The position numbers were made by a program, and so were the translations under genes. The notes beneath the pieces were generated by a model that worked only from the letters and a program-made list of their open reading frames with translations, was not told the DNA's origin and made no database searches. DNA of 63,344 nt, filler included, from Dirinaria sp. TL-2023a (Eukaryota), in the NCBI GenBank assembly GCA_051941275.1. It is 5 parts of 5 records of this genome, joined end to end, with 100 filler letters (N's around TTAATTAATTAA, not from the genome) between each part and the next. Parts side by side here need not be neighbours in the genome. Positions count along the whole stretch, not along the records: positions 25,456 to 38,070 come from JAVEBF010000754.1; 4 more parts are not named here. The stretch is one strand, 5' to 3'. Below are positions 1 through 63,344 of this stretch, piece by piece. Numbering within the stretch: the first letter of the stretch is position 1; each line of letters opens with the position of its first letter.

Positions 1-979
1 GTCCTTAACGGCGGCCTTCGCTAAAAGCCGAAAAATCAGTCGACCTTCTATTGCGAAGCTCCGAAATAATCGCTTCTCAAAGACGGCTGCGAAGATCTGC
101 CTCTTCGCCTCCCTCTTCGCGGAGCTTCAGACCCAATCGTTGCCGAAGAACTGCAAGACTCGAGGTTCAGAGTCGTATTATTGCAGGGTCGGGGAATCTG
201 CCTCGCCTTCCTCGATTGAAAAGACCTCCAGACCTCGCGTAAAGCTGGGAGATCCTTCGATTGTGAAACTCAAAGCATTTCCGATAAGTAAGACACAGCA
301 GAGCCGATAGAGCTCCTTCTTTCTCTTGCGCGGTATTTTAGCTGAAATGAACCCGGGAGATTCATACGATCTTCTCTCTGTGTGTGGGACATCTGCGAGC
401 ATTAACTTTTGTGTGTAGAAAATCTGCGAGTCCTTCTGTTGCGGGGCATTCTCGCTGAGCTGGATTTGAGAGAGATTCTTCTGGTCTCCTGTTTGTTGCG
501 TAGAATGTTTAATTGAGCGTCGTGGCTAGGATTTTCGACTCCGACAGTTAGTATTATAAGCATGAGGAGTATTCAAGTATCAATACGTGAAATCGGTAAT
601 TTTTCGTATCTTGCCAGCGCATGCGATGAATACCTTCACTTGCAAGTCACAATACAGTAGTTCACTCTTGCTGAGCCTCGGAAGATCGGCCTGATGAGGA
701 GTGTTACTGCAACAATTCCCATGAAAGATTTCTTCTTGGTTAGCGCCTATATAAACTCATCAATTTAACGATGTTGACTAGGACCAGGTACACGAAGTGA
801 CATCGAGACTCTCGAGAACAAGCGTTGAATGAGAACAAGCGCTACGCAAAACAAGACATTTACCCCACAGAATTAACCTCACTAATAGTGCAATGATCGA
901 TGACGCCATACTCTTAGATACGACAGCCTCGAAAATACCTTAATGTTGAACGACTACCTTTGGGGTAGAATACCTTCAG

Positions 980-2379
980 TCACACCTCTCCGACCTTGTG
1001 CAAAGACGCTGCCATGTTTCCGGGCTGATCTCCTTCGTGGTGATGAACATCAACATCCATAGTCTTCCGTATGCGGTTGGACGGCAGAATGCGCTCAGCG
1101 CTTTCCTCTCTGACGAGATCGATCGTATCGGTCGGGTATTGCTCTCTCGGCGGGCCTCTCTTTCTTCGACTGCCCGAGTCTCCGGACACGGAGCCCAATT
1201 TGTAGCTGCTCCGTCTTTGCCCACCAAAGCGCCTTGGTGTGATGACTGGGTGACCCGCCAGGACTTGGAAGATCGGTCGTAGGGTGGGCAGATCGGCTGC
1301 TATGATGATGAAACTCGATTCAATGCTGTATGGGCATCAGTCAAGATTGCTGAAGGGGGCAAACTAGCAGGCGGTTACGCACGATGTCCAAATGAGTAAA
1401 TCAACGGTAGAATCTGGGGCCTCTTAGAGCTGTATTAATCACATTACCGGGTGAGAAGAGACATACACGTATAGTCTGAGTGGTTGTAGAGGCCCGGAAG
1501 TCTAGTGCATTTGTAGATGGCCAAGACCGCGGCACTAAATGAGGACGTGAGCGATTGTGAGACTGACTGTATACTCGGCAATACTTACACGAGCCCAAGA
1601 CCCAATACTGCGGTTAAACCGATCTTCTTCTTCTTGCTGATGTTCAGCTTGTACAAGACAGTACAAGGGTAAGCTGCGAGATAGGCATCCGTAGAAGCCG
1701 AGAAAGCTGATATGGATCAGTGTGATTTACAAAGGTCGTCACGTGTCGCCTTACCGCCCACAAAAATGGAAAAGTTGATCTGAATCGAGGGAGCCCAGCA
1801 CTTGGCTTTAATAGTTGGTGTCCATAGGCTCTGTGGTGGATCGCACTGCCGCCATAGAAATACTGCACACAGCGCCGACCCAATTATACAACTGATGGTA
1901 ATAAAGTACATAAAAATTCTTTGAGTTTTACTTGGATTCAAGAGCCTCATCAAGAGTATAGCGACGCCGAGCTTTGGAAGTGAGAAGGCCATGATTCCCG
2001 GGATAAATGCAATAGTGTTCCATCGTAATGCGTCTGATATCTGCTGCGGTTGAAGATAGTAAGTATGTCTTCCGTTTCCTGCATTGACAGCAACAACGAT
2101 GAGAATCGTATAGGCAAGATTGAAAAGCTGAAACACACGAGAGATTCGAGAACGTTAGCCAAAACCGTGCATGTGCAGAGCTATATAGGTAATTACCATG
2201 CCTAGTACAATCCAAAAGTCGTCCCATCCTGGATTACATGTCAACCTCAGACGTGTCAATAGTCGCAGAAAGACTGTGATCAGGGCAATCGACGTAAAGA
2301 CCCAAGTTACAATCTCCACCGTGGGTCCTAGGTTCTGGTCACCTCCTGCTGGACGGGGCAATGATAGTGGCTGAGACAT
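980..2379 (-). CDS. PTH11-like (rhodopsin-domain/SAT4-family) integral membrane protein, no CFEM domain, about 6 exons
   Basis: ORF pieces 2155..2379 (LRLLTRLRL...GWDDFWIVLG), 1717..2136 (SLPKLGVAILLMRL, QCDPPQSLW) and 980..1198 join through GT-AG introns. Hand-read exons give AFSASTDAYLAAYP...KKKIGLTAVLGLG, AAVLAIYK, DLLIWTS and IESSFIIIAADLPTLRP, all typical of the family. Confidence 0.85.
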
Positions 2380-4713
2380 GGTAGAATATGCTTAATGATT
2401 TCACATCCACGAGATGAGAGACTGCAGCAGGAATTTACGTATGAACAGATAAGCTCAAGCTCTCGACATGATAACGACACCTCCAAAGCAATTTATTAGT
2501 ACTGCATTGACAAGCTGAAACAACTGTGCCAGGGCTTTGCAGGCTCTCAGGCCCAGGATAGACATTAAGATTTCACATGGACGCGATGTCATTGAGCCGA
2601 GTTGCAATCCTTCTTCTCGTCAACTCTTTTCTTGGATTTGCGTCGGAAACGGCGTGGAGATCCCTGCTGAAATGCGCATGATCCATGGATAGTTAGCTAT
2701 GTAGCAGAACCATTTTGTGAGCGCGGGACAATCGACTATTCAGTACAGACAAGAATGCAAAGGATCGGACGCCTTAATATCATCGTGTGTACATCGTATT
2801 AGCTTTTTCTGTGGCACCGTCAACGAAAAAACCTCTCCACAATCGGAAAGTGACGGCACGGTTAGTCAATCACGCCATAGTCCATCAGCAACCGAGTCCT
2901 CCGCCACACCTCGCTCTCGTTAAATGCAACATCATGTATATGGATTGTACTGCCAAGTTGGGACCATACGTAGTAGGGTTACAGCCACATCATGTTGACT
3001 CAGGTATGGCGGCCGCCAGCTGGAAGCATCCCCACACTGAGTCCTAAGACCAGTTCTCAACGGGACAAAAACAACGAAAGCGTGAGGCACGGATCGGCGA
3101 GAGAATGGCAATCCTAAAGGGTATTCTCCTGCAATTGCTAGGCAACTGCGCCAATCGGAGTGAGCTTCTCCACGCAGCAGATGTTCATTATCTTGATGTC
3201 GATAATCCAGAATACAGGGGGCCACTATCACGTCTAATAGTCATTAGAACTGCCATCAAAGATCATGTGGAGTATCTGCATATTCATTAATTAAGTTCTG
3301 ATGCTTCACGTCATCGACACCCTGGCACCTATTTGATACGTACGCATTTATATAATACACAATATCAAGGCTGTAGCGTATCTTAGTATCTCATTGACTG
3401 TGCGGAATCTCCTGTCGTTGCAATCAGATGCTCGAAAGAATCCACATTGCCATTGGAATCACATATGCATGCATTTCCGTGAGACTGCACACTCTAAATG
3501 CGAGGAGCCCAAGTTGGCATGCAGAATGTAGTGTGATCAGAAAGTCTGGACACCAAGCCTAACCGAAAACCATCAAGCGTATTCGCATTTGCATGGCTTT
3601 TTTTCTTTCCGAATTAGCTTAAAGTACTTCTCTCACTGCTATGACAGCTTTTCTATGTCTTTGCCAACCGACTGTCGACTTTCCCTCAAGCTAGAATGAG
3701 CTATGTGGAAACATAATTACCTGGTTTACATGATAGGAAGACGCTCTTCTCAGGCACCTTCTTAACTTTCTCCGTGCTCTTTGTTGACGATGTAAGTTCA
3801 ATTCGCGATACATTGCTCTGTCAGGTCCAGGGGATGCCTAGATACCTTAGGTCTAGTGGTGTGGTGCGGGTGGTGTGCGAGCAAAGAGGGGGCGGCGTGA
3901 GATTAGCGTAAGGTGGTGCGGCTGGAGGTTCCCAAGATAAGGTAATTGGGTTGATGTTATTCGGTTAGGCTTGCTCCATCTCTGACGATTGGGAGCATGC
4001 AAATCTTCACCAAAACCGCCGGAGAGTTTAAGTCGGGTCGATCCAGCACTAAAGCTTCACTAATCGTCCTTCTTTCAAGCTTAAGGCTTGCTTCGACCTC
4101 CAAGCTGACAGTTTTGCCTGTAAGCTGAGATACATGATGCGAGTAGCCCATCCCAATACTGGTCGTGATTAGGCATGAGGGAAGGGAAAAACCTCCGATG
4201 ATCAGCTGGCAAAGATGTAACGGGAAGAATTCTCACATTGCATAATTTTCCCTGCATGCTGCGCTGCACTCTGTGGGTGTGGAGTCACTTTGATGGAAAC
4301 GTGATCCTGCAGATCACATTGTAAGCTTCCCAGAGAAGGCGAACCAGGCAACCGTCGGAATGATGCCTACTTCAGGCAACCGTCGATGCGGCCGTAATCG
4401 TATTCAGTGCCGTGCTTTATCTTGTGGTGATTGCTGGCCTATCAAGAGGCTTAGAAAATATGTCTACGCCGCGATTGCATCAAATAAAACGCGCACGTGT
4501 TGATCAATCATCCTGGATATCATCTGCATAGTGGAATGACTTTTCCATGCCACTTAGCCTTCTGACTCTCCTCGCCGAAAATTCCGAGGGTTGCTTTGCA
4601 CTTCCACTGGCTAGGCAACATGCAACGCTAGGAACGCCAAGAAACATCCACGTTATTGTGTTAAATATTTCTTCTGAACACATTTAGTTTCTCAACAAAC
4701 TTAGTTCTTCGCC

Positions 4714-6105
4714 ATGTCCTCAACTCCGTATGACATTTCGAACTTGGTGAAGACCATTAATGCCACAAGCAGCGAGGTAGGTAAAGACAATGGAGAGACA
4801 CGACGACAGTGCTTGGAAGCTGCGTACTCACTGTGCTATGCCTTGGAAACTCCCGTCGAGTCTATTCTCAGGAATGTCTGGGCTGAGGTAAGAAGATCCT
4901 TTCTTTCAAGAAAGTCGTCTTCGACTGACCACAGACTTTAAGCAAGGACATCATGCAGCAATACGCGTTGCAATCCGTCTAAAGCTGTTCGAGAAATTAG
5001 ATGAGAGGGATGGAGGTGTGAAGAGTTATGTCGAACTTGCGGAAATGACCGACTCAGACCCGATCCTTCTAGGTGAGTTGGCGCAGGCGTTTCTGACATA
5101 AGAGTCGTCTTCTGTGTTGTTTTCGCTGACGATCCCTGCAGGGCGTTTGTTGAAGCATTTAGCAGCCATGGGAACCATTTATGAGTCAGGGCCAAACGAA
5201 TACATTCCCACTCCTAAGTCAAAGGCGCTTAAGGAACCGATGTATCGAGATGCCTATCCAACATTGTCAGTACACGACACGCTTCGTCTCACTCTACCCC
5301 TTTCTTAAAAGCTTATGATAGAATTAGGTTCGATGTATGCGGCCCTTCTTTCTTGTCCTTGCCAGAATACCTTACCAGAACTCAATACAAGAACCCTGGC
5401 GACCCTAGCAATGGTGCATTCCAGTTTGGGCACGCTACAAAAGCTCACTTCTTCGAATGGGTGTCAGAGGACCCCGAACGCCTGACGTGGTTTCAGAATC
5501 ACATGGCTGGTTATCGTACCGGGCGTCCAAGTTGGATGGATCATGGCTTCTTCCCCGTCGAGGAGAATCTCGTCAAGGGCGCTAAGACGGAAGACGATGC
5601 CATATTCCTGGTAGATGTAGGCGGTGGAAAGGGTCATGACTTACAAGAGTTGCACCAAAAGCACCCCAATCTGCCAGGGAGGTTAATACTTCAAGATCTC
5701 AAAGATGTGATTCAAGAAGCAGAAGCATCTGGCCTTGATGAGAAAATTGTCGCTATGGGACACGACTTCTTCACTGAGCAGCCTGTCAAGGGTGCACGGG
5801 CATATTATATACACTCGTGCCTTCATGACTGGCCCGATGTCAAAGCGCGCGAGATTCTTAAGAGCCTAAAGCCTGGTTTGACCAGAGAGTATAGCAAGCT
5901 CTTGATCAATGAGAATGTTATACCAGATAAAGGCGCTGCTTGGTTGAGCACTGGATTGGATATGGTCATGATGGCAAACTTTTCGGCCGCTGAACGTACA
6001 GAGGAGAACTGGCGGGCACTTCTGGCATCGGCTGGCTTCAGAGTCATCCGGATTTGGACCTATGAACCCGGCACTGAGAGCTTGATCGAGGCAGAACTAG
6101 CTTGA
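4714..6105 (+). CDS. SAM-dependent O-methyltransferase (fungal secondary-metabolite, OmtA/COMT-like), 4 exons
   Basis: SAM motif LVDVGGGKGHDL, LILQDL, HDFF, and catalytic-region LHDWPD. The N-terminal LETPVES and dimerisation exons are linked by GT-AG introns (first donor at 4888). Confidence 0.92.
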
Positions 6106-6489
6106 TGACTGCATTGCCACGTACTTACGCACTGAAGAAGCTCAAGCTGGGCTGCTACCCAAATACTGCTGCCCGAAGATTGTGTAGCGAGAAGTGTGAT
6201 TTTCATAGGATATCTTATGAGCACTTCTGCAACCTACCTCTATAGGACCAAAGCACTAAAAGTCAAAATCGACAATGCTATGTCAGAATGGTCGCAAAAC
6301 GGTATTAGGACCCTTGTAGCGTCGTTTGAGTGATCTGAATATCCTCACCTTTTTCTAAACTCATGCCCCATGAACCATTTAGGCATACTGCTCCCTGATG
6401 TGGCACTTATGACGCGATTGGTCATGGCTTTCGTGGCCTGAGCGCCACCCAACACCGCGATCAGGCGCTATCTCTTTGGGGTTCAAATT

Positions 6490-6690
6490 TGTAAAACCGG
6501 GCAGATCGGAAACCGGGTAGACCGGGTAACTCACCACCACTAAGAAAATGCCAAGTATATGTAGTTTGACGAAAACGATCAGACTCTTTTAGACGACAGT
6601 TCTCGAAAACGATAATTCTCGAACAATAAACAGTTCTCGACTAAAATAAATCGATTGATTTCGAGTAATTGTTGAATTTGGTCGCTCCAA
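6490..6690. mobile_element. Possible decayed DNA-transposon end
   Basis: Three short ACCGGG direct repeats at 6494-6528, followed by AT-rich sequence full of stop codons. No transposase or matching second end is visible. Confidence 0.25.
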
Positions 6691-7199
6691 ATGGGGGTTC
6701 TCATCACGTCTATTATTGATTCTTCTATGTGTATAGGTTGGTTATTTACATGGCAATCTTTATGTGCGAAGGTCTATATCTCGATTGGGCCTAGCGCCCT
6801 CTCTGCCGAGTATGCTCTATGCCGCTCATTTTCCAACAGTAATCATAATTTTGAGTATATAGTGTTCACAAATGCTCTTTTCTTTTAAATGTTAAACAAT
6901 TGATCACACGTTGGAGATTATCGCTCCATGCACCTTACCTTTTTAGTATTAGTCAGGTAAGTGGTCAGATACCACTTATATGCGACCCGGTTATAGGGGT
7001 CAAAGTTATTATAGGTATGTAGGGGGTCAAGGAGGCCCAGGAAAACATTATGGCGTTCAATGATTTCCAACATCACACACATACAAATACACATACATAG
7101 ATTTGTTCACCTCATAAACACCTCCTAAATCTGACACAGATGTTTAGGACTTTAGGGGAAGTTGTTGAGAAACAGATGTTGCATAATCGAGGTGTGTTA

Positions 7200-8650
7200 T
7201 TATTTTCGGAGAACTTTTGTTTTGTTGGGTTTGTTTTCAAATTATCGGGACAGATATAATGTGCTTGTTTATTGAAACAAGCAAGTGGCTTCTGTTTCGC
7301 AACTGTTTATATACGTTAGTGGACGTTGTAGCTCGAGAATCATCGCTGCTGCAAAAGTGATTGGTGTACTCCTGAGTTGTAGATACTACATTAAAACCAG
7401 AGGTAGCTGAGTATCCATCTCTAAGCTGAGCATAGGGTATTTTTATGAAAAGCAGCACATAAACATTGATGAAGCAGCTCGATAAAGATGATAAGATGCT
7501 AGAGCTTTGAAAATACAACCTTCATACAATGATGTTGTGTCCAGCTTTCAGCTTGAACACACTTCGGGCGACGAGATGCATGCATACCCGACCACATAAG
7601 AGAGACAAAAGTCGAGCTACGAACATCATTAGACGATTTCCAATTTTTCTGCGAATGAGTCTTGAAGAGAAGAATGAAGAAAGATAGAAAAAGAAGAAAC
7701 AGGGAAAAGAAGGACAAGCTATTTCCTCCGGGTGATTATCGATAGATATACATCGAGTAGCATTAGCGTGTATATACGTAGGTGTACTAAAATGAATGTG
7801 CATAGGCAGAGCCAGCTCATGTGACACCTTCACCGTAAATACCGTAGGTAGAAGCCTCGTCGTTCGCTACAGCAATGGGGCCTATTAGCGATGAGAGAGT
7901 TGTCAGTGCGTGTTTGATCTCTATGTCAAGTTTTTCACTTTCGAATGCCATGAGAACATCGAGGGTAAAGTAAGAGCGGGCCATCGAAGGAGAGGATGAG
8001 GAGAGGAAAAAGGAGAGTTTGGCGTGGCGGTCATGCTCTTTGTATTCAGGCGGAGACCAGGAGCAGCTTCTGAGTCTTTCAGAAGCTCTCTGGGTTCTAA
8101 AATTAGCCATGCAGACCTTTAAACGGAGACTGCCCTTATCTAATAGCTCAACTGGTGATTTGACATCCTGAGAAAAGACTTGTTTGGAGCCACATTGCTT
8201 ATTCTTCAAGACCTGATACTCATATGTTGATCCATACAGTGTGGTAATCTGGAAACTTATCTGCTATATCTTCTCCAAGATAGTGCAAGGCAGGAATGAC
8301 GTCTAGTTATGGGTCACGCTTGATTTGAGATATTACCATGGTTGAGACATTTCTGCAGAAAAGCGTGCCTTGCAGTATAGGCACTATTCATGGCAAAGTA
8401 GGTGAGATTCATCAATTCAGCATAAGTACCCGCGTCCTCAAACGAGGTGCTGGCAAATACGTCGAAGCGTGTGACGTTGAAGATTTTTGAGATCCCCGTA
8501 AGAAAATATCGTGAAGCTATGGTTGCTGTAGGAAAGGAGCCTAGCTTGAAAAGTGCCACGGGATTTCAAATTGAAATGTCATGAGGAGCTTTCTTTGATT
8601 TCCTTGATCGATCATTTGGGAGTTCTCTTTCTTTCCCTGTTCTCTATCAA
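7200..8650 (-). pseudogene. Decayed coding-like sequence of unknown family
   Basis: Broken ORFs 8314..8559 and 7817..8209 with in-frame stops and frame changes in an AT-richer tract. No recognisable domain. Confidence 0.3.
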
Positions 8651-8689
8651 AGAGCTAATAAGAACATCCAACCGTTGTATAAGAAGATA

Positions 8690-11600
8690 TCATGAGATAA
8701 ACTCAATGGCAGTTTCTAAATGGTGATTCGTATCAGGTGCTTGCCGAGCTACAATATTCTGCCTGCCTTCACCACCTTTCTCAGGGAGTTCCCAGGATTC
8801 GAACTCATCGCCAAGTCCAGGGACCTCCCATTTCGACTCCCAGAATAGCTCCTTGGGCAATTTACTGGCTATTCTTATCTTTTCGCATGCCTCTTCATCA
8901 AGCCCATAGGTTCGCTGGACCAGCCATAATTTCGCCCATCTTAAAGTCGGAGGCGGTCCTTCGCCGCTGACGTCTAGCAGGATATCCAGTCTTGACGGTG
9001 AGTTCCACCAATCCGAGTCGGGCTGCCGCAACATGTCGTCCAAATGGATCAACAGTTCGTCTTCTTCTTTTCGGAATTCATCGACATTGTCCTCTGATAA
9101 TTTTTCGATTTCATACCCAGGAGACTCCGGTTTTATTGTGCAGCACGTGTGTTTCAAGTCCAGCTTGCTGAATGCGACGAACCTTTCAACCTCTTCCTTG
9201 ATCTTGTTTACCGGTATACCCTTGCCGGCTAGGACGTTGTACCAGTTGTACAAGATTGCTGAGACCTCGTAAAGTCGTAAGGAGTCTTGCAGGTAGAAAT
9301 CGCGCTGCCTGCTGGAAATGCCTGCCAACAATTTTGTTGTCGGGGTACATCCGTGGTGAGAGCAACCACAATGACAGCTATCCTGGCACTCAGGGGCGGC
9401 TTTTTGTAAAAAGTACAATAGCAATGGACTTAAAAGTCTCGGATACAGAGCGTCCATCTCTTCTAACACAGGATCAACCCATTGTGCTTTGACCAACTTA
9501 CCTGCAAAGCGCGATGTCAGGCTCTCCAGCTCATGTATCTCTATGCACTGTAGTTCGCTGGTGCCAAAAAATGCTGCGATATGTAGTATACTAATATCGT
9601 GGTCTCGACATTCTAGCAACGGGCTTGTGAGTTGAAGAAAATACCACTCTGCAAGGTCAAGCCGTTCTCTGATCTGTTGAAAATTGATTCTGCTGGCTTC
9701 CCTTTCTTTCAGCCAGGCTAGTTTCATGAGCGGCGTCATGCCATGTTGATCGTATTCGTTGAGGCCTCTAAACCCCACGTTGTAAAGACATATGGCAAGA
9801 TTTTTGGATCTCACTTCATGGTATACAGACACATCGCGGGTTTCTAGAGAAGGAGGAACTCTTATACCAGCCTTTTCTAGCTCAATCCAAGTATGAGATG
9901 CGCGTGTATCGTCAATGGCTGTTCCTAGTTGCTTAAGTTTGTCCAGAACCTTCGGTGCTAAAGATTTTGTAGCAAGCACGGCCAGATCCTCACGCCGGCG
10001 TTTCACGTGTTTTATTAAGCAAACTATGTTTGGTGCGAGAGGCCATTGGCTTGCACCCGCATATCCATGTGTCGCATCAAACCGTAAAGCAAGATCCAAA
10101 GTAGACTTCAGGCCGTATTTTTTGTCACGTGATGTAAGTGGGCTGCCAGCTTTGAGTAGTATCGAAGCAGCATTTGCACCATCTTGCATTGAAATGGTAT
10201 AATCTAGTGGTGACAAGTTGATCGAGTCCAGTTGGTCACAAGAAAACTCATTTTCTAGAAGAAGTTCTACTCCCCGCGCCCAATCACCACAAAGGTGAAG
10301 AGGAGTTTGACCAGCGACGTTTGACTCGTTGAGCACATCATGATTCCGGAGTTGGTATCGAACGAGGGTTTCCGATTTTTGAAGTACAGCCATGCTAAGA
10401 GGCCCACACCCCATAGTGTCTGAGATCAATTAAGCAAGATAAATTTAAAACAAAAGAAGTTGCTTCCTCACCTTCGGCGAATTCTTCACTCATTCTTAAA
10501 TTCTGAATCATGTTTCTTGCATATAACATTAGCCCATCAGGATTGGTGGGAGGTTTAACGTGCTCTGATGCCTTTGCTATGACCGTGGCACCAGACTCCA
10601 CTAGGGCCTTTCTTGCGGCCTCAAGTTCACCCTCGTCATAAACGTCTAGCGGCGAATATTTATCATCACCGAGACTGTATTGGAAGTACATGCCTAGCGG
10701 AGATCTAGTTTCATTAGCGATTACTCGTAAAAATTACCACGTAATTCTTTTACATACTGTCCAGAGAAGTCAACCGAATCGACATTTGTGCCCTCGTGCT
10801 TGAGAAACTTTATCAATTCCACAGCATGTGCGGGATCCCAATAAGCTTCAAACGCATGACGAACGACGATCTTTAAAAGTCAGTTGCTGTGCGAGACCAT
10901 GGGGATAATGTGGCCCACATGAACCAAACTTAGTCCATCCACGTCGATGTTAGATGGGTGTGCTTTGTGCTGTCTAAAAAGCTGCCATAATTCTTGTTTC
11001 ACTTCTTCTATACTTTCCTCATTAACAAGCGACCTCTCCAAGAGGCCAATTGCAGGGTTTTCGCTGGTCGCCACCGATATGATGTTTAGATCGGGGTTTA
11101 AAGAACAGCCACCAGCACCAGAGGACTTAAAAAAGCTGATGCGTACTGCTCGCCTGAGCAAGTACCACTGGAATGAAACTTGAAAGTTCCTATCAGGTGA
11201 TGCCCATATGCAGTCTTTCCGATGTCGGACCTTTACGGCAGTACCCTTACCTAGAAATCCATATGGCGAGCGCCATGTATTAATGAGTCTCTTTTGGCAT
11301 GAGCAGTGGAGAGCTGGCAGGCGTCTGCTGGTGGTGGGTGCTGCAATTTCATCTGGTCGCGAGTTTGTCGAGGGTACTCGGCTGACTGAGCTACTATTTT
11401 CACCGTCCTTGTCAGTCACAACTAAGCCTTGTTGACAAGCACTATCTAGTTCTTGGGCAAGCGCTGCAGGCTTCATCATCAGTTCTTGAAAGTGCACCAC
11501 CTTGACCTGCAGAAATTTAGCCGTGGTAATATAGCGTTTCGATATGTTACCATCAAGTCCCGCATCTCCTGCAGGATTTTTCCCATGTTTTCCATGCTAT

Positions 11601-12208
11601 TCCAATTTCTCGAGACATGATCTCCCGTTTCTACAGATCTATTACGAATTTGTAACGCACTTTCTTGAATCTGAGGTAGTTCTTGAGCGACAGAATTGAT
11701 TGCATGCTGCGCAGTTGCAATGTCGACGGTACGGGAACTATTTTGTAACCTAGGCTTACGTTAACTATTATCCCTCTAGCTTGGGTCTCATGGCAGAGAC
11801 GAACTGATTTTGGATCTGCAAAAACAACATCAGGGTACTCTTGTATCCTTCAATGTTCCTCATTAAGCCCTCAAATTCCCTCATTCCCAATTGCCCCTTG
11901 ATAGTACCCCATGCTTTTGTAAAGTTCTTACTATTAAATTTGGGAGCCAGAACCTGAAGCCGTTCGTCGAGCGCCCGAAGATCTGTCGTGCAATTTTGTA
12001 GAATATCTTGTAGAATAGGTTCATGGGTGGAATTCAGGACGTCGTTGGCCCGAATGATCTCGAGAATCAATTCTAGCTGCTTGGCTTGGGTATGAAAGCC
12101 GTGCACGACTCGAGGAACATCTTTGCGTTTGGACAACAGGTTGAGAGCCCCGACAGTGGAATTCAATAGTGTTATCGCTGAAACTAACAAACTGATAGGC
12201 TCCGCCAT
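8690..12208 (-). CDS. Protein with N-terminal HeLo-like/SesA-type domain, ankyrin repeats and a C-terminal Cys/His motif, about 6 exons, roughly 1000+ aa
   Basis: Exon 1 (MAEPISLLVSAITLL...LQNCTTDLRALDERL...AWGTIKG...IEGYKSTL) resembles fungal STAND N-terminal HeLo-like domains. Ankyrin-like GQTPLHL, LSPLDY and GMTPLM occur later, and the C-terminus has CHCGCSHHGCTP...HTCC. ORFs 11768..12208, 10880..11500, 10395..10691 and 8690..10429 splice in frame through GT-AG introns. Confidence 0.75.
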
Positions 12209-12628
12209 GTGCGAGACGCTAGGCAGATACCGGAAGCTTCGCTACGTGAGTGGACAAAAGCAGTGTATGAACGTCGAACTGGAAGCCTGGAAACTCGACA
12301 CTGTTTTGGACTTGAGCACAGAGGGGGTTTTGTAGCGGTCGGAGTACTGATTTGAAGGGTAAACTTATCACGCAAGGCGTTGGAGGTCTTCAAACAATGT
12401 ACATTATATTAGGCAGCCAGCTTCAGCCTTGTAAATGTACCTTTCCTGGCGCTAGAGATCAGCATCAGACTAAAAACGCTAAACTGGAAATGATCAACTT
12501 TACCACCCGACTGAAACAAGCATCTGCAAGCTGAACCAATTGCGAGCAGGTCGAGCCCAGGGGCCCCTCTCCTCGTTTTAACAAGCTCGGTCTCCAGATC
12601 TGCCCGTAAAGGGGATGGGGGGGGACTC

Positions 12629-12728
12629 NNNNNNNNNNNNNNNNNNNNNNNNNNNNNNNNNNNNNNNNNNNNTTAATTAATTAANNNNNNNNNNNNNNNN
12701 NNNNNNNNNNNNNNNNNNNNNNNNNNNN
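12629..12728. other. Artificial contig spacer
   Basis: N44-TTAATTAATTAA-N44; the linker has stops in all six frames. Confidence 0.97.
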
Positions 12729-13107
12729 AAAAAAAAAAAAAAAAAAAAAAAAGTGATGAATACGAAATGATTTCGTAATCTCATACCTGCCGTGTTTTTC
12801 TTTTTCTTGATTCGGGATTCGGGATTCGGGATCGGAATACGGATGAATAGGAGAGAAGAGGGAGAGGGAAAGGAAAGAAATGAAAAGAAAAGAAAAACGA
12901 AAAGAAAAGAGAACGTAAGGAGATGACTGGGTCGGTGAGAGTTTCAAAAATCCTTACTTTGACTTTTTGCCTGCCATACCCAACCTAGTTACGCCTATCC
13001 TACTTATCATCTAAAATACGCGTATGCGCACAGACACACGCATTATATCCGTAAAACGAGGAATTTAGGTCATGCGCCATGCCGTACTGTACGGGCGAGG
13101 AGGGAAG

Positions 13108-13130
13108 GTAGATAGATAGATAGATAGATG
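13108..13130. repeat. (GATA)n microsatellite
   Basis: gtagatagatagatagatagatg immediately downstream of the 13153..14918 gene. Confidence 0.8.
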
Positions 13131-13152
13131 AATCATAGTTAATTGTTGGCAG

Positions 13153-14918
13153 TCACTTACCTTCAATCCCCCTCGCTTCGTCCTTGCCGATGGTAGATCT
13201 CCTGCCCCCCACCCCATACAGCACCTCCAGCACGCGACCCTTCTGCGTCTCCCTCACCCGTTTCAAATGCTCGTACGTGCCCTCCAACCCTCTGATCTGC
13301 TCTTCGACCCCGATCGTACACCCATCCCCGCGTCTCACGAGCGGACTCACCAGTTTCCGGCGCAGATTCTCCAGGTTCCCCTTCAGCGCCACGAGTTTCC
13401 CGTTATGCTCGACCAGCAAACTTTTATTGCGCGTCGTTTTCGCGCGCACGGAAGCGAGCAGGTCTTTGTTCTTCTCGTACTTGCGCAGGGTGGCGGAATT
13501 GGGGCCGACGAGGCGGACCCAGAGCGAGGAGAGGAATTCCCCCTCGAGCCGTTCCTGCGTGTCGGATTCGCGGATCACGGTGCGTTGCAGGTTCAGGAAT
13601 TGGCGGTCGATGGATTCGAAGAGGGAGAAGAGCGAGGTGGAGTAGGTGAGTTCGCTGTTGATGCTTTCTTCCAGCACGCCGAGGAATTCGTTGAAGGTGC
13701 GGTGCAGTGTCCGATGCGTGTGCTGGGAGTGCGTGGCTCCGAAGAGTTCGGTGAAGATCCGGCCTACGGGTGTCGGTAAGCCGGTGGAGCGGTTCTCGAG
13801 GATCCCGACACGGGAGAAGAGGGCGTGCAGGTTGGTGAATGCGGACGATAGGGAGGTTAATGGGAGGGCGGAAAGAGCGCTGAGTTCCCGCTGCGCCCAT
13901 TCCATCACGATCAGGATGCCGTCGATATCCCCATCGACGTTTGCGAAGAATTTCGTCAGTTCGATGCCGAGCGTCTTGAGGCTTTCGCTGAGACTGTCGA
14001 GTTCATTGACGATCATCGGCGCAGAGGTCATGTTGGCCGATCGCACGCTCTCGCCGAGATCCCAGACAGCAACGCCCGTCTCTTGCAGATCGCTGATCTG
14101 CTGCACACCGTTCTCGGAGTAGTATATCAGAGGCTCGAAGGATCGGGCCAGGCCTGCAACCTTGACGAGGTCAGGCACTGGTGGAGAAGGCGGCGTCCGG
14201 ATAAGGATGCGTAATAAGGCTACAGCGACTGAGAACATCAACAAGGTTGAGGACAGCGAGGTCCATGATTTGGTTATATGGTTTATATACGACCGTAGCC
14301 AGGAGAGTGCGGTCTCAATGGGCTCTGTCCGATGTTGTACCTCTGCGCGCACCGCGAATCGGATGTCTTTCAATAGTCAGTATGAACAAGCAAAGACTGA
14401 GAAGATAGCTGCACACAATTGTTTGCATTCTCCTGCACAACAGGTACCGTCTCCTCCGGGTGCGCAAACTGTTGCCCGAAATCTTGCGCTCCTTCATGGC
14501 AAGATTCCGTTTCACGTTCAGGTGATTGCTCCTTTGTCGGCGACCTCGAGCCCCGGGGCAGGGGTATGTTTGCAGGTACTATCGTCTCCCCCTCCCTTTC
14601 TCTCGCGCTCTCGTATTGCGGGCTAGTACCTCTTGATCGCGAAGGACTCGCGGAAGGCTTGAGCTTGGTGTTGTGCTCTGGATACGGTTGGTGTCGGTAC
14701 CATCCGCCAGCGGCTTGCTGGTTTCTCCATGCCGGCGGCGACCACGGCTCTTCTGAATTTGACTCCGTGTCTGCTTCCGACTCTTCGGATTTGAAGCCCG
14801 AGTGTTGCGATGGAAGACCAAAGACTGGCGAGCGGTTCTCCATGCTTTCCAAGGATGCTGAAAGCGAAGGATGCGAGTCGAACATCCTATCTAGGGAATT
14901 TGTGCGTTGCGCAGCCAT
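13153..14918 (-). CDS. Conserved Pezizomycotina hypothetical protein (disordered N-terminus, one TM helix, coiled-coil C-terminus), 2 exons
   Basis: ORFs 14370..14918 and 13153..14373 join via intron 14416..14367 (GTGTGC...CTGAC...AAG), giving NNYIRFAVRAEVQHR. It contains PVPDLVKVAGLARSFEPLIYYSENG and has strong GC3 bias. Confidence 0.8.
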
Positions 14919-16071
14919 GTGTACTCAGTAATACGGGGGAAATGTTTGAACCGAATGCAACGTCCTCTGTTCTCTGTGAAGTACAGTCAGTCACAACCTT
15001 TCGCACGCAAACTAGTAGCCTTACAGCCTGGGTCATCAATGAGCCTAGCCAATTGCTCATTCTTGTTTCAGTGAGTCAAGCAAAACTTGGTGAAGCAAGT
15101 GTTGCAATAATTGTAACCAGGAAGTGTCAATGGTTTGAGATGCAAGAGCGAGTGGCAGCAGTGGTGCCAGGCTGGCGATGGAGAGCACAGTCGCAGAGAA
15201 GCTGGTGGCTGGACGAATCAATTGACGATGCCTTGCACAACCTTGCACAGTCCATCCAATCGTCGTCAGCCACTGCCTTATACAGGGATAATTCTGATGC
15301 AAGGGCCTGACGGCCCGTGGCCCTATCAATTATCGCGGATGCTTGGCATTATCCCCAAGTGTTTCCACATAGGGCAGATAGTGACATTGTATGGTATAAC
15401 TTTGCTCATTTCTGACTGTATTCGATTGCAGAACTTCGCTTCTCTGCAAAGATTACTCCCTCATGCCATTGGAAATATTCGACGCGAAACCCAATCCAAC
15501 GTTTCGGTCCAGCGGAAGACCGTAATGAGCCAAGCTCAAGATGGATCACTCCATAGTCTGTAGCGTCTCTCTATCAAAGAGTGGAAGGCTGCAAGGAATA
15601 TATAGTGATCATCTGGCTTCATTATGGTCTGATTCTGGATTAGCTGCGCGAACAGAAAGCGACGAAGAGCGCAATCCTTGATGATACTAGGAAAAATTGA
15701 TTGAGTATCTAGGTAGCATCAGAATAATTTGGTGACGAGTAGCCAGAAAGAGGCGCAAACGTCCAACATTGCGAGAGAGAGAGAGGGAGATACTGTAGAC
15801 TATCATTTCGCCGAGAAAGGAGAGAGAAAAGAGTCATTAACCGAATCTGTAATATCGTATCGAGCAGCCTTTCAGGCGCAGAACAAAGAGCAGATCAGTT
15901 GAAAAGCTTATTTACAAACATATGGTGTATTGACAAAGGTTATATAATTGACAGAAACGCGCCTCAAGGGGTCCCAAGGCATGCTTCTGATGACACTGTA
16001 TCCTGTCTAACGGAATTCTATTACTAGTACTACAGGCGCCAGCCAGCCTCTAGGTGGCCATCGTAAAGCTA

Positions 16072-16877
<806 letters not shown>

Positions 16878-17081
16878 CTTGAATGCTGTGCAAGAACGAG
16901 AGTCGCAAGCCGAGATTGAGTTGTTTGCGAAATGAGTGGACGATGCGAGGAAGTGTGCTGAGGGAGAGAAGTTGGACGAGGCAAAAAAAAAAATGTATGT
17001 CGCCAGGAAATACAGTAGTAAAGTTTTACACGGGCCTGAGGCCCGATCCCGGTCATATCTGGATGCTGCATCCGGTTGCCG

Positions 17082-17101
17082 CCAATCATATGCGGTTGAA
17101 T
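17082..17101 (+). promoter_or_regulatory. CCAAT box with CSAAT-N12-RWT geometry (candidate CBC:HapX site) upstream of cytochrome c
   Basis: CCAAT-CATATGCGGTTG-AAT about 205 bp upstream of the cyc1 ATG, in the promoter shared divergently with the SDR gene. Confidence 0.5.
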
Positions 17102-17429
17102 TCGGGTGACGGACCGGGTTAAACCGGCCCCCGGCTCATCAGTGCATAAAGTACAACAATCGCCTAGAATAAATTTTGATGCTATTAAAGGCGCTTCGAT
17201 GATCAAGCAGCATGTTGGTGAAGGAGATCTGGTGGATGTACAGTACATGATGTTGTAGATATTAGCGACTACGCTTCGAGTTTGGAGATTCCTTCATGTC
17301 GGCTGTTCAAGAATTAGGACTTGCCGTAAATTGTCGAGCCCGTCATGGTTTTGCCGGTCTCTCCTCTCGACCCATCGTTATTAACCTCTTTCCCAAGCTC
17401 TTCTCTCCTCACCTTCTCGCTTGATCAAC

Positions 17430-18517
17430 ATGTCGACTTGGATGGTAGTTGGTGCCAGCAGGGGCATCGGCCTAGAATGGGTTCGACAATTGCTTGCGGA
17501 AGGGAACCACGTCATCGCGACCATTCGTGATGCCGGGAAAGCGTCCCAGCTTTGGGCTCTTGCAGGCGCTGCCGAAAGCGGATCCTGCCAATTATTTGAA
17601 TGCGATGTGACCCAGGACCCAAGCATAGATGTCCGTTGACTCAAATTTCTGCATCACCAGTACTGCATGCCTGACCGCGGGCAGAGACTCGTGAACGACG
17701 TTGTCAAGATACCGGGCCTGCACCGGATAGATTATGTCGTGCTCAATGCTGGGATCTTGAAGTATCCCAACGTAAGTCAGGCTTTGTCTTCGTTACATAG
17801 ATTCCACCTGACTGAGTCAGAGAGCCACAGAGGTGTAATGCCATCCCAATGCTTCGTCCCCTTTTTTCCGGCTGAGTAGTTTAGTTCTTTTGATGCCTTC
17901 TCTGAACATCTACATACCAATACTGTTGGCCCTATCATCTGTGCTCAGAAATTGCTGAGATCCGGTATGCCGATTGGAAGATTAATCTTCATGTCGAGCG
18001 ACTCGGGCTCAGCAGTCGACTTTCGCGATTTCGAAGACGGGTACGGTCCTTCTGAAGGGGGCTGAGCTCTTGCTTCTAATTGGGACTCTAGCTTTGCTGC
18101 TTATGCTGCTTCGAAAGCTGCTTTGAATCAGATGCTGAGAGTAAATCGTACGCATTAAAATCTGCGGTGTAAGCTAAGTTGTACGCACAGCATATGGCGG
18201 CGGAACTGCAACGGAATGAGAGCAGCACGACCGTGCTGGCCATGCATCCTGGAGAGGTCGCAACGTAGGCTTCATCCATATGCTTGAAAGTCTAGCTTAT
18301 TGGTGTCCAGAGATATGAGCGATATCTCGGTGGGGTGGGACATTGAAGGCGTGATCAGCGCCGAACAATCGGTGGGCGCAATGCTCAGGGTCATCGCAGG
18401 CACAGGAACAAATGAAACTGGGAAGTTCCTTACGTGGGAGGGAAAGGTGAGCAGGCTCAACGTCCCACTAATCCGCTGATTATGTTAAATGGGACGGCCT
18501 AGGAGCATCCGTGGTAG
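17430..18517 (+). CDS. Short-chain dehydrogenase/reductase (CsgA/C-factor-like), 7 exons
   Basis: VVGASRGIG Rossmann motif, LNAGI, catalytic YAASK, HPGEVAT and C-terminal GKFLTWEGK-EHPW*, joined by GT-AG introns including a 14-nt exon at 17821..17834. Confidence 0.88.
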
Positions 18518-18725
18518 AAAATATCGTGGGTCCAGATTTGACCCTTACAAAATCTAGGATCAGGCAGGAGAGACACAAAAGGGCCATGAGAGGGTCTGGT
18601 CACTGGCGACAAGAAAGCAAAACAAGAAACAACGTCATTTTTTTAATTCATAAAATTCGTAGTGCACCACTTTCTTGCTTCGGTGCGTGCTACCTAAATA
18701 GAAATGTACAGAAAGAAATTTTCGT

Positions 18726-20978
18726 CTAACTCTTCTCCACCTGTGCATACTCACTCCGTCGCCCATTTGCCGCCACTTGAGGGTTATGTACCGCGTCACC
18801 CACCTGGCCCCGATCGCCAGCGAAGCCCAGCTTCTCGTCTTGCCATTCTTCCTCCTCGCTCGAATGATCGCTTGACGCACTTCTCTGCGTGCCTGAGCGA
18901 AAGCGGTTACCACTAAACATCCCACCGAACCTCGGCACTTGTGTCTTAGGTGGCTCGTAGGCGGGAGCTGCGTCATCTGGGATCGCAGCACGAGTGACTG
19001 CTTGTGGTTGCTCTTGCATCGGTATGTCGCCTGCGGTCGAGGGCCCTCCTTCGCCACGCACCTTGCTGTGTTTGGCCGCGAGCCAGATTGCGCGGCTGAG
19101 GCCTGCAAGGACGATGAGGAGCCACACGCATACTAAGGCGGTAGAGATGAGGGCTTCGTTGCGGATACCGTCCTCAAGGTGTGCGGCTACCACGCCAATA
19201 GCTGCAGACACTTTGCTGGTGGCTTCCCCACTTGGATCCGAGAGGAAGGACGCGCTCTTATTGTCCGAGGCAGCGTTGGCTAAATGATCGAGGGAGAAGG
19301 TGCCGTTGTTTAGTAAGGGAAAATCGATGTGAGCGTGATCGTGCACCCAAGTGAGACCTTTCTCGATACCTGCGACTTTGAGACCTATAAGGCAATTGAA
19401 GACTTCGTTGACAGGGTCTTGGAGGACGGTCCCACCGAAAGTCTTGTTGAGCGCACCAGTCATTTCATTAACGAAGGTATTCAAGGTATTGTTCAAAGCG
19501 GAAGTGGAAGTATTAACCCAACCAAGGAGGTCGTTGTTAATGCCATTATTCACAGTTGTGATGGCGTGGTTGGTGCCGGACGCCCACGATTCGGAGGCAT
19601 TATTGACTGTATTGACGATTTTCCCGGTAAAGTTGCCTACTTCGCCGGCTAGTTCTGGAACCTCCTTTTCGATTGCTTTCAGAAGGATAAATTGGCAGAA
19701 GCAGGAAAGAAGGCCAGTGACGCCGAGAGAGAGCACGAGCAAGGCTGGGATTGAGGTGGCGTATGCTATCGTCCATCGGGTCAGTAGTTGGCGCTTGCGA
19801 CCTCGGAAAGGCGTTGCAGCTTTGATACCAGCGGCAGAAGTGTACGGCCTAGATGCAATATAGATGACATCGAGCGGGTCGTATGACTTGTCGCCCACAA
19901 GCTGGGACCGTTGCTGCATGATACGCCAGCGACGAATTTCTTTGGCGGCCATTGGAATGCAGACCAGGAGCGCAAGGACAAGCAACACACCAATGAAGGC
20001 GCGACGGGCGAGTTCAGCAATGTGAGCGAGATGCTCAAAGAAATCGGAGATATCATTATTGTCGGAGCAGAAGGTCAGCTGCTCTTTTTGTGGAACGGGG
20101 AGAATGGACCGATTAAATTGGAAGCCCGTCAAGGAGCCGTTAATCAGCTTCTTGACTTCTTCAAATGGGAAGCGAATAACGTTGTTGGTGAAGTTATTGA
20201 CCTGTGCAAAGTCAGGGATGGAATTATTGAGCTTAGTGAGATTTTCGTCCAAAGTGGAAGGAAGCTGGACATGGTCAAGAGCGTCAAGCTGGCTGTCAAT
20301 ATCCAGCTTGGGAATCGAGCCTTTCCCTCCAAAGACTTTCGGAATGCTGTTCAGAGCTCCCGTAAACTTGTTCAGGTCATTTTGGAAGCCGTCGACGCCT
20401 TTATGGATATCGCTCCCAATGTCACCAAGCGTCTTATTAAGGAACTTGCTGGCGTCTTCTACGACTTGCAACGCAACGTGCAAGGCCCCACCGATGACGA
20501 GAGTGATGAGGCATACATAGGTCGAAGTCAGTAGGTTGATGTAGAACACTACAAGTTCTTCAACGCCGGTGATGGTCAAGAGTAGCATCGACATCAGGCC
20601 TTTGACCGCTTTCTCAACACCCGTAGCCGCGAGATCATTGACCCCCTTAGACATATAGTGAGGCATGGACGCGAGGGCGCTACCAGCATCTTCGACAGCA
20701 TTGCAAGCGGACAGTGCTTCCTTCTTGGCCGAGGCGAGGTCATTGTGGAGGCCGGCGATGGCGATGAGAACTCGGACGAGGATCAAAAAGAGAAGGACGG
20801 TCCATCTGTTGATCCAAATCTGCGAAAGGCGAGCACGGAGCCCAAGATAAGGGGTGACTTCGGGCACAGAATGTGATGCAGGTCGTTGTACGTCATCGGG
20901 GTGGTAGTTTTGTGACCCATGGTCGCCAGCATAGAGGGACTGAGGCACCGCCGGAAAAGTAGACTGAGGATTAGCCAT
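18726..20978 (-). CDS. PRM1: Plasma membrane fusion protein Prm1
   Basis: Intronless 750-aa ORF with PYLGLRARLSQIWINRWTVLL, SMPHY, STYVCL and CLIGLKVAGIEKGLTWVHDHAHIDFP, plus multiple TM segments. Confidence 0.92.
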   Translation of the reverse strand: MANPQSTFPAVPQSLYAGDHGSQNYHPDDVQRPASHSVPEVTPYLGLRARLSQIWINRWTVLLFLILVRVLIAIAGLHNDLASAKKEALSACNAVEDAGSALASMPHYMSKGVNDLAATGVEKAVKGLMSMLLLTITGVEELVVFYINLLTSTYVCLITLVIGGALHVALQVVEDASKFLNKTLGDIGSDIHKGVDGFQNDLNKFTGALNSIPKVFGGKGSIPKLDIDSQLDALDHVQLPSTLDENLTKLNNSIPDFAQVNNFTNNVIRFPFEEVKKLINGSLTGFQFNRSILPVPQKEQLTFCSDNNDISDFFEHLAHIAELARRAFIGVLLVLALLVCIPMAAKEIRRWRIMQQRSQLVGDKSYDPLDVIYIASRPYTSAAGIKAATPFRGRKRQLLTRWTIAYATSIPALLVLSLGVTGLLSCFCQFILLKAIEKEVPELAGEVGNFTGKIVNTVNNASESWASGTNHAITTVNNGINNDLLGWVNTSTSALNNTLNTFVNEMTGALNKTFGGTVLQDPVNEVFNCLIGLKVAGIEKGLTWVHDHAHIDFPLLNNGTFSLDHLANAASDNKSASFLSDPSGEATSKVSAAIGVVAAHLEDGIRNEALISTALVCVWLLIVLAGLSRAIWLAAKHSKVRGEGGPSTAGDIPMQEQPQAVTRAAIPDDAAPAYEPPKTQVPRFGGMFSGNRFRSGTQRSASSDHSSEEEEWQDEKLGFAGDRGQVGDAVHNPQVAANGRRSEYAQVEKS

Positions 20979-22666
20979 AGAAATGGCGAGGTGTATGTAA
21001 TAGAAGACCGAATCCGTCCAGCGGATGAGAATTCAGTAGCGGCGATAATTAAGTAAAGAAATTTCGCCAGCGAAGTGATGAAGAGGGTGGGAATATTAGA
21101 TCGCGAGATCGAGTAGTCTATAGATACAAAGCAGCAGCAACAAAGGAAAATCGTCAAATCATGTCAAGAAGAAAGACAGAAGTGAGGGGGGGAAGTGAAG
21201 TAGACAACAAAGGAAAAGGTACCGACAATGGCGACAATGGCAACAATGGGGGGTGTGTTCAGAGTGAAGTAGATTCTGTGGAGAGACATGTTGACCACCC
21301 AAGCGACCTTGACGACCAGATCTGATTCGAAACGACAGGCATCATCCAGAAAGGCCGTTTCAGAAGCAAAACTAGTCGGTCCTCCTGAGATTGGGCGAAT
21401 GGTGTGGATGTATTGGTGTATTGGTCCACAGGGGAGGTGCTTGGGTAGCCGCGCAAGACCAATAACAATGACAATGGCGCTTGGCAGCCATTCACTTGAC
21501 AATGTCTTTCATTTGGCGTGCCTGTCTCCAAAAAGGGCCTCCAATACGGAATTGATACATAGCACTACCGTACGTGCACAGCTCATGCGCTGACGAGCGA
21601 TGCCTACCTTCGGCCACACTCCAGGAACTTGAAGGAGGGCCTCCTAGCATTCTAATCACGATGCACACAGGGTGTAAGAGCCACAAGATCCATAGATTGC
21701 AATGGAGCAACCTTCGTATGGGTCACCTACATTATTCAGGATGCTTGATACATGCAGAATTATATTGAAGGACGTTCGTTCTCTCGAACGAAATTCTGCT
21801 TAAAACCGATCCTTGTCAGCGATCCTTGGCCAGTGAACAGTACGTCATTCGATTGGCTCCCTCTAGACATTCGATGTCCTACACTACGCTCAATTCGGTC
21901 AAGCGTAGTTCGAGACAGCTCGAGTCCTTCCCCATTGCCGTTCGCAACATCTGACGCAGAGGTTATCACGAATGAATGAGGTATCAGGGTCAAGTCAGAG
22001 GGGGGAGACGAAGCTCGGCCAGATGGCTCAGTATGGGATTCGATCATTTTGATGGGCAATTAAGCTTTGGAAGAGCCTCAGGCCTTCGAAGCGGCTGCAA
22101 GCCTGCATCGCTCAGCGCCCGCCAATCAGCACCGCTTCGTCACGGAACATCGAAACATGTCTCAAAATAGATACCGCGACCCCAGCTCTCACGCGATTCC
22201 TTGGTCCAGACACCGTCATATCGAATGTCGCGTTCCGAATCGCGTGTGGCCGGTAGCAGGACTGGAGATGGTTCAACCGACGAAATAATCAGCTGCAAAA
22301 GCATTCAATGAGCGCTTTCATGCAGCAAGCCGAGTTGCTTCTCACACGAACCAACCAGTGTCATTGAAGGATCTCACACAAAGGAGGTACCTACGCGGTT
22401 GCAACGGCACGGTGACGTTAGGCGTTGCAGCTGATGGTAGTACAGCAGAAGGAGCGCATACGCTGGTGTAGAATAAAGTAGATACAAGAATGCGCATGTC
22501 GCTACCCGTAGAGATACAGACCCGAATACATGCCAGAGACCTTAGTGAGGGTATGTTAACAAAGTACACCAGTGGATATCATTGCTTATGCTCGACACAA
22601 AGGAGAAAGACGAAAAAAGTAATTCCCTTCCCAGAAACCGATTACACTTCATTATTTCACTGCCTT

Positions 22667-24910
22667 TCAGCGGTAGGCCGGCCCACCGTATGGCTGCTGG
22701 TAGTCGTACCCGTTGCCCGGTACCCTTCCACCGTTCCGGTAGTAATCTTCCTCCGGAAGGTATGAGCCCCGAGTTGCCCCGTTCATGTCGACTACAGGTC
22801 GTTCGAACCGGGCGCGGGCGCCAGGGCTTTCTCCATAAAGACGTGCATCCTCGTCCGCTTGTCTACGGGCCCGCTCTCGAGCGAACCGACGGCCCTCGTC
22901 GTCCAATCCATCTTGGCCAGGAATAGAGCCAGGCTGGAATGTTGGTTGGTAGCCGCGAACATCACCGTCTGACCGACGGAAATCATCCCTTACCCTGGTA
23001 AAGGAAGGGCTGCGTCGGCGTTGCGCATTGCTTGGCTGTCGATGGTGGTGGATCTCTGGCTTGGGCATCTCCATCGGACCTCGCGGAACGTTGCTTGGTG
23101 GAATTGGCCTAGGTCTGGCTGTCGAGTCTGCGCGACCAGGTCTTCCAGCCACGGATTCTGATCGTCCCAGCGTGGAAGCATTGGACTCGGTACGAGGCTT
23201 TGGTGGCCCTCCGAACGGCGGTAAGTCGTCCTGATTTCTCGCATTGACGGGCTGAGAGCTGTAAGGCTTCCGCTCTCGCTCGATAGGTCCGGTCGAAGCA
23301 GGTGGTGGTGGTGGAAATGGATTGGTATCATCTATAGCCGACTCAGATGGTATGCTGGAATACGGCTTCCGCTCACGCTCGATATTATTAGGAGTATACG
23401 TAGACTCGGCGATGCTTGGGCGGTGGTGCGGTGGCGCCGGTATTGGATTTGTGTCATCGATCGCCGAATCCAGGTGAGCGCCGCCATAAGGTTTCCTCTC
23501 GCGCTCTAGATTATTCGGCGTGGGAGGTATCACTCCAACACTGGGCTTCTGAGTCGGATACGAAGGTACCGGCTCGTTCACACTGGGATTCGATCTTGGT
23601 TCATCGTGGCTAGTACGTCTCGGTAGGTCAATATTGGCATGCTCTGATATTGCGTTCTCCAGATCCTGCCGGATGCTATGGTCAGGGGCGCTGGGGAAGA
23701 GTCGGCGCGAAAGCTCTTTCGGGAATCGCTCTTTCTTCTCATCGGGATTATCGATTGGCATAGCTAACGCAGCTTTCGCAAGCCTCTCAAATTCCTCATC
23801 CGGATGGGCTTGTATTAGGAGGGTCGACCATCGCTCGAACCCGACTGGAGTGAGACCAGGAATTTCCGGGCGCACGTCGTGACTTTCTTGGACTAGGTGG
23901 TGCTGGCATGAAAGCTCTCTGAGCATTCGGGATATCCGACAGCGCTCATCGTCAAAGACAGCTACAGCAGCAAGTTAGTTACAGCATTGGCACATGTTAA
24001 ATAAGAGCACGTACTTGACCACGGATAAAGCTCATTTGGAAGCCGCACATCTTCGTAATACTTGGCCATCTTCGTTGGGGTGATCACGATGCTATGGCGT
24101 GGCTCATAATCCTCGATCTATGCCGCAGTCAGCAACCGTCATAACGCTCGCATGGCTGATCACGAGGCGTACAATGTGGACGGCAAGACCTCGCAAGAAT
24201 TGTCCCAGCCTTAAGGTCGGATGACCACCTTCGTCGAACAATTGCCCCCAAATCTTCTCGAGTGTGGTTTCCTCTGTTCCTGTTGACAATCTCTCCGGCC
24301 CTTTCGGTCTTATGCGACTCTCCTCGCTGCTATGGCTCAAAGGTGAGGATGACCGGGGATCTGGATACGAGTGAGGAGCCCTGTCACGTCCGGGACTCTG
24401 TGGAGGGTTGGCGAAGGGGGCAGATTGAGAATGCGGCGATCCTTGGCTGTGGAATTCGTGGTGCTTCTGCGGGGACGGAGGAGTGTAAACGCCCCGGGAA
24501 TGCATTGGTGGCGAGGAGCCCGACATGGTGGAGGGTGACAAGGGAACCGGTTGCTGGATCGGCGGCGGTGGGAACTGCCTGGGATTTTGTGGTACGGGTG
24601 TCCCGCTATCTTGGATGCCAGTTGTCTTCAATTGCTGAATGACATTTTGTGTTATCTGGGCCGTTATCTGGGCGATAAGCTCCGGCGACGCGTAGTTGTT
24701 GGAGGTGTCCGCTTTGTCGAAGGCTGAACTGACAGCCTCGTTAATCGGTTGCTGGGGGCGCAGGTATTGAGTATGATCCGCCATTCCTCCGTCGCTCTTC
24801 ACACTGAAGCTGTCTCGAGAGCGAGATTTCTTTGGCTCGAAATGAGCATGATCGGCGGAGTAGGACATGCGATCCTGGGTGTAATCGGGGTTGGCAGGTT
24901 CATATGCCAT
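22667..24910 (-). CDS. Conserved Pro-rich fungal protein with central globular domain (DUF7514-like), 3 exons
   Basis: ETTLEKIWGQLFDEGGHPTLRLGQFLRGLAVHI / IEDYEPRHSIVITPTKMAKYY / ...CQHHLVQ...IPGLTPVGFERW...ERFPKELSRRLFP, with three internal ERERKPY repeats. ORFs 24104..24925 and 22667..23926 are linked by two introns. Confidence 0.75.
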
Positions 24911-25355
24911 GGTCAGTCGCAACAAGGCTCAACGGCCTTGCTGTGGACACCGTACGACTCGCGCAGGTGGTTGTTTCGATGATTAGATCTGAATGGCGGA
25001 TTGCGTGGAGGACGTGCAGTGCGTGCAGTAGGAGTTGGAATGTGCGTCAAATCAGCGTCGGTCGCACGTCTTTAGCATATGCAACTTGTCCAAACCGACG
25101 TGAGGAGCAGGTCAGGTAGTGGGTGGTTGAACAGCGAAGCGACGAGGGGATTAGGCTATTTACGGCCTGGGCGGACGAAACATGTCAGAGAAAGAAGAAA
25201 AGCGGGCGAAGGAGCGCGGTAGGTTTTGTTTGGGGGGTAAGGTAGTTGAGTTCAGGAGGTCTCAGACTTCGGTTGCTCAATAACTACCTACCTTACTTAC
25301 ATTATTACCTTACTCAGCCCCCCATTTTTTTTTCGAGGCTGGCGGAGTGTTAAGG

Positions 25356-25455
25356 NNNNNNNNNNNNNNNNNNNNNNNNNNNNNNNNNNNNNNNNNNNNT
25401 TAATTAATTAANNNNNNNNNNNNNNNNNNNNNNNNNNNNNNNNNNNNNNNNNNNN
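25356..25455. other. Artificial contig spacer
   Basis: N44-TTAATTAATTAA-N44. Confidence 0.97.
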
Positions 25456-27100
25456 TTGCTCCTGTAATTAAAGCAGAAATTAATTTTGAATTGATTGTTA
25501 TTGGCTTGTTTTTGGAATATCTTGAGTTTGGGATTTTGCAATTAGAATCTATGCTTTGACGGGGTTGCTATTAGTATAGGGTTTTCTTCGGGGGACTAAT
25601 TGGTTGTCGTGCTGTCTGTTATACTGCTTGACCTTGTTATATTGCCAACAGCGGAACTGTCTGTCAGTACGGCAGTACTGCCTATTAGTACGATAGTATT
25701 GGCTAACAATACGAAAGTACGGTATATCATATCGTCCGTCACAATATCTGCCATAGTCGTCATCTGTGAAATCATGAAAAATCCGAGCACGAACCCAGTT
25801 GATCGAGAAACCTACAGCTGAGTATTCGTAGCTTTTAAGAAAGTAGCGATGACGAGAAAATCATGGAAAATATAGTAGGCTTGGAGTTTTCATCATCAAT
25901 CGTCCGTCGCTGAACAGTATAGTCATCATCAAAGTTCTCCAAAGGCAACGCTCTAATGAGCTAATTTCCATATCAGCAGTATCAGCTGTTTTTATATTTT
26001 CGGCGACGGGGATGTTTTGAAGATATGTGATTTGAGTAAGTGATATCGGAGCTTGGACTTCCCTTTCCAGTAACGGTGAACTCCGAAATATTTCATCGTA
26101 TAATAACGCCAATCTATGCCTTCGAGGGTATTGCCCAATCCTTCAAGTCTGTGGCCCATGGTTTGCGCCGCGGTTTCCGAATGCCAGTCAAGGAGCTCCA
26201 TTACGGTGAGACTCAAATCAACTTTCGTGAGGTCGGCCTCAACGTTCTGCGCCTGCGCCTCCAAATGCTGCTCAAAAGGATCCATGGCAACCGGAGACTC
26301 TAGTGGCAGTGCTTTTTTGCGGAGAGGGGAACGATGGATTTTTTCGGAGCGCTGTTATCCTATTTCGGATACAACAAAAAATTAGCGTTATAACTCGACG
26401 CTTGTACTCAGTTTCTTTGTTCGCCATTTTTAGCTCTTTGTTCCTTGTTTTCTGCGCTTACTTTTGCATTGAACATACAATATGATCGGTTTAGTGGTTC
26501 GTTTGGAGGTAGGTTTGAAGTGTAGGTAATGCGTGCTTGACGCGGTGTTTCTTTGGGTTAAATGTGCGGGGTACGCCGTCTATAGTTGTATAGAAGGTCG
26601 GTTTTCCAGGCGGTATAGGCAGCGGTTTGAAAGGTAGATAGGCAATTGCTTTTGAAGGTAAAAGTGGAGATGTAAGTGGCGGTGTCGGAGGTAAGGTTGA
26701 TGAGACAACCTTGACTCAGAGTAACAGCTTTTTGGGTTTTGGAGGTGATGATATAGGAAGTGGTGTAGGGTGTGCTTAGTGCATTTTTAGGCGCTGTCGT
26801 TGTTGCACTTGCTTATGCAACTGGTTGTATGTCTGACAAAAATCCTTAAGCTCTTTCTGATGCGCAGTAGAAGGTGGACGGTTGTTGATGAACTATCGAT
26901 GGTGATCATGGCGGAGAAGAATAATGGAGGAGCAGATGTAGGTGAGGTAACTGCGGAAGATGATTTCAGTACTGCTTCTGGTGCTGCAATTTATACTGCA
27001 ATTGGCTTCGTATATGATGGTCGCGCACATACTCATTGAAGTATAGATATCAAAGGTATATTCGCGGCGTTTCTCAAATTCTATGTCAGTAATATAGTAG
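25456..27100 (-). mobile_element. Decayed, RIP-like repeat or retroelement gag-like remnant
   Basis: TpA-rich contig end with long near-open minus-strand frames broken by stops, a Pro-rich stretch, and a terminal CFNYRS that could derive from a CFNCGS zinc knuckle. Confidence 0.35.
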
Positions 27101-27791
27101 CATGGAAAAATTTTTCTCGTATGTCATGATACCTGCAGGCGCATGGGCGAGTACCTAGTAAATAGGTGATAATGGTTATGGTGATTTCTTGATCCAGGTA
27201 AACTCGCAAGCACTATTACTCTTGACTGGCCGGTCTTACATCGTAATCTTCGATGCTATACGGCTCTGATCGACGTCATCGAAAGTCTGTCTCTGCGTGC
27301 TGTTCTCTGTAGCAAAGTTTCTTATATGTCAATGAAGATTACTAGCGTAGAGTGTCGGTGCTTTCGAAAAGAGATGAATTCGAGCTCTCGCCATATTCTT
27401 TTTTGAATCGTCATCATCGCTTTCAAGGTACGCTCTTGGGGACCCGTCTATTATTAAATAGAGAAGAATAAGCTAACAACACTATCGAAATCATGTCATT
27501 GAGTGATGATCAATGACTTTGAAATCTAATATGTGTTGTACAATGTGGTTCTTGTAACAGAGCTGCGAATTTTAATGAACAACGCTCTTTGTTCTGCAAC
27601 TCGGGAAAGACTGATGGTCATATCTTTTGATATGATCGATATGGGATGAATTAGAAATAAGTCTTACAACATATATGTTTTGGGACCGAAATTGAAGAAA
27701 AATCGGGTCTCACACGCGATTTGATATGTGAATTCAATGTCTCCTCGCGATCCTCCCACATCTTTTGCCTATATAATCCACACATCCAGCC

Positions 27792-28880
27792 TCACCCAAT
27801 CGATTGCGCAAAGCCAAGATACCCCTCCCCATTATCAAAATACGTATAGTACGCCTTCACAAACAACGCCCCAAAATTGGCTGGCCCGCTCTGCGGTTGC
27901 TTCACAACCCCACATCTACACGCCCCAGTCCTTGCGTTCTGCACCACATACAAATTACTCGAAACCATATACTCATTCCCGCTCCCAAACGTAAACACGA
28001 TATCCGGCGCCACGCCTCTCTGCCCACAGTCGATAGCCCCCGTGTTCGCATCCGCACCTACTTGCGCCCAGATTGCTTCGGCAGAAGCAGCATCGACATT
28101 GATCAGTGGGTTACCGGTGTCGATGAAAGCGTATTGCGGGGCGAGATTGCCTTGGAAGCCGTTCACGCTGTAGGCGCCGCCGCCGAGATCGAAAGTCCAG
28201 TGCGCGGCGCCGGGGATGAGATTCTCCCATGCGAAATCACCGTAGTAGAGATCACTGTTGACGTCGTTGGGAGTGATGAAGCCTCCGCCGCCGAGGTCGT
28301 CGCTGGAGAGGTAGATTCCGAAAGAACCCCATCCTAGCGCTGCGAGCGGGCAGTTGCTAGTCGTTTTTCCTACGTTACCCGTACAGGGCCCGAGACCAAA
28401 TACCCCGTCCGCGTCATCAGCATAAGTCCCCTCGTTGGACACGAGACAGAAAGCGCTTGAGGAGGGCGTCGTGGTGCCGGCGAAGTTGTACGGCGCGGTG
28501 TATACGGTGCCGCTGATGCCTTGGCTATTGCCACCGTAGGCTTCGTTGCAGCCAGGGGAGCCAGGATAAGGCACTATAGAGGAGTCGGGCTGGACCGTAT
28601 TGCCTGGCCCGGCGCCAGCTGTTGGAAGGAAGAGGTCTCCCGAGCCGGTGTCGACGAGGACGGAGAAGTGTTGTCCAGAGCCAAGCGTCAGGATCGCTTG
28701 ATAGTTCTTTTGGGTGTTTTCATCCATTTGCTCGGTTGAGTCTTGGCGTTTTGGGAGGGCGCTGTGAGGTGTGATATGGAGAGGATAGCTTTGGAGATGG
28801 GGAGAGGTGGATTGGTTGAGCACTGGAGTAGCGAGGACGCTGGCGAGGAGGTTGTGCCATAGGATTGCGTGGGCCCACAT
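27792..28880 (-). CDS. Secreted pepsin-family (A1) aspartic protease, intronless
   Basis: Signal peptide MWAHAILWHNLLASVLA, Kex2-like KR, both catalytic motifs (VLVDTGSGDL, AFIDTGNPLI), flap Tyr (EAYGG), DGVFGLG and C-terminal YLGFAQ. Confidence 0.9.
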   Translation of the reverse strand: MWAHAILWHNLLASVLATPVLNQSTSPHLQSYPLHITPHSALPKRQDSTEQMDENTQKNYQAILTLGSGQHFSVLVDTGSGDLFLPTAGAGPGNTVQPDSSIVPYPGSPGCNEAYGGNSQGISGTVYTAPYNFAGTTTPSSSAFCLVSNEGTYADDADGVFGLGPCTGNVGKTTSNCPLAALGWGSFGIYLSSDDLGGGGFITPNDVNSDLYYGDFAWENLIPGAAHWTFDLGGGAYSVNGFQGNLAPQYAFIDTGNPLINVDAASAEAIWAQVGADANTGAIDCGQRGVAPDIVFTFGSGNEYMVSSNLYVVQNARTGACRCGVVKQPQSGPANFGALFVKAYYTYFDNGEGYLGFAQSIG

Positions 28881-30199
28881 TGTCGAGGTTGCTGGGCTCC
28901 TAGGATAGCGAAATTACTATCCAACAGAGTAGGTCTGACACTGCTTGGAGCTGACATTTAGCCAGGACCAAGACAAGATGAGTCTTATATATCCCATGCT
29001 GGAAGTGCGCACAGGTGACGACAGGATGATCTTTCTGATTTGTGGTGTACCTGGCTAGTGCACAAGTAGTGTGTTCATGCACCTTTTCGTCTGCTATTAC
29101 TTGAAATAGTAAGAATCTAGTTCTGTCGAGGCTTACGATTGCCCGCCTCCACGCGAAATACATGGACCTTAGACTACCTTAGGCTAAACAGTTGTGAGTG
29201 GGGGCCGCAATCAAGTGGCACCATTGGCTGCGCTCGTTGCATATTTCGAGATCTATGCGAAGTTGTGTTCATCAGCTCCATCACTGCCGAGGATGCTTTT
29301 GTTGATCCAGTTCCAGAGATTGGCGCTAATACGTGGGAAGTCTTTGGAGTTTTCCATGAAATGACGGAGTGGTCTGCCACCAGCATCTCATACCTTACCT
29401 GGGCGTGCACCCAGTTGACTGATAGTGAGCTCATCGTGCATCAATCAGGGCAGTTCGGGGTGCAGTCACTGCAGTGGACTCTGACGCTAGAGCGCTTAGG
29501 TAAACACTCGGGCGGCCCAAGAGGCTTGGCGAGCCCAGCCATGTTTCAAGCCACGGCCTGGTATCCAGTACCAGAACCACAATTAGGGTATTTCCAGGGT
29601 TAGGGTTGAATGTAGGTACCTAAGGTACCTTAGGAACACGCTGAAACACAGAATTGTTCCCCAAAAGGGTCTGAGTCCTGAGGCAAGTATCCAGTCGGGT
29701 AATCTCTGACTGTTTCGTTTCTGCTGCTCTACAAGTTGTATTCCTAAAAGAGCTGGGACTGCCATGATCAGATCGCTTTGATTGCTGCATACGTTGTATG
29801 GCTATCTCGCTAGGACGACTAGTTGTGTTCAGTATTGTTCAGTATTCAACTTGATAATTTAGTATCCAGGAAAAGCCTTCCTGGGCACGCTGTAGCCCTT
29901 GGTCATGTTATCATCTATATACGGTAACCAACAGCTTGAGGATATCGAGGGCTGAACATAGCAGGTCAACAGCTTTGGAGGGACAGCGCTAAGGCATCTT
30001 CGTCATTTTCGCTCTCTGCACGCTTCAAGGCATGCCAACTGTTTCATGCTCAGTGTCTTGGCACATATGAAGAATATCTTCTCTTTCCTCATTCAATCCT
30101 GCAGCCACGTCCCTTGCAAGCATGGTAGCCTCAAGGGATCTTCAGGAGCAGACCTAACGGAAGGCCTCATTGAGATGAGGCAAACTGTACCAAGCGAAC

Positions 30200-32473
30200 T
30201 CAAGCCATACCTTTAAATGCGCGTTCGAAACGCTCGGCGACAACCAATATCTCGGCGTCCATCCTGGATCCACCCAAAAATGTAACACTGAAAGGCAGCT
30301 CTCGCTTGTTACTAGCAGCCGATTCCGACGATTCTACGCACGTTCCTGCAGGCACAGCTATAGCGCATAGGTCCAGTACATTACCAAAATGGGTGAACTC
30401 TCCTAAGACACTATTTGTCTCAATAGGATTTCCAAGGACTTCTTCCACGGTCCAATGTTTCGGAGTTGTTGGCACAACGAGTACGTCCACACCACAGGCG
30501 CTGTACTCAAAAACTTTCTCGACCTGGCGGAGGTAGAGAGCTCTGGCTTGAAGATCTCGGTATATATCGACTGCAGAGCTTTTCCTCGCCACGACGTTGG
30601 AGAATATAGTCTCGATCACGGGGTGAAGACTACCCAGGTTTTGCTCGAGCCAATCGTCCGGTAGGCTGGCAAGCCGCTCGTACACGAAACTACCTTCGTA
30701 AAGGAGTTTACCGGCCTTTTCGAATGGTGCCCAGTCAATGAGTTGCAGCTGACCTCCCAATCGCTGGAGCATCTGCACGGAGTGGTTGAATTTGCTGCGA
30801 TAGCTAGGGCAGCAGATGGCAAGCGCCTCTGGTGGCGGGATGCCAAATTTAAAAGAGTTTGCTTGCGGTCCTAAAGAATTGACATGCCGCTGCAAAATGG
30901 GAGCGCACACTTTCGCGTATCGATCTGCTTCGTCGAATTGAACGCTCAGATTCCAGACGGTGCGTGCGTCCTCAACGCAGGTTGCAATGAGAGCGATGCA
31001 ATCTAGAGATAAGCAAGCTGGTGTAACACCATGGGCCGAGATCAAGCCTCGGGTCGGTTTGAAACCCACTACACCGTTGAATCCTGACGGCACCCGTCCT
31101 GATCCAGCAGTATCCGTAGCTAGTGAGAACGACACCAAGCCGGCGCCGACGCTCACACAGCTCCCACTTGAGGATCCTCCGGATATATGATCACGACTGA
31201 ACACAGATCGAGTAATGCCGTACGGGGAGCGGCAACCAGTAAGGCCTGTGGCCAATTGATCCAGATTAGTCTTGCCAACGAAGATTGCCCCTTGCGAAAT
31301 AATTGTCTGGTACGAACGCGCACTCAGAGACGGTATCTGCGCTAACGGCGGGCAAGCCGTTGTTGTCGGCAAGCCTGCAATGTCAATACTATCTTTGACA
31401 CTAAAGGGCACTCCAAACAAAGGGGGAAGTGCTTCACGATGTGGCCATTTGCTCTGCAGCTGTCTTGCCTGTTCTAGAACCGACTGCCGCGGCTCTCTAT
31501 AGATCCACACTGCAGGGTCGATCTCTGTATATTTCTCAATTCTACTCAAGGCCTCCTCCACGACAGTCACGGGCGATAGACCATGACGGTAGCTTTCCTG
31601 TAAATTTGCAATACCGAGGTCTCCGTTGAAAGAAGGAGGGGTGTGTGGAGGAGTCGTGCTAGCACAGGTATTTGTGGTTGAGATATACGGAGTAAGGCAC
31701 CTGATGAACGATTCCAATTTAGCTACGAAACCAAATAATCCTTGCGACCAATGTAACATCCGTAGTGAACAGCTTTTAAACTCCTCGTTATATCCAGCGG
31801 TGGCTTCTTCGATTCCGCCTTCACACGGATACTATCAGTCGCTGCCTTGTCTTACTGATAACATCAATTGAACAACACGGGAAGACTCACAGCACTCAAA
31901 CCCTCTGTCATTGGCTTCTCGAATAGTTGTCGCGAAACAGCATTCTGTCGTTACACCGCTCACAATAAGATGCGTAACAGATTTTGCTTTTAGCCTATCC
32001 ATCAAAGAGGTATTCCAAAAGGCGCCTTTGCCTGGCTTGTCAATTACGACCTCGCTCGGCCTTGGTTGCAACTCGTCGATTATGTCCTGCCCGTACTCTC
32101 CTCGTACGAGCAGCCGACCCATTTCGCCCTTCTCCCCGATCACTTTACAATGTCGCGATTCCCCTGGGGCTGCAGCTTGACGGTGTAGCTTTGAAGATGG
32201 GCAATCTGACAGGTCTGGCTTTTGACCCTCCCGAGTATGGAAGACAGCTAATCCAGCCTGCCGACAGGCGTTCAGAAGCCGCGCAGTGGGAGCGATCGAA
32301 GATTGTACGGCTTCAAGAGAGCCACCCTGAATCTGCCCGAAGCCTCCTTCCAGCAGGAAATCTCGTTGCATATCAATGACAAGCAATGCAGTCCTAGCGA
32401 AAGGGAATTGGAATTCATACGGCTCCGCCTCGACGGCGAGCATAGATGGACGACTCGATTTTTCAGAAATCAT
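30200..32473 (-). CDS. Fusion: isochorismatase-family cysteine hydrolase (triuret/biuret hydrolase-like) + amidase-signature allophanate hydrolase-like domain, 2 exons, 733 aa
   Basis: Exon 1 (32473..31891): ALLVIDMQRDF, HTREG, IDKPGKGAF, GVTTECC, REANDRGFEC. Intron 31890..31819 (GTGAGT...CTGAT...AAG) restores CGIEEATAGY...WSQGLFG in frame with the 519-aa ORF. That ORF carries VKDSID, GKTNLDQLATGLTGCRSPYG, GGSSSGS and TDTAGSGRVP. Confidence 0.88.
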
Positions 32474-32639
32474 ATTCGTGACCTCAGGTTGCCTACGATG
32501 CAGCGAAAAGTGCCTGCCGCCTCAATTCGTCGAAGAAATCGAGTATGAAAGGGACGATCTTTCACCCACCCAAGGAGCTGTAGCACAGGTGACTTGGAAA
32601 AGAAGACCGATTTCCGTAGGTCCCCTCATTCAGCCCCAG

Positions 32640-33030
32640 TTATCTCCACCATTGGTGCTTTGCCTGGTATGTCCATCTCGTAGATAGGCCCGACGGCCCC
32701 CGACGGCCGGCGGAGGCGCATTTTGCGGGGTCCGACTTGAGGCTCTACCAGCCCTCCCACCTGTAAACAGATTACGCTAATCTGGTCTAGACCCTACATC
32801 CCATCTAATCTGGCAGAATTGGGGACTTGCTGTATCCCAGGCCACACCACTATTCAGGACTGAAGAGCCTTATCAGCAAAGATTATTTACACGTACGGTC
32901 GCTGTCGCTGAATCTTAGAGACATATAACGCGGCGTCGGCACAGCCATAGCTATGGTTCACTATCGATGCTCTTATCCCTGGGATCTGGCCTCGGGCATC
33001 ATGTATATATATAGCGGAAAAGCTGCTATC
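32640..33030. promoter_or_regulatory. Divergent promoter with HGATAR sites, tandem CCGACGG elements and a TATA-like tract
   Basis: TTATCT at 32640, AGATAG at 32682, TTATCA at 32870; CCGACGGCC at 32690 and 32700; TATATATATA near 33004, upstream of the permease ATG at 33113. Confidence 0.5.
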
Positions 33031-33112
33031 ATAGGAGTGACTTCGAATACAAACAACCTGGCCTTACTGCTTCTTCTACTATTGCTCCCTTGACCATTCT
33101 TTTGGCCCGAAG

Positions 33113-34916
33113 ATGTCGTTCCTATCTTCCAATCGTCTGAAGGCCCGGATCGCGCCTCACCTGCGTGCACGGGTCCCATATGAGGCAGGCATCTACGCAA
33201 ACAGCCCACGCTGGTCAAATAAAGGTTAAATGCGTTCGCACTGCCATGCGAGCTCTTGCTGACGTTTTCATGTTCCAGATCTTGATCCAGTGCCTGTGCA
33301 TATGAGGACATGGGGTGGCATCGTAAATTAAGCCTTATTTGATGACGCTGATTTGTGGTATTGGACTGGCTAACGTCGCGACAGGATTATTGGGCTTACT
33401 GGACATCCGACATGCTCGCGCCGCCGCTCGCAAGTACTGTGTCCTCCGTCATGGCCCTAGGATTCGCAGCGAGGGAAACGATTCCGATCGTCTTCTTTGG
33501 ATTCGCGATCTGTAGTGTGGTCATCACACTCACAGGGAAGATGGGTGCTCAGTATAGTGTCGCGTTCCCAGTCATCGTTCGCTCAATCTTCGGGATGTAC
33601 GGTTCCTATCCTGCCATCTGCATCAGAGCCTTCGTTGCCGCTATGTGGACTGCAATCCTATGCGTTCAAGCCGGTGGATTTCTGCAAAATTGTATCGAAG
33701 CAATCTGGCCTAGCTTCAAAAGATTTCCCAATCACCTAGCCCCTGATGCAGGTATCACATCAGCCGGCATGTTATGTTTCTTCCTTTACTGGATATTCCA
33801 AACGATATTGGCAACAATGCCCATTCAAAAGCTAAGGATCTTGTTCCTCGTCAAAGCAGTCATCGTTCCTCCGACGTTTGCAGCTCTGTTCCTGTGGGGT
33901 GTCGTTGTGACCAAGGGCGGGGGCCCTCTGGTAACAGGCCAAGCCAAGATGACAAGCCCCTACATGAATACTGCTTTCTCGGCATTGACTGGTCTGAATG
34001 CTATAATCGGACTCTTCTCCTCTATGGCTGTCAACATGCCAGACTTTGGCAGGTTCTCAAAGAATGGTCTTGCAGGGTACCATCAATTCTTCGCTTTACC
34101 GGTCATTGGGACCTTAGGTGCTCTTACACCAATCTTTGTTACGTCAGCCCACAGCTACATCTGGGGCGAATTCCAGTGGTACATGCCTGCTGTCATCGAA
34201 AACTTCGACAGTCGGGCAGCTCAGTTCTTTACCGCTTTCTCCTTCATGCTCGCCACTATCGGCAACCAAATCGCAGCGGGCACCTATCCCTTCAGCAATG
34301 ATGTGTCGGGGCTTTGTCCCAAATACATCAACATCTTTCGCGCTACTGTGATTATATCTGTATTTTGCGTTGTCTGTACGCCGTGGAACATCATCAAGAA
34401 TGCTGCTGGCCTGCTCGCTTTCCTGTCTGGTTACTCCTGCTTGATGGGGCCTTTGGCCGGCGTTATGGTCAGCGACTTCTATCTTGTCAAGAAGCGGAAG
34501 CTTGATGTCCATGAACTCTACAAAGATCATGGTATCTACTACTACAGCTACGGCGTGAATTGGAGAGCCTTCGCTGCATTCGGGATCGCTTTCGCGCCAC
34601 TCGTTCCTGGATTCGCCAAGTCCATTAATAATAATTTGGCAGTCGGAGGAGCTTGGAAGGTAATGTTCGGCCTTGGTATGGAGAACTTTATATGGCCTGG
34701 CTAATCAAGCGACAGATTTATACCTTCGCCTGGCTGTTCGGCTTCTTCATTGCCCTTCTGAGCTACTACATCATCTGCACTTACATCTCGCCAATCACTG
34801 GCGCTTTAGTCGAGAACGCAGTCCTTCCACCGCAGAGGGGAGATGCCAGTCCAAGTATCGAGAGTGTGTACGAGACCAAAAATGGTATGCAGGCGGAGAC
34901 GAAGGAGGTAGTGTAA
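33113..34916 (+). CDS. NCS1-family nucleobase/allantoin permease (Fur4/Dal4-like), 4 exons
   Basis: Hand-read exons MSFLSS...RWSNK-DLDPVPVHMRTWGGI-DYWAYW; FPVIVRSIFGMYG, NMPDFGRF, PWNI, FLSGYSCLMGPLAGVMVSDFY, GVNWRA; final exon IYTFAWLFGF...; about 12 TM segments. Confidence 0.92.
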
Positions 34917-35738
34917 TGTCGTTCACATACGAAATCCGACATTGGTGTCATGCAGCGTGGCTTGCCAACCGCGTGCAATTCGACCTTTTTCCATTGATTT
35001 AGTCGAAGATTCCTCACTCTTACTCTAGTAGTACCTTTGACGTCGCGAAAAAGTGAAATAGTATGATGGAAATGTGGGCGCATTGTCCTTTCCCACGCTC
35101 CCGGTGTTGCAAATGAATGGTAATCCGCTTTAGCCATGGCAGTCTCGGACATAGGAGTAACAGATCACCATTTATTTGCGGCACCGGGAGCCGTGTCTCC
35201 CATATCGTGCCGAGCTTCGAGACTCGTCGATGCCTAAATGGCTTTTTATCAAGGTCCCTAGGTACACCTCATTGAAGGGCAGAGACTGTTCCAGCATGCA
35301 AGCCCCTTTTGACTAGGCTTGATTCATCGAAGATCGAAGCGCGGAGAGCCAATAAGAGCCGCAGCTCGCTTACTTATCTCGATCTAGGCTTCTTATCTTG
35401 ACATTTTCTTACTTGTCACCCTCCTCTCCACGTGATGCACCGCGTTCATCCAACGTAAGGTAGATTGTCCTGAACGGTAGACATAAGCTCATCGTACACA
35501 CAGTCCTTGCCGTCGCAAAACTCCGGCATAGCGGATGTCAATGCTCATAAGTTTTCTGCTTCGCATATCGTGACGGATCAGGGGTCTCAACCAGCTCTAA
35601 GCCTATGATCAATTCCCGAGCTAACTGGGTAATGAAGACGCAGTAACACACGATGACCCGCCAATCTTGCCCGGGTAATGTCAACGAAATACCAATTGGA
35701 GCTAATCTGTACATAAGAAGATTGTACTTTCAGCAACG

Positions 35739-37828
35739 ATGTCTTATACCCTAAGTCCAGGTCCTCCAGTTGTTGAGCAGAGAATAACCAAGGGTCGTCC
35801 TTGCGACGCGTGCAGGAGGCGCAAAAGCCGGTGCGTTCTCACTCGAATCGCAGAGAAGTGTGTCCTTTGTAATTTTCACAACCAAGACTGCACCTTCACT
35901 GAGGCAATCCCGTCACGGAAGAGAAAGTCTGTCAGTCTTGAGAACGAAGGCGGAAGGTGACCCAGGATCGCTCCTATTATGCATTAGATTTTTGACGATC
36001 TTTTAGCAAAAAGAAGATCGTTGAACCCTTGCGTACAACACTTTCAGACAGGCACGTTTCTCTGGACAATCCAGAGCTTCCAGTCGAGGATTACGCGCAG
36101 CTCAAAGGCCCGTCCTTGTTAAAAAAAACCCTTGGCCTACAGCGACGACACCATGGGCTCTTCATTGGCTCCAGCGGAAGATTCGAGCCAGCGCTAATGG
36201 TTGCCGACAGTGCTTTCGGTCCGAAAGCATTGGTTCATGAGATTTCCTTTCGACATGTTAACGACAATAATATATTTATGCTAGCGTGCGACCAAGCAAC
36301 CAAGCTTTTTGACGCTGAACAGGACGACCTTGATGCTATCGAGCGTCTTATAGCTCCACATGGAAAAGCATTGATTCATTTGTATTTTCGCATTGTTCAT
36401 CCCAGCTTTCCCATCCTTCATAAAGATGTTTTCTTAGAGAAATATGAACGTACTTATCGCGAGTTCTCGCCCGTGCTTCTGGCTGCGGTCTACATACTAG
36501 CAATAGAGTTTTGGAGCTACAGCTCAGAGCTTACCGGCCATGCTACGCCCGACATCGATGCGTTAGAGATCATAGCTTCCAGATCTATGAGTTATGCGAT
36601 TCATCGCTCCAAGTTGTCGACAGTGGAAGCCGGCCTTCTTCTTCTACAAAGATCGAGTGAGTCTTCCTGGCCGCTCACAGCCCAGATGGTAGCCGTCAGT
36701 CAGGATTTGGGCTTACATCGTGATTGCTCGAACTGGAACATCCCGGAATGGGAGAAGGGTCTACGAAAACGCTTGTCTTGGGCAGTAATCATGCAGGATA
36801 AGTGGGCAGCCCTAGTGCACGGTAGGCCATCGCACATCTACCGATCAGACTGGAGTGTAGGACCTCTATCAGACCAGGACTTCCCAGAGACATTTGCCGA
36901 CGAGAACGACGAAGAAGGTAGTACTGAGGTGGAAACTGGACGAGCAATCTTCATGTATATGGTATCCTTAACTCAGATTCTTTCAGATATCTTGACCTCT
37001 TGCTACTCCGGAGCGGCTGAGGCAGATGTCATCGAAGACCAAGCCCAGGCAACCGCTCTTGTTCTCACACGAGCAAAGCCACTGCAAATCAGGTTGAAAG
37101 AGTGGTATGCGTCATTTCCTCAATGCTTGAGCATGGAAAATGTCAAAGCCAGGAAGCTTTCTTCAACTGGCTCCTTGCACTTGGCTTATTGGGCTGCCGA
37201 GCTTAGCCTCCACAGGTGCATCATCCGAACTTTAGGTGACTGCACAGATCCAAATGTCGTCAGAATATGTCAGCACGCCGCTCTGATCCGATCCGCTTCG
37301 GCCATGGATGTTGTGAAAGCGTTACGGCCAGAGCATTGGTCCAGTTTCTGGTACTTCGCATCTGAGTTCAACTTTGGCCTTATTGGGCTGTTTCGGGTGT
37401 TGCTCGCTACCTCTCTCGCGACAGCAGATGATATAACCGTCAGTATGGACAGTCTAGATCAATACACGTGGACGCTGAAGATGTCCCAAAAGAACGTCCG
37501 ATTTCTGCACAAATCCATTGCTATGATAGATCATGGTGTCAGGAACCTAAGATTACGCTTTCTGAACAAGAAACTCGATGAACGCGACGCACGTCGGCAG
37601 GCCTTGACCAAGCGTTCAACATATATCTCTGAAAGTCCCAGTTATTCTACCGAAAATAGTCACGAAGCATTAGCTTCGCTTGGTTCCCTGGACCCCAATA
37701 TTACGGCAAATGATATTGCGCAAAATCCTGAAGGCAGTAGCTTTTTCTTTGACACGAGTCCTATGTCTGAGGACTACCTTGGTAGCTATTCGCAGCAGGT
37801 AGATGGGACCTATACATCTTATATATGA
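35739..37828 (+). CDS. Zn(II)2Cys6 transcription factor, Dal81/TamA-like, 2 exons
   Basis: CDACRRRKSRC...CVLCNFHNQDC binuclear cluster; VEDYAQLKGPSLLKKTLGLQ, LYFRIVHPSFPILHK and LGLHRDCSNWNIPEWEKGLRKRLSWA in the fungal TF domain; intron from about 35958 to 36007. Confidence 0.88.
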
Positions 37829-37950
37829 AGGATCATTGCAGCACGCTGGTTTTCGAGCATCACCAAGCCTTCCTTGAGGAGAATCCTTCACTACACCTAT
37901 GAGGTGCTCAATTTGGTTGCGCTATGAATATGATAATATAAAAAGGCAAA

Positions 37951-38070
37951 TCTTAATCGTACCCGTGTTCTCATAATCGTACCCGCGCTAGGAGAAACTT
38001 TCTATCGACACTAATCTTATTGGGTAAGAACAGCTACACCACACCAAAAAAGTTCTGTATAATTCAGAAA
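37951..38070. mobile_element. Probable DNA-transposon terminus at contig end
   Basis: TAATCGTACCCG repeated at 37954 and 37974 (20-bp period), followed by AT-rich sequence up to the contig break. This resembles internally repeated pogo/Fot1-type TIRs. Confidence 0.4.
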
Positions 38071-38170
38071 NNNNNNNNNNNNNNNNNNNNNNNNNNNNNN
38101 NNNNNNNNNNNNNNTTAATTAATTAANNNNNNNNNNNNNNNNNNNNNNNNNNNNNNNNNNNNNNNNNNNN
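38071..38170. other. Artificial contig spacer
   Basis: N44-TTAATTAATTAA-N44. Confidence 0.97.
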
Positions 38171-39000
38171 GTTGAATATAGAGTCTAATTCGGAGAATAT
38201 TCTCCGATAAGTGCAAGGAGTTGATATTGGTTTTGACGAAAATGATTCTGTATCACATCAAATGCCCCACCGCATGAACCTCTCAAACTCTAACTTTCTA
38301 CAATTTAAAATAGGTGCTATTGTCCAAGACTCGTCTTTTCACCTTGATCATGTCTCCAATGCTCTACAGATATTCATTCAATGGCAATAATTGCAGATGC
38401 TGTGTTTCTCGTCGACAGTGTGAAAGATCTTGATGTTGACTTTTACTTTTTAACTGGTACGAAGTTAAGGGCTATAAATTGGGATGATGTACGCTGAGCG
38501 AAATTGTGGAATGATCGATTTAAATTATTATTGATTTGAGCAGTATATGCTAGTAGATTAGGAGTTGATATCTATGAGATATAGCGCGGCTTGTGTGATA
38601 TTTTGAAAATGGGACGATGGAATGTGATTATTAGATATGAAGGGAATATAATTGGAGTTTTTGTGCAGTATCTTAGAAGTAAGTTAGAGTGATATACTAA
38701 GATGGCGAGCTATGCCTCGAACTCAGAAGTGAGATTTTATTTAGAAAATTTTTAGTGAACTTGGAGATTGAACTTGCGAAGAATTCGCTGACGAGGTCGA
38801 ACATTCGAATCTTATGCGACAAATTCTATTCTAAGCGTCTGGTGAAAGAGGTTCTTAGACTGAGTGGCGACGTAGTTCGAGACAGCTTGGCCCATCACAG
38901 CGTAATAGAGGAAGTTAAAATGTTCTATAAGGGAGTGGATGATGTGGTGTGTTATTATAGACCAAGCCAAGCAAACCCGGCTGCCAAGGCTGCCTAGACG
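38171..39000 (+). pseudogene. AT-rich decayed ORF (RIP-like)
   Basis: One plus-strand frame reads as protein-like for more than 100 codons (IIADAVFLVDSVKDLDV...) but is punctured by scattered TGA/TAG codons. Confidence 0.3.
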
Positions 39001-39144
39001 AGAGGTGACGTTGAAGCAGTGCACACTGGTGGATGTTCTAAGCTACAAGCTGGCCGCGAGATCGTATTGGCTTGGGCAATGCTATATGGAAGCGCTGGGT
39101 CACGTAACTGGTGAACGACGTCGGAAATCAGCAAAATAGTCGTT

Positions 39145-40673
39145 CTAAGCGTTGGTTTGGTAGCCAGAATAGCGATCGTCTTCCAGTAGCGGATTTCTAC
39201 TCTTTGCCTGATCTACTGCATGCTCCCAATTTGTGGTAAGCAGGAAGTAGCCCTCGGTGACAGCGATCCTACCTCCAGCGTTAACGGAGCTGTGATTGAC
39301 TGATTATTGACACGGGTCGACTCACAATGCGGCAGCAATAGATGGGCCAGCCCAAAGGCCCAAAAGGTCCCAGTGAAGCCAGAACCCGGCGAAAAGCGCG
39401 ATGGGCAGTCCAATCTGAAAAAAAAAAAAAAAAAAAAAATATTAGCTAGGTCTGATCCCTCAAAGCACAGAGGTATGCTTACGATATAAAAGCACAATAG
39501 TGCGATATACCCACCAACGTCCTGTCTTCCAATACCTCTCAGTAGTCCATTGCACATACCCGCAAGAGAGTCACATATCTGAAAACCCGCTATCAAGGGA
39601 AGAGTGCCTGTGATGAGTCGCGCAACTTCGACGTCAGCCGTGAATAGAAGCGGAATGTAATCTTTCAAGGAGGCGAAAAAAATTGTGATGAACGAGCCCA
39701 GAAGTACGGCAGCGAGAATTGCTACCTTTGCCGACAATTGCGCGCTGGCAGAGGAGCCCGCTCCTATCAGATTAGCAACTCGTGTCGAGGCTGCGATGCC
39801 AAGAGTCGTAGGGAGCTGCGATGCCATGGTTGCCATAGTCATGAGAACGCTTTGGGCCGCTAGGTGGACTGAGTCGAGGTAACTAGCACTAAGTGTAAGG
39901 AGCTCGAAAGCCAGCCATTCAGCTTCGATCATTAAAAAACCAGGGAGTGCCAATTTCAACATTGGGCTCCAATGATGGAATGCAGAGTAAGAAAGCCCGT
40001 TCCAACATTCTCTACCATCAATAAATCGAACATAGATTGCAAGACCTATTGGGAGAAGGTCTTCAGTGATGGCGACAGCGAATGGAGCCCCAACAAAACC
40101 CCAAGCAAACTTCCATACGAACAGCCATTGAAGAAGAGCGTTGAAGGGCGCCAGGACGAGAAGAACGTAAAGATTTGCAGTGAAGAGCCCTTGCGCCTGT
40201 ACGAAGCGCTTTCCACTTTCAAAAGCAGCCCAGCCCGGAGCTCCAATGAGAAGGACTCTCAGGTAAAGAGCGGCAAGCTCGACCGTCTCTGGCTTCGGAA
40301 CGATGGTTCCAAGTATTTGACGACTGAAGAGCCACATGAGTCCGATGGGAACGGTTACCGCCCATAAGAGGTACACCATTCTTTGGCAATGCATTCCGAC
40401 CATTTGCTTATGACCCGAGCCATAAGCTTGAGCGCAAAGCGTGTCAAGGCTTGTTGCCAAGCCTTGATAGACTGCATACGCTGTTATGTTAGCGGTGGCG
40501 CTTCCAAGACTGACGGCACCCAACTCAATCGTGCCCAAATGGCCGACTGTGAAGACACTCGCCATCGGAAAAGAGTACTGCAGGACCGATGCAAGAATTA
40601 TGGGCCATGAATACCTGGCCAAGACCTTCGCTTCATGCTTGGGGGTTGTTTCAGTATCAATAGTCCCCGTCAT
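39145..40673 (-). CDS. MATE-family efflux transporter (Erc1-like), at least 3 exons; start uncertain
   Basis: VGHLGTIELGAVSLG, GLATSLDTLCAQAYGSG, EWLAFE, STRVANLIGAG and GLLRGIGRQ; two 3' introns give IGLPIALF...GLWAG and LIAVTEG...TNA*. Upstream exons may exist. Confidence 0.9.
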
Positions 40674-42915
40674 TTTCACCTAACAGCTTTCATCTGCAAT
40701 GACGGTCGGGTTTTAATCTGGTAGAGAGAAGGGATCGGGATACTTCACAGTCGCACGTGAGCTTCAATGGAGAAGTAGATGGATAGTAGCTAGAGAAAAC
40801 AATCTGTGGCGACGAGAGAATCTGCTGGTTCATAGCGCCAGGGAACGACCGACGTAATGTGATCAATGCAATAGACCAGGAACGCACCGTAGATCGGGGT
40901 ACAGAATTGAGTACGTATCTTCGACGTTAGGGCTTGACTGATCTTAATATAATCCATTGATGATCGTCACTCGGCCAGATTAGCCATTTCAATACTGGCA
41001 GCCAGCCAGGTGTGTGGACGTCATCAAATGGTCCACAAGCGGCAGGCGCCTGGTTCATTGAGTGTGGGATTGAGTCTTTGATTTGATCCGATCGAAGTAA
41101 CCCTGATAGTAGGAGTGACTGTATGGACGGACATGTTCGGAGCGATGTCAACCCAATTTACCCTTCGGGACTTGGGCGAGAGATCCTTCGTTACACGGGA
41201 AAAGTGAGATTTTCCAAACTTGATAGAATTTTTGAAGCTGTTCGATGAGATCGGGGATTGACGTTGGAATACCAGCTCTTTGTGGACCGTAAAGTGCTGC
41301 ACAGTAAGTGAACTTATGTACCTTAAGGTGCTTTATGAACAACTTCTCTGAGCCTGCATTAAAGCATTTCCGATCGCGGACCGAAATGGGTCCCTCGGTT
41401 TCTTGCCGATGATCGCTTGACGAATCGTTCCCTTCGATTGGTTCATGTTGTCTGCTTCATGTACCCTGAAAGGCTGAACCTAAATATTGCGGTCCGAGTC
41501 CTTTTAACTTTGGATCGCAAATGCCGCCGGATCTGAATCGAGCTTCTCTATTCGCTGCCACATTGTACATTCAGGTACGGAGTATTATAAGTAACTGGGT
41601 CTTCGACTCCCGTCCCGTCGCTTACCTGCACATACTCTAGCAAAGTGCATCGTCTTGATGGTAAGTCACGTCAGAGAGTCTGCTATGCCACCTCCGGCTA
41701 TTTCGACTCTTGTTGTTGATGGACTTAGCTAGGACGTCCACTACCGATGGCGCGGGTGCTCGGTCGCTATTCGAACGATTCGCTCATTGGATTTAGGGTT
41801 CCATTTCGAAAAACTGCAGGTAATCAGCGGAACCGCAGTTCAGCCTCTTAGGCGCTCAGTCTTGGTTTATCCGTTAAACAAGAAGAAAAAAAAAAAAAAA
41901 ATCATTATTTTAACCATCTCATGGATAGACTGAACGCCTTGAGTCGCAAATCCAGTATCGAGTCAAAAAGCTGGACCTGAACTGTGGGTGATTTGCGGCT
42001 AGGGTAGGGTCGTGGTTAGGGTTGTAGAAAGTACCTTAGCTCCATCAGCTCTCACATAACGCTCTAAAAGGTGTCCCAACACCACCGAAACATTCGCACA
42101 AAAATTACCAAGAGAATGCCGATATTCCCTTGGTAATGCTCGATCGTATATGTCGCTTATCCACCTGGCGTCTTTCTGAACATCGTGGATATCTGGCGAG
42201 TCAATCTCTAGCGCCTACTTTTGCCAAGAGTCAACATCAGCATTGGTTGAGGGGTTAGTCACCTTCCAGATGATCTGGCTAGACCAGTACTTGTTGAATG
42301 TCTTGTGACGCGATCGAGATTGATTCGATACGGATATCTATATCAGTCCCATGGTTACCTTAAATTTTCACTAAGCGATTAGGCTTAGCAGGGGTAGGTC
42401 CGGGAGGACGGGGTTGCCCACGATTAGACGAATCGACGATAGACAAAGTTGAAAGGCATATGGCCACGGATTTTCCAGCATAAGGTAAGGTACATACAGT
42501 AGCAAGTATAAAGTAAGGTAAGGTAGCTAGCCACATGTACTTCACGGGCTATTTTTCTCCATGTGTATAACCCAATGAGACAAACAAACCAAGGTAGGTA
42601 CCTACTCTACACTAGGTAACGTGCTTTATTTGCTCAAATATTGTACCTCCCCTCATAGCCCAACAAAATCCAGCAGCCTCGACCTACTTTACCTTACCTT
42701 ACATCTTCGCTAGTAATCGTTTTCTTTCCGATACTTCCTCAAGTTCTCCCAAACAGTTCTTCACTTTTGTACCAACTCTTTTCATCCGTCAGTCCAAGCT
42801 GTAAGCTGCAAATACTATATACAAAAACATCTTTGCTGTCCACTGCCGACTTCAGCCTTCATCTCTTATCTACTTTTCAGCCAGACACGTATCACTGCTA
42901 TCCCGACTTAGCACG

Positions 42916-44789
42916 ATGGAGGAGCTCGGGGCTGAAGTATTATCGAAGGTCGTCCTGAGCAGGCCAACCACATATGGTGGCATCGTAAAGAACCCAGCTC
43001 TACTCGACAAGGTCTTTCTGACGCACACTGTGCCCGACATCCTACCAAATACTCGAATCCTAGCTGTTTGTGGCATTACAGACTATGAAGACCAAGCCTG
43101 TCCCGACGAAGATGGCTGGTTCATAAGTGATTTTTATGCTTTCAATTTCTTGTTGCGTGGCCAAGGCGCTGCTCAATCTTGGTTAACAACAGAAAGCCCG
43201 AAATACCTCGTCTCCAAGTACAAAGTAAGTGTCCCGTATTTCATTGCCTCTCGTGCTCATTGCTGACATTAGACCCTATTAGGAGTACCTGCATGGAGCC
43301 CCCCACAAACCTCGAAAAGTCGTGTTAGACAATGATATGATGAGTGATGGTCCACAGAGCGTACAATTGGTCAGCCGCCACAGCCTGCTTGAGGAATTTT
43401 TGTCAACCCTTAAACAAGAATGTACCGCTGCAAGGAAGGAAAATCAGCCCGTGCTTGTATTGATGTTTGGCCATGGAGACGCATTATCGCACGGAGTTTA
43501 TCTTGGTCTAGAGCAGCATGGTGAAGAAACACTTTATCCTTTACTTGAGATGGATAAGTTCAAAGAGGCTATAGGAGACGGCATCGCTGTCACCATACTA
43601 AGTACAGCTTGTTATTCGGGCGGCTGGGCAATCAACCCAAAGCTAAATACGACAACATTTGCTGCCGCTAGACCCGGTCAGAGCGCCGAGCACCCAGAAT
43701 ACATCACTGGTGAAAGCGAATCATGGAGCCCTAGTAAGTCACTGGGTCGTGTGTGTGGCTCTATCTTTGCGACATCAATCATCAGTGCACTAGCTGCAGA
43801 GGATGCTCCCATTGCTGAAAGAGACCCTAAAATAGCAGAATCGAATGAAGCCGAGGCCGCTGCATCAGAGCAAGACCGCTCGCATACTTTTAGAACGTTC
43901 GTCAATACAATTCACCAGATCCTGTGCACTCGATTAGACAAATGGTCAGCCACACATGATATCAGATTCAGCGCCCAAGACGATGAGTGGAGCATGGAGT
44001 GGCATGCACGCAGCGGGTTGCCCTTAAGCCATTACGCATCCAAATGGGACACGTTACGGGAAATTCCCACCCACCCATCTAGCAACCTTCCCTCTCGAGA
44101 TCCCAGGTCCACGAATACAGAGAATGGCCCAAATCAGCTCCCAAGAGGTACACCTGGTTCTCTGTGGCTTGGCCGAGCAGGCAGTGCAGGCATCACGCAG
44201 GGCAAGCTCGCAACTATGAAGGCGTTTGTTCTGGGACAGGCAAGACTGTATATGAGTAGTTTTCCAGGTCGAGATACAGTTGCGTCTAACACTTCACTGC
44301 ACAATGCGATCAATATGCTGTCACAAGGACGCCCCTTCACATTCGAGAAGCTGGCCAAAGTCCACAGTCAGATCGAATATCGATTAAAAGCTATGGATGT
44401 GGCAGACTTCTATCTGAGCGCAGTCGGCTTAGCTTCCCCGGGCAACGTAAGGTGCAGCCAATGGGATATAGCGTCACTAGCGGATATAGCCAAAGAGAGG
44501 AGGGTTTCGTCGGAGCATTTCCAGCAGATGGTATCTACTGTGGGTAAAGCGAACTTGTTCCCTCCCGCAGGACCCCCCCAGGGCGTTCAATTTCCAAAGG
44601 TCTACAACTTTATAGCGGCAGCTCTATTGAACGCACAACTGGACGCTGCCACAGTACAGGTTGTTCTGCAGGAAATGGTTTCATGTAAGTAACCAGTGTC
44701 AAGCGTGGTTTCGAGACATCGACTGACACCTTCACCTAGCGAAAGCAAAAGTCATAGCCGAGCAAGTGGACGGCATGAGTCGCATATGA
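42916..44789 (+). CDS. Uncharacterised fungal protein with clan-CD (caspase/legumain-like) His-Cys signature, 3 exons
   Basis: Exons 42916..43224, 43283..44684 and 44740..44789. Motifs DGWFISDFY, YLHG, VLVLMFGHGD and VTILSTACYSGGW. Confidence 0.75.
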
Positions 44790-46177
44790 ACAATTAAAAC
44801 GGCACGCAAGAGATATTTCAGAACTCTGGGTAAACGCCTTAGAAGTCTGCCGCCTACCAAGCGCGAAAGTACGACACCTCCGAAACCGTCTCCTCTGCTT
44901 AGTCGTGGCCGTAGACGGTTCTTCGTTTGGCACGGCTAGTTGGTCAAGGGAGCATTGAAGGTAGCTGACCACTGAATAGAATAGAAGAGCCCTTTCATCA
45001 TACGTATGTTCTTGAAAAGCCTGCTTTGAGTTTAGCAGCACCAAGTTGCACACTGATTTTGTAAATAGATTGCGCCTGTCTTCATTGTACATATTTGAGG
45101 CATTGTCTCATGCAATAGGCAGTAGCTTTTCCACAACGTACATGGAGAATACATAAGCACTAATGCAATGGCCCTGTCTGCCTAATGATTAGAGAGTTGC
45201 CTCAGTGCTCGGAGCCGTACGCCCGAAAGCAAATTTCCTAGGGCTATCGCGTAACTTTAGGGTTCTAGATTTTTTGGGACGGAAGGGTTGGTTGAGAGTG
45301 CTAGCAGTGATCTGCCCACATACTGTACTTTAAACAGCGCAACAAGGTAACGACGTACTCCTCAGTCCTCACAAAACATCTTTCATAGATCTGATTTCCG
45401 AGGGAGATAAGATCCTTTTGAGGACCAGCTTGCGCTCATCTGAATGACTTATTGATGGATATATAGCATATTCTTGAGAGATATGCTCTATCTGATAACT
45501 TCTCTAGATCAATCCAATGATTTACATCGTTGGATTCTGCCGACTTCAAGCAACCGATTCAGGGGCATCAACATTGCATCGATGTGCTTCAATTAGCCCA
45601 TCAAGCATGCCGTTGCAATATCGATGTTGGATAGCAGCCGGTGATTGCACAGCCGTTGAACGTGATTGCGTGATCGACTATCGCCTTAGCGCTGCAGAAA
45701 CCTCCGCATTTCTGGTACCTTGTCAACAGATCAGCGAATAGACGCAGCTGCATCGCACGTCATCCACGCCTCTGATTGAATAGCTACCTATCTTATCGGC
45801 CTTGTCGCTATGGCTGAAGGAAGCTTCTTTATAGCCTTTCACATGGCATATATAAGGTAGCGTACCGATTTGCGATTTGCGTGAGCAATGTCCTTGGCCT
45901 ATCAGCAGTAACGTCTGGAGGGTGTCAATTGACATCCCATATTTTTCATTATTGCTAAATACTTTTCTATGCAATGTTGCCGCCATTTTAACTCTGCAAA
46001 AAATATCTCGTTTAGTCGACCAGGATTCTCTATACTCTTAATCCTTGAATGTACTTCTCTTCGGGTGCAGCAAGATAGACACCGCATCATTCTTGCCATA
46101 GGAAGGGTTGCATCAGCAGCAATTGATCCATTCCCTAACGGCCAGATCGGTCTTACGAAAATCTTGAGATTGTCAAG

Positions 46178-47903
46178 ATGGTGGGAGAAGTTCATGATAG
46201 CGGATCATCTGGTGGATATGGAGACCCCACTGAGTCACAGGACCGAATTCTGAAGCGTAAGGAGATATCTCGACTATCCTGGGGCTTTATGATTCGTCAC
46301 TTATTAACCTTTCTAGCGAAATGGTACCGCTCTACCTTTTACAACGCTCTCATACTTGGCATCTGCAACTTCATGGCACCAGGCATCTGGGGCGCCATGA
46401 ACTCGCTGGGTGCCGGAGGTGAAGAGAAACCGTATCTTGTTAATACCGCCAACGCCCTCACCTTCTGCCTAATGGTCGTCTCCTGCTTTTTCTCCAGCGT
46501 CCTCGTACGGTACATTGGCATCAAGTGGGCCCTCATCTTCGGCACGATAGGATACGCGCCGTACGCCGCCGGTCTCTACACCAACAACCGGTTTGGCAAT
46601 GAATGGCTGGTGCTCCTGGGCGCGGCGCTCTGCGGCATTTCTGCTGGCGTCTTCTGGATGGCAGAAGCAGCTATTGCTCTTTCTTATCCAGAACCTTACA
46701 ACCAAGGCAAGTTCCTGGGCTTCTGGTTAAGCTTTCGCCTTGGAGGGCAAATACTTGGCGGAGCTATTAACCTCGGTCTCAATGCCGATAACTCCAAAGC
46801 AGGGAAAGTTTCATATGTGGTTTACCTTATCTTCATTGCTCTTCAGGCGTGCGGACCTATCGTTGCTCTGCTTCTAAATAAGCCGGAGCAAGTCGAGCGC
46901 ACGGATGACTTGAAAGTGCATCTCTCGATTGTTGAAAGTCCATGGTACGAGATACAAGCTACTACAAAGTTATTTTTCAGCAAAAATTTCCTACTCATAG
47001 TCCCGTTGATTGGGCAAGCTGTATATGGAAGCTGTCATGTTCACGTTTGGATCTCGTAAGTCCAACAGATTTCTATAAATTAGACCAAAACTGATTTTAT
47101 TATAGTCTGGTTCTCTATCCGCGCTCGAGCTCTTGGCTCTTTTCTATCCGGTGTCCTTGCGCTTACAGCTGGCAATTTACTCGGTGTACGTGGGGAACCA
47201 ATTTCCATTTTACTGTTAGCGACGTACTGACTTAGATCACCCTACAACCAGCTCTGGCTTGATCGCACGAAAATACGATTGATCGTTCGTGCTCGTGGGG
47301 CATTCTTCGTCATTATGATTCTGCAGGGAGCATGGTGGATTTGGGCCACTGTACTTGTCACAGAGTTCCACAAAACGCAACCCTCCTACGATTGGGCCAG
47401 CCCAGGATTTGGACGTGCATTTGCTCTGTTTTTGTTCTGGGTTATCGGCTTTCAGACAAACTACCTATTTCTGTACGTCTCTTCCTGTATCCATATCTTC
47501 ATTTATCGAAAGGGTTCTTCATATGCCCCACACGTCCTAAAAAAACAGCCAACTAACAGAGAATCCTGCACTTTGCAGCTACTTCGTGGTCGGGGAGATC
47601 GCTCGCAGCGAAGGCGAGATCGTCCGTATCGCCGCGCTCCTTCGGGGTATCGAGTCTGCCTGGCAAGCCGTCAGCTACGGGCTGAATGCCGTGCCGATCT
47701 TCGCACAGGTGGGCGGCGTGTACTTAAACTTCGCTCTATGGTTCCTGGCCCTCGTGCCTGCTTGGCTCGTCATTCGTAAGATTAGCATTTCGCTGGGGGA
47801 CCGCAAGGTGGACCGAGACCAACGCAACCATAGCATCGCAGAAGGGAACGTAGACGCTGGGACTGTGGAGAAAGAGGCGGTTTCCTTTTCCAAAGGGGTT
47901 TAA
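46178..47903 (+). pseudogene. UNC-93-like/DUF895 MFS membrane protein with an apparent frameshift near 47027
   Basis: KWYRSTFYNALILGICNFMAPGIWGAMNSLGAGG, LCGISAGVFWMAEAAIALSYPE, ARALGSF and ALLRGIESAWQAVSYG. The frame changes at GTATATG^GAAGCT before EAVMFTF. Confidence 0.75.
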
Positions 47904-49228
47904 GGTAAAGCGACTCCCCTTTAAATCTAGATCTGGAGGACCTGTCAACGCAAAATGAGCATAACAGATTTGAACTTGAATCCCACAGTAAAGAAAAAGG
48001 CTAAACTGTTAAGCAAGCGCAGCTGAGAGAACGGCTGTACAGTGAGATCGATTCCAATTTGCGCGCCCGTTTACTTTCGATTCTCATGTTTTTTTTAGCA
48101 TGTATTCTGGCTCCTTGGCTCCTTTGGCTCTGAAGTCGACCGTTTGCGCTCTAGGCAATCTTCTTAGACAAGCGAAAGGAACCATGCCCACTTATATTCA
48201 TGGTATGTGAGGCCTCATCAGTCAGCCCCCGGCGAGCGCAAGAAAAACCGGGTTGGCGGGGGTGTATCAGCCATGAAGTGTGAATCCGAAGATAACGATG
48301 CTTTTTTTTTTGCTAAGGTCAGGATAAATTCGATCATCGATTCTTATCTTTGTTATTTATTAGCGGAATGGTCCTAACCTTCTTTGAGGTATAGAGAGAG
48401 GGGTCGGTGAAATATACCTCTTTCTTCGCTTCAGTGATTTGCTTTTGAATGGGTGGAGAAATTTCCTTGTGAGCCCGCGCGAATCTCTGGTTCAACCTGC
48501 GTAATGCGAGGATCTTTTTTTTGTTTTTTTTTTTTTGGGGGATTTCCCGAATATCGTCAGTGGCTTACGATCCCTTTTTCCAAAATTGATTTTTTTTTCC
48601 CGTAAGTGACTTTTCGAGATATAATCTGCCTACTACTACCACATGCAATGCGTGGGGTTTTGTCGAAACTCAAAGGTGGCGAGGAGAATAGGTGTCGGCG
48701 TCCTTAGACAAATGTATAGCTATCTACTAATTACATCCATCTATTTTCATCATCTTGCATTAACAAAAATCTAAAAAAAAATTGAAAAGAATTTACTAAT
48801 CTTTACGCTCGACCTCGCAACCTCTTTTTTTCTTCCATTTCTCACCTAGGACCTCTTCCGCCAACTTAGGATCATGCCATAGGATGCACTGACCAAAAAG
48901 CGTGGAAATTCGAGATAGATCATAGCGATGAAAACCTCTCGACTTTTTTTTGCGAAGCTTGAAGCAAGTTCTTCAGCGAAAGCGCACAATAATAGGCAAA
49001 GAAAATAAGACTTCTTCAAGCGGGTTGACTTCATGTGTTGAGCGAAGTAAGTACCCGCATCTCGTACTTTCTCTTTTCCACTGTTTTTTGATTCAAAGGT
49101 ACTAAGACTCAACACGCAAATGCTGGATGAGTTACAAACAGTAAAAGCCTGAACTACAGATACCGTAGCCCCTTTTCCAGCTATAAAATGAACCGTGCAC
49201 AGCTCCACAATCATTCTCCGCAACTCAC

Positions 49229-50714
49229 TCACATACAATCCTCGCAGCAATTCTCCGCGGCTGGGATCGTCGTCCAGCCGCACCCGCCTCCAGCTGTGGC
49301 ACAATAACTGTGTGAGTTACACATGCAGGGGTAAGCAGCGTCAATGGGAGTTGCACTAGATTTATTATTATCTGCACCGCTTGAAGCCCAATTTACATAT
49401 ATAAGAATAAAATACGCACAATCGCGGTTTTTTGGAAGGGGGGAGAGAGGGGCTTGCTTACATGGGAACGCAAGAAAAGGTTGGTGGGGAAGTGGTGTAC
49501 GTAAGTAAAGAGGATACGGTCGCTGATGATGTTAACCGAGTAGGAGTAGCGTCCTCGGTCGTTGGAGCTGCTGATGAGAGTGATGCTGACGTAGACGGAG
49601 CAGCGCCGTTGTTGATCGACTGCGACGGGGACGGGGCCTGTGAAGAAATTGCGGATGGCGAGGCGGCCTGCGAAGAACGGGATCGACTCAAGTCTCTCGT
49701 ACCAGCAGCACTCGAGATCGGAGCCGCACCGACTCCATCAGTGATCGAATTCGATAGAAACTCCCCCATCACGACCGCCGAGACGGCTGCGTAAGGAATC
49801 GTATTCGAAACCTCACTGTAGATCGCTGGCGTTGCTAAAGTGTTTTCTACACTGCTAGCGCTGTCCGATGCGGTGGACGTTGCGATCCTATCCGTTGCGG
49901 TGCAAACTTGAAATGTGGAGTAGCATGTTGTGGAGCAGGTTCGCGGCGCTGAGACGGTGTTAGCAGCAGTGGCTGCGGTACGGCAGATGACGCTGCAATC
50001 CGAGGCTGTTTCGGAGTTGGTACAGCTGGTGGGCGAGGAGCGGGCAGTACTTTGAGCGGAGTGCTGAGTTGTGGAGGGTTGATTGCTCGTGGGTTGGTTA
50101 GTAGTGGGTTTCCTACTATGCCTGGGGTCGGAATTTGGAGGATTATTTGCGTCATTGCCAGGGTCCGGAGGGTGAGCGGGTAGGTTAGGTATAGGATCTC
50201 CTGGAGATATGGTGGGGAGCTTCCAGCCTATCCCGCCAGGTCCTATGATGGCGGGAAAAGTGACTCCGGCAGGGCCGACAATACTTGTTGTCAGCGTTGA
50301 TTTTAACGTTTGATATTGGACGTATGTAGTTGGTGAGAAAGTTTCGGACGAGGTTGAGCCTCCAACGGTCTCTAGCATCACTGTAGGAATGGGTCCTTCA
50401 CTTGAAGCAACTGTCGTCGGCGATTCACTTGAAGTAGAGGAGCCGTCCCCTGCAGACGCAGACCCAACGGTCCTAGAGCCTCTCATGCCCTGTCTTGATG
50501 GACTAGCGATAGTGGACCCTGTTGAAGTGGTGCTAGAGCTTGGTTCGCTTTGGACTACTGGTCTGGTAGAAGTATAGCCAGTGATGGAAGAGCTGGATCT
50601 GCCAGTACTATGGTCTGTCACACCCAGGCTTGGCGGATGCACGATCGGAGAACGGAAAGTACTTAATTCTGACTCAGTGTTGCTCAAAGATCCTGTGCCT
50701 TGGTTTGATGGCTT
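49229..50714 (-). CDS. 3' fragment of a Ser/Thr-rich, probably extracellular protein with Cys-rich modules (5' end lost at contig break)
   Basis: Open frame from the gap to 49462 with IIGPGGIGW and CTNSETASDCSVIC...TCSTTCYSTFQVC. Intron 49461..49356 adds ATPIDAAYPCMCNSHSYCATAGGGCGWTTIPAAENCCEDCM*. Confidence 0.7.
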
Positions 50715-50814
50715 NNNNNNNNNNNNNNNNNNNNNNNNNNNNNNNNNNNNNNNNNNNNTTAATTAATTAANNNNNNNNNNNNNNNNNNNNNNNNNNNNNN
50801 NNNNNNNNNNNNNN
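50715..50814. other. Artificial contig spacer
   Basis: N44-TTAATTAATTAA-N44. Confidence 0.97.
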
Positions 50815-51131
50815 AGCTGGTATTTACAAATCGGGCACGTGGAGCCGTTCCCACCTTTCGGTGCTGGTGAGAGCCAGAGCGAGAGACAGTCGTAGCCGAC
50901 GCGGTGACCGCAGGGAAGTCGGACGGGCGGTTCGATCCTCAACGTGTCTGGGCTGAGGACGTTGTACTGGTTGAGGCAAACGGGGCAGACTCCGTCCTCG
51001 CATCTGAAGTTCGTGCAGTTGTCGAGCTCCATCTTGCGGCGTGCTTCGTCGACGAAGCAGTTTGGGCATGGGTGCGTGTCTGATGCTTGGGTTTGGTGCC
51101 CGCATGGGGTGCTTCGCTGTATGTGGGACAT
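50815..51131 (-). CDS. RING-finger protein, 5' fragment (truncated by contig end)
   Basis: CPVC...PVRLPCGHRVGYDCLSLWL...TCPIC. Confidence 0.8.
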
Positions 51132-51529
51132 TTTTTGCGAGGTAGGTGGTGGGTTCAAGGAAGTTCAGTATCGGACGAATTATGGTTGATGATTGATGGA
51201 GGACTGATCGTATGGATTCTGATCCAGGAGACCGATGGTCGAGCTTTTTCAAGAGGATTGGGATACAAAGGCGAAGAATTCTTCGACAAAGGCTTTATGA
51301 TGTGGGAGAGAGTGCCCTTTCTCTTTGTACTGATGGCTCTCATCACACTGGCCCACAATGCCATTGTTTCGCACTGGACTATGTCACTCAAGTCTTTTGA
51401 ATGTCTATAAAGCGCTTGATGTTCTGATTTTGGAAGATCATAGGAACGTCGCAGCAGATCGTGAAATCAAAGCAATCAACTCTCAAGAAATCTTCTGGAA
51501 AGGCCTTTCGACCTCAATCTCGCCGCACT

Positions 51530-52312
51530 ATGGCCGAACCAGAGCAGAGTTTCTATTGGGATACCCTTCCCCAACTCTTAGTTGAAGAACTGGCTCCTGA
51601 AGATCGGAAATGTAACATTTGTTTCGCCGATTACGAAGCCGAAATTGCTCCAGAAGTAAAGGGTGAATGCCCTGTACAACTGCCCTGCAAGCACGTTTTC
51701 GGCCTTGGGTGCCTTAAGACATGGCTGGCCCAAAACAATACTTGCCCAATTTGTCGGCGAGAGTTGTTCCCTCCGCCGCCGCACTCCCCGCCGCTAGATT
51801 CGCCTCCGCTGGAATTGGTTGGGCAACAAAGGTTTACCCTGCCGGTAGCATTTAGCCAGGAAATGATTAGGATTATGCGTGGGGAGTCGCTGCAGAGAAC
51901 CACCGCAGATCTCAACATAGCGAGGTCTGAACGAGCTCAGTGGAACTTCATATTTCACCAACGAGTAGCTTCGGAATTGCCACAAAATCCGTTCGGAACA
52001 GACTATTTACAATTCGCAGGGTACCTTCGCGGCCATTTCCGATCCGAATTCTTGGACGAGCTACTCTCCATCGAACAGCAGTATCAGCTCTATCTTTACT
52101 TCCAGCAACGGGGGTGTTTTGAAGGTATGGGTTTCGATATTTTGAGACAAGCGACTAGACAAGGGGACATGCTGATATATCTTCACATGATGACTGAATA
52201 TGTTTGTTGGGTCGATGATTGTTGGCGAACTCTCGACGGGGAGAGCTTTCTCCCGCATGGCTGGGAAGGGGGGTACCGCCCCGAGCTTTTTGAGGGTTTG
52301 GAGGTCGATTGA
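51530..52312 (+). CDS. RING-finger protein (putative E3 ligase)
   Basis: CNIC...PVQLPCKHVFGLGCLKTWLAQNNTCPICRRELF; first ATG in the ORF is at 51530. Confidence 0.85.
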   Translation: MAEPEQSFYWDTLPQLLVEELAPEDRKCNICFADYEAEIAPEVKGECPVQLPCKHVFGLGCLKTWLAQNNTCPICRRELFPPPPHSPPLDSPPLELVGQQRFTLPVAFSQEMIRIMRGESLQRTTADLNIARSERAQWNFIFHQRVASELPQNPFGTDYLQFAGYLRGHFRSEFLDELLSIEQQYQLYLYFQQRGCFEGMGFDILRQATRQGDMLIYLHMMTEYVCWVDDCWRTLDGESFLPHGWEGGYRPELFEGLEVD

Positions 52313-53891
52313 TGGACAAGTAATTTCCAGCATGCATACTGTTGATCATCGAGAAAGGAGGACGGGAGGAAGGAAAGATTGGTGACAGTAATAAGTAGCT
52401 TTTGGCATGCATAGTCACTGTTGGTAATTTCTCTTTAGGCTTTGTTACTCCTATTTAATAGATCGTCGGACTGGGAGCCTGTTAGTTTAGTATCTGCGGA
52501 ATCGAATGGTGCGTGCTTCCTTATAGGCTTATAGCATGTAAATTGACAAAGTCTTTCATATTCCACGCTCTGTGCTCCGTATCCTATGCTCTATTTTCGA
52601 CTTCTCAAGCTGCAGCGAACACGTTGATCCATGGTCGGTTCTCTGCCATTATCTTCAGGGTGGTGTTTTTCGGTCAATTTTCAGAATGGACCATTTCAGA
52701 GTAAAAGATTTTCTCTTCCGTAGGATCATCGCATTCATGTAGGGTTAGCCCAACCTTTGCTTCAAGAAAGTAAGGTATTTAGTTAAGGCATCAACGTTTA
52801 CCTTACTACTTCGAAAGCCTCATCTGTTCATTTGGGTATGGTGGCGCTCGCGATCCAACTCAGCACAGCACTTGAATTCAGCTTTGCGTTAACCCAACTA
52901 AAACCTTTAAAATCGTACGTTTGTGACTATGGGATACTTTCCAACTCAGCGACGTTGGGCATGGCATTATCATTGGGGCGCATATAGAAAGCGGCTGCTA
53001 GCTCGAGACCCTCTTCAACCCTAAGGTATCTTGAGGGAAAGTGCGGGTAAGGCGCTCACGCTAATGGGTTTTTGCTCAAACTCTATCGGGCTGCCGAGGA
53101 AAAGATGATAATGCTTTCAGATTCAAATGAAAGTCCTTCAGAACCAATTATTATCAGCCAGCAGAGAGGATTGCAACACATTCCATTAACCATATCAAGG
53201 GTTTTTTTGGAGCTCTGTTGAGGTAACAAGAGAGACATAATAATAACGCTTTAAAATTCAGAAACACAGTCCTAAAGATCAAAATCGATCGTTGTCAGGA
53301 ACGAAAAAACCGAAGAGCTGCGGGGCTCTCAGACCAATCGAATCTACCTAGGTTTCTGAAGAAAGTGAAGAACGGGTTGCACGGAACCAAGTATCATGCA
53401 GTTCAAGCTAAAATTCTCCGGGCTGGAAGAGGAGCGGGGTTTCAGTGCTTTTAGTCCTCAGCGGTCGCACCCTAAAACTCGGTTTCTCCTTTAGCACTTC
53501 TATAAGGCGCATCTATGTACTTTAGCCAATGCTCCGGTCATGCATGCAAGGAACCAAAGCAAGGCTATGACACCATATTATTTGCCTAAGTTCATCGATC
53601 GGCAATACCACATGGATACAGGGATTTGAAGCCTCTCATAATCGCCCACTACCGTCATGCTCAAAGTGAAGGCTTGTCAATTCGTATCTCGATCGAGCCA
53701 AAGCTTGAACCCGTTATTTTCTTGACGTTGGTGTCGTTTTCCCCTGACTGGGATATGTCTGCGAACGCCTGTTTGCTCGCTAAAACGGCGCCCTTCGACA
53801 GCCATGTTGCGTCCTTCTACGTTTGTTTTGATGTTTCCAAAAAGTTTTCATCGCTTCAAAGTTCCTTTGCTTTCCAGCTTTATTCGTTGTG

Positions 53892-56041
53892 ATGGAAGAC
53901 CCCACGACTGCGATTCCTCAATTGGCGCAAGTGCCACAGTGTGCTGTAAGTCAAATATTCTTCCACGTCCAGACCATGTTCTTGGCTCATGTCCGAAACA
54001 GTATCCAGCCTACTTAGCAATCGCAGCGAAATGTGGCCTCAATCTTCCATGTATCTGCAGCGATGACGACTTCCTCACCACGCTACAAGGTGTTATCCTT
54101 AGTGGCAACTACACAGCAGTGGAAGCACAAGGTTCGTGCTCCTCCCCATGATTTCCCTAGCGTTTCCTTGGGAAACTTTCCATTGTAGGTTGGGAGACTC
54201 TGGTATGCTGACTCCATGAGATAGAGTCTGTGGCTTCGACAAGGAAAATCTGTATTCAGGCGGTGCCATCATTGAACGATAATCTTGGGCCAGGGATGGT
54301 AGCCGGCATCGTCGTAATGACCGTGATTGCTACCATTGCAGTTGTTCTCAGAATGATATCTCGACGAATGAACAAGACAAACATGGGTTGGGATGACTAT
54401 CTCGTCTTGTTTGCGCTGGTGCGATCCTTCCAAAATCCTAGTCTTGCTTCACACTGATTGTCAGATCTGGACATACGGCTTGACCATCACCCAGTGTATA
54501 GGTATTGTCTAAGCCTGGCCAGTATAAAATACAAAACATGGGTTCACTTCGAGTAGCTGTCCATTACGGACTAGGAAGGCACATATTTGTGCTCGGTCTT
54601 CCACAACTCGTCAAATTCTCCAAAGTAAGTATCCTAAATTTCCGCGAAAACACACCTACTGACATCATTGTAGAGCTTCTTCGCTACAACCATCATCTTC
54701 GATGTCGCTGTAACGCCAATCAAGTTGTCCGCTCTAGTTTTCTACCATCGCATCATCCCAGTGCGGCGGTTTACCATAGCCTGCGTCGTCGTTGGGCTGC
54801 TTGTCATTGCCTGGCTTATTGGGTGCCTGTTTGCACAATTCTTTACATGTATTCCCCTGGCCTACAATTGGGACAAATCCATCCCAGGTGGTCATTGTAT
54901 TGATGAGAGGAAGCTGGCTTACTACGGTAATTTCCATCGATGGCAGTTGAACGATTGAACTTCTCTGGAACCGAAACTCCTAACCTGAGTCCACGTAGGT
55001 GTTGGCCCTACCGATATTCTGACCAACTTATTGATTCTGATTCTACCGTAAGTGTTCCACACATTTAAATAGAATGGTCTGAAACAGTCAGGTGATATTT
55101 GATTGTACGATGAAGCTGACTTGGATTATTGCTCAGGATCCCCCACATCTGGAAGTTGCAAATGCCATTAGCGAGGAAAATCGTCAGTCATTCCCTGTGT
55201 TCCTTGACGCTGAGTGGCGAATGCTCGAACACAGCTCCCCTGTCTTCGATCTTCTTTATACTTTTGTAGGACAGTATGGCTAACTGCGGGTTTCGTACAG
55301 GCTGTAATATTTATCTTCCTCCTGGGTGGTTTGTAAGTGCTTTCATTTCCATTTCCGGACCTTCTCCTAACGTGTAGCTTGTAGTGTCACAGTTGGGAGC
55401 GCTATCCGGATTCCCATGGTAAAGAAATTGAAGATCACCGATGTCACTTGTGAGTCTTCCCATATGGCGAACTCTGGCTCAGCCAGGTACTAATTGTTAC
55501 TAGACACGAGTGTTGACCTGAGTATGTGGATCAATGTTGGTACGTAGAGCCTACGCAGTCCAATGGACCTCCTCTCAGAAAGTCGTGCAATGCGTGCGTC
55601 CGACAGTTTCTTCGGAAGAGTCTCGCAGCAAATCGCTGCTTTAGCATTGCTGACTTCATTCTTCGAGAAGAATGCAATATAGGTATACTCTCAGTATCCC
55701 TTCCGCTCATGCGCCCCGTCCTCAGTAAAGTCTTCCCATCCGCCTTCCGTACACGGTTCACATCGAAACGGGGCGCTTCACGGTACACCAACGGGTCTCA
55801 ACGCCTCCAAGACGGTAAACTTAGCATTCCGCCGACACACATGAGCAGTCGCAGTGCGGGTGACGCATATGGCGGGGCACGGAAACATAAATTCTGGTTC
55901 AACAACGCGCCGTACGCAAGCAGAAACGATGAAACTATCTCCGATGGAAGCCAGGAAGACATGGTGCCCATGGGCCAAATCGCTGTCAAGCATGATGTTA
56001 CATGGCAAGAGGGAGATGGATTGCGAGATGAGAGGGTGTAA
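53892..56041 (+). CDS. PTH11-like receptor with degenerate CFEM-like N-terminus, many short exons
   Basis: Hand-spliced MEDPTTAIPQLAQVPQCA-YPAYLAIAAKCGLNLPCICSDDDF..., then LRMISRR...GWDDYL, HYGLGRH, KLSALVFYHRI, CIPLAYNWDK..GGHC, IWKLQMP and ECNIGILSVSLPLMRP. Confidence 0.85.
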
Positions 56042-56952
56042 TAATTTCATCACGATAAGTGGGACCAATATGTATATGTAGGAGTATCAATGGCCAAGCT
56101 GAAGAACAGCAATTTGCCCAACTTTTCATCCCGAAGACCCAAATTGCTTAGCGTTGAAGATAAGGATGAACATGAAGATGAAAATGGAGCTGCTTCGCTT
56201 GCGCTAAACTCGCTGAGATATCAGAACCTGGACAAGGATGTGCTGCGACCAAAGATAAGTCTAGTGTTTCCTCTACGCAATCAAGTATCTCAGTACTTAA
56301 TGCGGATACGGACCTATCGGTATACCTGCCTAGGTAAGTGATATTAGCCTTTCTCAGCAAATTTCCATTTTCATAAAGTAGAGTACGAAACGCTGAGAGC
56401 CACCGAGATAACCACATCATCAAGCCGTTATTACTCCAACCACCAATACCATTGTATCATCGTCATATTTTATCACAGGATGCTGTGCAGTATCTTTTCA
56501 TCAGGTTATTTGAGCTGATCCAAACCCTTCCCCAGGAGGCCATTATGTAGATACGGCGGCTTGGCAAGGGTAATATTTCCGACTGAAACACGTTCTCAGT
56601 ATGTGAAAACGCTTTCGATTAGCACAATTCGAATGCTTGAATTGCCTGCTTGACGATTGTTGTTGTTCGCCTTTTTGAGCCATCGATCAATGGGAATTGA
56701 AGAACGGCGCTTGCGGGCACTACTGTTCCACCCTAATCTAGCTTCCGCCTCGAGCCCTTTTCTCTTTGAGGGGCCCTGACGCTGGCGTCGACGATGATAC
56801 TTTTTTCGGAGCCACAGGCGACATGCTATAGCCGAAGGTTAAGGGAATTCAGCTGATAAAAGGTTGCTCGCGGACCAGCATAAAAGGATCCGCTTTCAGT
56901 ATGTGTCGAAACATTTCCCAAATGGTGCGAAAGCGTGGTCAAGATTACATCA

Positions 56953-57676
56953 ATGTGGACAGCCTGGATGCTATTGGTCCCACTGGTGCTGCTATTTCAG
57001 TGGATAACCTCTGTTGTAGCAGTACCATCGCCAGTGCGTCTGGTTTTACCCTCTAACTTGCGAAACCTGACGCAGTTCAGGCATGAAAATGCGACTCTCC
57101 CATTAACGTCAAGGTAAACGATCCTTGCATGACCGGTGCTGCAATTCTTCTACAACCTTTCTCCATCCGCTGGTTGCTCTGGCTCCTTCCAGGAAAGATT
57201 GCTAATTTTGGTTCCGCGAATCCTGTAGTGGGCGTCTCTCGCGACCCTCCTGGCTTCCCGATCCCTTTGACCTCCCTTTCGAGGACGCACCCCCCTACCC
57301 TCCTCACAACGTCATTGTAGAAATCTACGGCTACCAGTCCAGCCTCGACTATCATGGTATCCAAACCGTGTTCATGGACGCATATATGGACGCCCCGCAA
57401 ATCGACCGGCCGATGGGGTTGAAGCGAATTCAATACACTAGCAGCAGGGGCCCGACTGGGGGAGAGCCTGTGACTGTGATTTTCTTTCCTAGGCCAACTA
57501 CGACTTGGATGCAGTGGTATGACGCAGCTGTCACGGCGCATCAGTTCTGGACTAGTGTGGCTTTGGAGCATCAGAAAGGTTTTAGCTTTCAGTTCTTGTT
57601 GCTCGAGGTAGCGGGTGAAGATGAGATCGGATATGGTGTTGTTGAAAGAGCAGTTCTCAAGAAGACGGAACAATAG
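56953..57676 (+). CDS. Small secreted protein of unknown function, 2 exons, 202 aa
   Basis: Signal peptide MWTAWMLLVPLVLLFQWITSVVA. Intron 57114..57228 (GTAAAC...GCTAAT...TAG) joins it in frame to ORF 57368..57676. Confidence 0.7.
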
Positions 57677-58919
57677 AGAGAGTTGAAGGGATGAAGTGCA
57701 TTCGCTCTTGGGAATTGTTGGGACTCGTCAATGAAAAGGAGGCTTAAATCACAACATGAGGGTCTCTATCTGCCGAAAACCCCACTGTCTGACTGCGATC
57801 ACGACTAATATTTGATTCCATGAGCGTTACCTTGGCTGAATTGCACATAGGTCCGCAAGCTCGGCTTTAGGTCGGCCGGTATTATAGACCCTCTCGACCT
57901 TTATGTTGCATTTTGGCAGTGCTTTGGATAGTTTATATGGCGGCTTGTGAATATGATATCTCAAGGCACCTCCCCTGGCTTCCACAATTTGCTTCAGGAT
58001 GGCCTGCTTGAATGTCGTCGTCAATTCCACATTGCTGAAACCCACTCTAACTTTTCACTGTTGCAAAATCGCTGCAAGTATCTTGGCGCATAAAAATTTC
58101 CCACGTTGCATTGCCAAGCGAAGATGAAGCCAATGGCCAACGGAATGTTTCTTCCATAACTATGTACCGTTACCTTGTCGACGAAGTCGACGAAAATCTC
58201 CGACTGGTCTGCTGCCCCTCATGGAGTGAGTTGAAGGTCCAACAGGCACTATGACGAGAAAGGTCAAAAGAAGCGAGGGGATGGCTGCCGTGCTTCTTTG
58301 TGCAGGAGCCCTCGTAGCCTCTGTACTGTAATGGTGGTGGTCACTGCGCCTTGGCATGAGAGTAGCCGAATTGCTATCCATTGAAATATCGGAGCCCAGT
58401 ACTATTGGCAAATTGACTGACTTGGTGGCAGCAAACAGTCCATTCTGAACAGAGCTCCTTAAAGATTGGCGAGGGACCTTTGAGCGATAGCTCGTCCATT
58501 GCTTCGGAGTCCTCCGTACCATTACCTTGAAGGATTGTCTAGCTACCAATTAGTGTGGGTGCGCTTCGGGTACGTGCGCAGCCGCAGGATTAGTGGCAGG
58601 CATGATGTGGGGAGTAGGTATGATGACCGTAGCTGATGAGATCAACCGATTGGAAAGCCTTTCACAGAGATTGATCACGTATCAGGTAGGTCATGAGGTT
58701 CGCACATCAATATCACAACAGTAGGCATTTACAGAGAGCTGAGTATTTTGACTACGCTTTACATGACTTTGTACTTGAGCTTTATGTCAATTGCATTTGA
58801 CTTTTTCTATGATAGCAGCCTCAAGCGGGCCGTCCGGGCACTTCCCGTCCCATAAACCTTGAGGTAGTCTGCTAACTCCGACTAGAGTCTCTCAACTCCC
58901 TATCAAGGCGGTATGGCCC

Positions 58920-59440
58920 TCAACTGCCGTTCTGGACGTGGGCCTTGTGTGTCTCGACGTGGTCATTGATATGCGCCGTGTCGTAATATGCTCGGATTTT
59001 GGTGATTTTACCGTCAAGGTCGAACCGCACAATGTACACGAATTCGTGGTTCCATTTCTTCCCTTCTGTACAGTCAGCCAGCATGACAGAAGCCGACCTC
59101 ACTGCAAAATGCCAATAGGTAACTCACCAGATTTAGCCTTGGCTTGGGTTTTCATTTCGACAGTAGCCCACGGCGATTCTCCACCTCCAATGACGCGCAC
59201 AATGTCCAGCTTGATCCCTTTGCTGACGTCGATGATGTCGAGGGCGCGATCTCTGTTGTGCTTCGTGAGAGCATCGATGCCTTTGTGTGTGCCAGCGAAG
59301 TGGTGATCGTCGCCCACGATGGTCGTCTCGACATTGGGGGCAACACGAGCGCTGAACTTGTCCATCGTCTCCGGAGATTCTCTCCAGGAGAATATGTCCT
59401 CGATCTCGTACGAGCTTGGGTATGGGGCTTTGCGAGACAT
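58920..59440 (-). CDS. SnoaL/NTF2-like fold protein, 2 exons
   Basis: VAPNVETTIVGDDHHFAGTHKG...VIGGGESPWATVEM...KS-GKKWNHEFVYIVRFDLDGKITKIRAYYDT; one GT-AG intron. Confidence 0.85.
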
Positions 59441-61190
59441 GGCGCTGATGGTTGTTTGGGTGAGTTGAATGATTCTAGGATTGAAATATTGATTGAGTGT
59501 GCTCTTTGGCTCCGCTTGCTGAAACTGGAAGTATCAAGATGATGGAGCGGCTGTCCGGCTTTATATATCTAAGAAAGGGGCCTCTGGACTATTATGCTCC
59601 ATGCTCCTACAACGACATCCGTCGAATGTAACAACGGCAGCGCCGCTCGTCAGCCCTGGTCACCGCACGTAAAGAATATGTACTGTAGAGCTTTGTGACT
59701 GCTTTGAGTCGACCCTGCATGACCCCCGCCAGCCACAAAAGATTGGAAAACTCGCAGGAAAGCGCAATCATAAGCTACAGCTGGTGTTGAACAACATTGC
59801 AATAATCGGATTTCGCCTCCATGTTTCGCCACGTCCATGTGATGTCCGCATGGATCAGCATTATTTTTATTTCTTTTTTTTTTTTGTTTTTTCACGTTTA
59901 CTTGCTCGCAGCCATGGCCGAAGCACAGAACGGACAGGACCAAGGCTCGTAGCACAATTCAAGCAGCGTAAGGTGACATAATCGAGATTGCATGACCGTT
60001 CAGGTACGACCGACACCCGGTAATACCGACAAACAGCTTCAATGGCAAAATGCAGCTGTAGCAGAATGTTGCCCAGTATGTACGTAGGTAGACGATTGGC
60101 CAACGAGCATGAAGTACTTAGCTTTCAAACAGAACCAGTATCCTTACGCGGGACGATGGGATGATGATCATGATCGCCAGGGAACCGATGAGCTAAAGTA
60201 TGAGAAAAGCCCCGAGGACTTCCGAGGACCCAAAAGGTCGGATTTGCCTACCGCAACTGACCTCTTGCAGGGACGATGCTGCACAAGTAAGCACGCCTTT
60301 CGCCGATGTTTCAAGGATGAAGTAGGGTTTTGGAGCGGGGATGGCGGTTATGAGGAAAGTATGAATCCTGTCTTGCTCAACGAAGAGATTCGTCGAATAA
60401 TTTCTCTGTAGCTCCACGCCAGGCTTCACAGCCGCCAAAGCGACTTGACTGCAAGTCGCCCTGGCACCATTTCTAACATGATCGATTGGACGAGCTAGAT
60501 AATTCAAAAAGCGTATCTGAAAAGTAAGGCCAGGTAGGTACTACCTCATGTAGGTACCTAAGTCACCTAAGGTAGACACTCGCGTCTTGGCGTAGTCGTA
60601 CATGCCGCTAAGGTACATTAGCCATACCTTACCTTACCTAACGTACAGTAGCTTTCGGCGGAGCCGATGGCGAGGATTCGAGCTTTCTCACTTCCAGCTT
60701 TCTCGGGCCGATCAGAGATGCAGCTTCATGTAAGATGAGAACAAGCGGCTTGACAGTAAGTGGAAGCTGCAAGCGGCTATGCTTAAACCACATCAGACGC
60801 ACGTTTCTTGTGGAGGATTGGTTCGCATAGAGAAGTTACAAAATTCAATGTCCAAACGGTTGCATAAAGTACTTTGTTTGGTGGACGCCCGAAACTTACC
60901 ATCACTAGCAAGAGGATAACTTGGACTTGGGAGTGGTCACATCGACTATTAAATGTGACCTTGCTCACCATGCTGGTTGACGAGTCGTCGCCAGATCATC
61001 TAACGTGCAGTCAACGCATCAACGATCTATCCTTGCTCCAATAAATAAGTGTAAAAGTGTTCCAGGCACCGTGGGCCAAGAACAGGAATCTGAACTTTTT
61101 CATACCACAAACAAACCACGCAACCGGTTCAGACGTTGATATTCAACTTTGGACCCTCACCGCCGACAGTTGGCTGTCTGGCTTATCAGC

Positions 61191-63100
61191 ATGACTCTGT
61201 TCACGCCCAACCTGCCCCAGGACCTGGGCTTACTGAACGTGAACGGCTTCAGCGCGAGGCAGATCTTGTTCTCAACATTGGTCTTGGCGCTATTCTTATG
61301 GTTTATTAAACCAGTCTTTAATTCCGGACTGCAAGCCATACCGGGCCCATTTCTTGCAAAGTTCTCCAATTTATGGCGTTTAATCGATACTTGGAAAGGC
61401 AGTCACCATGTTACCCTCATGAACCTTCACCGCCGACATGGCAACCTCGTTCGTGTAGGCCCGAATACTGTGAGCATTTCGAATGTGGATGCCATTGAGG
61501 GTATCTTCGGCGTCAAAACTGATTTCGTCAAAGTTCGTTCGACCCCTGAGAAAAGCCTCCTTCCCCTCTCTCCCGTCTTCGAATCTCCTCGGAAATTCCT
61601 TGTCCAGGTTTGCTATAACTTACACCTACTCTTCTATCATAGAGTGACATGTACACCATCATGGAGAGGCGACACAACGGCAAGACAGTGCCAACCATCG
61701 TCACAATCAAGGACCGAAAAGCCCACGCCGCTTTCAAAAGGCCCATTGCACCAGCTTTTGCCATGACAAACCTGACTAAGTACGGGCCTCTGGTGGATAA
61801 TATAATCCGGCAGTTGATTCTTCGTCTCGACCAACAATTCGCGTCCACAGGAGAAAGCTGTCCTATCGATGACTGGCTACAGTACTGTAAGCTTATGGCA
61901 GACGTAATCAGTCAGTGATAGGCAATCACAGACCTGACCAGGCTACAGTTTCGCTTGACGTAATCGGCTCCATGACATATAGTCGTTCTTTCTCCCTCCT
62001 CGCTGACGGCCGTGACACACACAATCTTCTTGCTACGCTCTACGACGAGTTCTTCTACATAACTCTCGTCGCGCAAATGCCTTGGCTGGACAAGGTTTTT
62101 CGCAAAAACCGGTTGATCGATCTCCTCCGCAAGGACCCCTCCAACGCCCTTGCAGTCCACGCCTTTAAGCTTCTCCAATCCCGTCTTGCTGCCTCGAAGA
62201 CCGAGCAAGAACAAGATTTCGTCTCCTATCTCCTCGACTACCAACAAGCCCACCCAGATCAACTTACCCCTGAACGCGTCTTCAGTCATACGATTGTCAA
62301 CGCAGTAGTCGGCGCCGACTCTACTTCTGTGGCACTCCGCGCCTGCATCTACTTCCTCTGCCGCCATCCGCATACCCTGGCCACGCTTCGCAATGAACTC
62401 GATGCCAATAACCATATCAACCTTCCACTCACGCCTGAATCCTTTCCAGTCATCACATGGAGCATGGCACAAAACCTGCCTTACCTGGATGCTGTCATCA
62501 AGGAAAGCCTTCGCCTACATCCACCAGGCGCTATCCAGTCCGAACGCATTGTGCCTACCGAGGGTCTGCGCGTTGGAGACGTCGACATCCCACCAGGGAC
62601 AATTGTGGGGATGAGCGGCTGGCTAACCCAGCGGCACGAGTCCATTTTCGGTTCGGACAGCAATGCCTTCCGTCCCGAACGCTGGCTGCCAGGAAAAGGC
62701 GAGACGGATTCGGACTGGCAAACTAGAACCAAGGCGATGAACAGGGCGATGATTGTTTTTGGGCACGGGCCGAGCGCGTGTTTAGGAGCAGGATTGGCGC
62801 GCTTTGAGATATACAAATGCGTGCCTGCTCTGGTCCAGGCTTTTGATGTATGCCGCCTCCCTCATCTCTCACCCTAACTTTATTTTTGTTGTGTTTTCTA
62901 CTTGACCCCTTCCCCTCTTTATTTCCCCATCTCCCTTTTGCATTCGCGATCAGGATGATATACTGATTTCAATGTGCGAAAAGATGGAGCTTGCCAAGCC
63001 GCACGAGGAATGGAAGGTCGAAAACATATTTTTCGCACGGCAGACCAATATGGACGTAAAATTGAAGCGGCGCAGACCAGGCGCAGAGATATCTCAGTAG
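61191..63100 (+). CDS. Cytochrome P450 monooxygenase (pisatin-demethylase-like group), 4 exons
   Basis: N-terminal TM + IPGPFLAKFS, VRVGPN, I-helix VGADST, ESLR (ExxR), FRPERW and heme motif FGHGPSACLG; last exon MELAKPHEEWKVENIFF...SQ*. Confidence 0.92.
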
Positions 63101-63309
63101 TAGCAAAATGGAAGGGAATATCGCGGAGTAAGTATAAAAGCAAGCTGAGACAAAGAAGAGTACTCCCGAAAACTAAGGTGGATTATGTAGCTAAAATGCG
63201 ATCAGGGCGGCGATTTGTTTTCCCGAGCTTTTTAACTCCAATTTACATTATGACGTTAATCCGTCCCATCTCTCGGGGGTAGTAGTCAAATTCTCTTCCA
63301 ACATCCATC

Positions 63310-63344
<35 letters not shown>

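What the first reader, a model, noticed from the sequence alone, without database searches (positions are those of the whole stretch)
30200..37828. Compact fungal gene cluster for ureide (triuret/biuret-type) nitrogen salvage
Seen: three adjacent genes on one contig. A cysteine-hydrolase/amidase fusion and an NCS1 permease are transcribed divergently from a 639-bp promoter, followed by a Dal81/TamA-like Zn2Cys6 factor. Established: in bacteria TrtA, BiuH and AtzF degrade triuret via biuret and allophanate to ammonia; NCS1 proteins import nucleobases and allantoin; Dal81/TamA co-activate nitrogen-catabolic genes. Inference: this is a self-contained import + hydrolysis + regulation module for scavenging nitrogen from purine-oxidation products or related ureides. 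I do not know of an experimentally described fungal cluster with this layout, but I could not search.
Basis: partly seen in the sequence, partly recalled or inferred. Interest (0 to 1): 0.82.

Follow-up and report, generated by a model that had tools for sequence, protein, structure and literature searches.

The report
Fungal ureide nitrogen-scavenging gene cluster
Three neighbouring genes of a lichen fungus (a two-in-one enzyme related to bacterial triuret and allophanate hydrolases, an importer and a regulator) stay together in many fungi and probably release ammonia from a urea-like compound; the enzyme's substrate pocket is rebuilt, so the compound may not be triuret or biuret.

Summary
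Three intact genes lie on one contig: a fusion (30200-32473, minus), an NCS1 permease (33113-34916) 639 bp away head to head, and a Zn2Cys6 factor (35739-37828). RNA contigs of a close relative join the two enzyme domains across the intron. The linkage is conserved: all three genes have consecutive accessions in four Dothideomycete genomes, pairs recur in Lecanoromycetes, Chaetothyriales and Geoglossomycetes, and fusion plus permease are adjacent in a basidiomycete. The C-terminal domain is an allophanate-hydrolase amidase domain without the AtzF C domain. The N-terminal domain is closest to TrtA, but it belongs to a separate fungal clade (100/100) that has lost TrtA's N41 and Q202 (a substrate-binding residue shared with BiuH) and gained Q39, C168 and W208. 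The permease lacks three Mhp1 pocket residues. No canonical BiuH was found in this incomplete genome. Yeast orthologues keep the first domain and have a dead amidase. Best reading: import, deamination to allophanate, then ammonia (0.75 for the class). The substrate is open: biuret/triuret about 0.5, another ureide about 0.35. Fungal TrtA/BiuH homologues are mentioned in print; I did not find the cluster described. New variant of a known kind.

The parts
31891..32473 (-). Fusion gene exon 1: most of the isochorismatase-like cysteine hydrolase domain (triad D24, K136, C169 in P0001 numbering); alternative start at 32443
   Evidence: best PDB match TrtA 6XIX
31819..31890 (-). 72-nt intron (GTGAGT..AG) whose removal joins the two enzyme domains in frame
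   Evidence: RNA joint in 1 contig of run X1 and a loose end in X2
30200..31818 (-). Fusion gene exon 2: end of the hydrolase domain (W208-S209-Q210), linker, and allophanate-hydrolase amidase domain (K326, S400, S424; Y558, R566); no AtzF C-terminal domain
32474..33112 (.). 639-bp divergent intergenic region; 5 HGATAR sites against 1.7 expected (3.65% of 2000 base shuffles reach 5); weak hint of GATA-factor control
33113..34916 (+). NCS1 permease, 4 exons, 543 aa; Mhp1 W117 kept, W220 to F, Q121 to L, N314 to Q, N318 to G
35739..37828 (+). Zn2Cys6 transcription factor, 2 exons (intron 35957-36006), 679 aa; cluster-linked paralogue, probably of the TamA/Dal81 group

Best explanation
An old fungal module for scavenging nitrogen from a small linear ureide. 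(1) The NCS1 permease imports the compound (inferred). (2) The N-terminal cysteine hydrolase attacks a terminal carbamoyl group through Cys169 and releases NH3 (triad shown; chemistry from TrtA/BiuH). (3) The route ends in allophanate, either directly from biuret or from triuret via carboxybiuret and biuret if the rebuilt pocket accepts both (inferred). (4) The fused amidase domain hydrolyses allophanate to NH3 and CO2 before it decays to urea (family and residues shown, activity inferred). (5) The Zn2Cys6 protein induces the pair, probably under GATA-factor nitrogen control (inferred). The pocket most likely replaced the Q202/Q215 amide anchor by Q39 and/or Q210, giving a triuret/biuret generalist that makes a separate BiuH unnecessary. 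Confidence 0.75 for 'ureide to allophanate to ammonia'; about 0.5 that the substrate is biuret and/or triuret.
For: Best solved relative of the N domain is TrtA (202 bits; RhdBiuH 178, BiuH 162, RutB 82). In 111 amidase-fused domains the triad and the substrate-binding E72 and K132 equivalents are kept in 110-111, with TrtA-type F35 (106), E160 (110) and Y187 (98) (positions from PMC7948467). The C domain matches AtzF/allophanate hydrolase far better than AtzE or GatA (TIGR02713 423 bits against 149 and 170), and 73 of 86 fused proteins keep both triads and the Y/R pair. Adjacency: fusion, permease and factor have consecutive accessions in Cucurbitaria, Aulographum and Patellaria (3 of 3 triples looked up) and consecutive tags in Neocucurbitaria VM-36; fusion and permease are consecutive in the basidiomycete Meredithblackwellia. 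Nine yeast-type members (5 named: three Dipodascopsis, Limtongia, Sugiyamaella) keep the hydrolase triad but have lost the amidase triad. That is expected if the product is allophanate, which Dur1,2 also hydrolyses (all Saccharomycetes examined have it, PMC3073912) and which decays to urea (PMC6219798). [quoted passage not shown] An NCS1 transporter for a linear substrate, metformin, is known (PMC13390362).
Against: The Q202 position is S in 99, Y in 6 and Q in 2 of 111; N41 is G in 104; I205 is L in 109. Q215A raises the Km of BiuH more than 25-fold (PMC5806882), and N41Y or Q202E leave TrtA under 10% active (PMC7948467), so canonical binding of either substrate is not preserved. NF050097 (BiuH) scores 215 against a cut-off of 370. 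The two trees disagree on whether the clade lies inside TrtA. The amidase lacks the C domain that K. lactis allophanate hydrolase needs for dimer formation and full activity (PMC5770610). I did not check that the yeasts with a dead amidase carry Dur1,2, and loss of a second step would be tolerated under other substrates too. Linkage is not universal: the Lineolata permease and factor hits lie on contigs of different length, and in L026 the factor follows the fusion with no permease match. The assembly is incomplete (3105 contigs). No activity or induction data exist.
Confidence: 0.75

Rival explanations
1. New specificity. The substrate is another natural ureide or acyl-urea from purine or pyrimidine oxidation, such as oxalurate, formylbiuret, formylurea, ureidomalonate or a guanidino-ureide. 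The first domain removes the terminal NH2, the N-carboxy product loses CO2, and the amidase domain finishes off either allophanate or a primary amide such as oxamate.
For: Six pocket positions are changed together and conserved (Q39 107, G41 104, C168 109, W208 97, S209 99, L212 109 of 111). Position 210 is Q, D, E or N. The TECC motif is absent from all 202 bacterial domains examined, 193 of which keep the QG motif. The permease has lost Mhp1 Q121, N314 and N318, uniformly in its clade. In this family a close relative, GuuH, acts on guanylurea and barely on biuret (PMC9800807). Presence in yeasts, filamentous ascomycetes and a basidiomycete points to an old natural compound.
Against: The amidase keeps the allophanate-hydrolase Y/R pair in 73 of 86 and decays in yeasts, which fits allophanate best, and only biuret-type substrates give allophanate in one step. 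No third enzyme for a different backbone lies in the cluster.
Confidence: 0.35
2. Strict triuret hydrolase. The N domain acts only on triuret, and the amidase domain also handles carboxybiuret (as AtzE does) or biuret, so that no BiuH is needed.
For: TrtA-type F35, E160 and Y187; the FastTree run nests the clade among TrtA-type domains. A reference title seen reports biuret hydrolysis by the allophanate hydrolase TrzF (title only).
Against: N41 and Q202, needed for TrtA activity, are absent. The amidase scores far below the AtzE models. Yeast members with a dead amidase would stop at biuret.
Confidence: 0.12
3. The amidase half mainly serves as the cell's general allophanate hydrolase for urea or guanidine carboxylase, and the cluster has no single imported substrate.
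For: The genome has a stand-alone urea-carboxylase-like gene, DUF1989 genes and no other close allophanate hydrolase. Dothideomycetes have an unlinked 'stand-alone amidase' and urea carboxylase (PMC3073912).
Against: The carboxylase gene faces a LamB/YcsF gene, the layout I recall for the lamA-lamB lactam locus. Urease is present. This reading does not explain the fusion or the conserved permease and regulator. It may still be a side role.
Confidence: 0.08
4. The three genes are chance neighbours.
For: Two rearranged or split cases (L026; Lineolata).
Against: 32 contig lengths are shared by at least two of the three hit lists and 6 by all three; consecutive accessions across classes and in a basidiomycete.
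Confidence: 0.02

Closest known systems
Bacterial triuret/biuret pathway TrtA-(TrtB)-BiuH-AtzF of Herbaspirillum sp. BH-1 and Rhizobium leguminosarum 3841 (PMC7948467, PMC5806882)
   Same: Isochorismatase-like cysteine hydrolase with D-K-C triad, E72 and K132; allophanate hydrolase downstream; transporter and regulator clustered.
   Different: One hydrolase instead of two, fused to the amidase; N41, L39, V161, Q202 and I205 replaced; NCS1 instead of an ABC transporter (0 of 157 bacterial loci fetched had an NCS1 match); Zn2Cys6 instead of GntR; introns.
Allophanate hydrolase AtzF (4CP8), G. bethesdensis AH (4GYR), K. lactis Dur1,2 AH domain (4ISS)
   Same: Amidase-signature domain, 34-39% identical, K-S-S triad and the conserved Y and R.
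   Different: No C-terminal domain (profile positions 7-449 of 600); fused to a cysteine hydrolase rather than to urea carboxylase.
Dothideomycete 'stand-alone amidase' of Strope et al. 2011 (PMC3073912)
   Same: Allophanate-hydrolase-type amidase in Dothideomycetes, separate from Dur1,2 and unlinked to urea carboxylase; probably this fusion's C domain (inference, sequences not compared).
   Different: The passages read mention no isochorismatase domain, cluster or substrate.
Green-algal and bacterial tandem BiuH-TrtA proteins (e.g. P0114, P0021)
   Same: Same family, fused architecture.
   Different: Two hydrolase domains with canonical BiuH and TrtA motifs, no amidase.
NCS1 family (Mhp1; fungal Fur permeases; MetT)
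   Same: PF02133 and TIGR00800 match; Mhp1 W117 kept, aromatic residue at W220.
   Different: Mhp1 Q121, N314 and N318 replaced; not compared with characterised Fur proteins.

Membership tests
TrtA triuret hydrolase | IHL fold with D24/K129/C162 triad, E72, K132 | tested here: met
TrtA triuret hydrolase | TrtA consensus F35, E160, Y187 | tested here: met
   F35, E167, Y194 in P0001; 106, 110 and 98 of 111
TrtA triuret hydrolase | N41, Q202, I205 | tested here: not met
   G41, S209, L212 in an ungapped alignment to 6XIX; clade-wide
TrtA triuret hydrolase | Falls inside the TrtA clade | tested here: inconclusive
   nested in FastTree, beside the main TrtA group in IQ-TREE; labels are motif-based
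TrtA triuret hydrolase | Hydrolyses triuret; clustered with biuH | not testable with these tools
   activity untested; no canonical biuH found in the incomplete genome
BiuH biuret hydrolase | NF050097 above cut-off 370 | tested here: not met
   214.8 bits
BiuH biuret hydrolase | Y47, Y53, D173, Q215, V218 | tested here: not met
   F, G, E, S, L
Allophanate hydrolase (AtzF/Dur1,2 AH) | Amidase-signature K-S-S triad and the Y/R pair | tested here: met
   K326, S400, S424, Y558, R566 align with 4CP8, 4GYR and 4ISS; that Y and R bind allophanate is recalled
Allophanate hydrolase (AtzF/Dur1,2 AH) | C-terminal domain; score above TIGR02713/NF006043 cut-offs | tested here: not met
   domain absent; 423 against 511 and 456 against 487
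Allophanate hydrolase (AtzF/Dur1,2 AH) | Allophanate hydrolysis | not testable with these tools
   no assay
AtzE carboxybiuret hydrolase | TIGR02715/NF006631 match | tested here: not met
   149 and 156 bits against cut-offs 426 and 461
NCS1 permease | PF02133 above gathering score | tested here: met
   243 bits; TIGR00800 258 against cut-off 353 for the orthologue P0243
NCS1 permease (Mhp1-type nucleobase/hydantoin pocket) | W117, Q121, W220, N314, N318 | tested here: not met
   W, L, F, Q, G (profile alignment; residue list from PMC13390362)
TamA/Dal81 | Zn2Cys6 plus fungal transcription-factor domain | tested here: met
TamA/Dal81 | Orthology to A. nidulans TamA or S. cerevisiae Dal81 | not tested
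   no reference sequence at hand; one source label (P0205); the Atlas gave no TamA/Dal81 name; a second paralogue lies on C197

The most novel reading that the evidence does not exclude
The cluster defines a fungus-specific subfamily of the TrtA/BiuH cysteine hydrolases and a matching NCS1 clade, both with rebuilt binding sites. They act on a widespread natural ureide that is neither triuret nor biuret, through an uncharacterised nitrogen pathway old enough to be shared by yeasts, filamentous ascomycetes and basidiomycetes.
Probability: 0.35. Interest if true: 0.75.

Novelty: new variant of a known kind. Interest (0 to 1): 0.52.

Why it matters
The natural source and fate of triuret and biuret are open questions (PMC7948467), and none of my 10 literature searches returned a description of a fungal route. 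A three-gene unit kept across fungal classes makes the question directly testable: one enzyme, one permease and one regulator can be expressed and screened. If biuret or triuret is the substrate, fungi become a large sink for these fertiliser impurities and urate-oxidation products, and the enzyme is the natural TrtA/BiuH generalist that mutagenesis did not produce. If not, it points to an unrecognised nitrogen metabolite. It probably also explains the orphan Dothideomycete 'amidase' of PMC3073912. Interest is limited because the chemistry class is known, fungal homologues are already mentioned in print, and this scan has noted the same cluster before.

Tried and rejected
Literature: 10 searches covering triuret, biuret hydrolase, allophanate hydrolase plus isochorismatase or fusion, NCS1 clusters, TamA/Dal81 paralogues and fungal growth on biuret returned no description of this fusion or cluster. 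Robinson et al. 2018, Aukema et al. 2020 and Tassoulas et al. 2021 (AEM) were not held. Robinson 2018 is the likeliest place for the fusion to be mentioned, so 'not in print' is not shown. PMC10805520 and PMC2409186 (passages) were irrelevant; PMC12623156 and PMC12625717 (passages) gave only bacterial and archaeal context. The supplement of PMC7948467 gave figure legends only. Cyanuric acid hydrolase (PF09663): no match, but the control rang nowhere, so uninformative. AlphaFold model (pLDDT 68, pTM 0.76): the active-site loops are under 50, so it could not decide whether S209 or Q210 sits at the Q202 site; Foldseek only confirmed the amidase family. Atlas searches gave generic names. RNA contig depth cannot rank genes or show co-induction. 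The permease-to-factor intergenic region has no GATA excess (3 against 2.6). No complex prediction was run: a homodimer would pass by likeness to TrtA. The flanking aspartyl protease (27792-28913) was not seen beside the cluster in L026 or L027 and is left out.
Full report
OBSERVATION. The window is a string of contigs joined by N spacers; the three genes share contig G000:C754 (window 25456-38070). The fusion gene has two exons (32473-31891, 31818-30200) and a 72-nt GT-AG intron; the spliced frame has 733 codons and from the second Met equals P0001, a public record labelled Dirinaria, a lichen-forming ascomycete. The permease has four exons from 33113 to 34916 (543 aa), so the head-to-head gap is 639 bp. 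The Zn2Cys6 gene runs 35739-37828 (679 aa). RNA contigs from one lichen sample (3 runs, a relative about 97-98% identical) touch all three genes and show the fusion intron (1 contig, plus a loose end in a second run), the last permease intron and the factor's intron (2 of 3 runs each). The fusion is therefore one spliced transcript, on thin RNA support backed by many full-length homologues.

CONSERVATION. Of the best 120 long homologues of the N domain, 96 carry both Pfam domains; most of the rest are tandem BiuH-TrtA proteins, largely algal. I compared the longest-contig lengths in the three top-120 lists (95 fusions, 119 permeases, 119 factors; the window's own two proteins and one row without a length left out). 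32 lengths are shared by at least two lists and 6 by all three. This is a proxy, so I checked accessions: fusion, permease and factor are consecutive in Cucurbitaria (KAF1842419-21), Aulographum (KAF1987179-81) and Patellaria (KAF2843293-95), 3 of 3 triples looked up, and in Neocucurbitaria VM-36. Consecutive pairs occur in Capronia, Elasticomyces, a Pleosporales isolate, N. cava, cf. Caloplaca, two Letrouitia, Chaenotheca and Trichoglossum. In the basidiomycete Meredithblackwellia, permease and fusion are KAM0753513 and KAM0753514. Locus L027 shows the same divergent layout. L026 has the factor directly behind the fusion with no permease match, and the Lineolata permease and factor hits lie on contigs of different length, so the order is not fixed.

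THE N DOMAIN. Its best solved relative is TrtA (202 bits; RhdBiuH 178; BiuH 162). With the diagnostic positions of PMC7948467 (I read parts 1-4 of 6 of the text and the supplement legends), 111 amidase-fused domains keep D24, K129, C162, E72 and K132 and the TrtA-type F35, E160 and Y187, but have Q for L39 (107), G for N41 (104), C for V161 (109), S for Q202 (99; Q in 2), Q/D/E/N for G203 and L for I205 (109). About 96 of these rows are close relatives, so the counts are not independent. Q202/Q215 binds the far amide of the substrate in both enzymes (PMC7948467; PMC5806882, passages). None of 202 bacterial domains from 157 loci has the TECC motif, and 193 keep the QG motif. The fungal domains form one clade (0.998 in FastTree on 163 domains; 100/100 in IQ-TREE on 53). 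It is nested among TrtA-type domains in the first tree and lies beside them in the second; labels were assigned by motif. It works like TrtA/BiuH but fails membership in both.

THE C DOMAIN. It matches allophanate hydrolases by sequence and fold, keeps K-S-S and the Y/R pair, and lacks the AtzF C domain. In K. lactis, mutations that make the enzyme monomeric cripple it (PMC5770610, passages); the N domain, a dimer in TrtA, may supply the dimer instead (inference). Of 86 fused proteins, 73 keep all catalytic residues. Nine yeast-type members (5 named) and an Aspergillus californicus copy keep the cysteine triad but have lost the amidase triad; the other three are truncated or aberrant. Saccharomycetes carry Dur1,2 (PMC3073912, passages and supplement rows) and allophanate decays to urea (PMC6219798, passages), so a dispensable second step fits allophanate. 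I did not verify Dur1,2 in those yeasts.

GENOME CONTEXT. The fusion is the only close allophanate-hydrolase match (424 bits; next 117). Searches with the N domain and with a BiuH-TrtA tandem found one other family member, on C230, a GuuH-type sequence with Ser at the nucleophile and Arg at K132, which is unlikely to be a biuret hydrolase. Urease, a urea-carboxylase-like gene facing lamB, and DUF1989 genes are present. The assembly is fragmented, so absences are weak.

PERMEASE AND REGULATOR. Against the Mhp1 pocket list (PMC13390362, passages), W117 is kept, W220 becomes F, and Q121, N314 and N318 become L, Q and G; the motifs are uniform in 75 aligned proteins. The substrate is thus probably not a standard nucleobase or hydantoin. 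All 119 factor hits score higher with the cluster gene than with its 35%-identical paralogue on C197, so the cluster factor is a distinct lineage. Its tie to TamA/Dal81 is one source label plus recall. Dal81 is needed to induce DUR1,2 (PMC10169451, passages), which would suit an allophanate pathway. The divergent region has 5 GATA sites against 1.7 expected, a weak hint.

MECHANISM. Most likely: import of a linear ureide, deamination by Cys169, arrival at allophanate, hydrolysis by the fused amidase (0.75). Shown: genes, splicing, domains, catalytic residues, linkage. Inferred: every activity, the substrate and the regulation. Biuret and/or triuret through a generalist pocket is my first choice (about 0.5, the strict-triuret case included); another ureide is a close second (0.35).

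NOVELTY. PMC7948467 states that triuret metabolism is also present in some fungi, citing Robinson et al. 2018, which I could not read and which may mention the fusion. Ten searches found no account of the cluster. Two earlier AI reports of this scan describe the same cluster or fusion in other fungi; they agree but are not independent evidence. Verdict: real, conserved and untested; a new variant of a known kind; interest 0.52.

Noticed in passing
L010:1200-2031 (G000:C230, about 13000-13830): Second BiuH-family gene, closest to GuuH-type sequences (55-60% identical), with Ser in place of the catalytic Cys, Arg at K132 and Gly at the Q/E site, next to an amino-acid (APC) permease gene; possibly a pseudo-enzyme or a different chemistry.
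   Followed up: partly
P0382-P0387, P0389, P0391, P0396, P0376: Yeast orthologues and an Aspergillus californicus copy keep an intact cysteine hydrolase fused to a catalytically dead amidase remnant; their pocket motif differs again (Y-D instead of S-Q).
   Followed up: partly
window 35831-35886: One low-depth RNA contig skips 56 nt (GT..AG) inside the Zn2Cys6 cluster, which would break the frame; may be mis-splicing or an alternative form.
   Followed up: no
L105 (G000:C209): Stand-alone urea-carboxylase-like gene divergent from a LamB/YcsF gene, the layout recalled for lamA-lamB.
   Followed up: partly
L018 (G000:C197): Zn2Cys6 paralogue, 35% identical to the cluster factor; candidate for the true TamA orthologue.
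   Followed up: partly
P0067/P0298 and P0100/P0205: Paraphoma chrysanthemicola has two fusion copies, one sharing a contig length with a permease and the other with the factor.
   Followed up: no
window 27792-28913 (-): Intronless secreted-type aspartyl protease gene, 57% G+C against about 49% around it, covered by RNA contigs.
   Followed up: no
window 8690-12241 (-): Multi-exon gene with a SesA/PigL-type N-terminal domain and ankyrin repeats, suggesting a fungal NLR-like protein.
   Followed up: no
window 12629-12728, 25356-25455, 38071-38170, 50715-50814: N spacers with an internal TTAATTAATTAA linker mark joins between contigs; neighbours across them are not real linkage.
   Followed up: yes

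What the first reader, a model, noticed from the sequence alone, without database searches (positions are those of the whole stretch)
30200..32473. Spliced fusion of a TrtA-like cysteine hydrolase to an allophanate-hydrolase-like amidase
Seen: the ORF track shows two ORFs, but a 72-nt intron (31890..31819) fuses them into one 733-aa chain, and exon 2 supplies the missing end of the hydrolase fold. Both catalytic sets look intact: Asp (IDMQ), Lys (DKPGK) and Cys (TTECC), plus the amidase Lys/Ser/Ser. From my recollection of the families, GGFG, DLSDCP, TTE and AGY resemble triuret hydrolase TrtA more than biuret hydrolase BiuH (GGYV, TTD, GAT), while Q in GQIQG, the CC pair and WSQGLFG deviate from both. 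The amidase lacks the C-terminal domain and the urea-carboxylase part found in Dur1,2. No separate BiuH is in the cluster. Inference: either the hydrolase has a new specificity or the amidase handles a labile intermediate (carboxybiuret or allophanate), possibly by channelling.
Basis: partly seen in the sequence, partly recalled or inferred. Interest (0 to 1): 0.75.

Follow-up and report, generated by a model that had tools for sequence, protein, structure and literature searches.

The report
Fused fungal ureide-degrading double hydrolase
A lichen-fungus gene, spliced from two exons, joins a triuret/biuret-type cysteine hydrolase to an allophanate-type amidase in one protein that probably strips ammonia from small urea-like compounds; the fusion is real and untested at the bench, but it is common in fungi and already annotated.

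Summary
A 72-nt GT-AG intron (31890..31819, minus strand) joins two ORFs into one 733-aa protein. A GenBank model from Dirinaria sp. uses the same junction. Both catalytic sets are intact.

The N-domain sits on the TrtA side of the TrtA/BiuH split (98/99 support). It forms its own fungal clade, which keeps F35, E160 and Y187 but has lost N41 and Q202, residues that are invariant in the bacterial TrtA-like proteins examined.

The amidase domain is allophanate-hydrolase-like: it has the triad and the Tyr/Arg pair, and TM 0.90-0.91 to the AtzF and Granulibacter AH (GbAH) structures. It lacks the AH C-domain.

- The fusion is widespread in Ascomycota and Basidiomycota and already carries automatic annotation.
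- It is syntenic with an NCS1 permease, which here is transcribed divergently 639 bp away.

Best reading: a bifunctional enzyme that, with its permease, mineralises a short linear ureide (biuret and/or triuret type) via allophanate. The exact substrate is unknown, channelling is untested, and I found no biochemical study. It is a new variant of a known kind, of moderate interest.

The parts
30200..32473 (-). Whole gene: two exons, 733-aa fusion protein. Alternative start at 32443 gives the 723-aa GenBank model.
31891..32473 (-). Exon 1: residues 1-194 plus the first base of codon 195. Most of the isochorismatase-like cysteine hydrolase domain.
31819..31890 (-). 72-nt phase-1 intron: GTGAGT...CTGAT...AG, with in-frame TGA and TAG.
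30200..31818 (-). Exon 2: end of the hydrolase fold, linker, amidase domain, stop TGA at 30202..30200.
31697..31818 (-). Exon-2 part of the hydrolase domain (residues 195-235). Holds Tyr204 (TrtA Y187 position) and the WSQGLFG helix (TrtA Q202/I205 region).
32372..32374 (-). Asp34 codon (IDMQ), hydrolase triad.
32036..32038 (-). Lys146 codon (DKPGK), hydrolase triad.
31937..31939 (-). Cys179 codon, the second Cys of TTECC. Aligns with the TrtA Cys162 nucleophile.
31622..31687 (-). Linker (about residues 239-260, TPPHTPPSFNGDL). Lowest-confidence stretch of the model.
30203..31621 (-). Amidase-signature domain of allophanate-hydrolase type (residues 261-733). No AH C-domain.
31394..31396 (-). 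Lys336 codon (SVKD), amidase triad.
31172..31174 (-). Ser410 codon (GGSSSGS), the cis-Ser of the triad.
31100..31102 (-). Ser434 codon (TDTAGS), the amidase nucleophile. Aligns with Ser177 of the K. lactis AH.
30674..30700 (-). Tyr568...Arg576 (YEGSFVYER), the Tyr/Arg pair specific to allophanate hydrolases.
32474..33112 (.). 639-bp divergent intergenic region shared with the permease gene.
33113..34910 (+). NCS1 (Fur-type) permease gene, at least three exons. Conserved neighbour of the fusion gene across fungi.
35996..37825 (+). ORF with a fungal-specific transcription factor domain. Possible regulator; its linkage to the pair was not tested.

Best explanation
One spliced gene encodes a bifunctional ureide amidohydrolase.

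Step 1 (inferred). The N-terminal Cys-Asp-Lys hydrolase, from the TrtA side of the TrtA/BiuH family, removes the terminal amide nitrogen of a short linear carbamoyl compound, most likely biuret and/or triuret. The product is an N-carboxylated ureide: allophanate, or carboxybiuret that decays to biuret and is processed again.

Step 2 (inferred). The C-terminal Ser-cisSer-Lys amidase, which keeps the allophanate-hydrolase Tyr/Arg pair, deaminates allophanate. With no AH C-domain, the product falls apart to CO2 and NH3 on its own.

Partner (inferred). The divergently transcribed NCS1 permease imports the substrate.

Why fuse (inferred). Fusion gives 1:1 co-expression and proximity, so the labile carboxylated intermediate is consumed before it decarboxylates.

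Shown here: gene structure, domain identity, intact catalytic residues, clade placement, synteny. Inferred: substrates, order of reactions, role of the permease, and any channelling.
For: Splice junction: identical to an independent GenBank model and conserved in homologues.

N-domain similarity: TrtA 6XIX E 1.1e-58, ahead of the generalist Rhodococcus BiuH (RhdBiuH) 6XJM 1.5e-51, BiuH 6AZO 9e-47 and RutB 2.9e-22.

IQ-TREE, 58 rows: fused clade 100/99; fused plus 24 TrtA-like rows 100/94; whole TrtA side 98/99. Holding fused and BiuH-like rows together costs 19.9 lnL, p-AU 0.03.

Hydrolase residues in 145 fused proteins: triad D 145/145, K 143/145, C 143/145; F35 145/145; E160 143/145.

Amidase: AtzF 4CP8 E 1.4e-96, GbAH 1.6e-93; fold TM 0.90-0.91. 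Lys/Ser/Ser plus the Tyr/Arg pair are present in 14 of 16 fused rows and 30 of 30 bacterial AHs; the Tyr/Arg pair is in 0 of 10 other amidases from the same loci.

A C-domain-free AtzF fragment keeps amidase activity (PMC3944691, abstract seen in the listing).

In bacteria the nearest relatives sit with the same partner. Of 80 loci, 30 have an AH-type amidase within 7 kb, 18 of them without a BiuH-like gene. Eleven of the 30 amidases are short (436-473 aa); Pfam, run on two of them, found no AH_C. They include overlapping amidase-hydrolase pairs (L017, L018, L056, L060, L075) and one in the fungal order (L074).

Permease and fusion genes have consecutive locus tags in 6 species. They share a contig length in 13 more, including two Basidiomycota.

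AlphaFold2 on 41 homologues: pLDDT 85.2, pTM 0.87 for the whole two-domain chain.
Against: No assay exists; substrate and order of steps are inferred.

The fused clade lacks residues that are invariant in all 82 bacterial TrtA-like proteins examined. Position 41 is G in 142 and S in 3 of 145, never N. Position 202 is S 108, Y 16, Q 13, F 6, A 2. Position 205 is L rather than I or V. Position 161 is C rather than V. A variable polar residue (Q 69, D 37, E 30, N 9) sits at 203.

In TrtA and BiuH these positions bind the distal end of the substrate and gate the tunnel. TrtA N41Y and Q202E each keep under 10% activity (PMC7948467 passages). BiuH Q215A and Q215E raise Km more than 25-fold (PMC5806882 passages). 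The pocket may therefore fit another ureide.

The protein scores 214.8 bits on NCBIfam's BiuH equivalog (cut-off 370). That is below the TrtA orthologue (247.8) and true BiuH (427.8).

A TrtA-type product (carboxybiuret) is not the AH substrate, and no BiuH lies in the window.

In K. lactis urea amidolyase, a fused AH does not channel allophanate (PMC5770610 passages).

The bacterial set is the 80 best matches to exon 1, so sampling is biased towards TrtA-like proteins.
Confidence: 0.55

Rival explanations
1. Same two-step chemistry, different natural substrate. The remodelled distal pocket (G41, C161, S202, Q/D/E/N203, L205) binds another acyl- or carbamoyl-urea, for example formylurea or acetylurea, oxalurate-like or malonurate-like compounds, guanylurea-like compounds, or a ring-opened purine or pyrimidine product. 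Neither biuret nor triuret is the physiological substrate.
For: Loss of N41 and Q202, which are invariant in bacterial TrtA-like proteins, and a variable polar residue at 203. The fused clade is a separate, long-stemmed branch. The partner is a Fur-type NCS1 permease that sources name uracil or allantoin permease. Some bacterial TrtA-like genes sit in other ureide contexts: AllH, FdrA, DUF1116 and carbamate kinase on E. coli plasmids, and allFGHK and codB in nitrifiers (PMC12625717 passages).
Against: The proximal pocket and F35, E160 and Y187 stay TrtA-like. The amidase keeps the allophanate-type Tyr/Arg pair, which calls for an allophanate-sized carboxylated product. Permease names are automatic.
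Confidence: 0.25
2. The N-domain is a true triuret hydrolase, and the amidase deaminates 1-carboxybiuret (an AtzE-like reaction) as well as allophanate. The fusion alone would then mineralise triuret without BiuH or a decarboxylase.
For: TrtA-side phylogeny. No BiuH in the window. 18 of 80 bacterial loci pair a canonical TrtA-like gene with an AH-type amidase and no BiuH-like gene within 7 kb, 14 of them with at least 6 kb of flank on both sides. Carboxybiuret lasts about 20 min (PMC7948467 section 4), so capture would pay.
Against: The amidase is far closer to AH than to AtzE (455.6 against 156 bits) and keeps the AH Tyr/Arg spacing. BiuH may lie elsewhere in these genomes. The TrtA specificity residues N41 and Q202 are missing.
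Confidence: 0.12
3. The two domains are fused but work independently, or one of them is a non-catalytic module.
For: Two of 16 fused representatives (P0135, P0144) have lost the amidase triad. The linker is predicted with low confidence.
Against: In the window's protein, and in about 140 of 145 relatives, both catalytic sets are conserved. The same two families are operon partners in bacteria.
Confidence: 0.05
4. There is no splicing: two separate proteins, a truncated hydrolase and an amidase starting at an internal Met.
For: Both ORFs are open on their own. No transcript data were available.
Against: ORF 1 alone lacks the last helices of the fold, including the Y187 and Q202 region. The first Met of ORF 2 lies inside that fold. 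Canonical splice signals are present, and the junction is conserved across all 41 aligned full-length homologues.
Confidence: 0.02

Closest known systems
TrtA, triuret hydrolase of Herbaspirillum sp. BH-1 (PDB 6XIX/6XJE; PMC7948467)
   Same: Best solved-structure match of the N-domain. Same triad. F35, E160, Y187 and A134 are as in TrtA. Same side of the tree.
   Different: N41 becomes G, Q202 becomes S with Gln one position later, I205 becomes L, V161 becomes C. There is a 7-residue loop insertion. The domain is fused to an amidase and is eukaryotic with an intron. No BiuH partner lies nearby.
BiuH, biuret hydrolase of Rhizobium leguminosarum (PDB 6AZO; PMC5806882)
   Same: Same fold and triad. 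Its product, allophanate, is what the fused amidase looks built for.
   Different: None of the BiuH signature residues differing from TrtA (Y35, Y41, D160, T187, V205) nor the Q202 shared with TrtA is present. 214.8 bits against a cut-off of 370. Separate clade.
Allophanate hydrolases AtzF (4CP8) and Granulibacter AH (4GYR/4GYS)
   Same: 39-40% identity, TM 0.90-0.91. Triad and Tyr/Arg pair.
   Different: No C-terminal AH_C domain. Scores just under both NCBIfam cut-offs (455.6 of 487; 422.9 of 511). Branches outside the sampled bacterial AH clade.
Fungal urea amidolyase Dur1,2 (K. lactis 5I8I/4ISS)
   Same: A fungal protein in which an AH amidase is fused to the enzyme that makes allophanate.
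   Different: The upstream enzyme there is an ATP- and biotin-dependent urea carboxylase and the AH has its C-domain. Similarity is lower (E 1.4e-70). Allophanate is not channelled there.
Bacterial trtA-like plus short AH gene pairs (e.g. L017 Nocardia, L056 Mycolicibacterium, L074 proteobacterial MAG)
   Same: The same two families next to each other, a 457-473-aa amidase (no AH_C found in the two scanned with Pfam, L017 and L074), and no BiuH-like gene within 7 kb.
   Different: Separate genes, usually amidase first. The hydrolase keeps the full TrtA signature. None of the 80 loci has a fusion.
AtzE, 1-carboxybiuret hydrolase (6C62)
   Same: An amidase-signature enzyme acting on a carboxylated ureide.
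   Different: 156 bits against a cut-off of 461. E 1.3e-25 against 1e-96 for AtzF.

Membership tests
TrtA (triuret hydrolase) | Asp-Lys-Cys triad of isochorismatase-like hydrolases | tested here: met
   D34, K146 and C179 align with D24, K129 and C162.
TrtA (triuret hydrolase) | Branches with TrtA rather than BiuH | tested here: met
   TrtA-side clade 98/99. AU p 0.03 against a BiuH grouping, tested post hoc. It is a sister or unresolved branch (56/60), not nested among characterised TrtA.
TrtA (triuret hydrolase) | TrtA consensus at F35, N41, A134, E160, Y187, Q202, I205 (PMC7948467) | tested here: not met
   F35, A134, E160 and Y187 are present. N41 is G, Q202 is S, I205 is L. The same holds across 145 fused proteins.
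TrtA (triuret hydrolase) | Specific hydrolysis of triuret to carboxybiuret | not testable with these tools
   Needs an enzyme assay.
BiuH (biuret amidohydrolase) | NCBIfam NF050097 equivalog cut-off of 370 bits | tested here: not met
   214.8 bits. Control true BiuH scores 427.8.
BiuH (biuret amidohydrolase) | BiuH consensus Y35, Y41, D160, T187, Q202, V205 | tested here: not met
   0 of 6 present.
Allophanate hydrolase (AtzF/AH) | Ser-cisSer-Lys triad of the amidase signature family | tested here: met
   K336, S410, S434.
Allophanate hydrolase (AtzF/AH) | Tyr/Arg pair 8 residues apart. I recall it as Tyr299/Arg307 of the Granulibacter enzyme, which binds the allophanate carboxylate; the source was not held. 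| tested here: met
   Y568 and R576. The pair is in 30 of 30 bacterial AHs and 0 of 10 other amidases. Its role is recalled, not read.
Allophanate hydrolase (AtzF/AH) | Curated full-length score (PRK08186 487; TIGR02713 511) | tested here: not met
   455.6 and 422.9 bits. Only profile positions 7-449 of 600 are matched.
Allophanate hydrolase (AtzF/AH) | C-terminal AH_C domain (PF21986) | tested here: not met
   Absent from P0003 and from the window. Control L063 AH has it.
Allophanate hydrolase (AtzF/AH) | Fold of the AH amidase domain | tested here: met
   TM 0.90-0.91 to 4CP8 and 4GYS, rmsd 2.0-3.2.
Urea amidolyase (Dur1,2) | Biotin carboxylase, carboxyltransferase and BCCP domains | tested here: not met
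   Only the Isochorismatase and Amidase Pfam domains are found.
AtzE (1-carboxybiuret hydrolase) | NCBIfam PRK09201 cut-off of 461 bits | tested here: not met
   156 bits.
RutB (ureidoacrylate amidohydrolase) | TIGR03614 cut-off of 378 bits | tested here: not met
   90 bits.

The most novel reading that the evidence does not exclude
The fungal fusion and its conserved permease form an ancient module, spanning Ascomycota and Basidiomycota, for a natural ureide that no characterised TrtA or BiuH handles. Alternatively, it mineralises triuret on its own: the AH-like domain takes carboxybiuret as well as allophanate, and the remodelled tunnel gate (S202, Q203, L205, C161) hands the labile product to the amidase. 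Either way it would point to a physiological source of such ureides in fungi, for example oxidised urate.
Probability: 0.2. Interest if true: 0.7.

Novelty: new variant of a known kind. Interest (0 to 1): 0.45.

Why it matters
Triuret and biuret catabolism is described biochemically only in bacteria, with separate enzymes, and the natural origin of these compounds is unsettled (PMC7948467). A fusion of the first and last enzymes, conserved across fungi and linked to a dedicated permease, argues that fungi meet such ureides in nature. It also supplies a compact two-gene system (transporter plus enzyme) in which substrate, pathway order and channelling can be tested directly. The altered specificity residues offer a natural experiment on what separates triuret, biuret and other ureide hydrolases. 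On the practical side, many database names for this family (GatA, urea amidolyase-like) look wrong.

Tried and rejected
Complex prediction, N-domain (1-228) against amidase domain (250-723), both cut from alignment A2: no verdict (scores 0.02 and 0.10, mark 0.32; controls not run). It says nothing either way about domain contact.

Taxa of the unnamed representatives P0124, P0126, P0135, P0144, of the tandem proteins (P0145, P0147, P0148, P0228) and of P0179 stay unknown.

Papers not held: Aukema 2020, Lin 2016, Robinson 2018. The TrtA supplement could not be read. These may mention fungal or fused homologues.

Searches for a study of the fusion found none. Strope 2011 (PMC3073912, passages) mentions stand-alone fungal amidases but has no occurrence of 'isochorismat'.

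The window's permease has no tblastn match in the 82 bacterial loci, so permease linkage is not shared at sequence level with bacteria.

HGATAR (GATA-factor) sites: 6 in the 938 bp between the ORFs against 2.5 expected, reached by 6.4% of sliding windows. Not significant.

I assumed the 117-aa 'allophanate hydrolase' next to Rhizobium TrtA was an AH_C domain. Pfam says Cupin_7, so I dropped the idea.

No bacterial fusion was found among the 80 loci.

A recent bacterial origin is rejected as unsupported: the fused clades lie outside the sampled bacterial clades. No fungal Dur1,2 AH sequence was in the amidase tree.

treekit failed to load twice and then worked.

No fungal genome collection was on hand, so synteny rests on locus tags and contig lengths.
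Full report
WHAT IS THERE

The minus strand between 30200 and 32473 holds two ORFs. The sequence between them has a canonical fungal intron:
- GTGAGT at 31890
- a CTGAT branch-like site at 31838-31834
- AG at 31820-31819
- length 72 nt, phase 1

Read through, the frame meets TGA and TAG. Spliced, it reads ...RGFEC-C-GIEEATAGY... and gives 733 aa from the first ATG.

NCBI protein Q9191_005123 of Dirinaria sp. TL-2023a (P0003, 723 aa) is identical and uses this junction, starting at the second Met. Homologues carry about 10 residues before that Met, so the upstream ATG is at least as likely.

Exon 1 alone matches Pfam Isochorismatase positions 1-141 of 175. The spliced protein matches 1-164.

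Related contigs show the same break. Of 24 ORF-style amidase-only predictions, 17 begin with unrelated residues and then GG[IV]EEAT, 4 have a variant of the motif, and 3 start further downstream. Of 7 short or partial predictions looked at, 5 run on from RGFECC into residues unrelated to exon 2 (one for a single residue).

THE TWO DOMAINS

N-domain, solved-structure matches:

| Structure | E-value |
|---|---|
| TrtA 6XIX | 1.1e-58 |
| Rhodococcus generalist BiuH (RhdBiuH) 6XJM | 1.5e-51 |
| Rhizobium BiuH 6AZO | 9e-47 |
| RutB | 2.9e-22 |

Amidase domain (residues 261-733):
- Best matches are the AtzF amidase domain (1.4e-96), Granulibacter AH (GbAH; 1.6e-93) and K. lactis AH (1.4e-70).
- An AlphaFold2 model built on 41 fused homologues (pLDDT 85.2, pTM 0.87) superposes on 4CP8 and 4GYS with TM 0.90-0.91.
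- NCBIfam AH profiles are matched only over positions 7-449 of 600. Scores (455.6 and 422.9) fall just under the cut-offs.
- Pfam finds no AH_C domain.
- tblastn of the whole window finds no second TrtA/BiuH, no AtzD, no AH_C and no other AH.
- I scanned 43 of the 73 ORFs of at least 120 aa with Pfam, leaving out overlapping shorter frames.

PLACING THE HYDROLASE

Reference sequences. From a Rhizobium plasmid (L001) I took a true BiuH (531.7 bits to 6AZO) and the TrtA orthologue (281.6 bits to 6XIX). A scan of one genome per bacterial and archaeal species gave the 80 best relatives of exon 1 with flanks.

Trees:
- A FastTree of 142 rows used 18 fused N-domains chosen from those then in hand, 10 domains of 5 tandem proteins, 82 best-hit bacterial genes and 32 second copies; one 168-aa fragment was dropped.
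- A careful IQ-TREE of 58 of those rows agrees with it. The fused proteins are one clade (100/99). That clade joins 24 TrtA-like rows (100/94). With two further rows it forms the TrtA side (98/99). BiuH-like rows lie outside.
- Whether the fused clade is sister to the bacterial TrtA-like proteins or nested within them is open (56/60).
- Forcing fused and BiuH-like rows together costs 19.9 lnL, p-AU 0.03. This group was named after the tree was seen.

Caveat: the bacterial sample was picked by similarity to the query.

SIGNATURE RESIDUES (TrtA numbering)

The TrtA paper names F35, N41, A134, E160, Y187 and I205 as the positions that differ from the BiuH consensus. It names Q202, from the neighbouring subunit, as the key determinant (PMC7948467 passages).

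| Position | 82 bacterial TrtA-like genes | 26 BiuH-like genes | 145 fused fungal proteins |
|---|---|---|---|
| 35 | F | Y | F 145 |
| 41 | N | Y | G 142, S 3 |
| 160 | E | D | E 143 |
| 161 | V | V | C 142 |
| 187 | Y | T | Y 85, F 60 |
| 202 | Q | Q | S 108, Y 16, Q 13, F 6, A 2 |
| 203 | G | G | Q 69, D 37, E 30, N 9 |
| 205 | I | V | L 145 |

Notes on the table:
- The TrtA-like pattern is nearly invariant. Exceptions: E160 80 of 82, Y187 80 of 82, G203 80 of 82, I205 81 of 82.
- For the BiuH-like count, two basal second copies (L047, L078) and four RutB-like ones were set aside.
- The 145 fused proteins are all stored proteins of 640-1300 aa that carry D.Q.DF and GGSS.G.
- In the fused set the triad is kept: D 145, K 143, C 143.
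- The flanking anchors (F191, L196, M198-L199, G204, G207) align without gaps, so the one-residue shift of the Gln is real in sequence.

In BiuH, Gln215 binds the amide distal to the nucleophile, and Q215A and Q215E raise Km more than 25-fold. Val218 and Gln215 gate the substrate tunnel, and Val174 lines the pocket (PMC5806882 passages).

So the fused clade keeps the catalytic and proximal pocket of TrtA and has rebuilt the distal pocket and gate. On NCBIfam's BiuH model it scores 214.8, against 247.8-279.8 for TrtA-like proteins and 427.8 for true BiuH, with a cut-off of 370.

THE AMIDASE

Lys336, Ser410 and Ser434 align with the AH triad. Ser177 is the nucleophile in the K. lactis enzyme (PMC5770610 passages).

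A Tyr and an Arg eight residues apart (Y568, R576) are distributed as follows:
- present in 30 of 30 bacterial AHs next to TrtA-like genes
- Tyr in 20 and Arg in 21 of 21 unnamed AH-like representatives
- both in 14 of 16 fused rows
- both in 0 of 10 other amidases from the same loci

I recall this pair as the allophanate-binding residues of the Granulibacter enzyme. That paper was not held, so the role is recalled.

In the amidase tree (78 rows, FastTree) the fused domains lie outside a 49-row bacterial AH clade (100). Short and long AHs are mixed within that clade. No fungal Dur1,2 sequence was included.

A C-domain-free AtzF fragment keeps amidase activity (PMC3944691, abstract in the listing).

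CONTEXT

In bacteria (80 loci):

| Neighbours within 7 kb | Loci |
|---|---|
| BiuH-like second copy (12 of these also have an AH) | 27 |
| AH but no BiuH-like gene (14 of these have at least 6 kb on both sides) | 18 |
| Neither (17 of these on truncated flanks) | 35 |

- Eleven of the 30 AHs are 436-473 aa. Pfam, run on two of them (L017, L074), found no AH_C.
- In Nocardia, Antrihabitans, Mycolicibacterium and Mycobacterium the short amidase is immediately upstream of the hydrolase gene, with a few bases of overlap in most.
- In L074 the order is hydrolase then amidase, as in the fungus.
- None of the 80 loci has a fusion.

In the window, an NCS1 permease gene lies head to head, 639 bp from the fusion gene's ATG (33113-34910, at least three exons). 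A fungal transcription-factor ORF follows it.

Permease orthologues (73-92% identity) and fusion orthologues have consecutive locus tags in six species:
- Caloplaca
- Rusavskia
- Letrouitia
- Capronia
- Elasticomyces
- a Pleosporales species

They also share a contig length in 13 further species. These include Melanomma (53.9 kb) and the basidiomycetes Violaceomyces (44 kb) and Meredithblackwellia.

DISTRIBUTION

- Of the 120 best relatives of exon 2, 46 carry both Pfam domains. The other 74 are amidase-only predictions of 466-591 aa.
- All 120 best relatives of the most divergent fused representative carry both domains. They span Dothideo-, Lecanoro-, Eurotio-, Sordario-, Leotio-, Orbilio- and Pezizomycetes, and Basidiomycota.
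- The Atlas cluster has 110 members, all eukaryotic, commonest phylum Ascomycota.
- Names given by sources vary: 'amidase signature enzyme', 'allophanate hydrolase', 'GatA', 'urea amidolyase-like'.

HOW IT MOST LIKELY WORKS

The conserved proximal pocket says the hydrolase still attacks a terminal carbamoyl amide. The AH-type Tyr/Arg pair says the amidase still takes an allophanate-sized carboxylated ureide.

The simplest pathway is biuret to allophanate to CO2 and NH3. Triuret would enter if the N-domain is a generalist. A natural generalist exists (RhdBiuH; PMC7948467 section 11).

Fusion would keep the two activities in a 1:1 ratio and close together, which helps with intermediates that decarboxylate on their own. 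Carboxybiuret has a half-life of about 20 min (section 4). True channelling is unproven. It was excluded for the AH of K. lactis urea amidolyase.

Because the distal pocket is rebuilt, a different natural ureide is a serious rival. Confidences: main reading 0.55, other ureide 0.25, amidase also acting on carboxybiuret 0.12.

NOVELTY

The pathway enzymes are known, and the TrtA paper notes trtA in some fungi (section 17). The fused architecture is already in databases.

I found no paper that describes or tests the fusion. Two relevant papers and one supplement could not be read.

What is new here is threefold: the fungal enzymes form a distinct subfamily with altered specificity residues, they are fused to a C-domain-less AH, and they are tied to a conserved permease. 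Verdict: a new variant of a known kind, interest about 0.45.

Noticed in passing
P0145, P0147, P0148, P0228, P0179 (representatives): Proteins with two isochorismatase domains in tandem. In P0148 and P0179 the first domain is BiuH-like and the second TrtA-like, and P0179 also has an N-terminal AH_C domain. In P0145 and P0147 the first domain has lost the catalytic Asp and Cys. Taxa unknown.
   Followed up: partly
L002 (E. coli IncF plasmid NZ_CP134354.1) 5983-12642: A TrtA-like cysteine hydrolase, 55% identical to exon 1, sits next to AllH (DUF2877), FdrA, DUF1116, carbamate kinase and a cytosine permease. 84 E. coli plasmid records match. This looks like an oxalurate or ureide cluster, not a triuret operon.
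   Followed up: partly
P0135 and P0144 (fused representatives): A fused subclade whose amidase domain has lost the Lys/Ser/Ser triad (QYAG... and SYNS... at those columns) while the hydrolase triad is kept. Possibly a pseudo-amidase module.
   Followed up: partly
L001 9662-10015 (Rhizobium plasmid CP050083.1): The 117-aa gene after the TrtA orthologue is annotated 'allophanate hydrolase' but is a Cupin_7 protein by Pfam. It may be the decarboxylase that other papers call TrtB; not tested.
   Followed up: partly
P0137 (701 aa): The nearest non-fused relative of the window's amidase domain carries an N-terminal GNAT acetyltransferase domain instead of the hydrolase.
   Followed up: no
window 35996-37825 (+) and 39216-40679 (-): A fungal-specific transcription factor ORF and a MATE transporter ORF lie just beyond the permease. 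Whether they belong to the module is unknown.
   Followed up: no
window 5233-6102 (+), 61891-62874 (+), 1720-2154 (-): An O-methyltransferase, a cytochrome P450 fragment and a fungal rhodopsin-domain ORF. These are ordinary fungal genes unrelated to the finding.
   Followed up: no
window 8693-12241 (-) and 22670-24928 (-): An ankyrin-repeat ORF with a SesA/PigL_N-like N-terminal ORF nearby, and two ORFs with DUF7514.
   Followed up: no
window 32640-33026: Five HGATAR (GATA-factor) sites lie in the 639-bp divergent promoter. The count is 6 in the 938 bp between the ORFs against 2.5 expected, reached by 6.4% of windows. Suggestive of nitrogen control at most.
   Followed up: partly
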